A DNA stretch of 64,000 bases from the IMG/VR virus record IMGVR_UViG_3300031862_000640; one strand, given 5' to 3'. A program made the position numbers and the translations under genes. The notes under the pieces are model-generated. The model was not told the DNA's origin. It saw only the letters and a program-made list of their open reading frames with translations, and did no database searches. Below, piece after piece: positions 1 through 64,000 of the stretch (position 1 is the first letter of the stretch; the number at the start of each line of letters is the position of its first letter). The stretch is from an uncultured virus (IMG/VR IMGVR_UViG_3300031862_000640). Taxonomy: Duplodnaviria; Heunggongvirae; Uroviricota; Caudoviricetes.

Positions 1-189
1 TAGTGCTTCTCGAAGCTGGGTTGAACTCCAAGAGTCCCTATTTCGTGTCACAACTCCAATTTTCAAAAATGAACCTTCTTTGCGTTTGAATCTGTGAAAG
101 ATGCTACAGGGATTATGTTCTTAAAGACAGCGGTTGGTTTGGTCGGAGTTTCTGTGGGTGTGTGTGGAAACGGTTTTGTTTGTGTGGTG

Positions 190-693
190 TTATGTGTTTT
201 TGTATTGGTATGAGCTTTTGTCTTTGTATTGTATGGTTATGGTTAGTGTGAATGTGTATTTTCCCGGCGTGAGGTTTGGAACGGAGGAAATTTTCAGCGT
301 TACGTCGTTGAACCTGTAGTCCATGTTTGTTTGTGTTTGAAATTGTCCGCCATTGATTTCTGTGAATGTTAAGGTTGAATAGCGGTGCTTTCGTGGTGGG
401 TTGTCGTAGCTTTCCAGCGTGCCTTCAACATGGAACTCTCCTAATCCTATAATGGTTTTCTTTTCTGTAATCTCCAACGTTATGTTCATTAAGCCTTCTT
501 CGCTTTTGGGATTTACGAAGCTAACTACCCACTCGTAGGTGGAGCCGGCAACCATGTTTAAAGGCAACCTTTTAACCACATGGAAGCCTGGAATACGCCT
601 ATCCAAAGGCCCCATTGATGTGGCTGACACCTGATATATGGCGAAGGCTATCAATAGAATGAAAGCAAACGTGAACGTTCTTCGGCGTCGCAT
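190..693 (-). CDS. secreted hypothetical protein, beta-rich
   Basis: Basic N-terminus plus hydrophobic signal peptide; 167-aa ORF. Confidence 0.6.
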   Translation of the reverse strand: MRRRRTFTFAFILLIAFAIYQVSATSMGPLDRRIPGFHVVKRLPLNMVAGSTYEWVVSFVNPKSEEGLMNITLEITEKKTIIGLGEFHVEGTLESYDNPPRKHRYSTLTFTEINGGQFQTQTNMDYRFNDVTLKISSVPNLTPGKYTFTLTITIQYKDKSSYQYKNT

Positions 694-767
694 TCCAACT
701 CACTGCTTAGATTGAGAAGCGAAAATAAAAAAGGGAATATGGGAGTTAAGGTTTTTGGTTTACGCTT

Positions 768-1529
768 TTATGGTAGTGGTGGTATTATGGTTGCCATGAA
801 ACGGTACGTTCCTGGCTCCAATGCAGAGTTTGCTACTATCCAGACTGCTGTATGGTACGTTCCCGGCGGTATAATAACAGTAGGCGGAGATTGTAGTCTT
901 CCGTCCGGTCTCCACCATTCTGCTATTGGAACTGTCAACTTTCCATTAATCCAACTGAGCAGGTATCCATTTCCATAAGGTGATCCCGTTGGTCTTGTGT
1001 CTCTATCTCCATCCACGTCGCCAGTATTATGCCAATCGCCCAGTCTTCCATCTCCTGTAGTAATTGCTATGTTACCTATGTTATACATGCCAAGATCGTC
1101 CGATACAACCCAGTCCATCCAACTCGGATTTGCTTTTAACCAATCTTTCCAGCCAAGACTTGTTGGATTGTAGGTGGCGTTCCAAGCGTATTCTATGTCA
1201 CTGGACATCGCTACGTAGATTCCAACCCCATCAAAATCTATCCAATCGTTATAGTAGTCACTCCATTTTTGCACGTGTAACTCTGTAACACCATTAACTG
1301 GCGCATTTGCAAGGTTAGTTACTGTTATTAGTAGCAAATGATTATCTCCACCGTGCATGGGGCTAAATGTCCATACGCTTCCGTCCAGAGATATTGGTAA
1401 TTCCACTGTTGTTTCCGCGACTATCGTGTTGCTTAAGTAGTTCACAACCGCTGCGGATACTACGCCTACTAAGAGCGTTATAGTCAAAACTGCAAGGAAC
1501 ATTTTCTTACGTTGCATTTTTTCTTTCAT
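768..1529 (-). CDS. secreted surface/filament-type protein
   Basis: Signal peptide followed by AAVVNYLSNTI; GGAGG RBS. Confidence 0.6.
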   Translation of the reverse strand: MKEKMQRKKMFLAVLTITLLVGVVSAAVVNYLSNTIVAETTVELPISLDGSVWTFSPMHGGDNHLLLITVTNLANAPVNGVTELHVQKWSDYYNDWIDFDGVGIYVAMSSDIEYAWNATYNPTSLGWKDWLKANPSWMDWVVSDDLGMYNIGNIAITTGDGRLGDWHNTGDVDGDRDTRPTGSPYGNGYLLSWINGKLTVPIAEWWRPDGRLQSPPTVIIPPGTYHTAVWIVANSALEPGTYRFMATIIPPLP

Positions 1530-1656
1530 TCCTCCTTTCTCTTTTTAGGCAACTTTAGGTATATTCGGTCTGAGAATTAAATGTTTGTGAATGAATCTTC
1601 TGTAACAAAACACCATATTTTATTATTAGGAAAAACATTAGGAATCGTGGTTTGGC

Positions 1657-1974
1657 ATGTCCGAAATGTACGAGAACATTGTAAAATGCTTTGCATACCT
1701 AAGTATAATTGTTGAACTTTCAAAAGGAAAGGGAATAACAGGCTATGATATTCTCAATCATGTCAGCAGCTTTGGGCTTACGACAAGCGCGGGCACGGTT
1801 TATCATCAGCTTGACATGTTGGAGAAGGCTGGCTTAATCAAGCCAAAACCCGTCAGGCGTAAGCGTGGTTACAAAACTGTTTATGAAATGACTGAAAAGG
1901 GCATGGCTGCTTTCGAGGAGTTCAAAGCGAAATGGAGAAAACCCTTGGAGTACGCGGCCAGAAGTTTGGCTTAA
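1657..1974 (+). CDS. PadR-family winged-helix regulator
   Basis: GYDI...SAGTVYHQLDMLEKAGLI...VYEMTEKG pattern. Confidence 0.8.
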   Translation: MSEMYENIVKCFAYLSIIVELSKGKGITGYDILNHVSSFGLTTSAGTVYHQLDMLEKAGLIKPKPVRRKRGYKTVYEMTEKGMAAFEEFKAKWRKPLEYAARSLA

Positions 1975-2066
1975 CACGTAGCGACCAGTATTTTTGCGTG
2001 GTTTTTGCGTGATTCTTGCGTGTGTTTGTAATTGGTGTGGAAAAGCTTTTATTGCGGTACTTCTAA

Positions 2067-2918
2067 GTGAGTTCTGTGGGAATTATGCCGAAGCAAATAC
2101 CGGTTGATAGGACTGTTGAGCTTCCGAAGTTCGGGGAAAGGATTCCTGCTGTGAGGTTTCACGTGAGCAAGTTGAACGTGCGTGCGGACGAGTCCTTCGG
2201 AGAGTCGGAGGAGGATAAGATGTTGATTGAGAACCTGCGGCGGGGCAGGACGGTTCAGCCGTTCAAAGCTAGGCCTGAGGAAAACGGTTTAGGCGTCTAC
2301 GTGGGTAGGAGAAGGTTTCTGGCGAAGATGGCTGTGGACACGCCGGCGTTTGTGGTGGGTCAGGACGTGATAATAGACAACATTTCCGACGACGCTGCGA
2401 GGGAGGACAGTTTGGTGGAGAACCTGACGATTCTGCGGGAGGAGATGAACCCGCTTTTACGTGCTAGGAAGGTGCAGGACCTGATTGACTATAACATGGC
2501 TGGGCTCCGCGATACCGCCCGGAAACTAGGGATTGGAGCGAGCACGCTCAGTGAGTGGACGAAGATATTGCAGCTGAGTCCACCAATGCAGGACGCGGTA
2601 GAGAAGGGAAAGATCTTCTACAAGGATGCCCTGACTCTTGCGAAGCTGAAGCCGGGCGAATTGCAAGAAGAGCACCTAGCAGAAGTTCTGGAAACGGGCG
2701 GAAGAGACGCATATGTGGCTGAAGTGGAAAAACTAGAGACTGGACGCGAAAAGAGAGGCTTCCCAAAGGGTAAGTATATTGTGGTGCGCACCATGTTTGA
2801 GAGGGCGCACGAGGAAAAGCTCTACGACAAGCTCGAGCAGCTTGCAAAAGCAAGAAACATGCAGACAGACGAGTATAGCAAATGGGTTTTGGTCGAGCAC
2901 ATCAAGAGCTTGATGTAG
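2067..2918 (+). CDS. ParB/Srx-like protein with HTH
   Basis: GRRRFLA (GxxRxxA CTP-binding patch), SLVENL..REEMNP, HTH LRDTARKLGIGASTLSEW. Confidence 0.75.
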   Translation: MSSVGIMPKQIPVDRTVELPKFGERIPAVRFHVSKLNVRADESFGESEEDKMLIENLRRGRTVQPFKARPEENGLGVYVGRRRFLAKMAVDTPAFVVGQDVIIDNISDDAAREDSLVENLTILREEMNPLLRARKVQDLIDYNMAGLRDTARKLGIGASTLSEWTKILQLSPPMQDAVEKGKIFYKDALTLAKLKPGELQEEHLAEVLETGGRDAYVAEVEKLETGREKRGFPKGKYIVVRTMFERAHEEKLYDKLEQLAKARNMQTDEYSKWVLVEHIKSLM

Positions 2919-2919
2919 G

Positions 2920-2936
2920 TGTTCGTCGGACGAACA
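2920..2936. repeat. 17-bp palindrome TGTTCGTCGGACGAACA, copy 1
   Basis: Perfect inverted repeat just after the ParB stop codon; identical copies at 15525 and 54865. Confidence 0.9.
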
Positions 2937-3264
2937 TAACAGGGTTACAGGTTACGAACCCTTCTTCTTTTGGGGTTTGCACCATTTCAGAACCAGAACT
3001 GCATAGCCTTTCCGTTTCTCAGGCAGACAAGTTGGCAGGTGTAACACGAGTCCGTTTAATTTCTTCTTTATTCTGAACATTATACTAAAGTCACCTTTCT
3101 TCGCGATTTGGGCAGAGACCGATAGTGTCCTCTCACGGTTACTGTCTTTCTGACATGACCTTGGGCTCGTCTCTTGAATGTTTTCACCCATTACGTCCTC
3201 ATCTCTAAAATATCTGCGAACTTATGTTCTCGGTAAAGTTCCATTAAGTGTCGCTCCAAAATCA

Positions 3265-3432
3265 TCATAAAGGGATGATTGTATCTTCTTTCCTCCAAAC
3301 GTTGTGTTCAATTAGCAGGTCCCTGATTGAAGTTCTTATTGCTTCTGCTCTGTTCGGATACATTTTTTGTCTGACAAGGCTGTCTAACGCTTCTAAGTAG
3401 GGTTCAGGTACGTTCAGAGTTATCTGCCTCAA
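3265..3432 (-). CDS. CopG/ribbon-helix-helix regulator (absent from ORF track)
   Basis: Manual translation MRQITLNVPEPYLEALDSLVRQKMYPNRAEAIRTSIRDLL. Confidence 0.75.
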   Translation of the reverse strand: MRQITLNVPEPYLEALDSLVRQKMYPNRAEAIRTSIRDLLIEHNVWRKEDTIIPL

Positions 3433-3902
3433 ATGTTTTCAACCTCCAAGTCAAGAATGTTGCCATATTGGTCGTGCCAGACGATGCCTTGGATGACGCC
3501 TGGCTGTCCTACTGCCGAGTCTTTTGCGTGGAACCTTACTACGATAATAGATCTGATTACGTCGTTGAACCTTCGCGCATATTTCAGGTCAATGTCCGAA
3601 GGCTTCATCTGCTCAACTGCTTGCTCATCAGTGAAAGCATTGTGCGTGTGCACGTTTCCGATGCGTGTGTACTGTGACTTCTTTGCCATCGCTTTGATTT
3701 TGGCGAACTCTTTTGGATCCGGAGCGAAACTGAACTTGGGGTCTCCTTTGATTCCGACATTCTTAACCTCTACAACGTGCAGCACATCGTCACCGCAGAA
3801 CGGTTTTTCACTGAAAATCCAAGCACAAGACTCTTGTGTAGCACGTTCAAGCTTGACTACTTCGTCTAAGAACCCATGCCATTCTATTCGCAATACGTTC
3901 AC
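3429..3902 (-). CDS. JAB/JAMM (MPN+) metalloprotease-like protein
   Basis: N-terminal E(SCA), GNVHTH and PSDID fit E...HxH...SxxD. Confidence 0.7.
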   Translation of the reverse strand: MNVLRIEWHGFLDEVVKLERATQESCAWIFSEKPFCGDDVLHVVEVKNVGIKGDPKFSFAPDPKEFAKIKAMAKKSQYTRIGNVHTHNAFTDEQAVEQMKPSDIDLKYARRFNDVIRSIIVVRFHAKDSAVGQPGVIQGIVWHDQYGNILDLEVENI

Positions 3903-4048
3903 CTCCTTCGCCTTCCTTTGTAATTTTGTCCTCTATTCGCATAGTCTGCCATTTCAGGGCATTGACGCTCTGTTTTTGCTTTTAAGAGTTTAAGCACTTT
4001 ATCCCAGTCCATTTTAAGACCTCATTATCTTATTGATTAAGACCACTT

Positions 4049-4642
4049 TCATCTTCCCGCCTCGACTATTCGAGATGTCTCATTGTACCTGAGAAGATAG
4101 GATGAATAGGTGTGCATCAGAAGAGAGTTACTTATGGCGTAGTCGGGCCGATAGAATGTGAGGGATATCGCGTCATTGGCACCGTATTTTTGGTTTGTCT
4201 GAACTTCTGTGAAGTTGGAAGAAACACAAATTATCTCTCTTGATGACCCCTGCTGAATCCAGATTGCCATGTATTTCATGCCATAGCATTTGAACACGAT
4301 GTAAAACTTTTCGGGCAAAGTCAATTTCTTAGTTTCTGACTCTCCTGTCGTTATGGATGTCACTTTTGTCCAAGGTCCAGCTTTTTCAATAGTCAAAGTG
4401 TAATTCATGCCTATCGCGTAAACTCCAGACCCATCGACTGTGAAGGTTTTGCCGTCAGCGAAACGCAGAACTGTGTGATCCACGAGATAACCGCCATGTA
4501 ACAGGTCCTGCTGTTCATAACTGATTAACTCTCCAGAATATGTGTATGTTGAAGTTATATTACTCAAGGTCTGGCTAAGAGCTGTCAAGTAAATAATGAC
4601 CCCAAGGACAATCACAGTCAAAGTCAAAGCAATTTTCTTCAT
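4049..4642 (-). CDS. membrane-anchored hypothetical protein
   Basis: N-terminal TM; start overlaps upstream stop. Confidence 0.6.
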   Translation of the reverse strand: MKKIALTLTVIVLGVIIYLTALSQTLSNITSTYTYSGELISYEQQDLLHGGYLVDHTVLRFADGKTFTVDGSGVYAIGMNYTLTIEKAGPWTKVTSITTGESETKKLTLPEKFYIVFKCYGMKYMAIWIQQGSSREIICVSSNFTEVQTNQKYGANDAISLTFYRPDYAISNSLLMHTYSSYLLRYNETSRIVEAGR

Positions 4643-4896
4643 GGGTCATCCATCCTTTGAAATGTTTTAAGCCAGAAAGGCATCCAGAATGCGGACCAGA
4701 AGACAGTAATCACGGTCATAGTAATTATTCCCAGAAGATTAATTTTCAAAAGCATTCCCGTAAGCATGCCGACTGGAAAGGGCACTACTACAACGATGCC
4801 CCGTAATATATCTCGCAATGCTTTTCGGAAATATTTTTTATCGTGTTTTTCACGAAACTCTTTCCACGTACTCTTCATAGCCTCAAACAGTTTCAT
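4639..4896 (-). CDS. small two-TM protein
   Basis: Hydrophobic hairpin; translationally coupled. Confidence 0.55.
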   Translation of the reverse strand: MKLFEAMKSTWKEFREKHDKKYFRKALRDILRGIVVVVPFPVGMLTGMLLKINLLGIITMTVITVFWSAFWMPFWLKTFQRMDDP

Positions 4897-5227
4897 TTTT
4901 CACCATCTCCAACAACTTCCGCATTGCTTCTTTCTGCCTGACACTGCGAATGTGCGGCACAAGAAGAAAACGTAGAATGTACGCCGAAAGCATAAACCCG
5001 ATAAGAAGTGTCCAAATTCCTATCGGTAACTGAATGTCCCACATAACTGGACCTCCTGAAGCGTTTGATTGCATCTGAGGCCAGACGAACACATAGAGAA
5101 GAAGACCGTCCAAGATTGTAAGCGCTTCACTAAGACGAGTCAACCAAAACGGCAAGTCTAACCGATGATAAGTTGTTGTTCTACGCCACTCAACAAGCAA
5201 GCATCTTTTTTTACGGTAGATTCTCAT
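4883..5227 (-). CDS. small two-TM protein
   Basis: Two hydrophobic segments; coupled. Confidence 0.55.
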   Translation of the reverse strand: MRIYRKKRCLLVEWRRTTTYHRLDLPFWLTRLSEALTILDGLLLYVFVWPQMQSNASGGPVMWDIQLPIGIWTLLIGFMLSAYILRFLLVPHIRSVRQKEAMRKLLEMVKNETV

Positions 5228-5484
5228 GATGAATGGCTCTCCTTAATCGACCCAGAAACAGTACTTTTCTCATCACACTTTAAGATATGGTAGACTGCAA
5301 TGGCAATATACACCAGCGACATAGATGTAGCGAGTAACATCCACTCGTACAAGTATTCTACGAACGGTGATGTCAAATAAAATAATGCAACAGGCCTAAA
5401 CAGGTTAATCAGCAACCGAAATACTAAGCCACAAGACGCTATTATTGCCATCAGAATCAAAAATACCTTCTCATAACGGTTCAT
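5224..5484 (-). CDS. small two-TM protein
   Basis: Two hydrophobic segments; ATGA overlap. Confidence 0.55.
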   Translation of the reverse strand: MNRYEKVFLILMAIIASCGLVFRLLINLFRPVALFYLTSPFVEYLYEWMLLATSMSLVYIAIAVYHILKCDEKSTVSGSIKESHSS

Positions 5485-5954
5485 CGTGTCACATCCTGTC
5501 CATAGTAATATGCTGTCTTGAAGACCGCTCTGTAGGTTGAGTTGTCTGTGCGAAATAGGCTTTGAAGGGCGAGTTTGTTTTGTGTGCAGAGGTCATCTAA
5601 TTTTATTATCCATGCCCCGTACACGTTGACAAGTGTTCCGTTGTGGTTCTGGACTTCGACGCCTGTGTCGTTTGGCTCAAAGAACACGGTGGCGTTGTAG
5701 ACTTGAAGAAAAGGGGCTTCGTAGTCGTAAGCGCCTGAACAGTTCAGCACGAACCCGACTTGCGACACTGTTTGATTGATCCGCGTCAGATATTGGGAGA
5801 GGATCTCCTGATACTGTGTTTGGTTGCCGTTCTTCAAGTAGTCTATCTGATGTGCCAATTCCGTCTGGCGGTTGACAAGATAGACGCTCGTAGTTATCAA
5901 GCTACCTGAAATCACGAACAAGATAATTAGAAGAGCAGCCAATTTTCGAGTCAT
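5481..5954 (-). CDS. membrane-anchored hypothetical protein
   Basis: N-terminal TM, several N-x-S/T sequons. Confidence 0.6.
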   Translation of the reverse strand: MTRKLAALLIILFVISGSLITTSVYLVNRQTELAHQIDYLKNGNQTQYQEILSQYLTRINQTVSQVGFVLNCSGAYDYEAPFLQVYNATVFFEPNDTGVEVQNHNGTLVNVYGAWIIKLDDLCTQNKLALQSLFRTDNSTYRAVFKTAYYYGQDVTR

Positions 5955-5993
5955 TCAGTCTCACACTTCTTGAAAGCGACACCTACCACACTC

Positions 5994-6344
5994 TTAAGCC
6001 TCCTTGACTTCTTCGACAATAACATGAATATTACTGTCATACTTGCCCTGGCGAATGTCGTTAGCCAATATTTCAAGAACCTGATCCTTCGAAGGCTTCT
6101 TAGGCCAGTTGTCAGTGAAAATCAAAGGCGAATCCAAACTAATGATAACTTTAAACTTGCGACGCACTTCAGCGGCACAGTCTAAGCCTCCCCTGTTTTC
6201 CTGCGGAATCCAAGAGGTTGCACCACATGAGTCACATGCGCGACATTTGCCCCAGCCCTTTCGCCAGACTTTGCCGCGAGCCTGAACATGACCACAGGCG
6301 CCACACTTGTAGGATTTAATTTTTTCTTCTGTTTGTTCACTCAT
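5994..6344 (-). CDS. zinc-ribbon protein
   Basis: CGAC...CDSC motifs. Confidence 0.6.
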   Translation of the reverse strand: MSEQTEEKIKSYKCGACGHVQARGKVWRKGWGKCRACDSCGATSWIPQENRGGLDCAAEVRRKFKVIISLDSPLIFTDNWPKKPSKDQVLEILANDIRQGKYDSNIHVIVEEVKEA

Positions 6345-6772
6345 TTTTCAGCAACTCTCCTTCAAACTCCAGTTTACAACTATCTGGATTCTTCCAGACG
6401 TAAATTGTATTAGTGTCTTTTCTGAACTGCAACAACCATTGTCCCTTCTGGTACACACCATTCAACAGTGTCTTCTCAACATCTTCTTTGGTGATGCCGT
6501 AGTGTTTCATGAACCTCTCTAAAGTCAATTCACTCATTTTTCAACCTCATTTTTCATCGATACCTTCTGCACTTAGTTTTGCGCTTGTGTGAAGATGAGT
6601 TTTCTGCGTTCTTGCTTGAGGTGTTGGAGTTGGTCTTGAAGATTGTTGATGTTTTCGCGGAGAAGTTTCATGGTTTGTTTTTTCTCTTTGATTTCGTCTT
6701 GATGCGCCTTAATGGAACGGTTTACGATTTCTAACTGCTCTTTGTTTATGTTACTCACTGTTTTTACCTTCC

Positions 6773-7330
6773 TCATTTTTTCAACTCCGTTACTGTGATG
6801 AACGTTCCTACCAGGTTTGGCTCTTTGAAGTAGGTTACGTTTGCTTTTTTCCAGAGGTTTGGGACAATGTGATGCGCTGGAAATCCCATCCCAAGCCATT
6901 CTTGGATTAGATTTTTAGTGAGAGAGTATTTCGGTACAGACCACGTAAAAGCATAGGTCGTCAGCGTTCTGTTCTCTGCAAAGGACCAAGATGAGAAATT
7001 TCCTGTGGCTATAAAGAGCAAAGTTTCTCCTGACTTGAAACGACTCCAATCGTTGTCAACGGGATTAAGTATAGTTCCGTTGGCGTCAACGTATGTAGTG
7101 AAAGGCGAAAAGTCTACAAATCCATAGTAACTTGGTGATGTTTGGAACTGTGTCGTATAGACGCTGCAAGCCGCCACAATCTTGATTTGGTCATAGTCAA
7201 TGCTTGTCAACTCCGAACAATCTAAGGGCAGATATAGTGCGTACTCCTTTGTAATAGGGATGCAGACAACAATCAACGAGATTCCTACAAGAATAAGTCC
7301 AGCACACGCTACTAACTTTTTCTTGGTCAT
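6773..7330 (-). CDS. membrane-anchored hypothetical protein
   Basis: N-terminal TM; coupled. Confidence 0.55.
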   Translation of the reverse strand: MTKKKLVACAGLILVGISLIVVCIPITKEYALYLPLDCSELTSIDYDQIKIVAACSVYTTQFQTSPSYYGFVDFSPFTTYVDANGTILNPVDNDWSRFKSGETLLFIATGNFSSWSFAENRTLTTYAFTWSVPKYSLTKNLIQEWLGMGFPAHHIVPNLWKKANVTYFKEPNLVGTFITVTELKK

Positions 7331-7890
7331 TTTTGTTCGCCTGTCAACGTGTAGACCACCTCTCCGACACCGCTCACTGAGACTAAAACTGTGATGTTTT
7401 TATTCGACAGATTTGCGAAGCCAAAGGCAGCCAACCATGTGAATGTAAAACGGTCAGCGCCTTGTATGAGTTTGTATAGTTCTGAGCTGTTTGGGTTGGC
7501 CGTGTCATGGTAAAGATACATTTGAATTTCGCTGGCTGGAATCGTTTTTACTCCAACATGAATCATGTCTGCGACGGACGTTAGCGAGTATTTGTAGTTC
7601 GTCAGATTATGCGAGACCGTTTCATTGCTCACCCAAGCGCACATAGCACTTTCTACTTGAGCTCTGTTGTTGCAGAAATTTTGAAGGGTGTAAATTGGCG
7701 TGTAGTTGCCTGGCTCTACCGTAATAGTGAAGTTTGCAGTGTATTGATACTCAAAGTTGTTGTTGGCGGTATAGAAGGCTGGTTGCTTGCCTTGTTGCTT
7801 GCCTTTTTGATTCTGTGCCCACGCTGTGACTGCGACCGACACGGCAAAAATTACAGCTATCAAAATGATACTTGCGACTATTTTATTCAT
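7327..7890 (-). CDS. protein with archaeal pilin-like N-terminal helix
   Basis: IVASIILIAVIFAVSVAVTAW resembles the archaeal type IV pilin helix; no prepilin cleavage site. Confidence 0.55.
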   Translation of the reverse strand: MNKIVASIILIAVIFAVSVAVTAWAQNQKGKQQGKQPAFYTANNNFEYQYTANFTITVEPGNYTPIYTLQNFCNNRAQVESAMCAWVSNETVSHNLTNYKYSLTSVADMIHVGVKTIPASEIQMYLYHDTANPNSSELYKLIQGADRFTFTWLAAFGFANLSNKNITVLVSVSGVGEVVYTLTGEQK

Positions 7891-8781
7891 TTAACAGCCT
7901 CCGACCTGAACATAGAAGGACAGGGATTTGTGAACGTATATTCGCGTGTTGTAAACGTCAGGATAAGGCACTTCCTGGAAAACTATTGTTATGTGGTACG
8001 TACGAGTTTGATTTGTTGACACGAAATGGAGCCCATAAAATTGATTGAGTGTGGCGCCGTACGAGTAGTTAGGTGCGAAGAACAAAGAAGGAACGTTCAT
8101 GTTGCCCTCTGGATAACTTACGTCTTCAGAAGGCGCGACGTGCATGCTGAGGTGGTTTCCATAATATCTTGTTCCTGCCGCCGTCATTTCTTCCCGATTG
8201 TGGACTGTCACTTCAAAGTTTAAGTGAGTCTGGTTGCCCAATTCAAACGTGACGTTTGAGTTGTCTGATATTACAAATGGATTGCCGTAGTGTGGGTCTG
8301 GAGGAAGGAGTACCCATATGCCAACGTTATGGCTGATGCGGTAAAGTTTGGTTGGAGTAATGTAGTAGGTGGCGTTTCCTGCGTACTCAGCTCGCTCATC
8401 ATGCCAATCTAAAGGCTGCACGTAATATCCTTCGGCGCGCGCAGAAATCCTGAAGCTGTTAGGATAAAGGGTCATGTTCGGCGTTGAATAGAAGCCTGTG
8501 TTGTTTGTTGTTACAACCGCAAGCAAATCGGTGAAACTCGCTCTGTCGCATATGTAGACCGTTGCGTTTGGTATTGGATTCAGGGATAAGGCGTCGATGA
8601 CTTGTCCGTAGAACACTCCTGTTAAGGGCGGAGGTTGAACAGCAACCTGACTAGGAGGCATTATGATTCCTGGCAGGATTAACAGAAATATCATAAAGCA
8701 CATGCCCAGGGCAAAGCAGATGGCACGAATTAACCACTCAATTTCAGATTTCGATTTTGGTTGTTCAGCTTCACTTGACAA
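7891..8781 (-). CDS. membrane-anchored protein with carboxypeptidase-regulatory-like domain
   Basis: TM, then GQVIDA...PIPNATV...TTNNTGFY...ISARAEGY. Confidence 0.6.
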   Translation of the reverse strand: MSSEAEQPKSKSEIEWLIRAICFALGMCFMIFLLILPGIIMPPSQVAVQPPPLTGVFYGQVIDALSLNPIPNATVYICDRASFTDLLAVVTTNNTGFYSTPNMTLYPNSFRISARAEGYYVQPLDWHDERAEYAGNATYYITPTKLYRISHNVGIWVLLPPDPHYGNPFVISDNSNVTFELGNQTHLNFEVTVHNREEMTAAGTRYYGNHLSMHVAPSEDVSYPEGNMNVPSLFFAPNYSYGATLNQFYGLHFVSTNQTRTYHITIVFQEVPYPDVYNTRIYVHKSLSFYVQVGGC

Positions 8782-8786
8782 AGTTC

Positions 8787-9587
8787 TTATTCCTCCTGTA
8801 TTCTCGGCGCCAAATAATAGTCAAGTTTAGAGTCTGGCTCACCGTGAAAGATGAGTTTAAGAGGCATATCTGAAGAGAATTCGACAGTTACGAGATCCGC
8901 GACAAGCGTGGCAGCCTTCAAAATGTCAATGAGATATCTTAGACTAAACGTTGCTTTCTGAGTTTCTTGCACGTCCAGACTCAGGACAACGTCACTGTTT
9001 TTGAGCAGTTCCATGTGAGCAGTCATAAGGTCACCCGTTGCATGAAGAGACACTTTTTCGGGTTCTGCTTGTATCCTGACGTGGTCGCTCACAAGTTCAG
9101 CGTCTTGTACCGCATTTTGAAAGCCTTGAACCGTCATTTTGGCCCTGCTGTTGAAGACAATCTTTGGTATTGGTGATTCTTCTTCGGAGGGCGGCATCGT
9201 GGGGAGAGTGAAAACACGTTTTGTCTTTCCAATTATTGTTATCTCCAGTTCCCTGCGAGCTTTAACGTCACGAACAGCAATTTCAAGCGACTCCTTTTCG
9301 CCTGCCCGTTTGAGAATCTTCAGCATCTCTCTAATGTTGACAGAAATCTTCGCAGATGCCCTGCAGATGAAGGTTTCGAATCTGCTTTTAGGCCACTCGA
9401 AATCGACCATTGCAACGCGGGATGGATCCATCTCTCTCATCCGCATACAATTCTCGTCGATTAGAAAAGTTGGTTCGTCGACCAGCACAGCTAAAGCAGA
9501 CATTGCATCCCTAAACGCTTTTCCGTCAGCAATTTTTAACTCAATCAAAGGGTGTTCGTCCGTAACTTGTGTCATACTAAAGTTCAT
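8787..9587 (-). CDS. pcn: DNA polymerase sliding clamp (PCNA)
   Basis: MDPSRVAMVD, FSLRYL, DMPLKL and YYLAPRI signatures; 266 aa. Confidence 0.95.
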   Translation of the reverse strand: MNFSMTQVTDEHPLIELKIADGKAFRDAMSALAVLVDEPTFLIDENCMRMREMDPSRVAMVDFEWPKSRFETFICRASAKISVNIREMLKILKRAGEKESLEIAVRDVKARRELEITIIGKTKRVFTLPTMPPSEEESPIPKIVFNSRAKMTVQGFQNAVQDAELVSDHVRIQAEPEKVSLHATGDLMTAHMELLKNSDVVLSLDVQETQKATFSLRYLIDILKAATLVADLVTVEFSSDMPLKLIFHGEPDSKLDYYLAPRIQEE

Positions 9588-9972
9588 CTCCTGTGAAAGT
9601 CACTTTTGATGGTGCCCGGTAGCCCTCGCGTTCTTTGGATATAAGAAGACCGTCTGATATAAGTCGACTCACCGTAGTGGAAAGAGTTCCAGATGAAGTA
9701 TGCCAGCCACGTTCGTCCAAAGCCTTTAACATTTCAGATTGCGACCAAAGTTTGTCTCTCGAAAAGTCCTTGAGAGCACAGAACATGACGCGCCCGGGAA
9801 CGGTGCCAGTGTTGACAGATCGTTCGATGTGGCTTTTTCCTTTGATGTTTACAAGCATTTCCTCAATAGTCATGTTGAGTTCGATCTTTCCCTCTGGGTT
9901 GAGGACCTTTTGAAGTAGACTTCTGATGTTGTCTACATCATTTTCTAATTTTTTAATTCGTTCTTCAGTCAT
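9577..9972 (-). CDS. winged-helix protein
   Basis: GTLSTTVSRLISDGLLISKE..GY. Confidence 0.6.
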   Translation of the reverse strand: MTEERIKKLENDVDNIRSLLQKVLNPEGKIELNMTIEEMLVNIKGKSHIERSVNTGTVPGRVMFCALKDFSRDKLWSQSEMLKALDERGWHTSSGTLSTTVSRLISDGLLISKEREGYRAPSKVTFTGDEL

Positions 9973-10589
9973 GACAAATCACCAATCCAAACTGTAACAT
10001 AAAGCATCGGGTAGCCGCTACAAAATGAAGGAAACGAGTTAGGGCTACACCAAACACGCAGAACATCGTCTACTTTACCGTTCCAATCAACATCAGTCTC
10101 AAAAACTGAGTCAACCCGCGAATTCATCGCGATTGTTTTAGATTGATTGATTGCAATAGTATTCATCTGTGGAACGCAGTAAAGATAGCCATCGGTTTTT
10201 TTGATAGGCAAGTAGACATGGCTTGCGTTGAAAGGAACGTTGGAACCTGACCTACCAACCAACATCCAACCCCATTGTTGTGAGGCTGATTGGACTCTTG
10301 TTGTGTTTATCCACCATGTAGCATTAGCTTCGAACATGACGGAAGGGTAGCGCGCGCTACTGTTAATCATGTCTGCACGTAATTCCACAAAGATTTTCGA
10401 CTCAGACTTATGATCTTGTTGGGTTATGAAAGCTTCCAACATTGCCGCAACCGAGATGGATACTGCAAGGATGACAGCTATTAGAATAATGGCAACAAGT
10501 TTGGGTTTCACATTTTTTTCTGTGCTTGTCAATTCACTCGTCCTCCGCGTATTCCTCATACTCCTTCCGACCCTGCCACGAAGCGACAA
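9969..10589 (-). CDS. second protein with pilin-like hydrophobic helix (start probably near 10532)
   Basis: LVAIILIAVILAVSISVAA, similar to 7327-7890. Confidence 0.5.
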   Translation of the reverse strand: MSLRGRVGRSMRNTRRTSELTSTEKNVKPKLVAIILIAVILAVSISVAAMLEAFITQQDHKSESKIFVELRADMINSSARYPSVMFEANATWWINTTRVQSASQQWGWMLVGRSGSNVPFNASHVYLPIKKTDGYLYCVPQMNTIAINQSKTIAMNSRVDSVFETDVDWNGKVDDVLRVWCSPNSFPSFCSGYPMLYVTVWIGDLS

Positions 10590-10778
10590 AGAGAAGGATA
10601 CCTAAAAACACAAAGACCGCAGCGAAAGCTACGGTTATTATGAAGTCATCAAAGAAGTAAAGCGAAACCTTTAGGTTGCGTAGCTTCAAGAATAGCAGAA
10701 ATAGTCCGCATCCAAGACAATTTGTGCCCGCAATAATGCCCGGCAGCAAACTTATTTTGTCCACACGTTTCCAGATGG

Positions 10779-12815
10779 TCATTTGGCTCGTACTCCTTGG
10801 TCCGTTACTTCGAGAACGGCACAATCATCCAAGCTTATGAAGGTTTCATGGAAAAGTTTGTTTTCTCCAAGTGCCAAGACCAACTCGTCCTCTGTGAACA
10901 ATATTTTCGGACGTTTCCGCAGGAAAGCAATCATTTTTTCTCTGAGCGCAAAATCTAAGAGGGGCTCTGGATGGAACAAGTTATCTGGGGTTACTTCGAC
11001 TACTTTAGGCGTTCCATGCTCGCCCGGCGCCATTAACGTTCTCCCTAATTCCGAGCCTTCTTCAGTTGCAGGTTGCGTTTTTTCAGGTAAAACCGCAGAC
11101 TTTGTTTCCGCTACCAAGGGGGCAACATCTGCGGCAAGACGAAACTTGCCGACCTCCTTCACAAGCTGTTCTACAGAGCTGAAGATTCTGTCCGCTAATC
11201 TGATAGCTTGCTCCTGCTTTTTCAACTGAAGCGCAGACTGTTTTAGTTCAGCTGCCAAAGTCTTGCCTTGTTCCTGCATTTTAGCAAGTTCCTCGTATGT
11301 TGGTCGATGCTTCAGGGTTTCCTTCAAAGCAAGATTGTCCGATTGTAAAGCACGAAATCGTTCCATCAAATCATCGTAGGATTCTCGAAGTTTGTCCAAA
11401 CTGTTCTGAAGTTCAGCTATCCTATTGATTTCTCGCTTGGCCACGTCTGTTATGTAGAGGCGTTGCAGCATACTTCGATACTTTATAGGTCTTCCGCCAT
11501 CATTGACAATGACCTCAGCCTTGAAAGTTCTGTTGATCTCCGCTATGACGTTGGCTACGGCATCTTTGGATGATGTCAGAAAGGCGGCCAGTTGCTCTCG
11601 GGTGCGCCCAGGTTCACGCTCGATTTTGATGAGCAACTGTTGTGCTCTTGTGCTCAGCTTGGTTATTGTGTTCTTCACTATTGGATGTTCGAATGGGTCT
11701 GTTATGGGCGCGGCTCCGAATGAGGCTTGACGACTTACTGCATCCAGTCTTTCACTTAAACCTTTAACTTCATTCTTCAAGTTCAAGATTGTAGTTCGAT
11801 TTTCAGCTTCAACTTTATGCTTGAAAGTAGCGAGTTTTTCTTCTGCTTTCGCGCTTGCTTTGGTCTCCGCTTCTTTCTTGATGACTTCGATGTCGATTGT
11901 CGGCTTCAGTTTCTGTTCAATGATCTTGGGCATACTGGCTGATAGCCGTTTGACAACTTCGGCGAGCTCCTTAGGTGTCGGAGGAATGAGATCCGGTGTT
12001 GCGCCAAGATGTTTCGTTTCAACAGCGCCTATTTTGACGAAGCCTTCATGGTCTACTGCGGATCCTCCGATGTAAAACTGTCCTGGTTCCAGACTGTCGA
12101 CGTGGGGTTTACCGTCTGCCGTAGGCTTCCCGTCGACGCGAGGTCTTCTCAGAACAAGAGGGCTCACTTGCAGAAACTCTTTGATAACATCTAAGTCGCT
12201 GTCCCATTCGATTCTGCCGATTAACTTGAGTGTGGTACATTGAGATAAGACCATTTTGGACACGAATGCAGGCCGATGCGTAGTAATCATCAGTCCGATG
12301 CCTCGTTTTCCACCTTTTTTAGCCAAGTTTTTCAGCGCTTCAAGTGAAGTGGCTTTGGCAACACCCTTTTCGGGACAGAACTCGTCAGCCTCCTCGACCA
12401 CGAACCAGTAGGGCTTTCGTAACGTAGTTTCCATGAACATAAAATGGTTTATGAAACGGGAGACATATTCTTTGCCAACTTCTACATCAATTAAGGACAA
12501 GTCTATGATGACGGACAAATCCTCTTTCAATGTTGTTTCAGCGAGGAACTCGGCGGTTTCGACCTGTAGAGGCACGTCTTTTCCGATGATTAGAAAAGGA
12601 AACTTGGTTCGCAGACTTGCATACTCGCCTTCTGGGTCAATAATCACTATCCCTGCCTTGCCCACGAGTTGCTCTACAAGTCTTCGATTTGTCCAGCTTT
12701 TCCCATACCTTGTGACTGAGGCAATAAGGCTTCTGCCCATGATTATGGAGTCTGAATCAACTGTGAAAGACTCGTGGCTGTCAAGCGTTGTGCCTACAAC
12801 AATGGGTTCTGTCAT
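10779..12815 (-). CDS. HerA/FtsK-superfamily ATPase (DUF87-like) with C-terminal coiled coil
   Basis: Variant Walker A SVTRYGKS, IIDPEGEY, Walker B VVEEADEF, KGGKRGIG..THRP; start MTEPIVVG. Confidence 0.85.
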   Translation of the reverse strand: MTEPIVVGTTLDSHESFTVDSDSIIMGRSLIASVTRYGKSWTNRRLVEQLVGKAGIVIIDPEGEYASLRTKFPFLIIGKDVPLQVETAEFLAETTLKEDLSVIIDLSLIDVEVGKEYVSRFINHFMFMETTLRKPYWFVVEEADEFCPEKGVAKATSLEALKNLAKKGGKRGIGLMITTHRPAFVSKMVLSQCTTLKLIGRIEWDSDLDVIKEFLQVSPLVLRRPRVDGKPTADGKPHVDSLEPGQFYIGGSAVDHEGFVKIGAVETKHLGATPDLIPPTPKELAEVVKRLSASMPKIIEQKLKPTIDIEVIKKEAETKASAKAEEKLATFKHKVEAENRTTILNLKNEVKGLSERLDAVSRQASFGAAPITDPFEHPIVKNTITKLSTRAQQLLIKIEREPGRTREQLAAFLTSSKDAVANVIAEINRTFKAEVIVNDGGRPIKYRSMLQRLYITDVAKREINRIAELQNSLDKLRESYDDLMERFRALQSDNLALKETLKHRPTYEELAKMQEQGKTLAAELKQSALQLKKQEQAIRLADRIFSSVEQLVKEVGKFRLAADVAPLVAETKSAVLPEKTQPATEEGSELGRTLMAPGEHGTPKVVEVTPDNLFHPEPLLDFALREKMIAFLRKRPKILFTEDELVLALGENKLFHETFISLDDCAVLEVTDQGVRAK

Positions 12816-13126
12816 AGTTTTACCTCGCTGCCAAGATGGATTGCGAAACATGTGGGAGTATCAACATCTTTGTTGCCTTGCTCACTAAAGTTGTCTGGCG
12901 TTTGAATTCGCTCTATGTAAATGATTCTTTTTCTGAAGATACGTTTTCCACAAATAAACACTGCAAGTAAATTTTCAGGCATCCAAGCATCCCGATTGGG
13001 AACTTTTTCAAGTTTTTCTATTCGCTTTTTCCAAAAAGCTGAATCTCTACGGTATTCAATGGTTGTCTGGCCACGCGTTATTCGACGGAAATATTTTTTC
13101 CTTACTCTAAAGACAAGCGAGTTCAT
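12812..13126 (-). CDS. ASCH-domain protein
   Basis: KYFRRITRGQTTIEYR..FWKKR...FAIHLG. Confidence 0.7.
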   Translation of the reverse strand: MNSLVFRVRKKYFRRITRGQTTIEYRRDSAFWKKRIEKLEKVPNRDAWMPENLLAVFICGKRIFRKRIIYIERIQTPDNFSEQGNKDVDTPTCFAIHLGSEVKL

Positions 13127-13159
13127 GGTTTTTCACTTCTGAGCATGAGATTCATTAAG

Positions 13160-13708
13160 TCACACCTCATTGGTCAAGAAAGATGCTGTCAATATGTCAC
13201 TGATTGACCTATGTGAAGATGAGAATTTGTTCGTTTCACCTGAGAATTTCTCCTTTGCAGTTGAATTTGGCGAGTTTTCGATTAGCAATTCAGCAATTTG
13301 CCGTATGTGGAAGATGGCATTTTTGCGATAGAACAAACCGATGTGCTGAATCATGTTTATTAAGGTGTAAACTTTGTCCCGATATTTTTGTTGTGTGACT
13401 TTTCGTTTCGTATTCCATAAATGTTCGATCTCGCTGAGAATTGCAATCAGATGGGCGGCGAAAAGTATCTTCGCTTCTATGGTAAGGCATAGTTGTTCTA
13501 CGTGGCACAATTCTTCTTTGCCTTCGAGTATCATGTTCTTAAGTTTGGCGAGGTCGTAGTTCTTATATTTTTCATCGTTCAATGCAACTGATACAGCTTC
13601 TTCTTTGCTTTTGGCGCTCACGACTATGCCAAAAAGCGGGTCTTTACAACTGACAAGCCACTCTACCTTGCCCTGCTGCCTCTGTTGTTCCCAATAGTCT
13701 CCGTTCAT
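13160..13708 (-). CDS. hypothetical protein
   Basis: 182-aa coupled ORF. Confidence 0.5.
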   Translation of the reverse strand: MNGDYWEQQRQQGKVEWLVSCKDPLFGIVVSAKSKEEAVSVALNDEKYKNYDLAKLKNMILEGKEELCHVEQLCLTIEAKILFAAHLIAILSEIEHLWNTKRKVTQQKYRDKVYTLINMIQHIGLFYRKNAIFHIRQIAELLIENSPNSTAKEKFSGETNKFSSSHRSISDILTASFLTNEV

Positions 13709-14034
13709 AAAGTCACATCCCTTCCAGGAGTAAAACTAAAGACGGGTTTCCCTCTTGTTTTGAGAAAGTTCTGAACCTCAATGACCAAGTTGTTGAAGTC
13801 TGGCTCGTCGTTGGAAACAAAGAACAGATGACCGATGAACAGGTCTGTCTTCTGGTTGTTCTTGCTTTTCTGCAGGTGACCAGCGTAGAGGTTGAAGACT
13901 GTAGTTTTCGATTGGTAAGGTAACGGTTGTTTGCCACGCACAATGTCCATTAGGAAGTCGCTGACAGCTTTGGCAGCCATCAGAACATCTTCACGAAGAA
14001 GAACCCGTTTTCTCCATTTTTTTGATGTGCTCAT
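13705..14034 (-). CDS. hypothetical protein
   Basis: 109-aa coupled ORF. Confidence 0.5.
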   Translation of the reverse strand: MSTSKKWRKRVLLREDVLMAAKAVSDFLMDIVRGKQPLPYQSKTTVFNLYAGHLQKSKNNQKTDLFIGHLFFVSNDEPDFNNLVIEVQNFLKTRGKPVFSFTPGRDVTL

Positions 14035-14035
14035 T

Positions 14036-14452
14036 TTACACCGTCACCATCGTGATGTTGAAATAAACGTAACCCCAAGTAATGACATCAGACCTAGCGC
14101 CCACTTTCGTCAAGTTGACGAGAGCAACATTCTGAAACGCCTCTGCATACCCTTGCTTAAAAGCAAAACACGTAACTGGAATCGACTGATTTGACGGAAA
14201 AGGAGTAAAAACTTCAAAACGTCCAGACGTGTTTGTGAATCCTTTGCACATGTAGGTTGCATCGGTATAGAGTATAACAGTCACGTTGAACAGTGGTTTT
14301 GTCGCGTTGTCAACGATGAGTCCCCGACACGATAACACTTCACTAGGCGGTGCAATTGGACGCGTGAAATACCAAGCCATAGGAGTTCCTATGAACGCAG
14401 AAACAACCATCACTGCCACAAGAATTTTGTAGACGTTTTTTATCGTCGTCAT
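14036..14452 (-). CDS. membrane-anchored carboxypeptidase-regulatory-like protein
   Basis: TM then GLIVD..KPLFNVTV..TNTSGRF..KQGY; GGAGG RBS. Confidence 0.55.
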   Translation of the reverse strand: MTTIKNVYKILVAVMVVSAFIGTPMAWYFTRPIAPPSEVLSCRGLIVDNATKPLFNVTVILYTDATYMCKGFTNTSGRFEVFTPFPSNQSIPVTCFAFKQGYAEAFQNVALVNLTKVGARSDVITWGYVYFNITMVTV

Positions 14453-14475
14453 GCCTCCCTACAGCATTCGGACGG

Positions 14476-14661
14476 TTAAGAAGATTTTTTGATTGTGACA
14501 ACGCCTGTTTCAGTTGAGAACTCGATGGAAACCGGACATCCTTTTTCGTTATCAGGAATTTTTAGTGGAAACATCGTGTCGGCAGAAACTTCTTTTGGAA
14601 TGTAAATGAAATATTTTCCGTCGGGGCGACGATATATTCTCCCCATACCAGATTTTGGCAA
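14476..14661 (-). CDS. AbrB/MazE-like small DNA-binding protein
   Basis: KYFIYIPKEV...FPL...VSIEF...VTIKK; BRE/TATA GAAAGTTTTAA upstream. Confidence 0.55.
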   Translation of the reverse strand: MPKSGMGRIYRRPDGKYFIYIPKEVSADTMFPLKIPDNEKGCPVSIEFSTETGVVTIKKSS

Positions 14662-14759
14662 CAGAACACCGACAGACTTTATAGTTAGAATGAGTAGTTA
14701 AAACTTTCGTTTAGTTTATTCAGACTGAACAGGAACCGCAACCTTCTTTGTTAGAATTA

Positions 14760-15487
14760 TTGACACTCTCCCCGACTAAGTCGGGAGATTCTTGCTTCCT
14801 CGACTAAAACTTGCTCTGGCTCGCTGGCGAGAGTAGAGGTTTCAATTTCAGCAAGCGTTTCACTCTCCACAGTGGAGAGGACGGTTCGGGTGTGCCCCAC
14901 CCTACCATCGCTAAGCCTCGATGTTTAATGTTTCTCGCAGAATTATAGTCCCGTGGCATAATAGCCCCGCAGAAAGGACACCTATGCATTCTTTCTGAAA
15001 GGGCTTTCCACACTATTTCACCGCAGATGCTACATTCTTGAGTTGTTCCGTTAGGAATTACATGAACCGTGCGTTTACCAGCACTTTCAGCCTTGTACCC
15101 GACAAAGTTCACGAATTTACCCCAACCAGCATCCAACATCAACTTACGCATCGAGCTACCGTTAATCTCGATTAACCCTTCAATGTTCAAATCCTCAACC
15201 GCTATCAAATCATAGTGGTCTACATAGTAGCGACTCAGCTTATGCAGAAAATCGTTACGACGAAGCTCAACCCTTTCATGCACCAAAGCAACACGAACCT
15301 TCTGCCTGCGCCGATTACGGCTACCCTTCTTTTTCCTTGAAAGCTTCTGCTGCTGCTTCGCCAACAACTTCTCAGCTCTCTTCACGTTTCGCGGATGCTC
15401 AACAACAAGTCCGTCACTGTCAGTGCAGAAGAATCAAGTTTTCCATTGACTACGCAATTCATCTTCATGCCTAAGGCAGGAGCTTTC
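14760..15487 (-). mobile_element. internally deleted IS200/IS605 (IS1341-type) element
   Basis: Right-end hairpin CCCGAC-TAA-GTCGGG, minus strand ending in TCAA; left-end-like GAAAGCTCCTGCCTTAGGCATGAAGATGAATT; tnpB fragment between them. Confidence 0.75.
14804..15430 (-). pseudogene. tnpB: 5'-truncated TnpB
   Basis: FLHKLS, IAVEDLNI, CSICG..CPFCG and RDYNSARNI present; N-terminal half and RuvC-I missing. Confidence 0.85.
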
Positions 15488-15524
15488 ATGCTAACATTTT
15501 TTTTAAAACTTACTGAGTTAATGA

Positions 15525-15541
15525 TGTTCGTCGGACGAACA
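15525..15541. repeat. 17-bp palindrome, copy 2
   Basis: TGTTCGTCGGACGAACA, intergenic. Confidence 0.9.
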
Positions 15542-15561
15542 GTGGTCGTCAAATAGTCTCT

Positions 15562-18500
15562 TCAGACTGGGCTTTTCTTTTTTCGAGTGCCGATAAATAA
15601 GACTGAGCCTAAACCGACTGCGAGTGTGGCTCCGACAATAGTTTGTATTGTGTATGGCGATGATTGGATAGGCGGTAAAGCGACTGTGAACTGGGCAATG
15701 CAGTTTACTTGGGATTGTGAAGGAGGAATTCCTCCTTCAGCAGTGACGATGACGGTTATTTGCTGAGAGCCTAGCGAGACTGTGTCTGGCACGATTACAA
15801 GGATAATTAGCGTTGCTGTTCCGTTGTCCATGCCAAGTTCTCTGTCAAAGGTTTTGGGAAGCTGCGGAAACGTCACTGACCAGTCGGGGCCGATGAACGA
15901 CATGTTAGTCACGGTGATTTGGTTTGCGCCGACCCAAGTTATTGTGAATGAAATGTAGATTTGCTGTCCTCTTGCGACGCTGCCTAACGATACTAAGCTC
16001 CCATAAAAAGTAACTGGAGCTATTTGTGATGGAGTCAACGGTCCTCCAGGAGGAGACACAGGTGCGGTCCATATCCAAAAGACTGTTATGGATGTTGACA
16101 CAAAGCTTGTCAGATTGTAAGTGTTATCTACTATTTCTGAGCAATCGAATGTGTGCCAAACACCTCCAGACGCAAATATTATTTGTCCATGTGTTGTCCA
16201 ATTTTGTAGCCATATTGCTGCATCTTGTGTAACATTTAACACGAAACTTGTGACAATACTGTTGTCATACTGTCGATTGATGGTCCAATTGATGTTTACT
16301 GTTTGACCGCCTTTCGGGTTTGTTGCGCTCGCTGAAAAGCTGATGCTAAGTCTATCCCATATCGCCGTTGGATTCGTCACGTTGATTTCGAATACTGTTA
16401 TGCCGTAGGCTTGGTTGAGTGAGGACACTGTGAAGGTGTAGTTGCCCACTGATGCTTGTGTTCTGGAACTTTTGAACCAGCCATGCGTTGCATCCCATGT
16501 TAACAAACCAAAATTCGCTGTAATCACGTCGCCTGAGCCCAATGGAGTATTGTCAAAAAGAAGAAGCCCTTTGACCCTGAACTCTATGGGCGCGGTGATG
16601 TCCACTCTTGAAATGTTCAACGCTTCATAGTAAATCCGCGCTTTATCCCAGATTGCCGTAGGTGCAGAAACGCTGACACTGAAGCTGGTTATTGTGTAGA
16701 TGCTTTCTTGGACACTTGTTACTGTAAAAGTCCATTGTCCAATCGTACTTTTAGAGAATGAAACTTCAAACCAATTGTTTACAGCATCCCAAGTCAATGT
16801 GGTTCCGTTCACTTTCACTGTGTCTCCACTTCCAAACGCATAAGAATCGAACGACAGCATTGCGCTCACACGAACTTCAACTGTACTGTTTATGTCGACG
16901 CGAGGATGGTCGACCGTGAAGTAGTACACGTTTGCCTCATCCCAAATGATTTCGGGGTCCGCTGGAATTTGTCCGTAACTTGTTACGCCGTCCACGTTCA
17001 CATCTGTTATAGCCAAAACTTTTTTGGTGACTGTGCCGAAGGTAAAAGTCGCAGTGGCCCATCCTGTGCCGTTTATACTAAAGTTCGTGCCGTTCACATA
17101 TAAAGTTCCCGTGGTGCAGCTGGTGAGATTGCTACTCCAACGACAATGATAGTAGGCTAAGGCTTGCGTTCCAATGTTTATTCTGCTGTCTGCAATGTTG
17201 ATCTGGTCGATTTCAACGAAAAGATTCGCCCAAACCACAGTCAACGTATTAGTTGTGTAGACTGTTAAACCATAAGTGTTTTCAGTCACATTTTCCGTTG
17301 TGTAATGATAGATGGCATTGCCTGCGGAGTAATCTGTGAAGTTGCCTGCGGCAAAGTGCGTGCCATTCCTTAAAATGTTAACGGTCCAGCTTATAACATG
17401 CGCTCCACCATACTCGTAAGTGGCAGTGATTATGGAATGAATTGTTTGTCCAGCGTCTGGATTCGTCGAGTTAGCGAGTATGGAAATCACAACTCTGTCC
17501 CAAATCACAGCAGCTGATTTAGAATTTTGGTCAACTGTGGTTATTCCATAAGAACTTTCAGCAGAGCAGGCAACCGTGTTGTAAGTGACGGAAGTTACAG
17601 TCGAAGATGTTCTGGTAAGTCTATATACGCCTGAACCTTGATGCGTAGCAGAGTAACCATTTATCGTAATAGTGGCAGTTGTACATACTGTATCGTCGTA
17701 ATCAAACCAAATCAAGGCGTCAATGGTTACAGCATCATTTATATTATCCCTAGAATCTGAAACACTATATGACTGCACTTGGAGTTTATCCCATATTATT
17801 GTCGCCGTTTTAGAATTAATATTACCCGCAGTTATGCCATGTGTGGCTTCGTTACCAGACGTAAAAGCATTGTACGTTGTTGAGGTTACGGAAGAACTAG
17901 ATACTGTCGTTCCCTCAAATCTACTGTTGCCAGCAACCCATGAAAGTGCTAATCCACTTATAGTTAGACTGTCACCAGAGCCTAATGCATGGCTGTCATA
18001 TTCTAAACTTGCAGTGGCATAAAGAGTTGAAGTTTCTACTCCATTCGCATTTATTCTTGTGTCGCTTAGACCTAAAGAATCTATATGAATTCTGTCCCAA
18101 ATAGGCGTAGCTGAAAATGCTGACGATACAGTCCATGACCTAGCGGTTGTTGACCTGCACTGTTTGCCAGAAGTTGAAGTGGCAGAGAAAGTTAAAGTTG
18201 TTGAATCATCGCACCAATCGTTCCACGAAGTGTATAACCCAGAAACCGTAGCAGATGAGCCATCTAATGTTCTAACAGTTATATCTACAGTATCTCCAGA
18301 TAACGTTCCTCCAAGTGTAATACTTGGCTTCCATTGATGGATATATGTAATTGTTGCAGAAAAGGCACTTGATACCGTCCAAGACCTAGTAGAAACAGTA
18401 TGCAATCTTTCAGTTGCTGAGCCGCCTCCAGTGTTTACATCGTTGAAGGTTAGTGTTGTACCAGAATCACACCAATCTGACCAACTTGTATATAGACCAC

Positions 18501-21486
18501 TAGGCGTGTTGCTTGCTCCGTTCAATGTCCTAGCAGTGATTGAGGTTGTTAAACTTGATGTCGTACCAGTTAGAGTTATTGTCGGCTGATACTGTGTTAT
18601 CCAGTTCCAAGTGCAAGTTGAATAAGCATTTATCGTGAAAGAATCTGTACTAGTTGCACCATACGTTCCGCCTGAACTCAAGCTTCCTGTTCCAGTCCAT
18701 CCTGTTGTTTGATAACGAATTCCCGCTCCACCCGAAACAGGTGTAGTAACCGACGAACCCGAACAGCTGGAACCAGCATTATACCAACCTGTCCCCGTTG
18801 GACTGTCATAAGTTGACGACACCAAGAAATACCATTGGTGAGTCATCGTAGCGGTATAGGTTGTGTTTGTTGCTGGTGCTACGTTATGAGGGTTAGCCCC
18901 TGAATCACTCCAAGAAGCCCAAACATATTGTTCCTGGCTTGGGGTTACAATGTAAGGGTCTTGCACTTCAATGCTATGGGAACTACTCGGAGTTATATCA
19001 GTATAGTCGTGTGGTGCTGAATACCATGTTCCGCTGTCAAGCCTAACATTACAGCTAGTGAGAGGGGTAGTTGCAAGGGTTATTGTAATAGGTGGTGGGG
19101 CAACGAACCATAATGCTACTACCTGTCGAGCGTCTATTTTGCAATAATAGGACCCAGCTGTATTTCGTGAGAACCTGCCTTGAACAGTGTGAGAACCAGC
19201 GGATAGCTGCTCGGCATAGCCTGTTGAGGCACTTTGAGGGCCATCTCCTGTATAGCTTTTACTTCTCGAGTTTGCCCTTTCATTATCATCAATTTTTATG
19301 CCATAACATGGGGCGAATGCGGTTGAGTCAACGTCAGTACCCGCCCGTTTTGTTCCCATTGCAACAACTAAAACCTCACGAGTATCACTGGTCGTTCTGC
19401 TAATTGTTGCTTGAGTGTCATCCACCAAAGTCGCTGAGTTTGTGCTCACTTGTGTTGTTGAGGTAATGACATCCATCAGCGTGGAATCTGCTAAAAGCAA
19501 AACTGCAAGTTGACGACTGTCACAAGTGGCAACTGTCTCAGTCGACATACAAGTGGCAATTCTACCTTTCACGGTTGTTTCAACTGCCGATAAGTTCAGA
19601 GCGTGGCAAGTAAACACGCTGTCATAACCTCTCTGACCAGTTCCTGGTGCTTTCTCTGCTTGTCCATAGTCTACCCCAGCTATACTAACAGCTGCTTTTT
19701 TGCCGAGTTCTCCTTGATAGGGTAGTGGCTCATCATCTGGGGTACTTGCTGCATTGTACATGACAAACGCTTTGCATGCTCCAGAGGGCGTGAATGTTGC
19801 TTGAGCGTAAGGGTCATCAACAAAAGATGTTGATGTGGTGTACCACCACGTTGTGTCATCAACATACTCAAACTCATCTCCATCGAAGACCATAATGACG
19901 AGCACCCTGTTACTTATGGTAGCAGTCGAATCAGCAGTGTTACTTGCAAACCTGCCCTTGACGGTGTGACTTCCACTCGCCAACGTTCCAACCCAGAAAA
20001 CCGTGTTTCGGACAGCATTATTCAGACCCCCCGAATCCCAACTTATCGCATGGTCAACCCCGTCAACGCTGATAGCGTTTTGCATACCATTCCCTGGCAT
20101 AGCTGCGCCTTGAATGTTGTTCGCTGCATAAATGGCGAGCACAACCTTTGAAGAGCCTAACAAAAACGTTTGAGAAGCCTGCGTATCGTTTACAAGAGTA
20201 GCTGAAGTTGTTGTTACTGCTGTTTGACTCGAAATCACGTATTTGCTGTTGAAAGTTAGTAAACTAGGTGGCTCAGGTAAAAATGCGAATCTAACATTGT
20301 AGTAACCAGTAGTTGCGTTGTTGGTCAAATATTGTACACCTATAGAGCTCCAATATAGTTGATTATGAGAGCATGTTAATGCGTCATTCCGTGACAAACC
20401 ATTTGTACTCTCATCTATCCAATCTGTTAGAGAAGACCAAGTTCCTCCACTTCTCTGCTTGTAGTAAATGTGGTTAGCTGTTGGTGAACCAGCCCATAAA
20501 CAATAGGTGAGATTTTCGCTTGTGTCAATGGAGATTGCTGGAACAGAATCTGAGGCGACTGAATCTTGTACAAGCTCTTCTGTTTGCCACCCAGCACCAA
20601 TATTGCGTGTGTTGAAGCGAATTTGATAAGTTCCATATCTGAGGTACACAAACTGGACTTCGTCACCTATATTCGAGGCGGAAAAGGAATAGCCGTATGG
20701 TATTGTTGATTGATATGCAATATTGTATGAACTGATTGTTTCTTCAGAACCAAATGTTAAACCATCACTTGAAAGTCGTCCTCTACCAAGCTGATTCTGC
20801 CGGCAATAGACAACATAAACTTTTCCTCCAGTCAACGATATGGGTTCAACTGCCCAACTGACACTATCGGTCGTTGAAAGCTTATATGGAAACCCAGAAG
20901 CTGTACTCCACGTTTCGTTTGTATAGCCGTTTTTAATAACATATGGAAAACTACCAGCAGCACTGGTGTTTTTGTATCCTATCCATACATGTCCACCATC
21001 ATCAACTGTTATACATGGATTAAATGCGGAAACACCAGTACCAATATTAATTGTCTGCTCCGCACCCCAACTAATTGACTCATCTGAGTTAGGACTCCCC
21101 CTGCAATAGTATAAACCTGTAGTACCAGAACCATAATATGTACGGTGAATGAAGGTTCCATCAAAAAAGACCGAAAAATGCCCAGTTAAGGCTTGAAGAA
21201 TGTCATAATCCTGAACAGACCATGACGAACCATCTGTAGAACTTGCATAGCTATACCATTGTTCATATCCATCATCTGGGTCTGAATAAAAAACTCTGTA
21301 ACTGCCATTAGCGTAAACAACATGTTCCTGAAAAGAAAAACGAGTTGCAGAGCTTGACTCTGTGCCGACAACAGTATATGGCGTAGCCGTAGCGTAAACC
21401 TCTAATGGAACATGCTGAAAAACGCTGAGGAATACGATTGCAAGAAGACAAGAGAGAAGAAATGTCGTAATCAGTTTGTTCTTCAT
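15562..21486 (-). CDS. giant modular surface/adhesin protein
   Basis: Signal peptide (start MKNKLI, GGAGG RBS), propeller-like region, three ~130-aa repeats, Ig-like repeats ending IWD, C-terminal TM plus basic tail. Confidence 0.8.
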   Translation of the reverse strand: MKNKLITTFLLSCLLAIVFLSVFQHVPLEVYATATPYTVVGTESSSATRFSFQEHVVYANGSYRVFYSDPDDGYEQWYSYASSTDGSSWSVQDYDILQALTGHFSVFFDGTFIHRTYYGSGTTGLYYCRGSPNSDESISWGAEQTINIGTGVSAFNPCITVDDGGHVWIGYKNTSAAGSFPYVIKNGYTNETWSTASGFPYKLSTTDSVSWAVEPISLTGGKVYVVYCRQNQLGRGRLSSDGLTFGSEETISSYNIAYQSTIPYGYSFSASNIGDEVQFVYLRYGTYQIRFNTRNIGAGWQTEELVQDSVASDSVPAISIDTSENLTYCLWAGSPTANHIYYKQRSGGTWSSLTDWIDESTNGLSRNDALTCSHNQLYWSSIGVQYLTNNATTGYYNVRFAFLPEPPSLLTFNSKYVISSQTAVTTTSATLVNDTQASQTFLLGSSKVVLAIYAANNIQGAAMPGNGMQNAISVDGVDHAISWDSGGLNNAVRNTVFWVGTLASGSHTVKGRFASNTADSTATISNRVLVIMVFDGDEFEYVDDTTWWYTTSTSFVDDPYAQATFTPSGACKAFVMYNAASTPDDEPLPYQGELGKKAAVSIAGVDYGQAEKAPGTGQRGYDSVFTCHALNLSAVETTVKGRIATCMSTETVATCDSRQLAVLLLADSTLMDVITSTTQVSTNSATLVDDTQATISRTTSDTREVLVVAMGTKRAGTDVDSTAFAPCYGIKIDDNERANSRSKSYTGDGPQSASTGYAEQLSAGSHTVQGRFSRNTAGSYYCKIDARQVVALWFVAPPPITITLATTPLTSCNVRLDSGTWYSAPHDYTDITPSSSHSIEVQDPYIVTPSQEQYVWASWSDSGANPHNVAPATNTTYTATMTHQWYFLVSSTYDSPTGTGWYNAGSSCSGSSVTTPVSGGAGIRYQTTGWTGTGSLSSGGTYGATSTDSFTINAYSTCTWNWITQYQPTITLTGTTSSLTTSITARTLNGASNTPSGLYTSWSDWCDSGTTLTFNDVNTGGGSATERLHTVSTRSWTVSSAFSATITYIHQWKPSITLGGTLSGDTVDITVRTLDGSSATVSGLYTSWNDWCDDSTTLTFSATSTSGKQCRSTTARSWTVSSAFSATPIWDRIHIDSLGLSDTRINANGVETSTLYATASLEYDSHALGSGDSLTISGLALSWVAGNSRFEGTTVSSSSVTSTTYNAFTSGNEATHGITAGNINSKTATIIWDKLQVQSYSVSDSRDNINDAVTIDALIWFDYDDTVCTTATITINGYSATHQGSGVYRLTRTSSTVTSVTYNTVACSAESSYGITTVDQNSKSAAVIWDRVVISILANSTNPDAGQTIHSIITATYEYGGAHVISWTVNILRNGTHFAAGNFTDYSAGNAIYHYTTENVTENTYGLTVYTTNTLTVVWANLFVEIDQINIADSRINIGTQALAYYHCRWSSNLTSCTTGTLYVNGTNFSINGTGWATATFTFGTVTKKVLAITDVNVDGVTSYGQIPADPEIIWDEANVYYFTVDHPRVDINSTVEVRVSAMLSFDSYAFGSGDTVKVNGTTLTWDAVNNWFEVSFSKSTIGQWTFTVTSVQESIYTITSFSVSVSAPTAIWDKARIYYEALNISRVDITAPIEFRVKGLLLFDNTPLGSGDVITANFGLLTWDATHGWFKSSRTQASVGNYTFTVSSLNQAYGITVFEINVTNPTAIWDRLSISFSASATNPKGGQTVNINWTINRQYDNSIVTSFVLNVTQDAAIWLQNWTTHGQIIFASGGVWHTFDCSEIVDNTYNLTSFVSTSITVFWIWTAPVSPPGGPLTPSQIAPVTFYGSLVSLGSVARGQQIYISFTITWVGANQITVTNMSFIGPDWSVTFPQLPKTFDRELGMDNGTATLIILVIVPDTVSLGSQQITVIVTAEGGIPPSQSQVNCIAQFTVALPPIQSSPYTIQTIVGATLAVGLGSVLFIGTRKKKSPV

Positions 21487-21490
21487 TTGC

Positions 21491-21742
21491 TTACTTCCTC
21501 CTTTTGGGAAAGACGCGTGGTAGCACATACGATACAATATACAGGAAGTAAACGACTGCGTAACCTGCAACTCCAGCTTCAAACCAGCGGACCGCAAGAT
21601 TGTCCTCAACCGTAAGGCAGTAGCCATGTACCGTGATGGAAAAGAAAGTAATAGCCATTAGAGAAACAGCCCCTAGGAGGCTGAGAATCCCGAAAACGTG
21701 AAACAGTATATGCTTCTTGTTCAGATCAAAGTGAGATTTCAT
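21491..21742 (-). CDS. small two-TM protein
   Basis: Two hydrophobic segments, basic tail. Confidence 0.55.
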   Translation of the reverse strand: MKSHFDLNKKHILFHVFGILSLLGAVSLMAITFFSITVHGYCLTVEDNLAVRWFEAGVAGYAVVYFLYIVSYVLPRVFPKRRK

Positions 21743-21852
21743 CTTATAGCACCCTTTAGCACCCGTTGATGCTCATTTTACTCTCTTCCCTATTAAAGTC
21801 TATGCCATCAACTAAGAAATACACAGCATCCTTCGACAAAGAAAAAGAATGG

Positions 21853-22680
21853 TTATTTGAGTTTTCCTCTCTTTCGTGGTAGAACTGCAAAGGCGACTGC
21901 GACGACTGTTATTCCTATAAGGCCGAGATCTAAAGAATTTAGTGGTGGTGTAGGTTCAGGTGATGGTGTAGGTTCAGGTGATGGTGTTATTATTGGTGGT
22001 GTTGTATATGTATTGACTATTATAAGTTGACTATTGCAACCTTTGTAGGCAGCGTCACCACCAAACGTTACACATAATTGATATATTCTATCAACATGGA
22101 TAATACTTACGCTAAAAGTGTAACTGCCTGCTGTTGTTGTTGTTGTAGTCGGCTCAGGTGGTAGTAGCACCTGACTATACAAGTTGACAGTTTTACCGCC
22201 GACTGGATTTCCAGTCTCGTCGATCAGCGTACCCGTGACTGCGATGTCAAATGGCACAACTCCAGATGAAGGATTAACGTTAATCGAAATTGAAGTTCGA
22301 ATCTTCGCATATTTGAGGTAAACTACTACTCCTTGGCTTGGAGGTACACCAAAAAATTGAGGGATATAATCTGTGGCTTCAACTCGCCATGAATCTGGAG
22401 TATACCCATTTGTGTCTATTGTAGTTACGCCATAACCGTTGGTGTGCCCCTGGAAATACACGTTAGCAATGAAAATGCCACCCACATATTTTAACGCTAT
22501 TAAAGTTATTTCTGCACCTACGACAGGCAACTGTGTGTCTGCATCAAGAACACTTATCTGATAAGTTGCCGCATTTACAGAGACAATCAATGTTGAGAGA
22601 GATATGCCTATTATAGACAATATTGCTATACATATGAGCGCGCTAGCGAATAATGTTTTTACCTTCGTTTTTTCAGACAT
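21853..22680 (-). CDS. membrane-anchored Ig-like surface protein
   Basis: Signal peptide, two beta domains, PSPEPT linker repeat, C-terminal TM. Confidence 0.7.
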   Translation of the reverse strand: MSEKTKVKTLFASALICIAILSIIGISLSTLIVSVNAATYQISVLDADTQLPVVGAEITLIALKYVGGIFIANVYFQGHTNGYGVTTIDTNGYTPDSWRVEATDYIPQFFGVPPSQGVVVYLKYAKIRTSISINVNPSSGVVPFDIAVTGTLIDETGNPVGGKTVNLYSQVLLPPEPTTTTTTAGSYTFSVSIIHVDRIYQLCVTFGGDAAYKGCNSQLIIVNTYTTPPIITPSPEPTPSPEPTPPLNSLDLGLIGITVVAVAFAVLPRKRGKLK

Positions 22681-22778
22681 GGTTATTCACTTGCCTAGCT
22701 GTATAATAAATATCCACTTTTTTGGTGACGTGACCTCAATGAGATGGTAATGAGCGCGAGGTTGAAGACCGCGCTTAT

Positions 22779-23240
22779 TTAAACCCTCCAAGGAAGCTTT
22801 GCCCTAACAAGGAGTATGGCAGCAGCTGTTGTTATGGCTGTAAAAGCTATCATCATTTGAGTGGTACACGTTCCAAATACTTTGTATAGTGGCATCCATG
22901 TCCAGTCCCCCGTTGGAAATTGACCCTTTCCCCATACGCCAAAATAAATCAGGTCTTGACCTCCAGGTAACACAAAGGCTTCCAACACTATGCATAGCTT
23001 CCAAGACCGTGAAAAAAGATAGACCCACACAATAGTCATTTGAAACAACAGAAAATAAATCAATTGATAAATTACACCCCAACTCTCGCTATACCGTAGA
23101 CCATACGCGGTAAAGTCGCAATTAATCAGATAGTCAATTCTGGTAAATAGAAGAGTTGCAAAAATGAACACTGCAATCGCTATGTCGCCTCTTGAGAGTT
23201 CGCCGCCTGAGACTATCGCAGGTTTCTGCTTCTTGCGCAT
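22779..23240 (-). CDS. 153-aa membrane protein, copy A
   Basis: Close paralogue of 43126-43587; QDLIYF..W motif. Confidence 0.8.
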   Translation of the reverse strand: MRKKQKPAIVSGGELSRGDIAIAVFIFATLLFTRIDYLINCDFTAYGLRYSESWGVIYQLIYFLLFQMTIVWVYLFSRSWKLCIVLEAFVLPGGQDLIYFGVWGKGQFPTGDWTWMPLYKVFGTCTTQMMIAFTAITTAAAILLVRAKLPWRV

Positions 23241-24082
23241 CTTACTTCCTCCTTTTGTTGGGAAACCCTATTCTTTTGCCTAGTCACATTATAAATAATG
23301 AGGGCGAGGTTGAAGACCGCATATCCAATATAGAATGTTAAGGCTCCAGGAGTGAGCATCAGCCAGCCCATTCCTGTTGCTGTGACGACTATGACGTTGT
23401 ATGTTCCGTGCACCGTTATGGCGGCTAAGAGACTCTGGGTTTTCCATAGTATTGCAAAGATTATGATCCCAGCAACCCACGCGGCTAAGACGAGCTGCCA
23501 GATCAGAGGTCCTAGATAGGCGACGTACGCGTGAAGTACTGACCAGAATGAGATGGGTGCAAGAACACTGACCCACTTATTGTATTTATCGTTTTCAGGA
23601 TAACGGCTGGCAAGGTAAATGTATAATGCGTTGTGTCCTACGAGTTTTGTGGTTTCCTCACTGTTAGCCACTAAAGCAAAATTGGTGAGAACTGTCATGA
23701 TGAAAAGTGTGACGTCAAAGTGTACAAAGTCAAGGTTCATCTGTGCAAAAGTCGGAACGTATATGGCGGTTGTCGTCCACGGACGAGAGATTACAGCCGC
23801 GAAGACGAATACGCCTATGATGGCCAGCAATATCGTTATTCCATCTTTGCCGCTAAGATTTTCGACGTAGTTCACAAGATTGCGGGTATCCTGATAATGC
23901 ACGAAGATGAGTATCAAGGCAATCCAGTTGAGCGACAGCAGAATCGTGTAAAAGATGACCTGCGTCTGCATAGCCGAGTTTCCGCTGGAAGCTGCCTGCA
24001 ACCACGAGTGGGCAGTAATGTATGCGGTAAGAGCTTCAAACAGTATGAACGCAGCGACATCCTTCGTGGTATGCGTGCTCGT
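23213..24082 (-). CDS. CPBP/CAAX (Abi-family) intramembrane protease
   Basis: EET.K, FWSVLH and AAITVHGTYN motifs; frame open upstream to ACG at 24082. Confidence 0.8.
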   Translation of the reverse strand, partial: TSTHTTKDVAAFILFEALTAYITAHSWLQAASSGNSAMQTQVIFYTILLSLNWIALILIFVHYQDTRNLVNYVENLSGKDGITILLAIIGVFVFAAVISRPWTTTAIYVPTFAQMNLDFVHFDVTLFIMTVLTNFALVANSEETTKLVGHNALYIYLASRYPENDKYNKWVSVLAPISFWSVLHAYVAYLGPLIWQLVLAAWVAGIIIFAILWKTQSLLAAITVHGTYNVIVVTATGMGWLMLTPGALTFYIGYAVFNLALIIYNVTRQKNRVSQQKEEVRCARSRNLR

Positions 24083-24122
24083 AAACTATCACCAAGAAAG
24101 AAATATGTAGATAAATGATATT

Positions 24123-24166
24123 AGAAAAAGCGAGGGTTGACGCCGGGAGGGCGAGCAAGCCCTCGT
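24123..24166 (-). terminator. hairpin plus U-tract after the putative major structural gene
   Basis: CGAGGG...CCCTCG stem followed by TTTTTCT on the minus strand. Confidence 0.6.
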
Positions 24167-24173
24167 TGGGGGT

Positions 24174-25277
24174 TTATGCGTAGGTGATCTGTTGCGTTGT
24201 GGACTCTATGACGACTGTCTGCGCATAGTTTAGTTCGTAGACATTGACTGTCCATACGATTTCATTGTCAGAAGCCAAAGATGTTTGAATGCCGAAAGTA
24301 AGGTCTTGTTTGTCAAAGCTGTTCTGTGGATACTCCCAGAGTAGGGCATTTGAAAGGTCAGTTGCTATTGTGTAGGTCCAGATTTGGTATGTGTCAGTCA
24401 ACTGGTATCCGGCGCTACTTGCTTGATAGTTCCCTTTGCCAGGTATGTTCACGCTAATAAGAGATGCTAGGGAAGGCAATGTAGTGTTGCACTTGATTTC
24501 AATCTTGGTGACAGCTACGCCTGTCTTCACTGTGCCCATAGTCATGTATGGCGCGAAATATGAGATTTTCGAAGCCGCTGTTGCACCTGTAATGTTTGCT
24601 CCTCGGGTTATAGAAGCCGAAGCCGAGATTTCGTCGAGATAATAGCCTGTGAACGTAGTTGATGGATAGCCGCTTGCAGCTGCAGGCACGTTAGCCATGT
24701 TCCACTTTATCATTACTTCCTTAAGGTTGTCACCATTTGCATCCACAAATTGTGAGCCTACGGCTCTGGCGTTCATAGCGAGAACTTTGGCGATGTCTGG
24801 AATGTATGTTTGAGTGCTGTATGGCTGCATCATGACGTAGACGTATCCTTGGTCCGCGTCGGTAACTTCCACGTTCGTTCCAGAGCCGCCGTGCGCACCT
24901 AGCAGTATCCAGTTTGCGCTTCTGTACGCCCAGAAACTCTGGACAACGTCTGTTGCCGTCAGACCTGCGGAAATGTCCAAAGTATTGTAGGCGGTGTCAA
25001 ACATTGAGAAGGTGCCCCGAACACCATATACCGGAGGAGCTGTCGTTGGTTGCCAGCCTGTAACAGTGAATGTGTACCATGCGTTCATGTCTGTTCTGAA
25101 AAACGTTTGTCCTATCAGTGGATTAAATGGAAAGATTGTGCCGCTTGTTGATGGCTGTTGTGCTCCTGGAGCTGGATAACCTATTCCAGAGAACGCATTG
25201 TTGTAATACGCGAAGACAATAGCGAGCACTAAAACTGCGACGAGTCCTACCTTATGTACGTCCTTCATTCTGTTCAA
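24174..25277 (-). CDS. secreted beta-rich protein, candidate major envelope/structural protein
   Basis: N-terminal TM, Ala/Thr/Gly-rich, own terminator, within membrane-protein block. Confidence 0.5.
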   Translation of the reverse strand: MNRMKDVHKVGLVAVLVLAIVFAYYNNAFSGIGYPAPGAQQPSTSGTIFPFNPLIGQTFFRTDMNAWYTFTVTGWQPTTAPPVYGVRGTFSMFDTAYNTLDISAGLTATDVVQSFWAYRSANWILLGAHGGSGTNVEVTDADQGYVYVMMQPYSTQTYIPDIAKVLAMNARAVGSQFVDANGDNLKEVMIKWNMANVPAAASGYPSTTFTGYYLDEISASASITRGANITGATAASKISYFAPYMTMGTVKTGVAVTKIEIKCNTTLPSLASLISVNIPGKGNYQASSAGYQLTDTYQIWTYTIATDLSNALLWEYPQNSFDKQDLTFGIQTSLASDNEIVWTVNVYELNYAQTVVIESTTQQITYA

Positions 25278-25297
25278 GTCTCCTACTTAAATAATAT

Positions 25298-25942
25298 CTA
25301 TGTGAAGGCAAATGTTCCGCCGAGCGTGTTTAGGGTCAAAAGTGCCCCGAGAACCGCCAACGCAAGCAGGTAAACATGGTATTTCTGTGCTTTTTCGTTT
25401 TCCGCCACACCAGCACCCAAGAATCTTAGTGCCGAGTAGCCTGCAAAGAGCAACAGTCCAACATGATAGACTATGTTTTGCCAAAGCAGAACGTTCATGT
25501 TGTTCTGCAACCAGACCAATGAGAATAGAACCCAAATAAACATTGGTACAACTGCAAGCAATCCTGCTTGTGCGTCTCGTATTCCGAGAAAGTCGATTCC
25601 GAAGCCATCCTGCTCGTTTAAGCAGTAAACAGCAACAATGCCAATGATGCTGATCCACAAAGCCGCGTTTGAGTCGAATGTAGTCAACGAAATTATGACA
25701 GGCATAGACCCGACGATTGCGCCGATTATCATTGCCCAAATATTCGGTTGTTTTGTCTTCCCCTCCGCTGCCGCTCTGATGTATAGCATTTCACCGATGG
25801 TTATGGCAGACAGAGCATAGATTATTCCAGTTGAGAAGCCAGCCTTGGCAGGTGTCACGATGAAGTATGCGATGAACCCAAAGCTTACGCCTAATAGTAG
25901 CCATAGTGTATGCTGATTCTTCCATGACAGTTTTTCTTCCAT
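25298..25942 (-). CDS. multi-pass membrane protein
   Basis: About 7 hydrophobic segments; TATTTCT element upstream. Confidence 0.7.
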   Translation of the reverse strand: MEEKLSWKNQHTLWLLLGVSFGFIAYFIVTPAKAGFSTGIIYALSAITIGEMLYIRAAAEGKTKQPNIWAMIIGAIVGSMPVIISLTTFDSNAALWISIIGIVAVYCLNEQDGFGIDFLGIRDAQAGLLAVVPMFIWVLFSLVWLQNNMNVLLWQNIVYHVGLLLFAGYSALRFLGAGVAENEKAQKYHVYLLALAVLGALLTLNTLGGTFAFT

Positions 25943-25987
25943 TCTGTTGCCTCACAATAGAAATATCCGTGAGAAAAAGAAGGAAAG

Positions 25988-28018
25988 TTAGCGAATCCTA
26001 CGGGAAACTGATTGTTTTTGGGAAACTGGTGATTTTCGCTTGGCCAACACTACGACGGACGCGGCCATTACAGCAATCACGGAGCCGACGACGATCCATT
26101 CCCATGGAATCGTGGAGGGTGGTGGTGCCCCTTGTCTCACGAGGCTCACGGTTACTTCCTTGGGTATCCCAGGAGCCACGCTTACAGTTTGGAATGATGC
26201 TTTATACGTGAATGTTTCCATAGTCGAAATCGACACGTCTCCCGAGTATGGCACGCCGCTGGTTGCCAAAGTCCATTGTATCACGCCATATTGGTCTGAG
26301 AAACCTGATTGCGTAGTTCCGCCTGTCGCTGGATACTGTATTTGAACGCTAATTCCGGAAACCCATAGGTTGCCAGTCTTCAGTGGGTCGATAACCGTGA
26401 TTCTCAGTAAGGTTTGCTGAACGTTGAACTTCTTTGCTATGCCAGTCACGGAGTCTTCGCCCGTCAGGGTGTTGCTGTACATTTCATAGCATTGAACCGT
26501 AACCTTAAACTCGATGTCCGCAGGCACTCCAGCGTTTGTCACATCGAAATAAACGATTACGCTCTCGCCCGGACTAAGTGTTTCGGTTCTCTGCGAAGGC
26601 CAGACTGCTAATTGTGGAATGTTGACGCTCGCGTAGACTCGAACTGAGCTTTTTACACTTGACATTTGGGTTAATGTACATACAATTTTGTCGTTTACTA
26701 TTAGGTTAGGTTGGTATTTCGTGCCTGTGCTTGCCCAAACAAGCGCTGGTTGCACGTTAGAGATTTGTGGTCTGTCAACCCATGTGTCAGCGAGTTCTGT
26801 TGGAACACGGAAGGTGATGAGTGGAACGCCGTAAGCGCCCCATGGAATGTTGACCTTAACTTGCATGTTTACAGTGTCCAATATCCAACTGTCGAACGTT
26901 TGGAAAAGACCTGTTGCCAAGTTTGCAACCCCTTTGAACTCAAGAAACTCTGTCAAGGAATAGTAAGCTCTTTTGTCAGCGGGCAGTTGGCTCTTGTCTG
27001 CCGGGAAAATCACTGGTGCTATTGGATCTCTCTTGTATGTCCATGTGTCATCTGATGCTTTCCATCCCCCGTAACGGTCTGTATCAATCATGCTAACCCC
27101 GCCCCACACAGTGCCTACAGCTGGCTTGTATCCTGCAGGCGGCATCCACGCATAGTATTTTGCCGCCCACCTGTAATATTGTCCGTACCAGTAGAGTGAA
27201 TAGGCGTCTGATGAACCGTCGCGGATGCGTTCAAGTTGATCTCCGATAAGTAAAGCTGGGTCGAAACTGACTCCTTTGTCGTAGGAAATGTATCGGAACG
27301 CTGAAGCCATGTCATAAGCGTAGTCGTGGCTGAAGAAAGCCATCTGTCCCATTATTGGCACTTGAGGTTCCGTGTAGACGCCGCTCAAGTAGCCGAGGTT
27401 TTCAATTCTTATGGCTTTGCCTATTGAGGGAACGGGTATTATTGCGGTCGTCTGGTTTCCACCATTGTCTAATTGCACATGCGCAACTTCCACGCCATCT
27501 TTCAAGATAGTAACCCAGAAAGGCGTGTGAACTTCCCAGCCAGTTTCAGCCCAATCATAGGTTATTGCATTGACTGCCTGTGCGTCTGCCTCGCCTGGCG
27601 TTGCCCCGCCGTTAGGTAGGATTTTGTTCATCCAGCTTCGATAAGTCAGCGGTGTCACTTGGTAGGGTACTGCGCGGATTCTCCGAAGCAGATATGGCAG
27701 ATCGGGATCCACTCTGATTTCTATTGATGCTCCAGTGTGAAAAGTGTAGCCTGTTCCGTTAACGGTTTCGGTGTCTGTTTGATTAACTGGCACCGTGAAA
27801 CCTGCGAGGTCGTCGGAAGCTGATAAGGCTGTGGTCATCGCCCAGAAACTTCCCTTCCACATACCATTTGCGTCTGGATAGCCTTGAGGGTCAACTTCTA
27901 TTTTTTGCACAGTAATCCATGTGAGTCCTTGGTAAGTTTCAAGGTAGTAGACTGCCGCTCCAAGAAGTATGACGAGAAGCACTACTGTAATGAACTTCTT
28001 TTGTTGGTCATTCTGCAT
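25988..28018 (-). CDS. spike-like membrane protein, paralogue 1
   Basis: N- and C-terminal TMs; shares GxWxGSxW, WExHTPF and TELAD blocks with 28667-31222; start MQNDQQ after AGGAG. Confidence 0.75.
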   Translation of the reverse strand: MQNDQQKKFITVVLLVILLGAAVYYLETYQGLTWITVQKIEVDPQGYPDANGMWKGSFWAMTTALSASDDLAGFTVPVNQTDTETVNGTGYTFHTGASIEIRVDPDLPYLLRRIRAVPYQVTPLTYRSWMNKILPNGGATPGEADAQAVNAITYDWAETGWEVHTPFWVTILKDGVEVAHVQLDNGGNQTTAIIPVPSIGKAIRIENLGYLSGVYTEPQVPIMGQMAFFSHDYAYDMASAFRYISYDKGVSFDPALLIGDQLERIRDGSSDAYSLYWYGQYYRWAAKYYAWMPPAGYKPAVGTVWGGVSMIDTDRYGGWKASDDTWTYKRDPIAPVIFPADKSQLPADKRAYYSLTEFLEFKGVANLATGLFQTFDSWILDTVNMQVKVNIPWGAYGVPLITFRVPTELADTWVDRPQISNVQPALVWASTGTKYQPNLIVNDKIVCTLTQMSSVKSSVRVYASVNIPQLAVWPSQRTETLSPGESVIVYFDVTNAGVPADIEFKVTVQCYEMYSNTLTGEDSVTGIAKKFNVQQTLLRITVIDPLKTGNLWVSGISVQIQYPATGGTTQSGFSDQYGVIQWTLATSGVPYSGDVSISTMETFTYKASFQTVSVAPGIPKEVTVSLVRQGAPPPSTIPWEWIVVGSVIAVMAASVVVLAKRKSPVSQKQSVSRRIR

Positions 28019-28085
28019 TTGTAATCTCCTAACTATGAAATATGCGTCTCTCAGCGATATTTCTTGTGCAGAAGGTGAACCATAA

Positions 28086-28634
28086 TTGGCTGAGCATAAG
28101 CAACAGGTTGCATGTGTTTTTGTAGGTCTGCTGATTGGTGTAATTACCATGTCTGGATACTTGGCAATTACGAGAGCTGTAGCTCCCGCATCTCATGACC
28201 AACTGATAAAGGCAATCATGATGTACATGACTTGGCCGGTCGGTAGTGAAACGCTAAATGGTTACTGTTTTCCAACGCTTTTGACTGCGCGAACTGGTAT
28301 GGTCGGCACTGTGTTGAACGTTATCGACCTGAGAGACATTGTTTTGCGTAGTCGAATGTACGGGTCTGTAATGCCAGAAAGCATTTGGGCTTGGACATTC
28401 AACGGAACAACCGTGGCCATCGCAAGGATTCTTGGGCCTATAACTATCAGTAGTTACGGAGACGTCTGGTACGTTGAAATATCACGCCTGACGATGGCGC
28501 AGTTGACAATATACTTGCCTGATGGCACGCCAGAAGTAATGAGCATGCCTTTTGGGAGAGTAACACCAGTCGAAGGTTACAGTCCACATTTTTACGACAT
28601 TAATGGAACACGATACCAAGAAATCTGGCCTTGA
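28086..28634 (+). CDS. membrane-anchored protein, inverted within the block
   Basis: N-terminal TM; own TATTTCT element (28058) and GGTGA RBS. Confidence 0.65.
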   Translation: MAEHKQQVACVFVGLLIGVITMSGYLAITRAVAPASHDQLIKAIMMYMTWPVGSETLNGYCFPTLLTARTGMVGTVLNVIDLRDIVLRSRMYGSVMPESIWAWTFNGTTVAIARILGPITISSYGDVWYVEISRLTMAQLTIYLPDGTPEVMSMPFGRVTPVEGYSPHFYDINGTRYQEIWP

Positions 28635-28666
28635 CCTGCGATAACGTGACTACGGCAACATCAAGT

Positions 28667-31222
28667 TCAGTATTTTTTGCGGCTGATGGGTGGACGTCGG
28701 TCCACCAAGACCAGTCCAAAACCTACGACAACAAAACCAACGCCGAGGAATTGCAGATATGTGTAGTCCGTCACTGGTGGCTTCTGCACAAATAATGCTT
28801 GGATTACATATGTCCCTGAAGTGGAAAGTGTGACTGAATCCGATAGCAGTGTGCTATGTTGAATGTTGTTGACGACCCAAGCACCGAATTCGTATCCTGC
28901 ATGTGGTGTTGCTGTCATGTTGAACTGTGTCCCGATTGGAAATTGGTAGGTTCCAGCAATTGGAGTTATATCGCCACCTTGTGTTGTACCGATAATCACG
29001 GTTGCTTGACTGACGCTGTTAGGTTCGAAGAAGACTCCGATGATTTCTATGGCTTGAAGGTTGGTTATGATGATTGGCGGAAGTGAAGTAATGATGGTTG
29101 AGCCACGCATGACTTTTACGTAGTGGTGTCCAGTGGATGCTGTGGCTTGAATTGTGAGGTCTGTTCCTTGAACATATGTTGAAGGGTAGTGTCCCGCTAT
29201 GGGATTCGTAGTGCCCTGTCCGCTGGTTGAGATGGTTACATCTGAATATTTTGGTGGAATAATGCCCGGATTGAGGATGGCATTCAAAATTTTAGTGTCC
29301 AAGATTGTGCCTGCCTGATTTTTCAATTGTAAAGTAACACTGCATGCTTTTGCGGATGGAACGCCATTGTTGGTGGCCGCAAAAGACAAGCTGTTAGATG
29401 TGGCAGGAGCTAAAGTTAGCGAGTTTTGTGCAGGGTTTATGTAGAGTTCTGACGCTGACGCTGATGCCTGAACGATGTAGGTGCCTTGAATTGTGCAATT
29501 ATTGTATATTGTCGAAGCAAAATTCTCTGTTGCGCCGTCTTCGATAGTTATTTGGTCATTTCCCGTTCTCGACCATACGAGATTAGTGAAGTATCCAGTC
29601 ACAACCGCAGGTGAATAGATGACGCTGTCGGCAAGTTCAGTGCTTATTTTGGTGGTGACGAGGCTGTTGGCAGCACCATACGGCAGGTTGATTCTTAACG
29701 TACCGGAGCCGATGGCGTATCCTTGCCCCCAAACATCCGGCGACCGTCTGTGATAACCCTGATTATCAAGATAACTTTGCAGGTTTGTGATGGTAGGCGC
29801 GTTAGCGGTGTAGATTTCGTTGGTAGTGTCCGCAGACCAACCGATTGGATATGGAGAACTAAGACCGTTTGGCGTTATGGCGCTTGTGGCATCGCGATGA
29901 GGCCCATACCAATACTTAGAGAAGGAGTTGGAGGCGACATCAAATTTGACCACATTATCAATAGCGTATTCATTCACGTACGCAACATTATCGACGAAGT
30001 AGAGGTCGGGTAGCGAGATATCGTAACCAGTCGTCAATTTGCCAAGCTCTGTAACATAGAATGTCTCGGCGGGGTCATTCGGATTAGTCATTTGAACTGG
30101 ATTTATCCCTCCAACAGTATCGAAAGTTTGTGTAATGTCAAACAAATTCTTGCCAACTGTCTTCTTCAATTCCAATTGAAACGGAGTATGTAGTTCCCAG
30201 TAAGACGTGGAGAAAGTGCGTGTAGGCACGTTTAAAGCAGGAGCAGTTCCTGCCGGATTGTTAGATTCCCAATGAAAGTTGTCAACCCAGTCAAGCCCAT
30301 GAGATGGGGAGAAAGGTCCGAACCAGAATGACGGTATGACTGTTTCTGATATTAGCGTATAGTCGTGTGTTGCGAACTCCACCCAAGTGTATCCGCCGTC
30401 TAAGGCAGCGTTGGTCAGGCTGTAATACCAGTGAAGTTTGTTGAGCCCGTACGTGTCCCAGCTGATTTTCCATGCGCGAACGGATCCCCCAGAACGTGGT
30501 AACGACCCAGACCAGACGCCAGTTTTTGTGTTTGTCGGCCAGTCATACTTGTTGATTGACGACCCACCAGTGACCCCGTATCCGAAGCTATAAGTCTGTA
30601 CAGTATATCTGCCATCGACATTTAAATCGAACCAGAAACTATCGCCCCCGCCGTTTGTGTCAAGCTGGATGTAGGTGTCTCGAATGCTCTTGGCAGCACA
30701 AAATACGCCGTCCAACACGCGGTCCCCGCCTGGGAACTCCATTCGTTGATTCACTATTCTTGTTGATTGTGGTTCACCGTAATGTTGCCAAAAGAACTCC
30801 CAATATGAAAGTTGAAGGTTCTCATCGAAGGTGTCGTATCTGCCGAGCAGATTATTGACTACAGGCGTTGATTGAACTGTCGTCGTACTTAACGCCCGCA
30901 GGTAGTAGGGTTGCTGCGGAGTGATTGTCATTTCGACAACCGCCTGCGGAACTATCTTTTGACCACTAATCGCGTCTTGACCGTAGAGTACAGACTGCGA
31001 ACTGTCGAACTTGTAGTAGAGGTAGGATTCGCTTGCGTCAGCTAGGAACGTCACAATCCAGTATGAACCGTGCCACTCACCATCTGCACCAGAAGACCCC
31101 TGCTGTAGAATGTAAACGTTTGACGCTGAGATAATGGTCATCGGCAGTAGACCAGTGTAAGGAACAATAAGCATTGCTAAACCGCAGAGAACAAAAATAG
31201 ATCCCAAAGCAGATTTGCCCAT
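28667..31222 (-). CDS. spike-like membrane protein, paralogue 2
   Basis: N- and C-terminal TMs, extra internal domain, two InlB-B-repeat-like units; start MGKSAL. Confidence 0.75.
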   Translation of the reverse strand: MGKSALGSIFVLCGLAMLIVPYTGLLPMTIISASNVYILQQGSSGADGEWHGSYWIVTFLADASESYLYYKFDSSQSVLYGQDAISGQKIVPQAVVEMTITPQQPYYLRALSTTTVQSTPVVNNLLGRYDTFDENLQLSYWEFFWQHYGEPQSTRIVNQRMEFPGGDRVLDGVFCAAKSIRDTYIQLDTNGGGDSFWFDLNVDGRYTVQTYSFGYGVTGGSSINKYDWPTNTKTGVWSGSLPRSGGSVRAWKISWDTYGLNKLHWYYSLTNAALDGGYTWVEFATHDYTLISETVIPSFWFGPFSPSHGLDWVDNFHWESNNPAGTAPALNVPTRTFSTSYWELHTPFQLELKKTVGKNLFDITQTFDTVGGINPVQMTNPNDPAETFYVTELGKLTTGYDISLPDLYFVDNVAYVNEYAIDNVVKFDVASNSFSKYWYGPHRDATSAITPNGLSSPYPIGWSADTTNEIYTANAPTITNLQSYLDNQGYHRRSPDVWGQGYAIGSGTLRINLPYGAANSLVTTKISTELADSVIYSPAVVTGYFTNLVWSRTGNDQITIEDGATENFASTIYNNCTIQGTYIVQASASASELYINPAQNSLTLAPATSNSLSFAATNNGVPSAKACSVTLQLKNQAGTILDTKILNAILNPGIIPPKYSDVTISTSGQGTTNPIAGHYPSTYVQGTDLTIQATASTGHHYVKVMRGSTIITSLPPIIITNLQAIEIIGVFFEPNSVSQATVIIGTTQGGDITPIAGTYQFPIGTQFNMTATPHAGYEFGAWVVNNIQHSTLLSDSVTLSTSGTYVIQALFVQKPPVTDYTYLQFLGVGFVVVGFGLVLVDRRPPISRKKY

Positions 31223-31279
31223 TTCCCTCACATTCTTAACAGAGAAATACTGATGGCGATTCAATCAGGGCTCGTTTTT

Positions 31280-31792
31280 TTATTGTCGTCTTTTGCGACG
31301 CGTATGCTCTGGAGTTTTCGAACCACCTACGTATTCACTTGTTATGTAAAGGACTCCGACGACCAGCAGAAACAAGATGAGCGCGGTTGCGCTGGCCTGT
31401 TGAGGAGCAGCCACAGCCATCGGTGCAACAGTGAACCGTATACTGCCGCTAATGTCTGTCAACCAACCGAAAAGAAAAGCTCCAGGTATCAACAGTGGCA
31501 GCCACGGAAATTTCTTCAAAGTTTGGTCGTTGACAATCTTGGTTTTCACAGCGATGTAGAATAGAAACAAGGCGGCAACTGTGAAAATAGTCGCTGTCCA
31601 AATATGCATGGACTGAAGTGTCAAGTAGATGATGACGCCCGCGCCGAGCAGAACCGCTATGAAGACTATGCCGATTATCAGCAGAATGATTCCGACGCCA
31701 GGTACAGCCAACACTAAGAGTAGACCTGCAAGCCCACCCGTCCCGAATATTCCACCAGCTTTTTCTGCACTTTGCATATCACGCGTCTCCAA
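31280..31792 (-). CDS. multi-pass membrane protein
   Basis: Several TMs, basic tail. Confidence 0.65.
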   Translation of the reverse strand: METRDMQSAEKAGGIFGTGGLAGLLLVLAVPGVGIILLIIGIVFIAVLLGAGVIIYLTLQSMHIWTATIFTVAALFLFYIAVKTKIVNDQTLKKFPWLPLLIPGAFLFGWLTDISGSIRFTVAPMAVAAPQQASATALILFLLVVGVLYITSEYVGGSKTPEHTRRKRRQ

Positions 31793-31803
31793 ATATTAAA
31801 TAT

Positions 31804-32058
31804 CTATTTGCCTCTTACTTCTTGAACCACAATTTTCTTGTCGTTTTGGAAAGCAGTAATGATACAAAGGAAACCCAAGAAACAGAGAAACACCCAGATT
31901 GGCACGTTGAAGAAAGTCATTTGTCCGAGCCCATAGAACGGGTTAGGAATGTTGATGGGATAACCGAATATGTTTCCAATGTTGATGCTTGACACGAATC
32001 CGATGAAGTAGGTTATGAGGAGAAGCAGGATGCCGTAGAAAAGGTTTGAGCCTTTCAT
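31804..32058 (-). CDS. small two-TM protein
   Basis: Start MKGSNLF. Confidence 0.55.
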   Translation of the reverse strand: MKGSNLFYGILLLLITYFIGFVSSINIGNIFGYPINIPNPFYGLGQMTFFNVPIWVFLCFLGFLCIITAFQNDKKIVVQEVRGK

Positions 32059-32134
32059 TGTTTCGGATTCCCTCATAGATAAAATACAACGGAGTACAAC
32101 GGCGCACCTATGCAAATAAGACTCTTGTGGTAGA

Positions 32135-32588
32135 CTATCGCAAAGTGATGCTTAGGATTCGGAGAGAGCCTGCGCTGTCAAAATATGTATAGACTTCGCA
32201 CAGAGATGGGGGCGAAAGCAACGGATGTTTTGGAACTGCGAGCACGTTGTAAAACGTGTTTGAAGCAGTCACTATTTTAATGAATGTCCACACATTTGAT
32301 GAGTAGCTTGCTGCACTTTCTCCTGTAAACACCGTTTGTGAGCGACAGTGAGATTTCTTCTAATTCAGTGCTAACCATCATGCCGTTTTCATCTGCAGGC
32401 GCAAGGAATAAGTCAAAGGCAGGTGTGGTGTCGGCGCTCAATATTTTGACTCGAACACGGACCGCAGAAGGAACTTGGATTTGTGACAGGGCGATTATTA
32501 CAAAAAGGGCTACACTGAAGAGTCCAACAACCCTTCCTTTAGGCGTGTCAAAGAAATCTTTCCAAGGACTCTGTTGATGTTTGTTCAA
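32135..32588 (-). pseudogene. membrane-anchored protein split by an apparent frameshift
   Basis: Two overlapping ORFs join as ...LTNG-VFTGESAA if 2 nt are restored near 32330. Confidence 0.45.
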
Positions 32589-32776
32589 CGCTATTTCCTC
32601 AATAATAGAATAGTGAAATATGAACAGCTCTCTTTTTCTATGAAGATAGTTCTTGTGCGATTTCTATTAGTACAACCTGTATTCTGCACAGGAATTTTTC
32701 ACTTCACGTCGCTATAATATAATAATTTTAACTCAACCAGCAGGGCAGTAGAACTCGCCACGATTTTTGAAACGGC

Positions 32777-33127
32777 ATGGTAAGCATGGAAGATTGCGGT
32801 TTTATTATAAAAAGCGCATTGGATTCATGGACCTTTTCAAGAACTTTTTGCTTTATACGTCAAACTCTTGCTACAGTCCATCAATCCATCCAAGAACAAT
32901 GGACTTTCTTCATGAAACAATTAACCAACTTTCCCATCGCCAATATTCCAAAGAAAAAACTCACGACCCAATTCAAGAACTTTTGGCTCAATGACTTACA
33001 ATATTTTCTCTCCCTGCAGTCTCTCTGCATCGCAAATGTTTTAGGGGAAATAATCAAAAGCAAGGAATGCTCTTCGCTGCAAAATTCCGATGGGATTCAT
33101 CCAAGAAATGGAATCGGTCTTTCGTAA
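32777..33127 (+). CDS. hypothetical protein
   Basis: 116-aa ORF divergent from the structural block. Confidence 0.45.
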   Translation: MVSMEDCGFIIKSALDSWTFSRTFCFIRQTLATVHQSIQEQWTFFMKQLTNFPIANIPKKKLTTQFKNFWLNDLQYFLSLQSLCIANVLGEIIKSKECSSLQNSDGIHPRNGIGLS

Positions 33128-33509
33128 GGGCATGAGACGAGAATCGGCGACATTACTTCAACGGAAGTATTCTGCCAGCCGAAACTATTTTAATCAGAAA
33201 AATCAACGTGTTAAGGGTGCGAGATTGAAGGATAACTGTTTATGGTTTAACTTCCACTGGGTCTTAGATGTCAGTTACACGCACATTGGGAACGCACCAG
33301 TCCTAGCAAGGTTAGTAGAAAAGTACGGCGTTTTCTGGGATGGTGAGTTTTGTTATATTCACCAAAAGAATTTCATTTTGAGATTTCCAGATTGGCGTTC
33401 AAACTACCGAACAGATTATGAGGCAATAAAAAGGCATCATGGTATCAATGACCCGAAACAACAGAAACTTGATACTTTTCTTCCCAAGAGGAAAAAAGTT
33501 GAATTGTAG
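33090..33509 (+). CDS. basic protein with C-terminal PIP box
   Basis: QQKLDTFL fits QxxLxxF(F/L). Confidence 0.6.
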   Translation: MGFIQEMESVFRKGMRRESATLLQRKYSASRNYFNQKNQRVKGARLKDNCLWFNFHWVLDVSYTHIGNAPVLARLVEKYGVFWDGEFCYIHQKNFILRFPDWRSNYRTDYEAIKRHHGINDPKQQKLDTFLPKRKKVEL

Positions 33510-33561
33510 TCGAAAGTATTTTATTTAGAATAATCCAAAGAGAAGTTTTGGAGAAGAACTA

Positions 33562-33834
33562 ATGGCGACAAATGAAGAACGACGTCTAAAGCAGTTTATA
33601 TTCTTGTTCTTAATTCTAACGGTCGTTTGCATTTCTATTAGCATGGTAAACGGTTTAAATATTGTTAGCGTATTTTTCTTTTTTGCAGGTTTGTTGTGTG
33701 TCTATTTTGCTTTGGTGTATGGAACGGAAGTTACGCGCATCCGTTGGCGTAGAATGATGCTGGAATGGCAAGCATCTAAAAGGCGTGTAGAAGCGAGATT
33801 TGGAAAATTCGATTACGACAAAAAAGGACACTGA
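33562..33834 (+). CDS. small two-TM protein
   Basis: Hydrophobic hairpin. Confidence 0.55.
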   Translation: MATNEERRLKQFIFLFLILTVVCISISMVNGLNIVSVFFFFAGLLCVYFALVYGTEVTRIRWRRMMLEWQASKRRVEARFGKFDYDKKGH

Positions 33835-33838
33835 TGGA

Positions 33839-34372
33839 ATGCCTTCACCGCTTGGTCACTTTGGCGTGGCATACATGATTCACAGGTTGAAGAAAACTTT
33901 AAGCCTGCCAGCGCTCATAGTCAGTTCAACATTTTCAGACATAGACACGCTCATTTATTTTCTGTCGAATAAAAGTTCTTACATAGGAAGGGAATTGTTT
34001 CATAGTTTTATTGGAATGGGAACGCTCGGAACCTTTATTTCGGTGCTTTTAACCGCACTTGTGTATCCTAAGGTTGCGTCAATATTTTTTCACGTAAATA
34101 AACCTGAACAAAAATGCAATTTTTTAGGAACTGTTGTTGTTTCATGTCTCCTTGGAGGCTTTTCTCACATTCTAATAGATTCAACATGCCACTGTTACAA
34201 TCCTCTTTTCTATCCGTTTACCAGACAATCGATTGATGCACTGCTATTCACGAGCGACTGGAGACTATCATATGCTATTGTCGAAATCCTCCTTCTTACA
34301 ATGCTACTCATAACACTGATAGTTGAAAATAGGGCGAAGGTCAAAGAGTTTTGGAAAACAAAAAGGGGATGA
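33839..34372 (+). CDS. membrane metal-dependent hydrolase (YdjM-like)
   Basis: MPSPLGH, SDID, FHS, SHILID and PLFYPF motifs. Confidence 0.75.
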   Translation: MPSPLGHFGVAYMIHRLKKTLSLPALIVSSTFSDIDTLIYFLSNKSSYIGRELFHSFIGMGTLGTFISVLLTALVYPKVASIFFHVNKPEQKCNFLGTVVVSCLLGGFSHILIDSTCHCYNPLFYPFTRQSIDALLFTSDWRLSYAIVEILLLTMLLITLIVENRAKVKEFWKTKRG

Positions 34373-34446
34373 AATGCCTTCATGGTTTTTTTTCATCGTC
34401 ATAGTCTTGTATTCCCTTTTGATGGTCGGGTCTTGTCGAAGGTGTT

Positions 34447-35034
34447 TTAAATCGTGACCGCTTTATTTTTTTGCCCATTGTTTTTTCCTTCCTTTTTTTT
34501 CTTTAATAATTCCAGACATGAAAACGGCAAGCAAACAAGTTGATGACTGCCGTTCGGCGAAATTTTCGTTGATTGTAGACGGTGGACCTCACAGGATTTA
34601 TTGCAGAAAGACCTGAACAGTTTTTCGCCTTCAGGGCTTCTGTCATTCTTAGCGCTTTCCATGTCCTTGCAAAAAGATACGTATGTTGTTTCTGTTTGTC
34701 CCAATTGTGGAACAATCAAGTCTACGAGTAGTCTTTCACTTCGTCTCGAAGCAAGCATTGTGCGAACCTGGCGAAGCAAGACATCGTGCAAACTCTCTTG
34801 GTAAGGCGAGCGATTTTGGCGAATTAATTCCAAACATGAAAAGGGCATGCAAAAGAGCTGGTGACTGACGTGTTCCTTGTGAATAATGCACCGATTGTTG
34901 CAGAAATAATTCAGTTCCTTCTGAGGTTGAGGCATCTCCATCTCTTTGCAGAATGACACATAGGTAGTTTCAGCCTTCGACAGCTGCTCGATAATCAGTT
35001 CTACGAGCCCCTCATGAGTCTTCGGCCATTTCAT
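34447..35034 (-). CDS. protein of two tandem Cys/His-rich domains
   Basis: ETTYVSFCK.ME...FCN..C..H...HQL.C.PFSCLEL occurs twice. Confidence 0.75.
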   Translation of the reverse strand: MKWPKTHEGLVELIIEQLSKAETTYVSFCKEMEMPQPQKELNYFCNNRCIIHKEHVSHQLFCMPFSCLELIRQNRSPYQESLHDVLLRQVRTMLASRRSERLLVDLIVPQLGQTETTYVSFCKDMESAKNDRSPEGEKLFRSFCNKSCEVHRLQSTKISPNGSHQLVCLPFSCLELLKKKKEGKNNGQKNKAVTI

Positions 35035-35035
35035 C

Positions 35036-35461
35036 TCACATTTCTCTCCTCACGATTGGATTGATAATGACGAATTTCGTCGGATCCACGTTTTGAGCAG
35101 ACTTTACTAATTCCCTGATTGCTTTGATGTGGATCTCAAGGCTGCCGAGCCCCTCAGGATTATAGAATAGTCCTGTGATTTCGGCTTCAATTCTTGGCAA
35201 ATTATATTTTGGATATCCTTCAACAAACCAAGCTTGATGTACCTTTAGCATCGTGGTCATGTCTTGGACTCGTTCATCATTGATGTTCCAATTGGCATGG
35301 TCGCAGAGCCTCTTGACCCAATAATGCGTCATCTCCCGATACTCAACAGTTTTTTTGCCCGTCTTAATCTGTTCATAGATGGTTTCTGCACAATGCCGGT
35401 AAGGTCTGACAGGAGTGAGAGGAGCATACTTGGCTAAATGAAAGATCACTATGTCATTCAA
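35036..35461 (-). CDS. ASCH-domain protein, second copy
   Basis: YEQIKTGKKTVEYRE...YWVKRL...F.EGY. Confidence 0.75.
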   Translation of the reverse strand: MNDIVIFHLAKYAPLTPVRPYRHCAETIYEQIKTGKKTVEYREMTHYWVKRLCDHANWNINDERVQDMTTMLKVHQAWFVEGYPKYNLPRIEAEITGLFYNPEGLGSLEIHIKAIRELVKSAQNVDPTKFVIINPIVRREM

Positions 35462-35724
35462 GATGGTTTCCTTTCCTCTGATTTTTCCAAATTAATTCCA
35501 GACTTCTGCTTCTCAAGTTCTTCCACTTTCCTTTCTAAATTCTTAACGTATTCGAGATGACTGGCGAAAAGCCAAGCAACAGTCGAGAACAAGAGCCCGA
35601 AGAATGAAAATACAAAGATGCCCATAGCCCAACGCGACGGATCCAAGTGCATTTGTCCCACGATGCTGAAAATCACTGTACAAACAGCGCAGACCCACCA
35701 GACCTTCTCAATTTGCTTCTTCAA
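35458..35724 (-). CDS. two-TM protein with coiled tail
   Basis: Hydrophobic hairpin. Confidence 0.5.
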   Translation of the reverse strand: MKKQIEKVWWVCAVCTVIFSIVGQMHLDPSRWAMGIFVFSFFGLLFSTVAWLFASHLEYVKNLERKVEELEKQKSGINLEKSEERKPS

Positions 35725-36103
35725 GACGGTTCCTCTCTGTCGAATTGCGAAATCTTTTTTCCAGAAAAATAAATAGACAACCTATCTTCTTTCATAACGC
35801 TTCCTTCTCGTCTTCTGCCTTCAATTTTTTGTGTTGGTCAATAGCTATTTGGCATCTTCGACAGTCTTTAGAACATGCTGTTTGGATGAGCATGCAAATT
35901 GTTATAGTATGTAGCTTAAAAGCGTCTTTTGTTAAGCGTCTTTTCACCAGCCTAACTTCCTGGAGGCCAATTCTCATTTGATCCATTAAACTTGTCAGCA
36001 CACTTTGGACAGAGTCCGTCACGATGCCCGTCCTTGTACTGTCTGAACAACACTACAACACTATGATGTGACGGCCTGCCAAAACCAGCACAAACATCCT
36101 GTT

Positions 36104-36355
36104 TCATTTACTCTTCCTTCTTTGCCATACCTTCTCTGCTCTCAACCTGAGAAAACGCTTGTATGCAGGATTGCGTTGGTAGACCTGCATCTTCTCTATA
36201 ATTATCCGGCGTAAGAGCACAGCAATCTTCTCACGTTCAAACAAGGATATGCTCTCAAGCTCTTTTCGGCTCTCCCAATCAAGTCTTATGGTAATTCCGA
36301 TGTTGTGAGAGACGGTCTCTTTCTTGGCTGAAGCCATATTGAGTCTTCTCAGCAT
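36104..36355 (-). CDS. ribbon-helix-helix-like protein
   Basis: ITIRLD...ELESIS...IAVLLRRII. Confidence 0.55.
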   Translation of the reverse strand: MLRRLNMASAKKETVSHNIGITIRLDWESRKELESISLFEREKIAVLLRRIIIEKMQVYQRNPAYKRFLRLRAEKVWQRRKSK

Positions 36356-36476
36356 CTAATAGATTCTATTGCCTTATAACGATTTCGTCAAGAAGCTTTG
36401 CATGGAGCGAGAGATTCTCGTGAGAATACTTTGATGTGTGAGTCCAAGTAGCCTACATTAGTTGCCTCAGGAACAC

Positions 36477-36935
36477 TTAACGTAGCATTATGGTTGGGGG
36501 TTTTTGGTTTTTGTCTCCTCTCCAGTTGAGTGTAACTCCACCGTAGCCGTCGCCTTTGTCGCCCATCCATCCGCATTTTGGACATTTTGCTCTAAGGACT
36601 TCTGCGATTTTCTTGGCGTTTCGTTTGAAGTCTGCTTCGGTCTTCATTAACGGTCGAGCTGCGTCGATTCCGCCGCTGAACTCTTTGACGTTGCCGACGT
36701 ATCCGCATTTGAGGCATTTCGACCAGTGTTCTCCCTTTGGCTTGTGTTTTGCTAGGGTGTCAGACATGGCTTTGATAGTTTGGTAGGCTTTGTCTCGAGG
36801 AACGATGGCGGTGAAGGCTACTTTGGTGACGATGAATTTCTTTCTAAGGTCGGACTGTGACTTGGTAATTGGATGTGTTTCTCCATCTTTGCCTGTGTAG
36901 AATCCGACAACGCTATCTTTAGTGTGCTTTCGCAT
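36477..36935 (-). CDS. VGFY-module protein 1, zinc-ribbon cargo
   Basis: VVGFYTGKDGETHPITKS; CLKCG...CPKCG. Confidence 0.8.
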   Translation of the reverse strand: MRKHTKDSVVGFYTGKDGETHPITKSQSDLRKKFIVTKVAFTAIVPRDKAYQTIKAMSDTLAKHKPKGEHWSKCLKCGYVGNVKEFSGGIDAARPLMKTEADFKRNAKKIAEVLRAKCPKCGWMGDKGDGYGGVTLNWRGDKNQKPPTIMLR

Positions 36936-37004
36936 GTCTGTTCAAGATAGAAATACCCGTTTTAATTTTTTCAGAAAATTGGTTCAGACTGTTTCATAGC
37001 GTAA

Positions 37005-37949
37005 TTATCTGCGTTTAGTCCTACGAAGCCGTTTGAGATGATGCTTGCTTGCCCAGACTTCTGGTTCTTTCTGAAGTGAATGTTCTATAGAGGTTGCGGC
37101 AGCTGAGAAGTGCTCACCCGCCAGTCTTACTTTTTCTTCCTTGGGAAGCGAGTTGAACAGGTCATCGATCTTATCATTAATCGTTTTCAAACGAGCTTCT
37201 AACCTATGAACTCTCCGACTTCGACCAGGATAGGAACGAGCGTCAACTGTTCGTTGTAACATTAAATCTACATTTACGTGTTCTTCCTCTAAAGCTGTAA
37301 TCCGTTGTTCAACGCTTCTTTTACCGCCGCCGTGGTGTGTTCTGATGATGGGTGTGAGCATGGGTGTGCCGAACTGTTTCAGGTAGACCCACTCTTTGCG
37401 TTGTACCTTGTTGATGTGTTTGTCGTAGTCTGTCCATTGTTCTGGAGTGTGGTTTTTGAGGAATGTGCGGTGTTCGATTGTGTCTGTTACGTCGTGGGCT
37501 TCGATGTCTGGTTCTAAAGTATGGTTTTCGGTTAGGTCTTTTTCGATGGCTTCGTGGAGACTTGCGAATGGATAGTATTTTTTGTATACGTTGTCGTCTA
37601 TGTAGACTTCTGGTTTGGTTCGGCTCCAGGATGCTGCCCAGAATTCATGGGGCACGATTACTATGTCGTCTTCAACGTGTCTGCCGTCAAAGTCGAAGCT
37701 GATTTTTCCGTAGCGTAGGACTTTTGCGTAGCGGTGCTGTTTTGCGTCAAAGATGTACTCTGTTTTAGGACGTGTGTATGGAGCAAGTTTGATGTTGGTT
37801 GGGTCGAGAGCTTTCAGTCGTCTGATTAATGAGTGTTTGGTCGGGGCTATGGTTTTGAAATGTTGAGACCCCTGAATCTTTTTTCTCGAAAATTCGGAGA
37901 GAGGTTTGGTGATGGGTCTAACTTCTTTGTTTTTGGTGAAAAAACCCAC
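37005..37949 (-). CDS. VGFY-module protein 2, HExxE metal-binding cargo (start uncertain)
   Basis: VGFFTKNKEVRPITKP; EVYID...LHEAIE...AH. Confidence 0.75.
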   Translation of the reverse strand: MGFFTKNKEVRPITKPLSEFSRKKIQGSQHFKTIAPTKHSLIRRLKALDPTNIKLAPYTRPKTEYIFDAKQHRYAKVLRYGKISFDFDGRHVEDDIVIVPHEFWAASWSRTKPEVYIDDNVYKKYYPFASLHEAIEKDLTENHTLEPDIEAHDVTDTIEHRTFLKNHTPEQWTDYDKHINKVQRKEWVYLKQFGTPMLTPIIRTHHGGGKRSVEQRITALEEEHVNVDLMLQRTVDARSYPGRSRRVHRLEARLKTINDKIDDLFNSLPKEEKVRLAGEHFSAAATSIEHSLQKEPEVWASKHHLKRLRRTKRR

Positions 37950-37965
37950 AGCTATTTTTCGCTGT

Positions 37966-38181
37966 TTATTTTTTCTTCTTGCGATGCGTGTTGTTGCCGT
38001 GATAGTACGCCACCTCGTAAGAGACCAAACCTGATAAGAGTCCGATTGCCGCCACATCATAGATAACGGTGCCTGTCGTCAAGTTATAATGAACAGCGAT
38101 GAGACTGATAATGACGAACACGACCGCGTAGATGAGTGTGTGCAACTGGTGAATTTTTCTTTGCAATTCGTGTTGTTTCAT
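37966..38181 (-). CDS. small two-TM protein
   Basis: TATTTCT element at 38193-38199. Confidence 0.6.
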   Translation of the reverse strand: MKQHELQRKIHQLHTLIYAVVFVIISLIAVHYNLTTGTVIYDVAAIGLLSGLVSYEVAYYHGNNTHRKKKK

Positions 38182-38199
38182 GTTCTCAGAGTAGAAATA

Positions 38200-38685
38200 T
38201 TAATCAATCTTTATTTTCCCTGTTACAAGCAAGCCGCCAACAAGAGCTAAAACAAACGGGGTTACAACATATGTCAGAACATGTAGCACTTCAATATTCT
38301 GAATAAGTTGACTCCACAAAAACCAGACTGCGCCGTCTTCGGCTTGCAGATATACATTGGACATTCCCGTCAACGATCCGTTGGTGACGTATTGAATGTA
38401 GGCTGATTCCCAGTCGACCGTGATGAAGAAAGCAAAGGTGATTAGAAGCAGTCCAAGGGTTTCGATCTTGTCGTCAATCTTGATGCCGAAGACTGTGAGT
38501 CCTAATCTGCTGAGAACGTAGAGAGATGCGTAGAGAATGATGTAGTAGACGATGAGACCTGCGAATGGTGATAGGCTGTTCAGCCATAAAATCCATTGGC
38601 GGGTCGTGAAAAAGAAGCCCATAACAGCTATCGCAATGGCAAGGCTCAATTCTTTTCCTGTCAACTCAAACTTTTTTGGCTTCAT
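38200..38685 (-). CDS. multi-pass membrane protein
   Basis: About 4 TMs; TATTTCT element at 38699-38705. Confidence 0.7.
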   Translation of the reverse strand: MKPKKFELTGKELSLAIAIAVMGFFFTTRQWILWLNSLSPFAGLIVYYIILYASLYVLSRLGLTVFGIKIDDKIETLGLLLITFAFFITVDWESAYIQYVTNGSLTGMSNVYLQAEDGAVWFLWSQLIQNIEVLHVLTYVVTPFVLALVGGLLVTGKIKID

Positions 38686-38739
38686 CTTTGCTCACCAGAG
38701 AAATACATGGAAAAGGGTTCGAGGGAATAATCGGAAAAA

Positions 38740-39528
38740 TTAAAAGATGCTCTCTATTTTTGGCATGATTACTCTTTTCAACAGTTTCTTGTCTTTCGGA
38801 TAAAATTCAAAATCGTTGTCGCCTTTCCACAATCCTTCCAAGCGGTTTTTATCCGTTAGAAGGTAGTAATCGCCTTTCCCAATCCATTCTATAATCGCAC
38901 CCTTTTTATGCGGGGAAGCAGTTTTCGGTTTAAAGGCATGTATAACTTTGACAAGCACTTCATCAGGCTTTATCGGATTGTAGGTTTCCAAAGAGTCTAA
39001 AATGTGTTTTCTACACTTCGTGAGTAGTTGAGGGTCAATTTGTTTCCACGCTGAGATTTCATCGCGCAACCGCTCAACCATGTCTTGTTTGTTCATGAAA
39101 CGGTCCCAGTTGTCAAAATTCATTTTCTTTCCTGTTTTCAGAAAGTCTCTAACATGGTTTACTTCATGTTGGAGTGATGCTTCTCTTTCGGACGCAGACA
39201 TTTTCCGCACTCTCTGCAGTTCAACATAAATAGTCGGATAGTCTTCGTAGGCAGCCATTCCTACGGCTACTTCTTGTGTACTCCGCATCTCACGCGGCAC
39301 ATTAAATTCCAGACCTAACGCTCGCATTTTATGACGCTTACAATAGTCTTCAAGATTGCGTTGCATGAACGTTTTAATTTCGCTGAGTGATCCCGTTGGA
39401 GCGATCGCCTTCAGCGGTTGGGTATTCGACACTAATTTCTTGCGCGTCAAAGAGGCAACAGGTTTAGTGACTGGCTTAGTCTTCCCGTGGTCACGATAGA
39501 ATCCAACAGCAACTCTTTGTTTCTTCAC
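38740..39528 (-). CDS. VGFY-module protein 3, HExxH zincin-like cargo
   Basis: AVGFYRDHGKTKPVTKP; LQHEVNH...DEISAW. Confidence 0.8.
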   Translation of the reverse strand: MKKQRVAVGFYRDHGKTKPVTKPVASLTRKKLVSNTQPLKAIAPTGSLSEIKTFMQRNLEDYCKRHKMRALGLEFNVPREMRSTQEVAVGMAAYEDYPTIYVELQRVRKMSASEREASLQHEVNHVRDFLKTGKKMNFDNWDRFMNKQDMVERLRDEISAWKQIDPQLLTKCRKHILDSLETYNPIKPDEVLVKVIHAFKPKTASPHKKGAIIEWIGKGDYYLLTDKNRLEGLWKGDNDFEFYPKDKKLLKRVIMPKIESIF

Positions 39529-39629
39529 GATAGAAAAATAGCGAGACTTAAGCGCGCACCTTAAACCGTGGAAAATGAAACTCTGGATTTAAATTGGAAA
39601 ATTGTTTCTTGTTTCGTGGCGTATTAGTC

Positions 39630-40346
39630 TCACTTTTTCCTGAGCCGCGCCGCTTTTTTTGCTTCTTCTTGAACATGCTTGCAAGTTCTTGGTTGATCGC
39701 GTTTCTTGAAGATCCAAGCTGGACAATTGCACGAGAGCCCACCTTTCGGTCCTTGAAGCACAGTATACTTTTTGCCTGGTGTGGATGAGCTGGGATAGGT
39801 GGCCATGATTTTGTATCCTGATTTTGATGTTCTTGTGCCTGCTTTCTTCAGAATCTTCTTCCAGCGTTGGCTTCGCTCTTTCCTCATGCCATCAAGAAAG
39901 GCGAGATCCTGCTTGTAGATTCTATCGAGCTTTGTGTCGTCCTTGGTGATGTTGACTAAGAACTGTATTCGCGCTCTGCACACGTTGAAGCCTTCAGCGT
40001 TGACGCATTTGACAAGATCCATCTGGCGTACTTCAGCAGAATTGTTCGGGTCATAACCGTATTTCTTGAGAGCGCCTGCCTTGACGTGACCGCTGACCTT
40101 GGCTGCCTGTCCCCATTTTTTCGGTTTTATTCCGGGGAACTTTTTACCCTTCTGAACGACTTTCTTTCGTTTGATTTGTGCAATTGGTTTTGTGATAGGT
40201 TTGGTTTTTCCGTGTTCCTTGTAGAAGCCGACGACCTTACCTTTGCTTTTACGCTTCGGCTTTCTCTTACGCAGATTAGCCAAACGTGTCTTGTAAGCCT
40301 TCTTGCCTGCAGCAACCATCTTCAAACTCTTGTGTTTACCAGACAT
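39630..40346 (-). CDS. VGFY-module protein 4, helical domain plus SWIM zinc finger
   Basis: VVGFYKEHGKTKPITKP; CNCPAW...CKHV; start MSGKHK. Confidence 0.8.
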   Translation of the reverse strand: MSGKHKSLKMVAAGKKAYKTRLANLRKRKPKRKSKGKVVGFYKEHGKTKPITKPIAQIKRKKVVQKGKKFPGIKPKKWGQAAKVSGHVKAGALKKYGYDPNNSAEVRQMDLVKCVNAEGFNVCRARIQFLVNITKDDTKLDRIYKQDLAFLDGMRKERSQRWKKILKKAGTRTSKSGYKIMATYPSSSTPGKKYTVLQGPKGGLSCNCPAWIFKKRDQPRTCKHVQEEAKKAARLRKK

Positions 40347-40382
40347 CTCGACCACTACATAAGAAATACATAAGAGGTTTAG

Positions 40383-40408
40383 AGAAAGTTTTAACTACTG
40401 GTTAGAAC
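40383..40408 (+). promoter_or_regulatory. BRE/TATA promoter with overlapping inverted repeat, repeated at 41101-41126
   Basis: AGAAAGTTTTAACTA(C/G)TGGTTA(G/C)AAC, 24/26 identical; core also near 14695 on the minus strand. Confidence 0.65.
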
Positions 40409-40430
40409 TACATGTGAGAAGAGGAATAAA

Positions 40431-40745
40431 ATGGTTAAAGTTGTTGAAGTACATAATGAGTACGCAGAAAGAATGGGTAGAGTCCGCAGCGCGATTAGCA
40501 ATGTTCCTAAGGGTTATGAAGTTGCTTTAGACAACTGCGGTTGGGCTAATTACAACATATATAGAAAAGGGAGAGTATTCAGCCATAGAATAGGTTGGAT
40601 ACTTATTCCAAATTGTAATCCAGATTGGGGCAAACGAGATGTTCGTATAACACTTAAGTACGCACAAGATTTAGAAGCGGTCAAGCTTATCGCAGAACAA
40701 ATTGAGAAAGCTGATTTTGACGTAACGATAGAAGTTCAGGCTTAA
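40431..40745 (+). CDS. hypothetical protein
   Basis: GAGGA RBS, promoter upstream. Confidence 0.6.
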   Translation: MVKVVEVHNEYAERMGRVRSAISNVPKGYEVALDNCGWANYNIYRKGRVFSHRIGWILIPNCNPDWGKRDVRITLKYAQDLEAVKLIAEQIEKADFDVTIEVQA

Positions 40746-40788
40746 TTTAGCATAATAAGGCTGTAGGTTTCTCTATTGAAAACCTTAA

Positions 40789-41097
40789 ATGCGCTTGTTC
40801 ACAAAACTAAGTGGAAGAAAAATGAGGAAAAGCCCAAAAAGCATCAAGAAAGAGCCATTAGTTGACATTTGGACTTTAGTGCATGTGCTCGCAGGCATAT
40901 TTCTTGTTGCACTGTCGAAACGTTTTTTTGGTATTACATCTGGCTTTGCTGCTGTTTTAGCTTTCTTTGTGCTTTTGGCTTGGGAAGTTGTTGAATATGC
41001 TCATACTCCAGAGTACTACAAGCGTAATTTACATAACAATGTGGCTGATGTTGTTGCGGATTTGGTGGGAATAGCTTTAGCTTTGATGCTTGGGTGA
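40789..41097 (+). CDS. small membrane protein
   Basis: DIWTLVH...WEVVE...N.VADV motif. Confidence 0.6.
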   Translation: MRLFTKLSGRKMRKSPKSIKKEPLVDIWTLVHVLAGIFLVALSKRFFGITSGFAAVLAFFVLLAWEVVEYAHTPEYYKRNLHNNVADVVADLVGIALALMLG

Positions 41098-41115
41098 GAT
41101 AGAAAGTTTTAACTA

Positions 41116-41562
41116 GTGGTTACAACCAATAGGTCTGTGGCGAATATGATGGATAAAAGTAAAATAGCAAGATTGATTGCTGTCGGCTCGCTGGTAGCAA
41201 TTCTTTTAACCGTCGCTGTCTTAGCTCTGACAAATTGGAGTCACACCGTCAACTGGGTAATCCCCAAAACTGCGGATATCAAAGTCTACACGCCCGAAGG
41301 AGGTGAATTGGCAACAGCAGGCTTTGAAAACATAACCTCAAACAGTTTCTTCGGAACGTACGTCATTGTCAACGTGGGCAACAGCAGGATTCATGTGACT
41401 GCCACTGAAACGTGGACTAACAAAGGGTCAGGCACCGCAACTTGGACAGGTTTACCGGCAGACATTGATATTGGCAAAAATGTGACTGTGACACTAACCC
41501 TCAACAACTTGCCATCAGGCACAGGGATCTTCACATACTCGTTCAACCCCTCGCCGCTCTAA
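41116..41562 (+). CDS. secreted beta-rich protein
   Basis: Signal peptide; NVGN...TLTL Ig-like pattern. Confidence 0.6.
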   Translation: MVTTNRSVANMMDKSKIARLIAVGSLVAILLTVAVLALTNWSHTVNWVIPKTADIKVYTPEGGELATAGFENITSNSFFGTYVIVNVGNSRIHVTATETWTNKGSGTATWTGLPADIDIGKNVTVTLTLNNLPSGTGIFTYSFNPSPL

Positions 41563-41590
41563 AGAGGCTTTCTTGCTTACCTTCATGTAA

Positions 41591-42865
41591 TCAATGATGC
41601 TTAACGCTGGTGGATATCCTCTTATTTTTTCTACGTTTCGCCTTGTCTTTAATGTTGATAGTAGCCTGATGTTTTGGCTTAATGACTCGAGGTGGCAGTT
41701 TCCACGGCTTCTTGTTTTTTGGTTGGACGGCTTGGAATTTGCGTGGTTTCTTAACAAGCCTTGCGCGTGTGACTTCACGAACCGATTTTGTTATGGGTTT
41801 AACTTTCTTGTCTTCATCTCGGTAGAAGCCGACCAGCACACGACCGTGTCTTGAAGCCCAGGATTTATAGCCCGCAATTTCCATCTTTGAAAGGCGTACC
41901 TTGCCTTTGATTTTGAGGGTTTGAGGCTTCTTTGTTTCCGCTTTCGGTTTCCATCCGTGTTGTTTTCTGGTCTCCCATGACCGCTTTCCAGCTTCGGTCG
42001 CGTCAGCCGAGCCCCTGTACTCGACACGTTTCCTGTGTTTCTTCTTCTCAACGATGGTGCCTGCAGTAGGCTTCGGTGGAGGCGCTGGCCATTTTGCAAC
42101 TGTAATACCGGGCACACCAACTCTGGAAGGGTCGACATATTTCAGAAGGGCGCGATAGTGTTTTGTTGTGCGTTGGTATTTCTTGTATGCTTTCTTGAGA
42201 ACCCGTTTGCCTTCGAGTTTTTCCAAGCGACCTTGAACGCTGGCACGTTTCTGGGTCACTACGTCCAGAGCGTTTGTAGCCTTTTTTAGCTTGCGCTCGA
42301 AAGTGCGTGTATTCTGTATGTCTCCATCATGTCGGTACTGGGCAAGTTTGTTTTTGACGTCAGCGATGCTCTTGTTTCTGAATTGGATGTTGTGGTCAAG
42401 CAGTTGCAGTTGTGTTTCAAGCCTTACAGATTTGCGGTCGAATGTGGCTGCTTTGACTATTTCGTGAGCTCCACACTTCGGGCATGTTGTCAACCTTCGG
42501 TCTGTCCATGGACGCTTGAACCATTTTCCACAGTTGGCACATTGGTAGCCCTCAACATACTTGCGCTTGACGAGTTTAGCCTTCGACTTCAGAATCTTCG
42601 GCTTCGGAAATTTGATTTTGACTAGCTTGCCTTCACGTTTCAGCTCTCCCTCAGACGTGTAGACGCGCCTACCATACCTTGCTTCGATTCTGCCTGGCCG
42701 AGGCTCATAGATTTCGCCGTAACGTTTAAGGTTCTTTAGAGAGCTCTCAAATTCGCCTTTGGTCATGATTTTGTGTCTATTGACAATTCTGTCTTGAAGA
42801 AACTCTGGCGTGCTGAACGGAAACCTCTTAATGAATTTCAGCAGCTCGCTTTCAAGATAGCCCAA
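41591..42865 (-). CDS. VGFY-module protein 5 (wHTH, zinc ribbon, coiled coil; module C-terminal)
   Basis: LKRYGEIYEPRPG; CANC..CPKC; LVGFYRDEDKKVKPITKS. Confidence 0.8.
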   Translation of the reverse strand: MGYLESELLKFIKRFPFSTPEFLQDRIVNRHKIMTKGEFESSLKNLKRYGEIYEPRPGRIEARYGRRVYTSEGELKREGKLVKIKFPKPKILKSKAKLVKRKYVEGYQCANCGKWFKRPWTDRRLTTCPKCGAHEIVKAATFDRKSVRLETQLQLLDHNIQFRNKSIADVKNKLAQYRHDGDIQNTRTFERKLKKATNALDVVTQKRASVQGRLEKLEGKRVLKKAYKKYQRTTKHYRALLKYVDPSRVGVPGITVAKWPAPPPKPTAGTIVEKKKHRKRVEYRGSADATEAGKRSWETRKQHGWKPKAETKKPQTLKIKGKVRLSKMEIAGYKSWASRHGRVLVGFYRDEDKKVKPITKSVREVTRARLVKKPRKFQAVQPKNKKPWKLPPRVIKPKHQATINIKDKAKRRKNKRISTSVKHH

Positions 42866-42898
42866 AGTTTCTCAAACAAGAAATAGTCATAAGCGATT

Positions 42899-43081
42899 TC
42901 ACTTGTTATTGTGGTACTTCTTTCCAACGAGTAAACCGATGCCTAATGCAAAGAGAGCCACCATATAAGTTTCATGATGAAGTTGACTTACCGTAAACCA
43001 TTCTCCGTATACCAAGTGTTGCTGTAAGGAAATGAGAAAAGCTCCAAAGAAACATAGGTAAGCGTAGTGTTTGAGTTCCAA
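42899..43081 (-). CDS. small two-TM protein
   Basis: TATTTCT element at 43095-43101. Confidence 0.6.
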   Translation of the reverse strand: MELKHYAYLCFFGAFLISLQQHLVYGEWFTVSQLHHETYMVALFALGIGLLVGKKYHNNK

Positions 43082-43125
43082 AGTCTTTCAAGAAAGAAAT
43101 AGGGAGCTACTTGAGAACTTCTGTT

Positions 43126-43587
43126 TCACCTAAATCCTCTAAGGAAGCCCTTTGCCCTAACAAGGATTATGGCAACCGATGTCGCTATGGTTGTAAAAGC
43201 TATCTGTATCTGAGTAGTACATGTTCCAAATAGTTTGTATGCTAGCATCCATGTCCATTCCCCCGTTGGAAATTGACCCTTTCCCCATACACCATAAAAG
43301 ATGAGGTCTTGACCTGCAGATAACACAAAGGCCTCCAACACCATGCACAGCCTCCAAGAATGTGTATAAAGATAAATCCATACAATAGTCATTTGGAACA
43401 GCAGAAGATAAACAATTGAATCAGTCGCAAACCAAGCATCGCTATACTGCAGACCGTACTTGTAAAAGTCACAATTAATCAAGTAGTCAATTCTCGTAAA
43501 TAGAAGAGTTGCAAAAATGAACACCGCAATCGCTATGTCATTCTTTGACAAATCATCAGTTATGACAAGTTTCTGCTTCTTGCGCAT
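43126..43587 (-). CDS. 153-aa membrane protein, copy B
   Basis: Close paralogue of 22779-23240. Confidence 0.8.
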   Translation of the reverse strand: MRKKQKLVITDDLSKNDIAIAVFIFATLLFTRIDYLINCDFYKYGLQYSDAWFATDSIVYLLLFQMTIVWIYLYTHSWRLCMVLEAFVLSAGQDLIFYGVWGKGQFPTGEWTWMLAYKLFGTCTTQIQIAFTTIATSVAIILVRAKGFLRGFR

Positions 43588-43649
43588 CTTACGTCTCCGT
43601 CCAAATTCTCAAGATAGAAATAGGGAGTCTTTCCTCAACAAAGAAATAG

Positions 43650-43904
43650 TTACCGTAGCCCTCGGCTCTGTTTCCATCTACGAAGCCCAGCATACTTCTT
43701 GTTTGCCTTGTCGTATCGATACGCACCGTAGACCAATAGAACGAATCCCAGAAACATCAAAAGATAGCAGTATTCTTGCTTGAAAGTTGGATAACGTGCC
43801 TGGACCTCAGAGAAATACGCGAGAGAAACTCCTCCAGCTGCCAAAAGAAAAGCTCCGACAACGGCAATCAATTCGTATTGGCTGAGCTTCTTCAAAGTGC
43901 TCAC
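43650..43904 (-). CDS. small two-TM protein
   Basis: GTGA overlap with upstream gene. Confidence 0.55.
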   Translation of the reverse strand: MSTLKKLSQYELIAVVGAFLLAAGGVSLAYFSEVQARYPTFKQEYCYLLMFLGFVLLVYGAYRYDKANKKYAGLRRWKQSRGLR

Positions 43905-44929
43905 CTATCTTCACGCGTTGGCAAAGGTTTGGTAATAGCGCGATAGGTGATTGGAGGCATAGGCTTGTCAATGTCACGCTGATATTCTTCGAGAGCACGC
44001 TTAACCTCAAGCGCAGAAAGACGCCGACCAAAATGTTCTTCATATTGCTTCTGGATGTACGGAACATTCCAAGTACGTTTGCTGAAGGGATCTGAGTCTG
44101 TATCTACAATACCCATTATCCGACACGACACATCACGCCACGATGTTTTCGCGCTTGCAGTCTCTATTTTCAAGATTTTCCTTATTCTGTACATTTGCTT
44201 TGCCGTTGCTTCCGCCCAGCCTTTATTTCCTCCTCGAACGGGTCTTGTATCTTTCCGCCCTTCAGGCGTTATGAATGTGACGTAGTATAGGCGACCGCCC
44301 ATCTTTCCGTTAAGTATGTCGTCTTCGGATGCAATTCCCCATCTTCGGGAATGTGCAACTTCGGAAAGAGGCGGTGAATAGTGTTTTCTTGGAAAGCGGC
44401 GATGTTGAATGATATACCCCTCATTGTCTTGCATGAATACGCGGTCTGTACTGCGGTCGTCTTTTTCTTCAGCAACTATCTCTTTGAAAGCGAGGTTGGC
44501 CCTTTTGATCTCTTTAACATTTCTGATCTTGAACGACGCTAAAGGCGCACTAACAGTGTGCACTCCTTTTGAGAAGAACACACGTCTAATCGACCAAACT
44601 CTTCCGCCCTTTGGTTTAGGAGTGACCCCAGTTCTTCCGTGTTTAAAAGCTACGACGGTATCTCCTTTGAAGCGAAGTTTAGTGCTTCCAAATCCACCAG
44701 TCGACCTTGGTTTGACATTGCCGAATTTCTTGGAATTTTTAATAATCTTCTTTCTGTTCAACTCACGCGCAGAACGAGTGATAGGTTTTGTCTTGCCATC
44801 CTCATCTTTGTAGAAGCCGACAAGAACCCGACCGTCTTTAGACGCTTTCGCCTTGAAGCCAGCAATCTGCATTTTCTTCAAACGCAACTTTCGACCAGCA
44901 TCAACAAGTTTGACAATAGTTTTAGGCAT
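43901..44929 (-). CDS. VGFY-module protein 6, unknown cargo
   Basis: LVGFYKDEDGKTKPITRS; start MPKTIV after TATTTCT and GGTGAG. Confidence 0.8.
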   Translation of the reverse strand: MPKTIVKLVDAGRKLRLKKMQIAGFKAKASKDGRVLVGFYKDEDGKTKPITRSARELNRKKIIKNSKKFGNVKPRSTGGFGSTKLRFKGDTVVAFKHGRTGVTPKPKGGRVWSIRRVFFSKGVHTVSAPLASFKIRNVKEIKRANLAFKEIVAEEKDDRSTDRVFMQDNEGYIIQHRRFPRKHYSPPLSEVAHSRRWGIASEDDILNGKMGGRLYYVTFITPEGRKDTRPVRGGNKGWAEATAKQMYRIRKILKIETASAKTSWRDVSCRIMGIVDTDSDPFSKRTWNVPYIQKQYEEHFGRRLSALEVKRALEEYQRDIDKPMPPITYRAITKPLPTREDR

Positions 44930-44949
44930 TCTGCTCACCAAAGAAATAG

Positions 44950-45555
44950 TCATGGTAAGACTATTGGACCGATTACGAGTAACCAAAGGGCGACGGCCAT
45001 ACCTCCAGCAACTAAGGTGCCAAGTAACCATGTCATTTTGTTTTTGTCACTCTCGTCAGATTTGTTCAAGAATTGAAAAGAGAGATATAGGAAAATAATG
45101 CCCAGAGTTAAAGTTAAAAGAGGAATAGAAGACCCAGAAAGACCCAATATTGTGCTAAGCGAATATTTGTCGCCATGTTCTAACCCTATCAGGTCAATGG
45201 CTGAGTCAAACGCGTCTACGCCGCAAATTAGGATAGCGGGAGAAAAATAGACGAATGCCTTAGATTTGAAGGTGTACAATAATGAAACTAACGCTGCGAA
45301 ATAGAGGATGCTCCAACCCGCAGCGATAATGATAAAGGCTTGCGTACTGTTAGCTATTGGTATAGGACATTCAATCGAGTCATAATGGAAAGTTACTGGA
45401 TAGCCAAAAAGAGTATAGGCTAAGTAATGACCTGTTTCGTGAAGAGGGCCCATAAACAAACCAAAAAAGAAAGAAAGAACAACAGCGTCCTCGAGTTTAA
45501 TGTTCCAGACCATTTTGCTTTTCACCAAATCTTTTACACCAAAGCTTTTAGTCAA
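44950..45555 (-). CDS. M50-like membrane zinc protease
   Basis: LHETGH next to a TM, AAG motif, downstream GD. Confidence 0.65.
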   Translation of the reverse strand: MTKSFGVKDLVKSKMVWNIKLEDAVVLSFFFGLFMGPLHETGHYLAYTLFGYPVTFHYDSIECPIPIANSTQAFIIIAAGWSILYFAALVSLLYTFKSKAFVYFSPAILICGVDAFDSAIDLIGLEHGDKYSLSTILGLSGSSIPLLTLTLGIIFLYLSFQFLNKSDESDKNKMTWLLGTLVAGGMAVALWLLVIGPIVLP

Positions 45556-46463
45556 TCAGGCGTTATTTTGTAGCCAGCGTAAACGGTTTGTCGGCCGAAG
45601 CCTGCGTTGATAGGTTGGACTTTGAAACCGTGTGTCCTAGCTTGTTTCTGCATCAACCCATCCAACGCTTTCAACTGTGCATCTCGAGTGCCATCTGGGA
45701 AGCTGCCATAGTTGTCTAAGAAAAACTTTCGTTTCTCGTTACCATCGCCTATTTTAGCGTAGATGCAAGACCCATCTGTCACGGCGACTATCATCGACTT
45801 TTTGACTGGCAAACCGTTGAAGAACCTTCTTATCTGTGGCGCAGGACTGCCGAAAGCGTCAAAGTCAACGACCGTCAAGTTGCTCAGTTTTTCTTGAGGC
45901 AGTTCTTGTTCAAGCCACTTCAAGTTGTTGGCTCTCACAATAACATGGCTTTTGCCCTTCAGTTTAGCAGCGGCCTCACGCAGATACTCAGCGTTCTTGT
46001 CCACGAGGATTATCTTCTTTGCTTTATGTTTCCAGACCTCAGCAGACAGATTGCCTTTTCCAGCGTACAATTCCAAGACTGTGCCAGGACTCATTTTTTG
46101 CAGAAGGGCGCGGCGCTGCCACTTCTTCGCAGGGGTCAGATCGGGGCTTCCTGAATAATGGAATATTGGGTTCGGCTTCTTCGCATGAGCACCTGCGCTC
46201 TCATAACCTCTGGTCAGCTGCGACGATTCCAAGGCTTCAATGGGAACACTGTCGACAACACCTTTGTGTCTATCATAGATGCCCAAGTGCACCTCTGCGC
46301 CTTTCATCACGTATATAGGTCGACGCTGCCAACTGGGTTTCGGAAGCCGTAATTTTGAAGGGTTCACAATGAGCTTCTTACGGTTCAGGTCGTTGAAAGA
46401 TTTAGTGATAGGCTTAGTTTTTCCATCTTCACGGTAGAATCCGACGACCGTTCGAGTTGCCAT
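45552..46463 (-). CDS. VGFY-module protein 7, SAM-dependent methyltransferase cargo
   Basis: VVGFYREDGKTKPITKS; VLELYAGKG, ILVDKN, VVDFDAFGSP. Confidence 0.85.
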   Translation of the reverse strand: MATRTVVGFYREDGKTKPITKSFNDLNRKKLIVNPSKLRLPKPSWQRRPIYVMKGAEVHLGIYDRHKGVVDSVPIEALESSQLTRGYESAGAHAKKPNPIFHYSGSPDLTPAKKWQRRALLQKMSPGTVLELYAGKGNLSAEVWKHKAKKIILVDKNAEYLREAAAKLKGKSHVIVRANNLKWLEQELPQEKLSNLTVVDFDAFGSPAPQIRRFFNGLPVKKSMIVAVTDGSCIYAKIGDGNEKRKFFLDNYGSFPDGTRDAQLKALDGLMQKQARTHGFKVQPINAGFGRQTVYAGYKITPD

Positions 46464-46476
46464 AAATGCTCGATAA

Positions 46477-46483
46477 AGAAATA
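46477..46483 (-). promoter_or_regulatory. TATTTCT-N4-YR upstream element, representative copy
   Basis: About 16 copies shortly upstream of start codons between 21815 and 46483. Confidence 0.75.
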
Positions 46484-46617
46484 TGTTTCAACGCGCATGC
46501 CCTTTGCCACTTGCCTTGATATGATGCTTAATGGTGTCGAAAATGGATTTAACATCGTCGTATTTTTATCTTAAACATTTATATATGAACATCTTTTTGC
46601 GAAATGCTGTGAATAAT

Positions 46618-46920
46618 ATGATAAAACCTGTTCGTGTCCAGAGGAAACGCACTAAAGGGTTTAATCTTCAGAAAGCCAGTCCGAATGGACTTCCCGTGGC
46701 GTATGTTGGCAGACCAACCAGATACGGAAATCCTTTTGTGCTTGTTGATGAGAAGGATAGAAAAGCTGTGCTTAAACGGTATGAGAAGTGGCTAAAGAAG
46801 ATGCTCAAAAAAGATCCTCATTTCCTTGACCCATTAAAAGGCAAGAATTTAGCTTGCTTTTGCTCACTTGACAAAGAATGCCACGTCGACATACTTTTGA
46901 GATTCTTACAACGTGCCTGA
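46618..46920 (+). CDS. DUF4326-family protein
   Basis: YVGRPTRYGNPF...LKGKNLACFC....CHVDIL. Confidence 0.85.
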   Translation: MIKPVRVQRKRTKGFNLQKASPNGLPVAYVGRPTRYGNPFVLVDEKDRKAVLKRYEKWLKKMLKKDPHFLDPLKGKNLACFCSLDKECHVDILLRFLQRA

Positions 46921-46995
46921 TGGCGTCGAAAATGGATTTAACATTGTTGCACTTTTAGATGTGATGTTTATATATTCAATGATGTTGCAAATGCC
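46920..46995 (+). promoter_or_regulatory. repeated early-type promoter AAATGGATTTAAC...TTTATATA...TTGC
   Basis: Related copies at 46531-46611 and 57528-57605. Confidence 0.65.
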
Positions 46996-47006
46996 TAGGA
47001 CAAAAC

Positions 47007-47462
47007 ATGACAGATTGCATGATACGTGGCAATTTGCATGGCAGTCCTCACCAACCAGTTTGGGAGATATGTAAAATGAACAACAACCAAATGGCGTCGG
47101 CAAATAGCCGAACCTTTGCTCAAGCAATTGCTATGAGCACCAGTTCGAACACCCGCTTTTTTGAGTCGGGAATAGTTGTAGATAAACGAGTTGAAGGAGC
47201 ACACCACAGATTTCATTGCGTCACGCCTTGGACGATCCCCGTAGTTGATGTGGGCGCATGGCTGCAACGACATCAAACACGCAGCGGAATTGACTTGGCA
47301 ACCCTGTCCGTTGGACAGATGAGAAAACACATGGTCAGTCTGGTGCGTGTTGGAATAGACGGCATTAGAAGAATTCTGTTCTCGGAACCTCAGCCAGACG
47401 GCGTGAAGTGTATCGGAATGCGGATGGGCAGAGTAGTTGAAGTGGTCTACTCCTTCGCATAA
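47007..47462 (+). CDS. hypothetical protein
   Basis: First ORF behind the repeated promoter. Confidence 0.5.
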   Translation: MTDCMIRGNLHGSPHQPVWEICKMNNNQMASANSRTFAQAIAMSTSSNTRFFESGIVVDKRVEGAHHRFHCVTPWTIPVVDVGAWLQRHQTRSGIDLATLSVGQMRKHMVSLVRVGIDGIRRILFSEPQPDGVKCIGMRMGRVVEVVYSFA

Positions 47463-47470
47463 AGGGAGGG

Positions 47471-47899
47471 ATGAGAAAAATGCAAAAGGCATCAGCAAAG
47501 AAACAGGTCAAGACCCCCAGCAAGAACAAACCCAGCAAGCCAAAACTAACTTGGCGCAAGAAAGTTGACTGGTCAGCAGCAGGACGAAAGGCTTACGAAA
47601 CACGCATAAAGAATCAGAAGAAGGGCAAGAAAGGCAAGGTAGTCAAGACGCAGAAAGTGAAACCACAGAAGAAAGTGGAAGCCCAGAAGAAACCGACACA
47701 GAAACAGGTCAAGCAGCACGGCAAGAAGAAGACCGTGGGCTTCGGAAACTATCGTGTGAACCGTGATGATCTGGTCAAGAAACTGCAAGCCAGCAAGAAG
47801 ACAGAGTTTGCGCCGACAGAAATAGTATCACTGACATGGGAAGTAATCAAAAGTGCAAAGGCGTCGGCATCGGCAAATAACGGTCGAAAGCACAAGTGA
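47471..47899 (+). CDS. Lys-rich basic protein
   Basis: GGAGG RBS; AAGRKAYETR motif. Confidence 0.7.
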   Translation: MRKMQKASAKKQVKTPSKNKPSKPKLTWRKKVDWSAAGRKAYETRIKNQKKGKKGKVVKTQKVKPQKKVEAQKKPTQKQVKQHGKKKTVGFGNYRVNRDDLVKKLQASKKTEFAPTEIVSLTWEVIKSAKASASANNGRKHK

Positions 47900-48097
47900 G
47901 CTTGACAAAAAGACTCCGTGGAAACAGTTGAGTCTTTGGTATCGCAACTATTTGACAACCCAAGCAATAGACGAAGCTCGTAAGACCTGTAGATGTGTGT
48001 TTCTTCCGAAAGAGACTGTTCCACGAGAATTGTGCCAGAGTTGTTCGACAGTAGAAGATTTGTTAGCGTTAAGACATGGAAAAGGAGTTGATTAGAA

Positions 48098-48274
48098 GTG
48101 GCAGGAAAAAACGGAAAATTTGTGGCTGAGTTTAATTTCCGAAATCCGACCAAGAGAACGTTCAGATTTGAGGAAACCTCAACCGAGCAGAACATCGGCA
48201 CTCTGTATGTTCAACAGAGAGCCTTCAAGACCCAGCCCAAGAAGATCCGTGTGACCGTAGAAGTCATAGAATAG
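48098..48274 (+). CDS. small beta-rich protein (absent from ORF track)
   Basis: Manual translation ...PTKRTFRFEE...IGTLYVQQRAF..QPKKIRVTVE; followed by CCGAG-CAAT-CTCGG-TTTTT hairpin. Confidence 0.6.
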   Translation: MAGKNGKFVAEFNFRNPTKRTFRFEETSTEQNIGTLYVQQRAFKTQPKKIRVTVEVIE

Positions 48275-48314
48275 TACCTTCCCGAGCAATCTCGGTTTTT
48301 AACTAAAAAGGGAG

Positions 48315-49009
48315 ATGAAAGAAATGAAAGCTCGAAAGCTAGTTCTACAAGCTACGGTTATGAGCTTCACCGCAAACATAGCAACCATCAAGATAGGCAA
48401 CCCAGCGAAAGAACGTGAACTGAAAGACTACACGGATCTGGTCTGTCCGACCGACAACAAGAAGACACAATTCCAACCCTCGTCTTACAAATGCACATGT
48501 GGTTTCACCGCAACGACATGGCAGAGTTTGAAACGTGTTGTGAAAAACACAACCACACCACTCGAAATGCCAACACTGACCAAAGGAAACAGCGAAATCG
48601 AAGTTGCCAAAATATACACAAAAGAAGTCGAGGCATTCGCAAAAGAGGCACTTTTCACAAGAGGCTCAGAACGTCCCGTAACAGCGGATGACGACGCCAG
48701 CATCGTCAACTTGTACAAATTGCTGGTCGCTCAAGCAGCGCTTAACCGTGTCATCATCTTAAAGTGGAATGACACGAAAGAGGAAACCGTCGGACTTCTG
48801 ACAGCCACGGAAAACGGCGACATAGTGTTGCGTGAAATCATACCGACAAACAGTTCCAAGTGCATCAGCCAGAGGAAGCAAAGGTCATGGCTATCGGCAG
48901 CATCATGGAGAAAGCAAAACAACGCAAAGAAATCGTTGACAAAACAAACAAGCGTGAAGTCCTAGTTGTAGCTCAACCCCCGAAGAAGAACCAGAAAAAG
49001 AAGAAGTAG
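48315..49009 (+). CDS. Ku-like DNA end-binding protein, apparently frameshifted or deleted near 48855
   Basis: Ku-like pattern (CPTD..K...YKCTCG; LYKLL...NRVIILKW...VGLL...GDIVLREI); plausible basic tail in another frame ending at 49009. Confidence 0.55.
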
Positions 49010-49264
49010 AAAAGGGACCTACGGTGTTCTACGCTAAGATAGCAGACATTATATTTGAAGTAGACGGCACAAGAACGATTCCGAAAACATGGAAACTTTC
49101 CTGCGAACACACTGGATTCAAAGGCGTCTGCATAAGTTGTGCAAAGAAGCTGGCAGAAGCCATCGACCCGCAAAGAACAGGTGCAAAATACATTAAGGAA
49201 TGGGCTAACGTCCAATTCCTCAACTGACCGTGTGCCAATTCGCCAAATTGGAGGAGGCTAAGTA

Positions 49265-49561
49265 ATGGGCTTAGCTTATCAACGGCTGGCGAAACTGAAA
49301 GCACTTGTCATGGATTTACTGCAGGGGAAAACTTGCTTCTTCTGTCACGAACCGTTCGACGACCCGCTTCAAGTCACGGAACATCACATCAACGGCGACC
49401 ACTTCGACAACCGTCCTGAAAACAAATCACCAGCACACGAGAAGTGCCATAGGTCATACCACGCCAAAATCATACTGCATAAGAAAGGCAAGAAACGAGC
49501 CCTACGAGAAGTGCGAACGGCGAAAGGCATTGGCAAAATTCGAGTTCGAGCAACCGCCTAA
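49265..49561 (+). CDS. HNH endonuclease
   Basis: CFFC...HHINGDHFDNRPEN...HEKCH..YH. Confidence 0.85.
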   Translation: MGLAYQRLAKLKALVMDLLQGKTCFFCHEPFDDPLQVTEHHINGDHFDNRPENKSPAHEKCHRSYHAKIILHKKGKKRALREVRTAKGIGKIRVRATA

Positions 49562-50639
49562 AATAGCGGAGAAGCCCGACCTCTTCATCCATTGTGTCCA
49601 TTGCGGGAAGCGGACTTACCAGAGATTCTGGGTCTACATCTTCGGCTCAACCATTGACATAACAAGATGCCTGGAATGCAAGAAGGAGAACTTCGTCAGG
49701 GTCGGAGAAAACGGCGCAGTGTTAGTCATGCTTCCAGAACAAGCATTACGGCAAATAGATGTTGAAGCCTTGGGGCTGGATTAATTCCGAGCATAAAAAA
49801 ACCCGAAGGTGGTTTAGAAAATGTTGAGAAAAAGAGTTAAGCAAGTGCTCTTGACTGGGCAGGTCACGACTATTCGGCAGCCAAGCCCACAAGAGCAGTT
49901 AGAAGAACCCAACCGGGAAAGCCTGGTTAAGATAGTGAAAGAAAGAGGAAAAGCTTGGGGAATAGCAGCATTAGTCGACGGGTCAATAGGATACACAGCG
50001 TTGAAAGCGCCGAACAAATGATAGATGCCCTGCTGAAAGGTCAACGGATTTGTGCATGTGAACGAACAATGGCGTGTTTCCACAGCAACGGCTTGGCAGA
50101 AATAGACCATGACTTCAATTACTTTGGTGGCAAGGACAAATACGCACCAGAACGTGTGCGTTTGCTCGTAAACTACGTGAAGGAAATCCTCAGACAGAAC
50201 AAGAAACGTGGCAGACCACGCAGTTGGATAGAACAAACAAGCGAGAGTATGACGTATCCAACAAGTATGGCGAATGTTGGAGTTGACAAAACATGAGCAA
50301 GTACGTAGTGTTTCTTAATGCACCACCGTTTCCTTTTCGGGGTTATTCACTTGAAGCCATCAAAATTCCAAAGAGCAAAACCTTAGACGATATTAGAGAT
50401 CTACTTCCGCCAAACCTAGTCAACCACGTTGAAGTTGAAGCTGACAATATTCACGAAGCAAAAGCCGTTGGGCTCGCTAAACTCGTGAACGGAGATTAAG
50501 GAGGGATGGCGTTGGCAAAATGTGAAGAATGTGGACAAGAAGAAGCTACGTGTGAATGTTCAAGCTGTGGCAAACAAGTCTGCGAGTCATGCTTCGATTT
50601 CTATCACGGCAAGAATTGTGATGAAGGAGCAATACTCAG

Positions 50640-51134
50640 ATGTCAAAGTCAAAGACAAGTATGAAAGCAACAGAATTGAACCAAGTGCAACGCACTATTC
50701 TGGAGCAGCTTAACAGTTTAGACCCAATATGGCGAATAGATTACCGTGTTGAAACCATTGTCACTATAGACGAGAACACGTTAAGACTGTGTTGCCGAAC
50801 CAAAGAGCGCACGGTCAATTTTGACATCAAGTATAAACCTGTTCCAGACAGCTACGATGTCACCGCATATTTGCTGTGGAATCACGGCTTAGACGTTGCA
50901 ACTATTGTGGAAGCAAAAGATGTTATGTGGGATAATCTGGCAGAATTGCTGAGAGAAGCCCATGAACCAGTCCAAATATGCAACCAATGCGGCAGGTCGG
51001 TCAAACCCGGTACAGGTCTGTTTGTCAATAGAGTGCCCAGCTTCGACAATGCAGAAATCAGATTCGAAACATGTTATCCGCATCCAGAAGGAGACTTCAC
51101 CTGCTATGAATGTGACCAACATGAGGATGAATAA
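50640..51134 (+). CDS. hypothetical protein with C-terminal zinc finger
   Basis: CNQCGRSV..G.GLFVNRVP...CYECD. Confidence 0.6.
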   Translation: MSKSKTSMKATELNQVQRTILEQLNSLDPIWRIDYRVETIVTIDENTLRLCCRTKERTVNFDIKYKPVPDSYDVTAYLLWNHGLDVATIVEAKDVMWDNLAELLREAHEPVQICNQCGRSVKPGTGLFVNRVPSFDNAEIRFETCYPHPEGDFTCYECDQHEDE

Positions 51135-52161
51135 TGACAAAACAAAACGCCAGAGACCAAAGGCTAAATCAAAAAAGATTAAGGAGAGATAAAAAGAAAC
51201 GAGAGGAAGAAATTGCAAAATGGATGTGGATGTGATGGAAATTCAACACTTCTGTGGGAAATGTGGAACGCCGTTAGAAAAGGTTAAGGGAACCAAAGCA
51301 ACTTACAAATGTCCTAAGTGTGGAGCAACTGTTTCTATGAAATGGAAAAAGACTATTGGAAGTGAAGCGATTGGACTTCAGACAACTTGACCAGAAGGGG
51401 TTAACCATCTGCCCGCAATGCGACAAACACTATAAACCAGTGCTTGGCGAACGCCCCAAAGGTGACAATAGACCTATTCAACAGATTTTTCCAAATGCTT
51501 TACCATGGCAACGAGAACAGCTCATAACAGGTATATGTTCGGACCCGTGCTGGAAAAAATATCTTGGTCAAGAGGAATGAATCATGGGTGCATGGAATAT
51601 GGCTGAGAAAATTGACATGCCCAACAAAGAAATCTTCAGTATTCGATTAATTGAAGGAGTAGCTTCAGTGCATCGTTCGCAGATAATGGAAATGAGGCGG
51701 TCGAAGGATACAGGTAATGTTTTTGTAAGGTTCAAAGATTCACATGGAAAAGAATTAATCGGCTTGCTTAGAGGAGACTTGTGAAATGAAATGCGGTGGC
51801 GACGTAGTTCCAGTCGCGGCTTGGATTCGCGGACGCCAAACGTATCAATGCCAAAAATGCGGGCAAGCCTACTATCATTACAGGAAAAAATGCAATAGAG
51901 AAGTGTGAAGGCGTTGGCACAACATAAAGAAACTCTTGAAAAGATTCTGGAGCTGCTGAAAAAGCAGTATCCTACAGACAAAATAATTTTCCAAGGATTG
52001 CAGTATTTTGACGACAGGAAGCCACTGGTAGTTGTCATAACCATTCACCATGACGACCATGATAATGCCGACCGTCTGAGACAATATTCTCTCTACACCA
52101 CGATAAAACAAGAACAGATCCTGATCCCAAAAATCGTAGCTATGGAATTTGAGGCGAAATA

Positions 52162-52593
52162 ATGCAATGTCCTGACTGCGGAACGGAAATGTGGCAAACT
52201 GGCTGGGGAACAAGCGAAGCATATACTTGTCCGAAGTGCAGTTGCTACATAGAAATTCATCATCGACAAAAGGCGCAGGCAAAAAGCGCTGAAGAAGAAC
52301 CATACTGCATTTGTTGCGGCAAGCTGATGAGCTACATACGTGCAAAGTTGGAGAGAAAGAAGTTTGTTGACGGCAAACGGTTCTGGAAAGGACACTTCCA
52401 ATACCAAAGCCATCCAAAGGACATCTATGACAGAAACTTCGTCAAACATTGCGAGCATTGTGGACACAGACTATTAGATGGCGACGTACATACTGTCAGC
52501 GAGTTTATGGGAATGTATGGTTCAGCAAGAGCCAACCAGACAATTCTGACAGGCTACAAGTGTAGCAAGTGTGGTTTTGAAACAGAATTTTAG
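52162..52593 (+). CDS. multi-zinc-ribbon protein
   Basis: Five CxxC motifs. Confidence 0.6.
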   Translation: MQCPDCGTEMWQTGWGTSEAYTCPKCSCYIEIHHRQKAQAKSAEEEPYCICCGKLMSYIRAKLERKKFVDGKRFWKGHFQYQSHPKDIYDRNFVKHCEHCGHRLLDGDVHTVSEFMGMYGSARANQTILTGYKCSKCGFETEF

Positions 52594-52605
52594 GAGGTTG
52601 ATATT

Positions 52606-52980
52606 ATGGGAGGAGAAATGTGTTTAGCAGGTTTTGAGAAACCTGAAAAGATGAGCATGGCAGACTTCAAAGCAAAACTATTAGCCAATGTTGAAGCGCT
52701 GACGCTTGAAGCCGACATGGATGCTATCGAAAGCTTCTTCGAAAATCTGTCGGGAGACATCCCCGAAATCATAGACATCGAACAGGTCAAAAAACAATTC
52801 AGAGAAATCATTGAGGAAACAATAAAGCATTCAGAATATCGTGACGTAACCATCTACCATCACAAAGGTGTCGACATTTACCTTTCAGGCGGAATGTCGT
52901 GGGGCGACGGACCGACAGACAGTTACGATGTCTTTGAACAGTTCCAGTACCTACCCGAAAAAGTTACGGTGATGGAATAA
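52606..52980 (+). CDS. acidic hypothetical protein
   Basis: GGAGG RBS; LSGGMSWGDGPTDSY. Confidence 0.6.
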   Translation: MGGEMCLAGFEKPEKMSMADFKAKLLANVEALTLEADMDAIESFFENLSGDIPEIIDIEQVKKQFREIIEETIKHSEYRDVTIYHHKGVDIYLSGGMSWGDGPTDSYDVFEQFQYLPEKVTVME

Positions 52981-54134
52981 TGGTTAAGACATCAAACAAA
53001 GACGCAGAAGTAATGAAGCTAAAGCCTGACATGGTGCTCGTGCCAAGCCCACAATCGAAGTATTGGGCTCGGTCGAACGAATTACAACTGAACGAAAACT
53101 CGCTTGCCATCGCGAAAGCGGATGGTGAGTTCAATTTACTGGTGTATTCAAACGGTGTAGCAACTACGCGAAACAAATATGGCAGATGTGAAGACAGCAA
53201 CAATGTTCCAGCATTACAGGAATTGGCGCAACTACTTAAGAAACGGGTGTCGTCGCTGAAATCTGCTAAATTTCTCGTAGAGATGTATGCTAAGGACAAG
53301 AATGGCAAACCGTTAAAGGTCAGCGACTTCATCCATTACTTGAAGGGCAAAGACCACAAAGATAAATATTGCAAGTATAAGCTCTGCTACGGAATGTCAG
53401 TTAAAGCAGTGCACGGTTTAATTTGTCTTGGACTGTTTGATCTGGTTGAAGTAGACGGCAAGAAGATCAACATTGACTGGGACTGGAAACTAAATGAAAT
53501 GGATAGCATGATTAATGGCGGATCAGTTCGGGTGCATGTTTTACCGTTTATGCATGTCAAAACCAAGAAGGATGTTGAGAGGGCGTGGCAAGAATATAAA
53601 CTTCGCAGAGGCTATGAAGGGCTTGTGGTTCACACGGATGGCGTAACCTCAAAATTGAAGCCTGAAATCGAATTGGACGCGGTAATAGTGGCAGTGCAGA
53701 AGAATGACGGATACCGAAAGAAATCGGTGACAAGCGTAAGATGTGCATTGATGACTGGTCCGAACACATTCCTGGAAATCGGCGATGTGTCATCGGGCAT
53801 AACCCATGCGTTGCGAGCGGAGTTGTGGAAATTCAAGACTGAGTTTCTTCTGGATGAGAACAGCAAGTTTGCTTATGTTCATCCGTTGGTAGTGATTAAA
53901 CTTCGAGTCAATGGCCTGTATTGCCATCAGATGCCAAAATGGAAACTGGTCAACGGCAAACGAGTAGACCTTGGCTCGGCAGACTCGATAACCATGCGCC
54001 ATCCGACACTTGAAGAAATCCGAGAAGACAAGCGCCCGTCGGTCAAGGAAACGGGACTTTTGCAGGTGCCTAAAATAGTTCCGAATGGCTTTCATCTTGA
54101 TGAAAAAGATGTGGATGTGAAAAGACATTTCTGA
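52980..54134 (+). CDS. minimal ATP-dependent DNA ligase
   Basis: Motif I KADG, IIIa LFDLV, IV YEGLVV, V KLKP, OB fold IGDVSSG, VI RHP....REDK. Confidence 0.85.
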   Translation: MVKTSNKDAEVMKLKPDMVLVPSPQSKYWARSNELQLNENSLAIAKADGEFNLLVYSNGVATTRNKYGRCEDSNNVPALQELAQLLKKRVSSLKSAKFLVEMYAKDKNGKPLKVSDFIHYLKGKDHKDKYCKYKLCYGMSVKAVHGLICLGLFDLVEVDGKKINIDWDWKLNEMDSMINGGSVRVHVLPFMHVKTKKDVERAWQEYKLRRGYEGLVVHTDGVTSKLKPEIELDAVIVAVQKNDGYRKKSVTSVRCALMTGPNTFLEIGDVSSGITHALRAELWKFKTEFLLDENSKFAYVHPLVVIKLRVNGLYCHQMPKWKLVNGKRVDLGSADSITMRHPTLEEIREDKRPSVKETGLLQVPKIVPNGFHLDEKDVDVKRHF

Positions 54135-54762
54135 AAGAGGATGGAGAGCAATTCGTTGTGAACAGTGCCAAACCAAATATCGAAACGGGTATAGGCGTGA
54201 ACAGTATCGGCGAGACCCACAAAGGTTTCGTGACTACGTTAAGAAAAACATCGACCAACTTGGTAAAGAAGGCAGGAGACAGCGCCATAAAAAGGATTGG
54301 GAAAAATATCATGTAAGACGTCGGGCGCACGCCAAACAATATTATGAAGATGTTTTCTTGAAGCAACGAGCAGAGTGGGGATTTAGCAACAAAGAAGTAG
54401 CTGAAAAAGCTGAAAGAATAGCGATTCCAATTCTTGAAGAAAAAGGATTCAGCGACTTGTGGAAGGTGAACCGAGCTTTTCCTTTTGACGTAATAGCGAA
54501 GAAGGATGGAGACATTTACTTCATTGAAGTTACATCTTGCTATAAAAAAATGATTAAGTCGCATCAACAGAAACTTGCAAGCTATTTAGGTATTCAAATG
54601 CTTGTTCTTTTTATAAAGCCAGACTTGACGCAGTACAAATTAGTCTCGCCCGTAACTCGCAATGTGTGCGTCTTCTCAAAGTTTCAGCCAGAAGGAACGA
54701 CAAAAACTCCATCGTTAATATACGAAAAATACATACAAGAACGGATAGTGACAGAGCCTTGA
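54121..54762 (+). CDS. PD-(D/E)xK endonuclease with basic/Cys N-terminus (start unclear)
   Basis: AE....ILEEKGF...PFDVIAKK...FIEV; frame open from 54121. Confidence 0.65.
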   Translation, partial: KDISERGWRAIRCEQCQTKYRNGYRREQYRRDPQRFRDYVKKNIDQLGKEGRRQRHKKDWEKYHVRRRAHAKQYYEDVFLKQRAEWGFSNKEVAEKAERIAIPILEEKGFSDLWKVNRAFPFDVIAKKDGDIYFIEVTSCYKKMIKSHQQKLASYLGIQMLVLFIKPDLTQYKLVSPVTRNVCVFSKFQPEGTTKTPSLIYEKYIQERIVTEP

Positions 54763-54863
54763 TTCCACATCGAGGAAGAAATCTACAAGAGATAGGCTTA
54801 AACCAAATCCCCAAGATAGTTCCGAGCGGCAATAATCTTAATGAGAAAGACATAGACATATAG

Positions 54864-54882
54864 ATGTTCGTCGGACGAACAT
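54864..54882. repeat. palindrome copy 3 (19 bp, ATGTTCGTCGGACGAACAT)
   Basis: Perfect inverted repeat directly after the duplicated ligase stop. Confidence 0.9.
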
Positions 54883-55165
54883 TTTTAAAGAAGAAACCAA
54901 TAAGAAATAACTGTGGTTTCTGGCAAGGAGAGACAAAAACGAAAAAAATGCCAAGATTGATTTATTGTCTTCGATGCAAGATACTTTACAAGGTGTTTCC
55001 GCAAATAGGAGCAATGAAAGTAAGAAATAATGTCTTAAGGCTTCAAATAATCGTTGAAAAAGTGAAGTTGCGATATAGACGATGGCAATGTAACAGGCTT
55101 CTTTATCGGTTTTTGGAAGTTGAAGGAAAGAAAATACCCAAACTTGTTAGCGGAGCTGACGTTGA

Positions 55166-55669
55166 GTGAGCGCATACAATTTTCCTGAGAGCCTGCAGAC
55201 AGGTAACAACCTCTCAAAAAGAGCCCTTGAACCGCCACACAGAAGACTACTTGAGGAAACCCTCAAACTCTTAGCGCACAAGTACCATTACCTCACGATT
55301 TCACCAGTCCGTGATTCAGTTGGCACATTCGCATATCTCGTGCGCGACCCACACAACCAAAGAGCCTACCTCATAGCAAAAGCAAGCCGCATATGGCAGG
55401 ACACAATAAGCTGCCAAGCATTCTTCCCTAATCGACTACAAACCGAGAAACGACCCCTAATGCTCGCACTCTACAACGAAGACACAAACGAAACTAAATT
55501 CTATCTATTCGACCCAACAGCCATCATCAAATTTGTCAAAGCCAACCCAAACTTCGGATACGACCCGAGATTTGATGTTCAAATGGTGAACTTTAGCATG
55601 AACCTCGCCCACGCATTTGACCCAAGCACAAGCTTGGAAGAAGCATGGAACCAAATAAAATCTCAATGA
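55166..55669 (+). CDS. hypothetical protein
   Basis: 167-aa ORF. Confidence 0.55.
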   Translation: MSAYNFPESLQTGNNLSKRALEPPHRRLLEETLKLLAHKYHYLTISPVRDSVGTFAYLVRDPHNQRAYLIAKASRIWQDTISCQAFFPNRLQTEKRPLMLALYNEDTNETKFYLFDPTAIIKFVKANPNFGYDPRFDVQMVNFSMNLAHAFDPSTSLEEAWNQIKSQ

Positions 55670-55849
55670 GATTTGAGAACATATGTTCGCCGAAATGACG
55701 AAGTTGACTGCGATTAAGGGCGTAGTTTGTTGCTTGGACTATGTGCCAAGCAAGTCAAGAAAATAATTGGTGAAGGTGATTTGTAGAATGAAGTTGTTTG
55801 AACCGAACGAGTTTGTAGAGAACTCGGCAAGAATGGAGAGTGAAGAAGT

Positions 55850-56227
55850 TTGGCCGGAATAATAGCGTTTCTCGACCAAAATTCCGTCACTGGCGGTAAA
55901 CTGGTGTTGTTTTGTTTTGACGATGAGACATGCGAAGAGGTTGAAGCTGAACTCGAGAACTCAGATAAATCTAATATCACAGACATCTACAAGCGATTAC
56001 GCAAGGAAAGTGGGCATTGTATCTTTGCTGAGATAACCCTTGACTCAATTTGGAACGTAGCGATGAAAGGTAAGATGAGACATGAGGAATTAAAGATGGC
56101 TATCAATGAGTCGAATTTGACCGAGGAATCAAAAGAAATGTTGAAAACAATTTTATCAGACTTCGCAGGTGAAACTTGGCGGAGAAGAAAACGGTGGAAT
56201 CTTTTACGGCCCCCATCAATCTGTTAG
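55850..56227 (+). CDS. hypothetical protein, 3' end overlapped by a foreign fragment
   Basis: ORF runs into the phosphohexomutase fragment. Confidence 0.5.
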   Translation: MAGIIAFLDQNSVTGGKLVLFCFDDETCEEVEAELENSDKSNITDIYKRLRKESGHCIFAEITLDSIWNVAMKGKMRHEELKMAINESNLTEESKEMLKTILSDFAGETWRRRKRWNLLRPPSIC

Positions 56228-56255
56228 GGATGGAGCAATGGCAACAGCCTTAATC
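56169..56255 (+). pseudogene. fragment of a phosphoglucosamine/phosphomannomutase gene
   Basis: LGGEENGGIFYGPHQSVRDGAMATALI matches the GGEExGG...RDG sugar-binding loop region. Confidence 0.75.
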
Positions 56256-56721
56256 CGACATCTAAGGAGAAGGGAAAAACATGGCAAGACCGCAAGAGGA
56301 ACATACGAGCAACTTTTCGTTGATAAAGGAAGAAGGGCGAGTCCCCGAACCTTTCAAGGCTACCCTCATAGATGCGAGAACCAAAAAAGAAGCGGAAACT
56401 CTATTTCGAAAAGAGCATAGCGAAAAAGAAGCACAGATAGATGAGATTCAAGTGAACATGTTCTGTGCGATGGTGATTTGGCACTCCCCTAAGACTCCAA
56501 CAGTCTGAAGATAGTGAAAACTATGGACGAGACTGAGGAACATTTGAGAAACCGTCTAAAAGAACACGGTTACAAATTGATTAAAATTACTCACTTCAAA
56601 AGGTTTGACCGTGTGACCTTTGGCAACAGAAAAGTCAAAATAAGCATTAATTTAAGGGGAAAGCTAAGCGAACTTGCTTTTGAAACCCTGGTCGAAGCTT
56701 GCGTAGGAAGGAGGTGAAAAA

Positions 56722-57273
56722 ATGGTAAGAGAAGATACATTCCCACGATATGACGTTCAGGAATACGGACAATTAATCATGGACACAATCGCTAAGGCTT
56801 TAGCAGCTTTGAAGGAGTTAGGAGTCACTCATGCAGTATATTGGTCATTTCCATGGGCACTACCTAAGAGAGATGACTACATCACACGCATAGAGGTTCC
56901 AGTTGACCAGTTTCCTTACAAGAGCACAGGTGTCGATGTGCGCGTAGATAATGTCGACAAGTTTGATTTGACTCTACGCATTGCCGAAGACAAGGCTGTT
57001 CTTGAGGCAGAGATGACAATTAACGAATTATTGACGCCACAATACCAAGGAATCCTTGACGCATTGTCTGCTGATGCAGTGCTTAAACTGGTTAATTCGC
57101 TTGAAAAATGGGTCAATGACCGTCATAAGAGTATTCAGGATAGCTACCAAAAGGATCCCGCGAGGATGAGATGGTATCTTACCGAACCTGACCTCTTGTG
57201 GAGAAAGCAGATGTGCAAAGAGCTACATAGCGTTCTTGTGAGGAAATCAGAAGCTCTATCAGAGGAGACATGA
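56722..57273 (+). CDS. hypothetical protein
   Basis: GGAGGTGA RBS; 183 aa. Confidence 0.6.
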   Translation: MVREDTFPRYDVQEYGQLIMDTIAKALAALKELGVTHAVYWSFPWALPKRDDYITRIEVPVDQFPYKSTGVDVRVDNVDKFDLTLRIAEDKAVLEAEMTINELLTPQYQGILDALSADAVLKLVNSLEKWVNDRHKSIQDSYQKDPARMRWYLTEPDLLWRKQMCKELHSVLVRKSEALSEET

Positions 57274-57597
57274 AAATGAGAGCTATTGTGACAGTCAGGT
57301 TGCCCAGAAATCCCAAACATAATCCACACCACAAACAAACAGGTGTCTGTCCACTTTCCATGGTTGTGAAAGGAGTGACTCAATGCACAGACATCACAGG
57401 AGAACATCATAGCTACATTGAGGAAGGAGAGGACTTGACAGAGATAGAGACGAAAGCAAGAGAATAGAGCTAATAGTGATTACTGTTGGATAATTTCCTC
57501 CTACGGTAATCATCTTATGGAGAGTCCAAATGGATTTAACGTCACGCTGGACACACCAAAATTGTTGTGATGTTTATATAGGACACAACATTGCGGA

Positions 57598-57942
57598 ATG
57601 CTGTGGGATGCGAATAACACTATGGTAATCAGGAGGAAATCATACAGGGCTAAATTTCAAGTCACTGCAAGCGTATTAGAATACTGTAACATGGTCGCTA
57701 GGAAATCTACAAGTATACAACTTAAATGCGGTCTTGGCAACCAGTATTTTGACTTGTTGACGGAACTGGCTACACAGAATCTAATAAGCAAACGTCAAAT
57801 TGGTGCACGGTTTGAATATATAACAACACCACTTGGCAGAGAATGGCTTCATCACTATTACGCTCTTATGAGGTTGCAAGGAGAGGGCGACTATGGTAAT
57901 GTCTTCAGTAGCGTAGCAGGGCAAGGCCTGAAACGAGTTTAG
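57598..57942 (+). CDS. archaeal winged-helix regulator
   Basis: R.KFQV.ASVL...STSI..KCGL...L.EL..QNLI...YITTPLGREWL. Confidence 0.7.
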   Translation: MLWDANNTMVIRRKSYRAKFQVTASVLEYCNMVARKSTSIQLKCGLGNQYFDLLTELATQNLISKRQIGARFEYITTPLGREWLHHYYALMRLQGEGDYGNVFSSVAGQGLKRV

Positions 57943-57953
57943 TTATGGAGAAC

Positions 57954-58033
57954 CGCTAACAGGAGTACGAAACCATTGGGCGGTAGGCTTGTTAGCGTAC
58001 TCGCTTATCTCGCAGGATAAACTTGCCCGAGCG
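57954..58033 (+). ncRNA. putative pseudoknotted RNA of unknown class
   Basis: GAGTACG/CGTACTC crosses TTGGGCGG/TTGCCCGA; TTATC/GATAA hairpin; alternative stem CGCTAACAG/TTGTTAGCG. Confidence 0.5.
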
Positions 58034-58052
58034 CTTTTCTACAAAAAACCGA

Positions 58053-58107
58053 GCCTGCATTAGCCAGTTACCTCCATGTGGTGCAGGCGGATAACGCTAA
58101 AACTGGC
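58053..58107 (+). ncRNA. minimal HDV-like self-cleaving ribozyme
   Basis: P1 GCCUGC/GCAGGC, P2 GCCAGUU/AACUGGC, P3 ACC/GGU, L3 UCCAUGU, P1.1 CC/GG, J4/2 GCUAA. Confidence 0.8.
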
Positions 58108-58145
58108 CAAGTTTGAAGAGCAATAAAAAAGAGGAGATGGTTTGA

Positions 58146-58496
58146 ATGAGCAAAAACCATAAGCCTAAAAAGGCTTCCAGTAAGAAGAATAAAAAAGTAG
58201 AGAAGAAGCCAGTCCATGTCTGCGGCGCCATCAATGGAGTCATGGGTAAAGGAGCGTTTTCGAAAGAAGGCGACAAATTCCGCTGCGTAGAATGCGGGAA
58301 AGTACACGACAAGATTCCAGAAGGATACATGGCAGCACTTAAGAAACTAAGTCCAAAGAAAGCGGCCTTGCTTGAAAAGGGTGCGAAGAAAAACAAAGAT
58401 GCGGCAAAGAACCCGATTATGGTCGAGGCTGGGAAGAAGTCATGGAAAACACGAAGAGAGAACGAGGCAGCCAAGAACAAGAAGCAGAAAAAGTAA
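58146..58496 (+). CDS. Lys-rich zinc-ribbon protein
   Basis: HVCG...CVECG; EAGKKSWKTRR motif. Confidence 0.7.
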   Translation: MSKNHKPKKASSKKNKKVEKKPVHVCGAINGVMGKGAFSKEGDKFRCVECGKVHDKIPEGYMAALKKLSPKKAALLEKGAKKNKDAAKNPIMVEAGKKSWKTRRENEAAKNKKQKK

Positions 58497-58857
58497 GGGC
58501 AATTCTCACACAGCAAAACTGTTTGACATGTGCTAAGAACTGTAAAGGTTTCTGTTCTGGCGTGCACAAACGACTTGACCCGAAAGACATTGCTGTAGGA
58601 AAGATGAAATGTGACGGAGAAAAACATGAACCAATCCTCACAAGAGCCCAAGTCGAAGACATCACCAACATCTGGACTTACTCCATGGTTCCCCGAACCG
58701 ACGAGGGAGAAGACCATGAACAACCAAGCCGTATGCTTACCGACCAAAGCCACCTTGACCTCTGACAAGCTGAAAGTCATCAGAGGCATTCTTGAGAATA
58801 CGCCTGCCGAGGATTTTCACACGATTTGTCAAGTGCTATGGGAGAACGGTGCATAAA

Positions 58858-59100
58858 ATGGAAGCCAAAGTTGTTTTGAATAAGACTAGCAAAAAAGTGC
58901 CGAAATGTCCGAAGTGTAATGAACCAATGGACACAATTCACTATGAGGAATGTGGTCCCATAATCTTTGATGAAGAAAAAGGTTGCTATGTTGATGGTGG
59001 ACAATCGCAGCAGATCATAAAGTGTGGAAGCTGTGGTCAACCGATAGGTGGCTGCCGTGGCGATGGCGAACATTGGGGTTTCCAACCAGAGAGGGAATAG
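58858..59100 (+). CDS. zinc-ribbon protein
   Basis: CPKC...CGSC; start MEAKVV. Confidence 0.6.
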   Translation: MEAKVVLNKTSKKVPKCPKCNEPMDTIHYEECGPIIFDEEKGCYVDGGQSQQIIKCGSCGQPIGGCRGDGEHWGFQPERE

Positions 59101-59101
59101 T

Positions 59102-59317
59102 ATGCAAGACAGTAAAAAGAGGTCAATTCTTAAAACATTCACTTCCAAACTTGTTGAAGTAGTAATTTCAGCGACGGCGCTTCAAATAATCTTTGGACAA
59201 CCTTTTATAAGCTTAGGCTTGCCAATTTTGCTTGAAGGCTTGCAGATGATAGGCTACTATTTCCATGAAAGAGCCTGGAACAAAGTTCGCTGGGGGCAAT
59301 GGCTGCGAACAATGTAA
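59102..59317 (+). CDS. DUF2061-like membrane protein
   Basis: DSKKRSILKT...YYFHERAWNKVRWG. Confidence 0.75.
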   Translation: MQDSKKRSILKTFTSKLVEVVISATALQIIFGQPFISLGLPILLEGLQMIGYYFHERAWNKVRWGQWLRTM

Positions 59318-59471
59318 ATGGAGGCGTTAGATATGGGAACCAAAGTTGTTTTGACTCGATGCAAAGATGGGCGATGGCAAATCAAAGGCTATGGATTAGT
59401 CTGGGAGAAAGACCTCATTAAATCATTGAAAGAGGTCGTTCCTGAAGAAGACTGCTCAGGGTGGTGAAAGA

Positions 59472-59861
59472 ATGAGCGAACAAGCGTTAGACGAGTACGA
59501 AGTTGTTGATGTCTACGCCATAGTCATCCCTCCAAGCTGGATTAAAACCGCACCACAAGACCTTGTGCATGACGCTGAAAGACTGGTGTTTGAGTCTGAA
59601 GAACTAGCCAGAGAGTTTGCAGCGAAAGCCACAGAGAAAAACAGTTTCTGGGGCTTTGACGTAGTGAAGAAATCGTTGCTGAAACGAAAGCAAGTTACCA
59701 TCCTCAAAATGGCGCAGTTTCGAACAAGATTTATGGCATCCATTACAAACCCGAACGAACGTAGTGCTATCACGGAAGAAGACATCGCAGGGCTCTACGC
59801 AGACTACTTTAAGTCAGGCAACAACTTCGACCAATGGTTAAAGGAGAATAGGAAACGATGA
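59472..59861 (+). CDS. hypothetical protein
   Basis: GGTGA RBS. Confidence 0.5.
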   Translation: MSEQALDEYEVVDVYAIVIPPSWIKTAPQDLVHDAERLVFESEELAREFAAKATEKNSFWGFDVVKKSLLKRKQVTILKMAQFRTRFMASITNPNERSAITEEDIAGLYADYFKSGNNFDQWLKENRKR

Positions 59862-60239
59862 AGAGCAAATCACTGTACCTCGTAAAATGGACGCCCCTAA
59901 AAGACATAACACCAGAAGAAGTTGACTTCCTGAAGGAACATTTCGACGAAAGCGACTCCGACCATTCACTATACATTGAAGAAGACAATTTCAACGAGGT
60001 TCTGAAAAACCTGACCAAAGTAGACAAAAAGAAATTCGCAAACCTGTTAGGCATCATCAAGGACAAACTATCCGAGAACGAAGGTGACATAAGCGTAGCC
60101 ATAGGCGATTAAAATGGCTCGGCTTGAAAGAGTTTATAAATTCGCTAAAGACCACAAACTTTCAAAGCGTGCGACAGACGAATTGGTAACTCTTGTTTTA
60201 GAAATAATTGATTAGAAGAAAAGAAAAAGGAGGAATAGT

Positions 60240-61487
60240 ATGAAAAAGTTTGAGTTTGACCCTAATGAGGGTACGTATTACGAAAAGGTGTTCTCACCTC
60301 AAAAGGTAGAAGTGTTCAGGGATATAGTTGGAACGCAAACAGGGAAAACTGCTGTTGGACAGCAACCGCCCAAGAAACCTCGGTTTGAAACGCGGCTTGT
60401 GCTTTCAGACAAGAATGGGCATAAGCTGGAAGTGAAAGGCAGACGACTTGTGCATCGCGTCATGCAGTATCTTCTACCATGGACTTCATTCGGTAGCGTC
60501 GGCAAACTCGCAGACCTTGAGGAAACACCAGACAAATTGCAGGACACGTTGACTAGGGCAGCAAAGAAATCACATCGCCAGTTGAAAACATACTTCGACG
60601 ACGAAGGTCAGTTACACGGAATAGCAAGCGAGATACACCAGCAAATAAGCTGGGCAAAAATCCGTGAGGTCGTGCAGGGTGCAGTCAAGAAAGCCTATCA
60701 CGTTGTTGCTGAACCCGACCAAACAATGCCAACTGAGCCAAACAAATGGACATATAAGATGCCAGTCAAGGACAAGAACAACAACGTGAGCGCATACGTG
60801 ACGGTTGACGGCGGCAACAACATCATCAAAGGCAAAAGCGGAATCCGCGTCTACACAAGGCTCAGAACAGACAGAGGCGGTCCTGGCGGAGCGCCGGCGT
60901 GTCTGAACTGGTGTGGAATGTGGCTGGTGCCATTGCAATTCTTCGGCATAAAAACAGAAAGGCTCGGCATGAAAGACACTGAGGAAACACAGTTGAACAT
61001 GCTGGAGATCCATTTGAAGTCGACGGCTGAAGGCATGAACGAAATCGAAGCAATCTTGGCAGCCAAAATGAAGAGCATGGCAAAAGTCGTTGAGAAACAC
61101 ATGATACCGCTCATAGAGGAAAGCCGTAAAGTATCCTTGGCAAAGAAAGAGATGAAAGCCATCCTCGAAGCATACGCAGAAAAAACACATCTGCCCAAAT
61201 ATATCATCGAACAAATCCTCGACAGCGTAGAAGAAAACACGGTCTGGGGATTCAGCAACGCAGTATCCTATGTTCGTACACATGGGCAATTCGACGAGCG
61301 CAGAAGCCAGTTGCCACGAGAACAAAGACCACTCACACAGATCCTCGAGAACATCGCAGGAGAGGTACTTTCAATTACAAGAACTATCGCCAAACTGAAA
61401 GCAGTTCTGCCGAACAAGACTATAACACAGAGAGTCTTGACCAACCCACAGGAATTTCCACAACTCAAAGCAATGGTCGTGAAATAA
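60240..61487 (+). CDS. DUF932-like protein
   Basis: GIAS..H..I, ACLN.C and TVWGFSNAVSY motifs. Confidence 0.55.
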   Translation: MKKFEFDPNEGTYYEKVFSPQKVEVFRDIVGTQTGKTAVGQQPPKKPRFETRLVLSDKNGHKLEVKGRRLVHRVMQYLLPWTSFGSVGKLADLEETPDKLQDTLTRAAKKSHRQLKTYFDDEGQLHGIASEIHQQISWAKIREVVQGAVKKAYHVVAEPDQTMPTEPNKWTYKMPVKDKNNNVSAYVTVDGGNNIIKGKSGIRVYTRLRTDRGGPGGAPACLNWCGMWLVPLQFFGIKTERLGMKDTEETQLNMLEIHLKSTAEGMNEIEAILAAKMKSMAKVVEKHMIPLIEESRKVSLAKKEMKAILEAYAEKTHLPKYIIEQILDSVEENTVWGFSNAVSYVRTHGQFDERRSQLPREQRPLTQILENIAGEVLSITRTIAKLKAVLPNKTITQRVLTNPQEFPQLKAMVVK

Positions 61488-61723
61488 TGGCTAAGAAACG
61501 GTTACTTACTGAAGCAGAAGCCAAACAAATAGCGACCCTGAAGACAGAGATAAACGACGACTTAGTTTGCATGAGCAGAATATCACGGAACATGGAAAAA
61601 CTCAGTCAAATATTCAGAGATGCTGGTTTCCTCAACACCGCAAACAAACTAGAAGGCATCGCTAACGGCGTTACGCTTTCAGCAGCCGAAGTAATGGACG
61701 CATTCAAATATCAAGTGTCTTAA
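61487..61723 (+). CDS. helical hypothetical protein flanked by 14-bp direct repeats
   Basis: TGGTCGTGAAATAA on both sides. Confidence 0.6.
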   Translation: MAKKRLLTEAEAKQIATLKTEINDDLVCMSRISRNMEKLSQIFRDAGFLNTANKLEGIANGVTLSAAEVMDAFKYQVS

Positions 61724-62399
61724 CTGGTCGTGAAATAAATGCGTGGAATGCGAGAAATAAAGGTAAGAAACGCCTCCATCTATGCTACCGTTAATGGACA
61801 TAAAGTCGATGTGGAAATACGGTCAACCAAAGACAGTGCTCAAGGAATAGCCTTACTTGTAGACGGTGTTATGTGGCTGGAAGTAGACATGAAGCCCGAT
61901 GGCACAATATCCGATACTCCTCCCCCATACCTGACGGATAAGAAACCGCTTTTCCAGGTAAAACTGTTGACAGTCGGAGAACGTTTCGAACAATGGCGCG
62001 AAGCCTACAAACAAGCCTATGGACACTACCCAAAGGCGAAGATGGAGGAATAAGTTTGCCGAAATCCGTAGAAAAAATGAGTATTGCAGAACTCAAGCGA
62101 GAGATCGACTGTATTGAACGACAGGAGAGGAGAGGCGAAGTAGGAACCCCGAATGTTCATGTTCGGTTGACACAAGTGCAAGATGAGTTGGGAAAAAGGC
62201 TTCAAGGAAACGAAAACAAATGCGAAACATGTGGTCAGGAAGTTTGGAAAGAAGGCAGTTGGAAACGTGAGTTTGACGACAAGTACGCAGAACTCATGAA
62301 CACTGGCGACATCGACTGGATAGACAAAGCCAACAACGTTCTGACTACGGCTCTTGACCAGATTAGTCTTGTGGTAAGAAAATACGAGAAGGGCAGATA

Positions 62400-62741
62400 A
62401 TGCCTGAAAATCTCTGGATTGAAGTCGGCGTCCTCTGCAAAACCATGAAGGAGAAACGCAACATAATAGAAACTCTGAAACAGCACTTCAACATTAACGT
62501 GAAATCGGTTGGCAGAAACTCGAAGCGACGATGGCTTGAAGCAACAGTCTTCATGGAAGACATGACGGAAGAGGAAGCTGTTAACAAAGTCAGCAAGCTC
62601 TTGGAAGGAACGGAAGCAGACGGTTGGTTGGACGTTTGGACACATGCCTTCAGTCATCATGTTACATCAGCCAAATCCGTGGAAGCACAACAAAAGGCAG
62701 CAAAATTCATCAGTAACAGATTGGCTCGCGGTGAGAAGTAA
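62400..62741 (+). CDS. hypothetical protein
   Basis: TAATG coupling at both ends. Confidence 0.55.
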   Translation: MPENLWIEVGVLCKTMKEKRNIIETLKQHFNINVKSVGRNSKRRWLEATVFMEDMTEEEAVNKVSKLLEGTEADGWLDVWTHAFSHHVTSAKSVEAQQKAAKFISNRLARGEK

Positions 62742-63202
62742 TGAGCAGAATCGATGAAACAAACAAGGGCAAAAGAGTCAACCTAATACACACAAACGAT
62801 CCCTACACGCGACTAAAGCCAGGAATTAAAGGAACATACCAAAACGTAATGCTTCAAACAGATGGCCACCAGCACAGTATTCAATGGGACGACGGCTCAA
62901 CACTGATGATGATTGAAGGTGTAGACAGCTTCGAGTTTCTGGAAGTAGTTAGCACACTGTCTGACAAATGTCGCTTTGGCAAGAAGGGTTTTCCTCATTG
63001 TCATTGCAATGATTGTCTTGGCGCAATAATTCAATATGCAGAATTCAAGAAAGACAAAGTCTACCATTACAAAGGAGAAGAAGTTACTATCAACAGTTTT
63101 TGTCCGCTTCCAAGTTGCTGCGAAATCTTCATTCAAGGTGAACGAGAGCCAGCTTTCTGCAAGTGGCTCACATTGGAAGAAGCCAGAGGTGCTTTAACAT
63201 GA
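62741..63202 (+). CDS. DUF4314-like SH3-fold protein
   Basis: GKRVNLI..NDPY..LKPG.KGT...QWDDGSTL.MI.GVD.F. Confidence 0.7.
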   Translation: MSRIDETNKGKRVNLIHTNDPYTRLKPGIKGTYQNVMLQTDGHQHSIQWDDGSTLMMIEGVDSFEFLEVVSTLSDKCRFGKKGFPHCHCNDCLGAIIQYAEFKKDKVYHYKGEEVTINSFCPLPSCCEIFIQGEREPAFCKWLTLEEARGALT

Positions 63203-63215
63203 AGAAAACAGGAAG

Positions 63216-63668
63216 TTGTGCGGAATGTTAGTTCGAATACAGGTCTTGAGAGGCAGAAAGGTCTTAGAAGATTACACGGCACCAGACGGCAGTTGGATAC
63301 AATGCGACACTGTTGGCGCACAAAACCTTCCCGCCATCACTAAGGCCAGCGAATACACACAACTATTGCAGAGCACAGAATACACGATAAGGTTCACTCC
63401 CATCGGCGCACCCAGCATCCCTGAAAAACTGGCGAAACTCATCAACGGCTTCGACAAGAAGTGGGGTCGAAACGGCTACGAGTGGATGGGAGCGAATAGA
63501 GAACACAACGGCGGAACAATGCTTGACCGGGCAAGAGAACTTCATGCAAAGTGGGGCTGGATTAAGAAGGACAACGATTTTCCATTGAAAGACGATGCTG
63601 AAACAGTCGCGTTCCTCGACCAGAACTACGTGAAAGTGTGGAAGGAAAGGCAAGGAACCTTGGCATGA
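63216..63668 (+). CDS. hypothetical protein
   Basis: 150-aa ORF in the plus-strand run. Confidence 0.5.
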   Translation: MCGMLVRIQVLRGRKVLEDYTAPDGSWIQCDTVGAQNLPAITKASEYTQLLQSTEYTIRFTPIGAPSIPEKLAKLINGFDKKWGRNGYEWMGANREHNGGTMLDRARELHAKWGWIKKDNDFPLKDDAETVAFLDQNYVKVWKERQGTLA

Positions 63669-64000
63669 GAAAACTAACTCGGCGACAGAAGAAACTGTTG
63701 AAGGAATGGTTCGAGAAGAACAAAGAGATGGTTACTTTCTCGTTCACAGTACAAAACGACTTGCCCTACGAACTTTACCAGCAACTTGAACAAATTAACG
63801 ACTTTGAAACCTTAAACCAAGAAATCGAAAGGTTCGTCCGCGATTTGGTGTCGGAAGACATCGACAAAGTTGACAAACAATTAACTCAAGGGATAACGAG
63901 GTGAAAAACGAAATGGGATTAGTCTATTTAACATTAGTTGTTGAGTGCCCAAAAACAGAAGAAGAAGCGGTCAAAAACTTCACGGAATATCCTGCACTCT

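Follow-up and report, generated by a model that had tools for sequence, protein, structure and literature searches.

The window analysed here, a 64,000-nucleotide stretch of DNA from an uncultured virus, encodes seven proteins of 152-424 aa that share one short module joined to otherwise different domains, and the function of this module is the question raised by the locus. The means by which archaeal viruses with a membrane envelope, and elements carried in vesicles, select their contents is an open question, and the known loading tags are those of prohead-bearing tailed phages. Overall, the module was best explained as a portable protein-level address tag and is called the tag below.

The tag consists of a predicted beta-hairpin core (VVGFYxDxxGKTRPIT) and a 23-residue extension and spans 15-38 residues overall. 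G, F, P and T were invariant while K and R were interchangeable. Across 81 distinct DNA sequences of the core, each of the residues V, G, P and T was encoded by all four of its codons, and residues that stay fixed in spite of saturated synonymous sites count against a peptide without a binding role. An HMM of 48 non-window rows, each less than 70% identical to any window tag, recovered exactly seven window tags (38.8-70.8 bits, iE 6e-11 to 6e-21), with the next match at 6.4 bits and the best of 30 codon shuffles at 12.0. A six-frame scan of the window showed the strict motif only in the same seven ORFs, all on the minus strand.

Tag G (46341..46448) was N-terminal in ORF 45552-46463, where it is joined to a SAM methyltransferase-like cargo (SAM motif, weak Pfam methyltransferase matches). 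Tag F (44708..44824) follows a basic leader in ORF 43901-44929, a variable slot, and precedes a cargo with no known family or listed motif. Tag E (41720..41836) was C-terminal in ORF 41591-42865, preceded by a zinc ribbon (two CxxC) and a helical region. ORF 39630-40346 carries a basic leader, tag D (40122..40235), a DUF5771-like domain and a SWIM-like finger. Tag C (39397..39510) lies in ORF 38740-39528 with a zincin-like HExxH cargo (HEVNH), tag B (37842..37952) in ORF 37005-38000 with an HExxE cargo (HEAIE), and tag A (36798..36911) in ORF 36477-36935 with a zinc-ribbon cargo (two CxxC). The first-pass annotation had reported seven modules at these ORFs, six of them N-terminal or nearly so and one C-terminal (ORF 41591), and both statements held; its cargo labels (zinc ribbon, HExxE, HExxH, SWIM, unknown, SAM) agreed with the motifs, with Pfam matches on all seven proteins below cut-off.

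The most likely starts of ORFs 43901 and 39630 were ATG 44929 and ATG 40346. For ORF 37005, sequence comparison placed the most likely start at ACG 38000 because two relatives (L008:11793, L015:16460) have ATG at the matching place. This ORF overlaps the end of a gene for a 71-aa hydrophobic membrane protein (37966..38181, minus strand), which is kept at the same place in L015. A +1 frameshift fusing the two genes was considered and dropped because the relatives possess their own ATG.

The tag is conserved at the protein level, predicted to form a hairpin and a helix, and previously undescribed. The AF2 model (pLDDT 85) placed strands at residues 2-9 and 15-21 and a helix at 22-30, and a homodimer prediction scored 0.02, giving no answer. 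No matching family was found in Pfam, PHROGs, NCBIfam or the PDB, in line with the first-pass annotation, which did not recognise the module as a named family, and the best E values in fold searches with a 45-residue tag model were 0.84 and 0.40. A possible likeness of the tag to the short hairpins present in head proteins of bacterial phages was unsupported by family, GenBank phage and fold searches. Motif and topic searches of open-access literature gave no description of the tag.

The tag is joined to freely exchanged soluble cargo. The cargo swap point was the exact end of the tag, and the same leader and tag precede several unrelated cargos. Ninety-five of the tagged proteins fell into 49 cargo groups, with a median tag identity of 51% across cargos and 56% within, and 58 of 4337 different-cargo pairs had a tag identity of at least 70%. 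A membrane-like segment was present in 1 of 112 tagged proteins compared with 34 of 72 other window ORFs. Cargo included a fusellovirus VP2 domain (E 6.5e-15), DUF5771 (4e-16), ART-PolyVal (9e-13), a protein resembling an anti-restriction protein (1.5e-4), ATP-dependent ligase, MoxR AAA, vWA, PolX, nucleotidyltransferase, GNAT and zincins, while MPTase-PolyVal and LPD1 matches were weak and some cargos were nucleoprotein-like or tiny and basic. The VP2 domain (PF25632) ends one tagged family (L026:1511-2101, P0159, P0167, P0170). Two large polyvalent-type proteins, P0106 and P0108 (2374 and 2592 aa), had 3-4 tags each with ART-PolyVal or weak LPD1. Labelling L052:14695 as Ku-like was unsupported, and the labels PCNA-like (L029:2988) and HNH (P0004) were weak. 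VP2 is described in excerpts of PMC9608457 and PMC10848311 as a virion structural, DNA-binding protein, and polyvalent proteins with such domains were proposed, in a part of PMC5512222, to travel alongside DNA. By analogy, the cargo set fits co-delivery with DNA.

A TATTTCT element lies at 46477..46483 on the minus strand, and its copies begin at 46483, 44948, 42885, 40368, 38705, 38199, 36955, 31249 and 25965. TATTT(T)CT occurred approximately 12-22 nt ahead of six of the seven tagged ORF starts, 27 nt ahead of the first fusexin-like gene and ahead of several membrane genes, which bore out the earlier observation of such an element before six tagged ORFs and structural genes. Between 21001 and 46500, the minus strand carried 20 copies and the plus strand 9, against a shuffle mean of 2.6 (maximum 9, 200 shuffles). 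The element is probably a shared late-gene 5' signal. Tagged genes were linked to the envelope block in the window and in L007, L009, L019/L025, L031/L039, L052 and L054, and a fusexin-fold protein is part of the block. The outcome that the first-pass annotation had set as refuting, homologues with no envelope link and no cargo diversity, was not observed. In L007, the fusexin-like gene was flanked by two tagged genes. Other minus-strand neighbours were a 161-aa hydrophobic protein (38200..38685) conserved in L008 and L015, a 367-aa secreted or membrane protein (24174..25277) whose homologue in G097 stands next to a tag array, and a membrane-anchored surface protein of approximately 2000 aa (15562..21627) whose homologues adjoin tagged genes in L009 and L017.

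These features bear on a reading that we regard as unlikely but the most serious of the alternatives, namely that the tag is a small nucleic-acid-binding module tethering enzymes to the element DNA inside the infected cell only, with no packaging. The tag is rich in K and R, the median pI was 10.2 for tagged proteins and 9.5 for cargo alone, many cargos act on DNA, and a second basic leader motif was found in 20 tagged library proteins. However, it is G, F, P and T that are invariant whereas K and R interchange, the upstream element is common to tagged and envelope genes and not to the replication block, a VP2 virion domain is among the cargos, and no DNA-binding family was matched.

The tag was present in 112 protein clusters, often as tandem gene arrays, on archaeal mobile elements, and 10 of 111 matches began past residue 65, C-terminal and internal copies included. 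Among cellular genomes it was found in 5 of 401 (class of a Bathyarchaeota MAG) and, in another scan, in 3 of 401; the first-pass annotation had asked whether an HMM would match an ordinary cellular DNA-binding repeat, and no such repeat was matched in the family databases searched. Three tag scans of IMG/VR gave no match, GenBank phages gave one chance-level match, and in the ESM Atlas tag matches were under 0.9 and the fusexin-like protein had no match. Candidate matches P0046 and P0080 (cadherin repeats), G045 (integrase-like frame) and G147 (stop inside) were rejected. One tagged gene was near a terminase-like gene (L058). It is rather improbable, in our view, that the tag is no packaging signal and instead positions effectors during infection by docking on a single hub in the cytoplasm (host RNA polymerase, ribosome, ESCRT, clamp or viral ATPase). 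An invariant hairpin surface would suit protein recognition, solitary tagged genes persist in host-like DNA (L005, L013, L014, L056, L060), and tag-bearing records are named as Bathyarchaeota, Thaumarchaeota and Methanosuratincola, therefore a conserved host partner is possible; yet nucleoprotein-like or tiny basic cargos have no obvious need of a hub, and tag arrays are placed between envelope genes.

Two fusexin-like envelope proteins are encoded on the minus strand: protein 1 (28667..31222, 851 aa), a paralogue of protein 2, and protein 2 (25988..28018, 676 aa), whose predicted model indicated an ectodomain with the class II fold in all of domains I-III. In a Foldseek search with this model, the ten best rows were without exception HAP2 or Fsx1 (E 5e-11 to 9e-10). 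VIA-align gave Z 12.4 over 334 residues (rmsd 32.5) and, against C. merolae HAP2, Z 9.9 over 314 residues (rmsd 8.3), to be read with low fusexin TM-scores (0.18-0.25), large rmsd and Z of 9.5-11.8 for plain Ig domains. Helices were placed at residues 2-28 (N-terminal signal or anchor) and 637-659 (C-terminal membrane helix). Sequence searches for Fsx1/HAP2 homology gave no match, with a fusexin-like profile of only 14 rows; no relative was found in one scan of IMG/VR, and the family was undetected in five tag-bearing genomes and in the core-only group. No capsid or MCP, portal, prohead protease or terminase was recognised in scans of 39 and of 26 window proteins, the window covering 64 kb and the whole contig at least 75 kb. 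A HerA/VirB4-like ATPase was present and had a secondary, terminase-annotated PHROG match. The element is rich in membrane proteins, and we infer an enveloped dsDNA virus or provirus with no capsid recognised, whose hosts are archaea of the Bathyarchaeia type.

The same genes could be read as those of an element moved by cell-cell fusion or conjugation, the tag being a translocation signal for recipient-bound proteins, as with plasmid ArdC and primases, which we consider very improbable. Fsx1 genes were first described, in the relevant part of PMC9259645, on integrated elements with VirB4/HerA, and the window has its HerA/VirB4-like ATPase and the family one anti-restriction-like cargo. However, the window proteins that were scanned included no recognisable relaxase or mating-pair gene, the mixing of cytoplasm in cell fusion would make a sorting tag superfluous, and the VP2 cargo favours particles, as does a meeting report, PMC13712861, a portion of which states that an Fsx1 element spreads in budding vesicles, as a dsDNA virus. 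Finally, a recombination by-product, in which promoter-plus-leader cassettes capture genes and the peptide itself binds nothing, has hardly any probability left, since for all the breakpoints at the tag end, the related contigs that diverge at tag boundaries (compared at 85% likeness) and the upstream element that travels with 40 of 88 tagged genes (a raw count without control), the residues are fixed in spite of saturation at synonymous sites, and C-terminal and internal copies also occur.

An uncleaved loading tag, by which proteins are delivered with the genome inside a fusogenic membrane particle, is the reading we hold to be probable, by a modest measure. Late in infection, tagged proteins would gather at the budding membrane on the nucleoprotein mass of the genome, recruited by the tag through DNA binding or through docking on a common viral protein, and would remain uncleaved. 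Membrane fusion would then release proteins and DNA together into the next cell; there the proteins may take on genome compaction, repair and protection and may also modify host targets, and recombination right behind the tag would add new effectors. Against this reading stand the untagged ligase, PCNA and ParB of the window, so that the tag is not a mark of all DNA enzymes, the solitary tagged genes in host-like DNA, the L058 gene near a terminase-like gene, the tag-bearing genomes in which the fusexin family was undetected, and the finding of no common receptor protein across element groups. The first-pass interpretation was partly supported: portability, cargo diversity and the envelope link held, and loading and delivery are what we infer. 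A T4-type cleaved N-terminal leader is untenable, because C-terminal and internal copies exist. More tentatively, capsid-less archaeal viruses with a fusexin-bearing envelope may use the tag as a code for sorting cargo, which a conserved receptor, matrix-like or bound to the genome, would read. The hairpin might, in this more specific and doubtful form, select soluble proteins for the budding vesicle, with a tegument-like kit entering via class II fusion, and the kit could possibly comprise exchangeable nucleoproteins, repair enzymes and counter-defence effectors.

A tag on more than 100 protein clusters would offer a direct handle on cargo sorting and the tagged set a list of candidate archaeal counter-defence proteins. 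It would also mark out a group of elements with fusexins that three tag scans and one fusexin scan of IMG/VR missed, and the system is relevant to a possible role of fusexins in the entry of archaeal viruses.

Among known systems, the capsid targeting sequence (CTS) carried by internal proteins of T-even phages is an N-terminal peptide of some 10 residues, which the head protease removes, whereas the tag, a predicted hairpin of 15-38 residues, occurs at C-terminal, internal or repeated positions as well and shows no sequence link to the CTS. Both are conserved short tags on highly diverse proteins, which for the CTS are packaged with DNA and active in the new host, and the CTS is portable to foreign proteins; however, it directs proteins to the scaffolding core within the prohead of a tailed phage (these points from part of PMC3012670), and the window has no recognised prohead. 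Fsx1 elements (PMC9259645 and PMC13712861, in part; PDB 7P4L) share with the window an archaeal mobile element, a class II fusexin-fold protein and a HerA/VirB4-like ATPase, but the window has two tandem paralogues without a sequence match to Fsx1, four family motifs are missing from the text of supplementary file 5, and no cargo tag was seen in the cited parts of these papers. Fusellovirus VP2 (PF25632) serves as a cargo domain in a tagged family, and the tag itself is unlike VP2. Polyvalent and MuF-fused effectors, as covered in part of PMC5512222, have a similar repertoire (ART, zincin, GNAT, methyltransferase, nucleotidyltransferase, anti-restriction) and a proposed co-delivery with DNA. 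In the tagged family, the tag has no match among LPD and MuF models and the shared hairpin replaces MuF; only P0106 and P0108 are of the multi-effector type, and the tagged genes, which are archaeal, mostly carry one small cargo each in tandem arrays.

A six-frame scan of the window returned seven matches to the tag motif (VVGFYxDxxGKTRPIT-type), all on the minus strand at 36477-46463, and they fell in the seven ORFs (36477, 37005, 38740, 39630, 41591, 43901 and 45552) for which the first-pass annotation had claimed a shared module. An HMM built from 48 non-window sequences agreed with the scan and scored the seven tags at 38.8-70.8 bits, against 6.4 bits for the next-best window match and 12.0 bits for the top of 30 shuffles. 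The start of ORF 37005 should probably be corrected to 38000, an ACG codon where relatives have ATG, and the starts of ORFs 43901 and 39630 likewise to 44929 and 40346. At 37966-38000, a synonymous CAT-to-CAC change in an overlapping membrane gene converts the tagged gene's ATG, kept in relatives, to ACG.

A search of 1.84 billion representatives with a seven-sequence profile (E up to 0.001) returned 114 clusters. Two were rejected as cadherin-repeat false matches, leaving 112, at least three of which were the window's own proteins. The 111 aligned matches showed an invariant G, conservation of F, P, T and V at 91-99% and interchange of K and R; 67 tags began in the first 15 residues of the protein, 34 at residues 16-65 and 10 later. 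In the AF2 model (pLDDT 85, pTM 0.39) the tag formed a beta-hairpin, with a short helix and then an extended tail behind it. Two tiers were distinguished, a 15-residue core and, in the window's group, a 23-residue extension added to it. In the core-only group (loci L026-L043, L052 and others) as many as six genes in tandem each opened directly with the core, and proteins of 2374 aa and 2592 aa carried three and four cores. Pfam, PHROGs, NCBIfam, PDB sequences and fold searches gave no match to the tag, which the first-pass annotation had not recognised as a named family either. The literature search found no published description of the motif, which supplements may still hold. Overall, the tag family is real and undescribed.

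The metagenome scan found 104 tags in 43 loci, with at least two tags in 29 of them and 13 in three loci of one 107-kb contig, but many of these loci were near-identical strains and the counts are not independent. In GTDB, the narrow pattern found one locus, in a Bathyarchaeota MAG; the tag occurred in 5 of 401 genomes of the class of this MAG and, at phylum level, in 3 of 401. The core profile found 7 of 401 genomes in the same class, two of the seven being false. Further sources included, by source name, Thaumarchaeota and Methanosuratincola records, and a search of IMG/VR for the tag gave no match. Because of this distribution the tag is regarded as a mobile-element feature and not as a repeat that is common in cells. 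P0173 and P0194, which resemble secreted proteins of bacteria, open with a near-perfect core (E 0.06 and 0.26), by chance or through a wider range.

With tags and leaders masked, the cargo of 218 tagged sequences (overlapping sets of library proteins and loci) formed 80 groups, some trivially short. The 95 library proteins whose cargo was 50 residues or longer gave 49 groups, which bore out the claim of diverse cargo behind a constant module; in these proteins one leader and tag preceded unrelated sequences, and likeness broke from the tag end onward. Cargos above the Pfam cut-off were PolX thumb, nucleotidyltransferase, GNAT, DUF5661, ART-PolyVal, DUF5771, fusellovirus VP2, ATP-dependent ligase and MoxR-type AAA. 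Weak matches included vWA, zincins, anti-restriction-like, clamp-like, HNH and methyltransferase domains, and no family was found for most cargos. At L052:12615-19280, five tandem genes (ligase, two unknowns, vWA and MoxR AAA) each carry a tag or divergent tag, and an Argonaute (Piwi) gene in L053 comes after this array.

The element TATTT(T)CT preceded six of the seven tagged genes, as previously noted, and stood before envelope genes as well, among them the first fusexin-like gene. Within the late block it was enriched on the coding strand (20 copies against 9 on the opposite strand; shuffle mean 2.6). Its distance of 12-27 nt to the start codon is less than usual for an archaeal TATA box, and it was therefore named a shared 5' signal.

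Downstream of the tagged genes, the same strand encodes a block of membrane-anchored proteins, of which those of 851 aa (28667-31222) and 676 aa (25988-28018) are paralogues (E 4e-12). These tandem paralogues belong to a family without a name, with 13 proteins at 90% clustering. A model of the 676-aa protein was built with 14 sequences (pLDDT 77, pTM 0.47). HAP2/Fsx1 filled all top ten rows in Foldseek, followed by alphavirus E1, and two HAP2 structures ranked first in VIA-align (Z 12.4 and 12.3); the alignment with C. merolae HAP2 covered 314 residues at 8.3 A. However, TM-scores were low, Ig-like domains nearly matched the top scores and no sequence match to fusexins was found. The model is read as a divergent fusexin-fold protein, a putative fusogen. 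Four fusexin-family motifs did not occur in the text, as far as covered, of one supplementary file of PMC9259645. Inside the block, 23213-24001 matches an Rce1/CAAX-like intramembrane protease just at the Pfam cut-off and could process envelope proteins; the end of the block holds a TnpB-like fragment, identified by eye (14804-15385). A 153-aa membrane gene is duplicated (22779-23240 and 43126-43587; 82% identity over 300 nt), and copies of an imperfect repeat lie near 14682 and at 40383 and 41101.

Among relatives, L007 had a fusexin-like homologue (E 1.7e-103) flanked by two tagged genes. L008 and L015 were syntenic with the window and held seven tags apiece, with four cargos kept and the remaining slots variable. 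Other arrays (L031, L039, L019/L025 and L054) lay amid genes for membrane proteins and proteins with signal peptides, and several of them had a P-loop ATPase, but no member of the fusexin family of the window turned up around them. The proposed tie between tags and envelope genes held in the window, L007 and the membrane-gene arrays; some tagged genes stand alone in host-like DNA. L054:10223-19638 and L055 represent a compact integrated element, about 13 kb long, with membrane genes, one tagged gene, an integrase and an ATPase matching phrog_5484, which we take to be a fusellovirus-type ATPase. L019/L025 is an integrated element whose PCNA and other non-structural genes resemble those of the window; its tagged genes, for a PolX and a zincin-like protein, lie at separate sites. 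The window, which is part of an element, also encodes PCNA, HerA, ParB and ligase; scans of 39 and 26 of its proteins recognised no gene for a capsid, portal or terminase. Untagged lysine-rich proteins at 47471-47899 and 58146-58496, possible nucleoproteins, have a basic leader motif that resembles the one in the tagged protein of ORF 39630.

The analysis established that the tag is a conserved peptide unit behind which cargo is freely exchanged, that the tagged proteins are soluble, and that they have a common upstream signal and a neighbour read as fusexin-fold. On balance we lean towards a loading tag: the element would bud as a membrane particle, the tag would collect proteins on the genome mass through contact with DNA or protein, and membrane fusion would then deliver them. 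Entry together with DNA has been proposed for polyvalent-type domains (PMC5512222). VP2 is described as a DNA-binding virion protein (PMC9608457, PMC10848311). According to a second-hand account of a meeting (PMC13712861), an Fsx1 element was reported to spread in budding vesicles via fusion. A membrane-like segment was found in 1 of 112 tagged proteins; of the 72 other ORFs in the window, which include spurious ones, 34 had such a segment. Synonymous positions varied freely across the 81 distinct DNA sequences of the core, which places selection on the peptide. Among the alternatives, an intracellular DNA tether is less likely but the most serious; docking on a cytoplasmic hub is improbable, a transfer signal for cell fusion or conjugation is a still weaker candidate, and a recombination by-product is very unlikely.

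The loading tag would function like the capsid targeting sequence of T-even internal proteins, their sole common feature (PMC3012670), yet it differs in position and structure, and no prohead was recognised. By analogy it would also act like a MuF-type trafficking domain, but it is a member of neither class and differs from this one, too, in position and structure.
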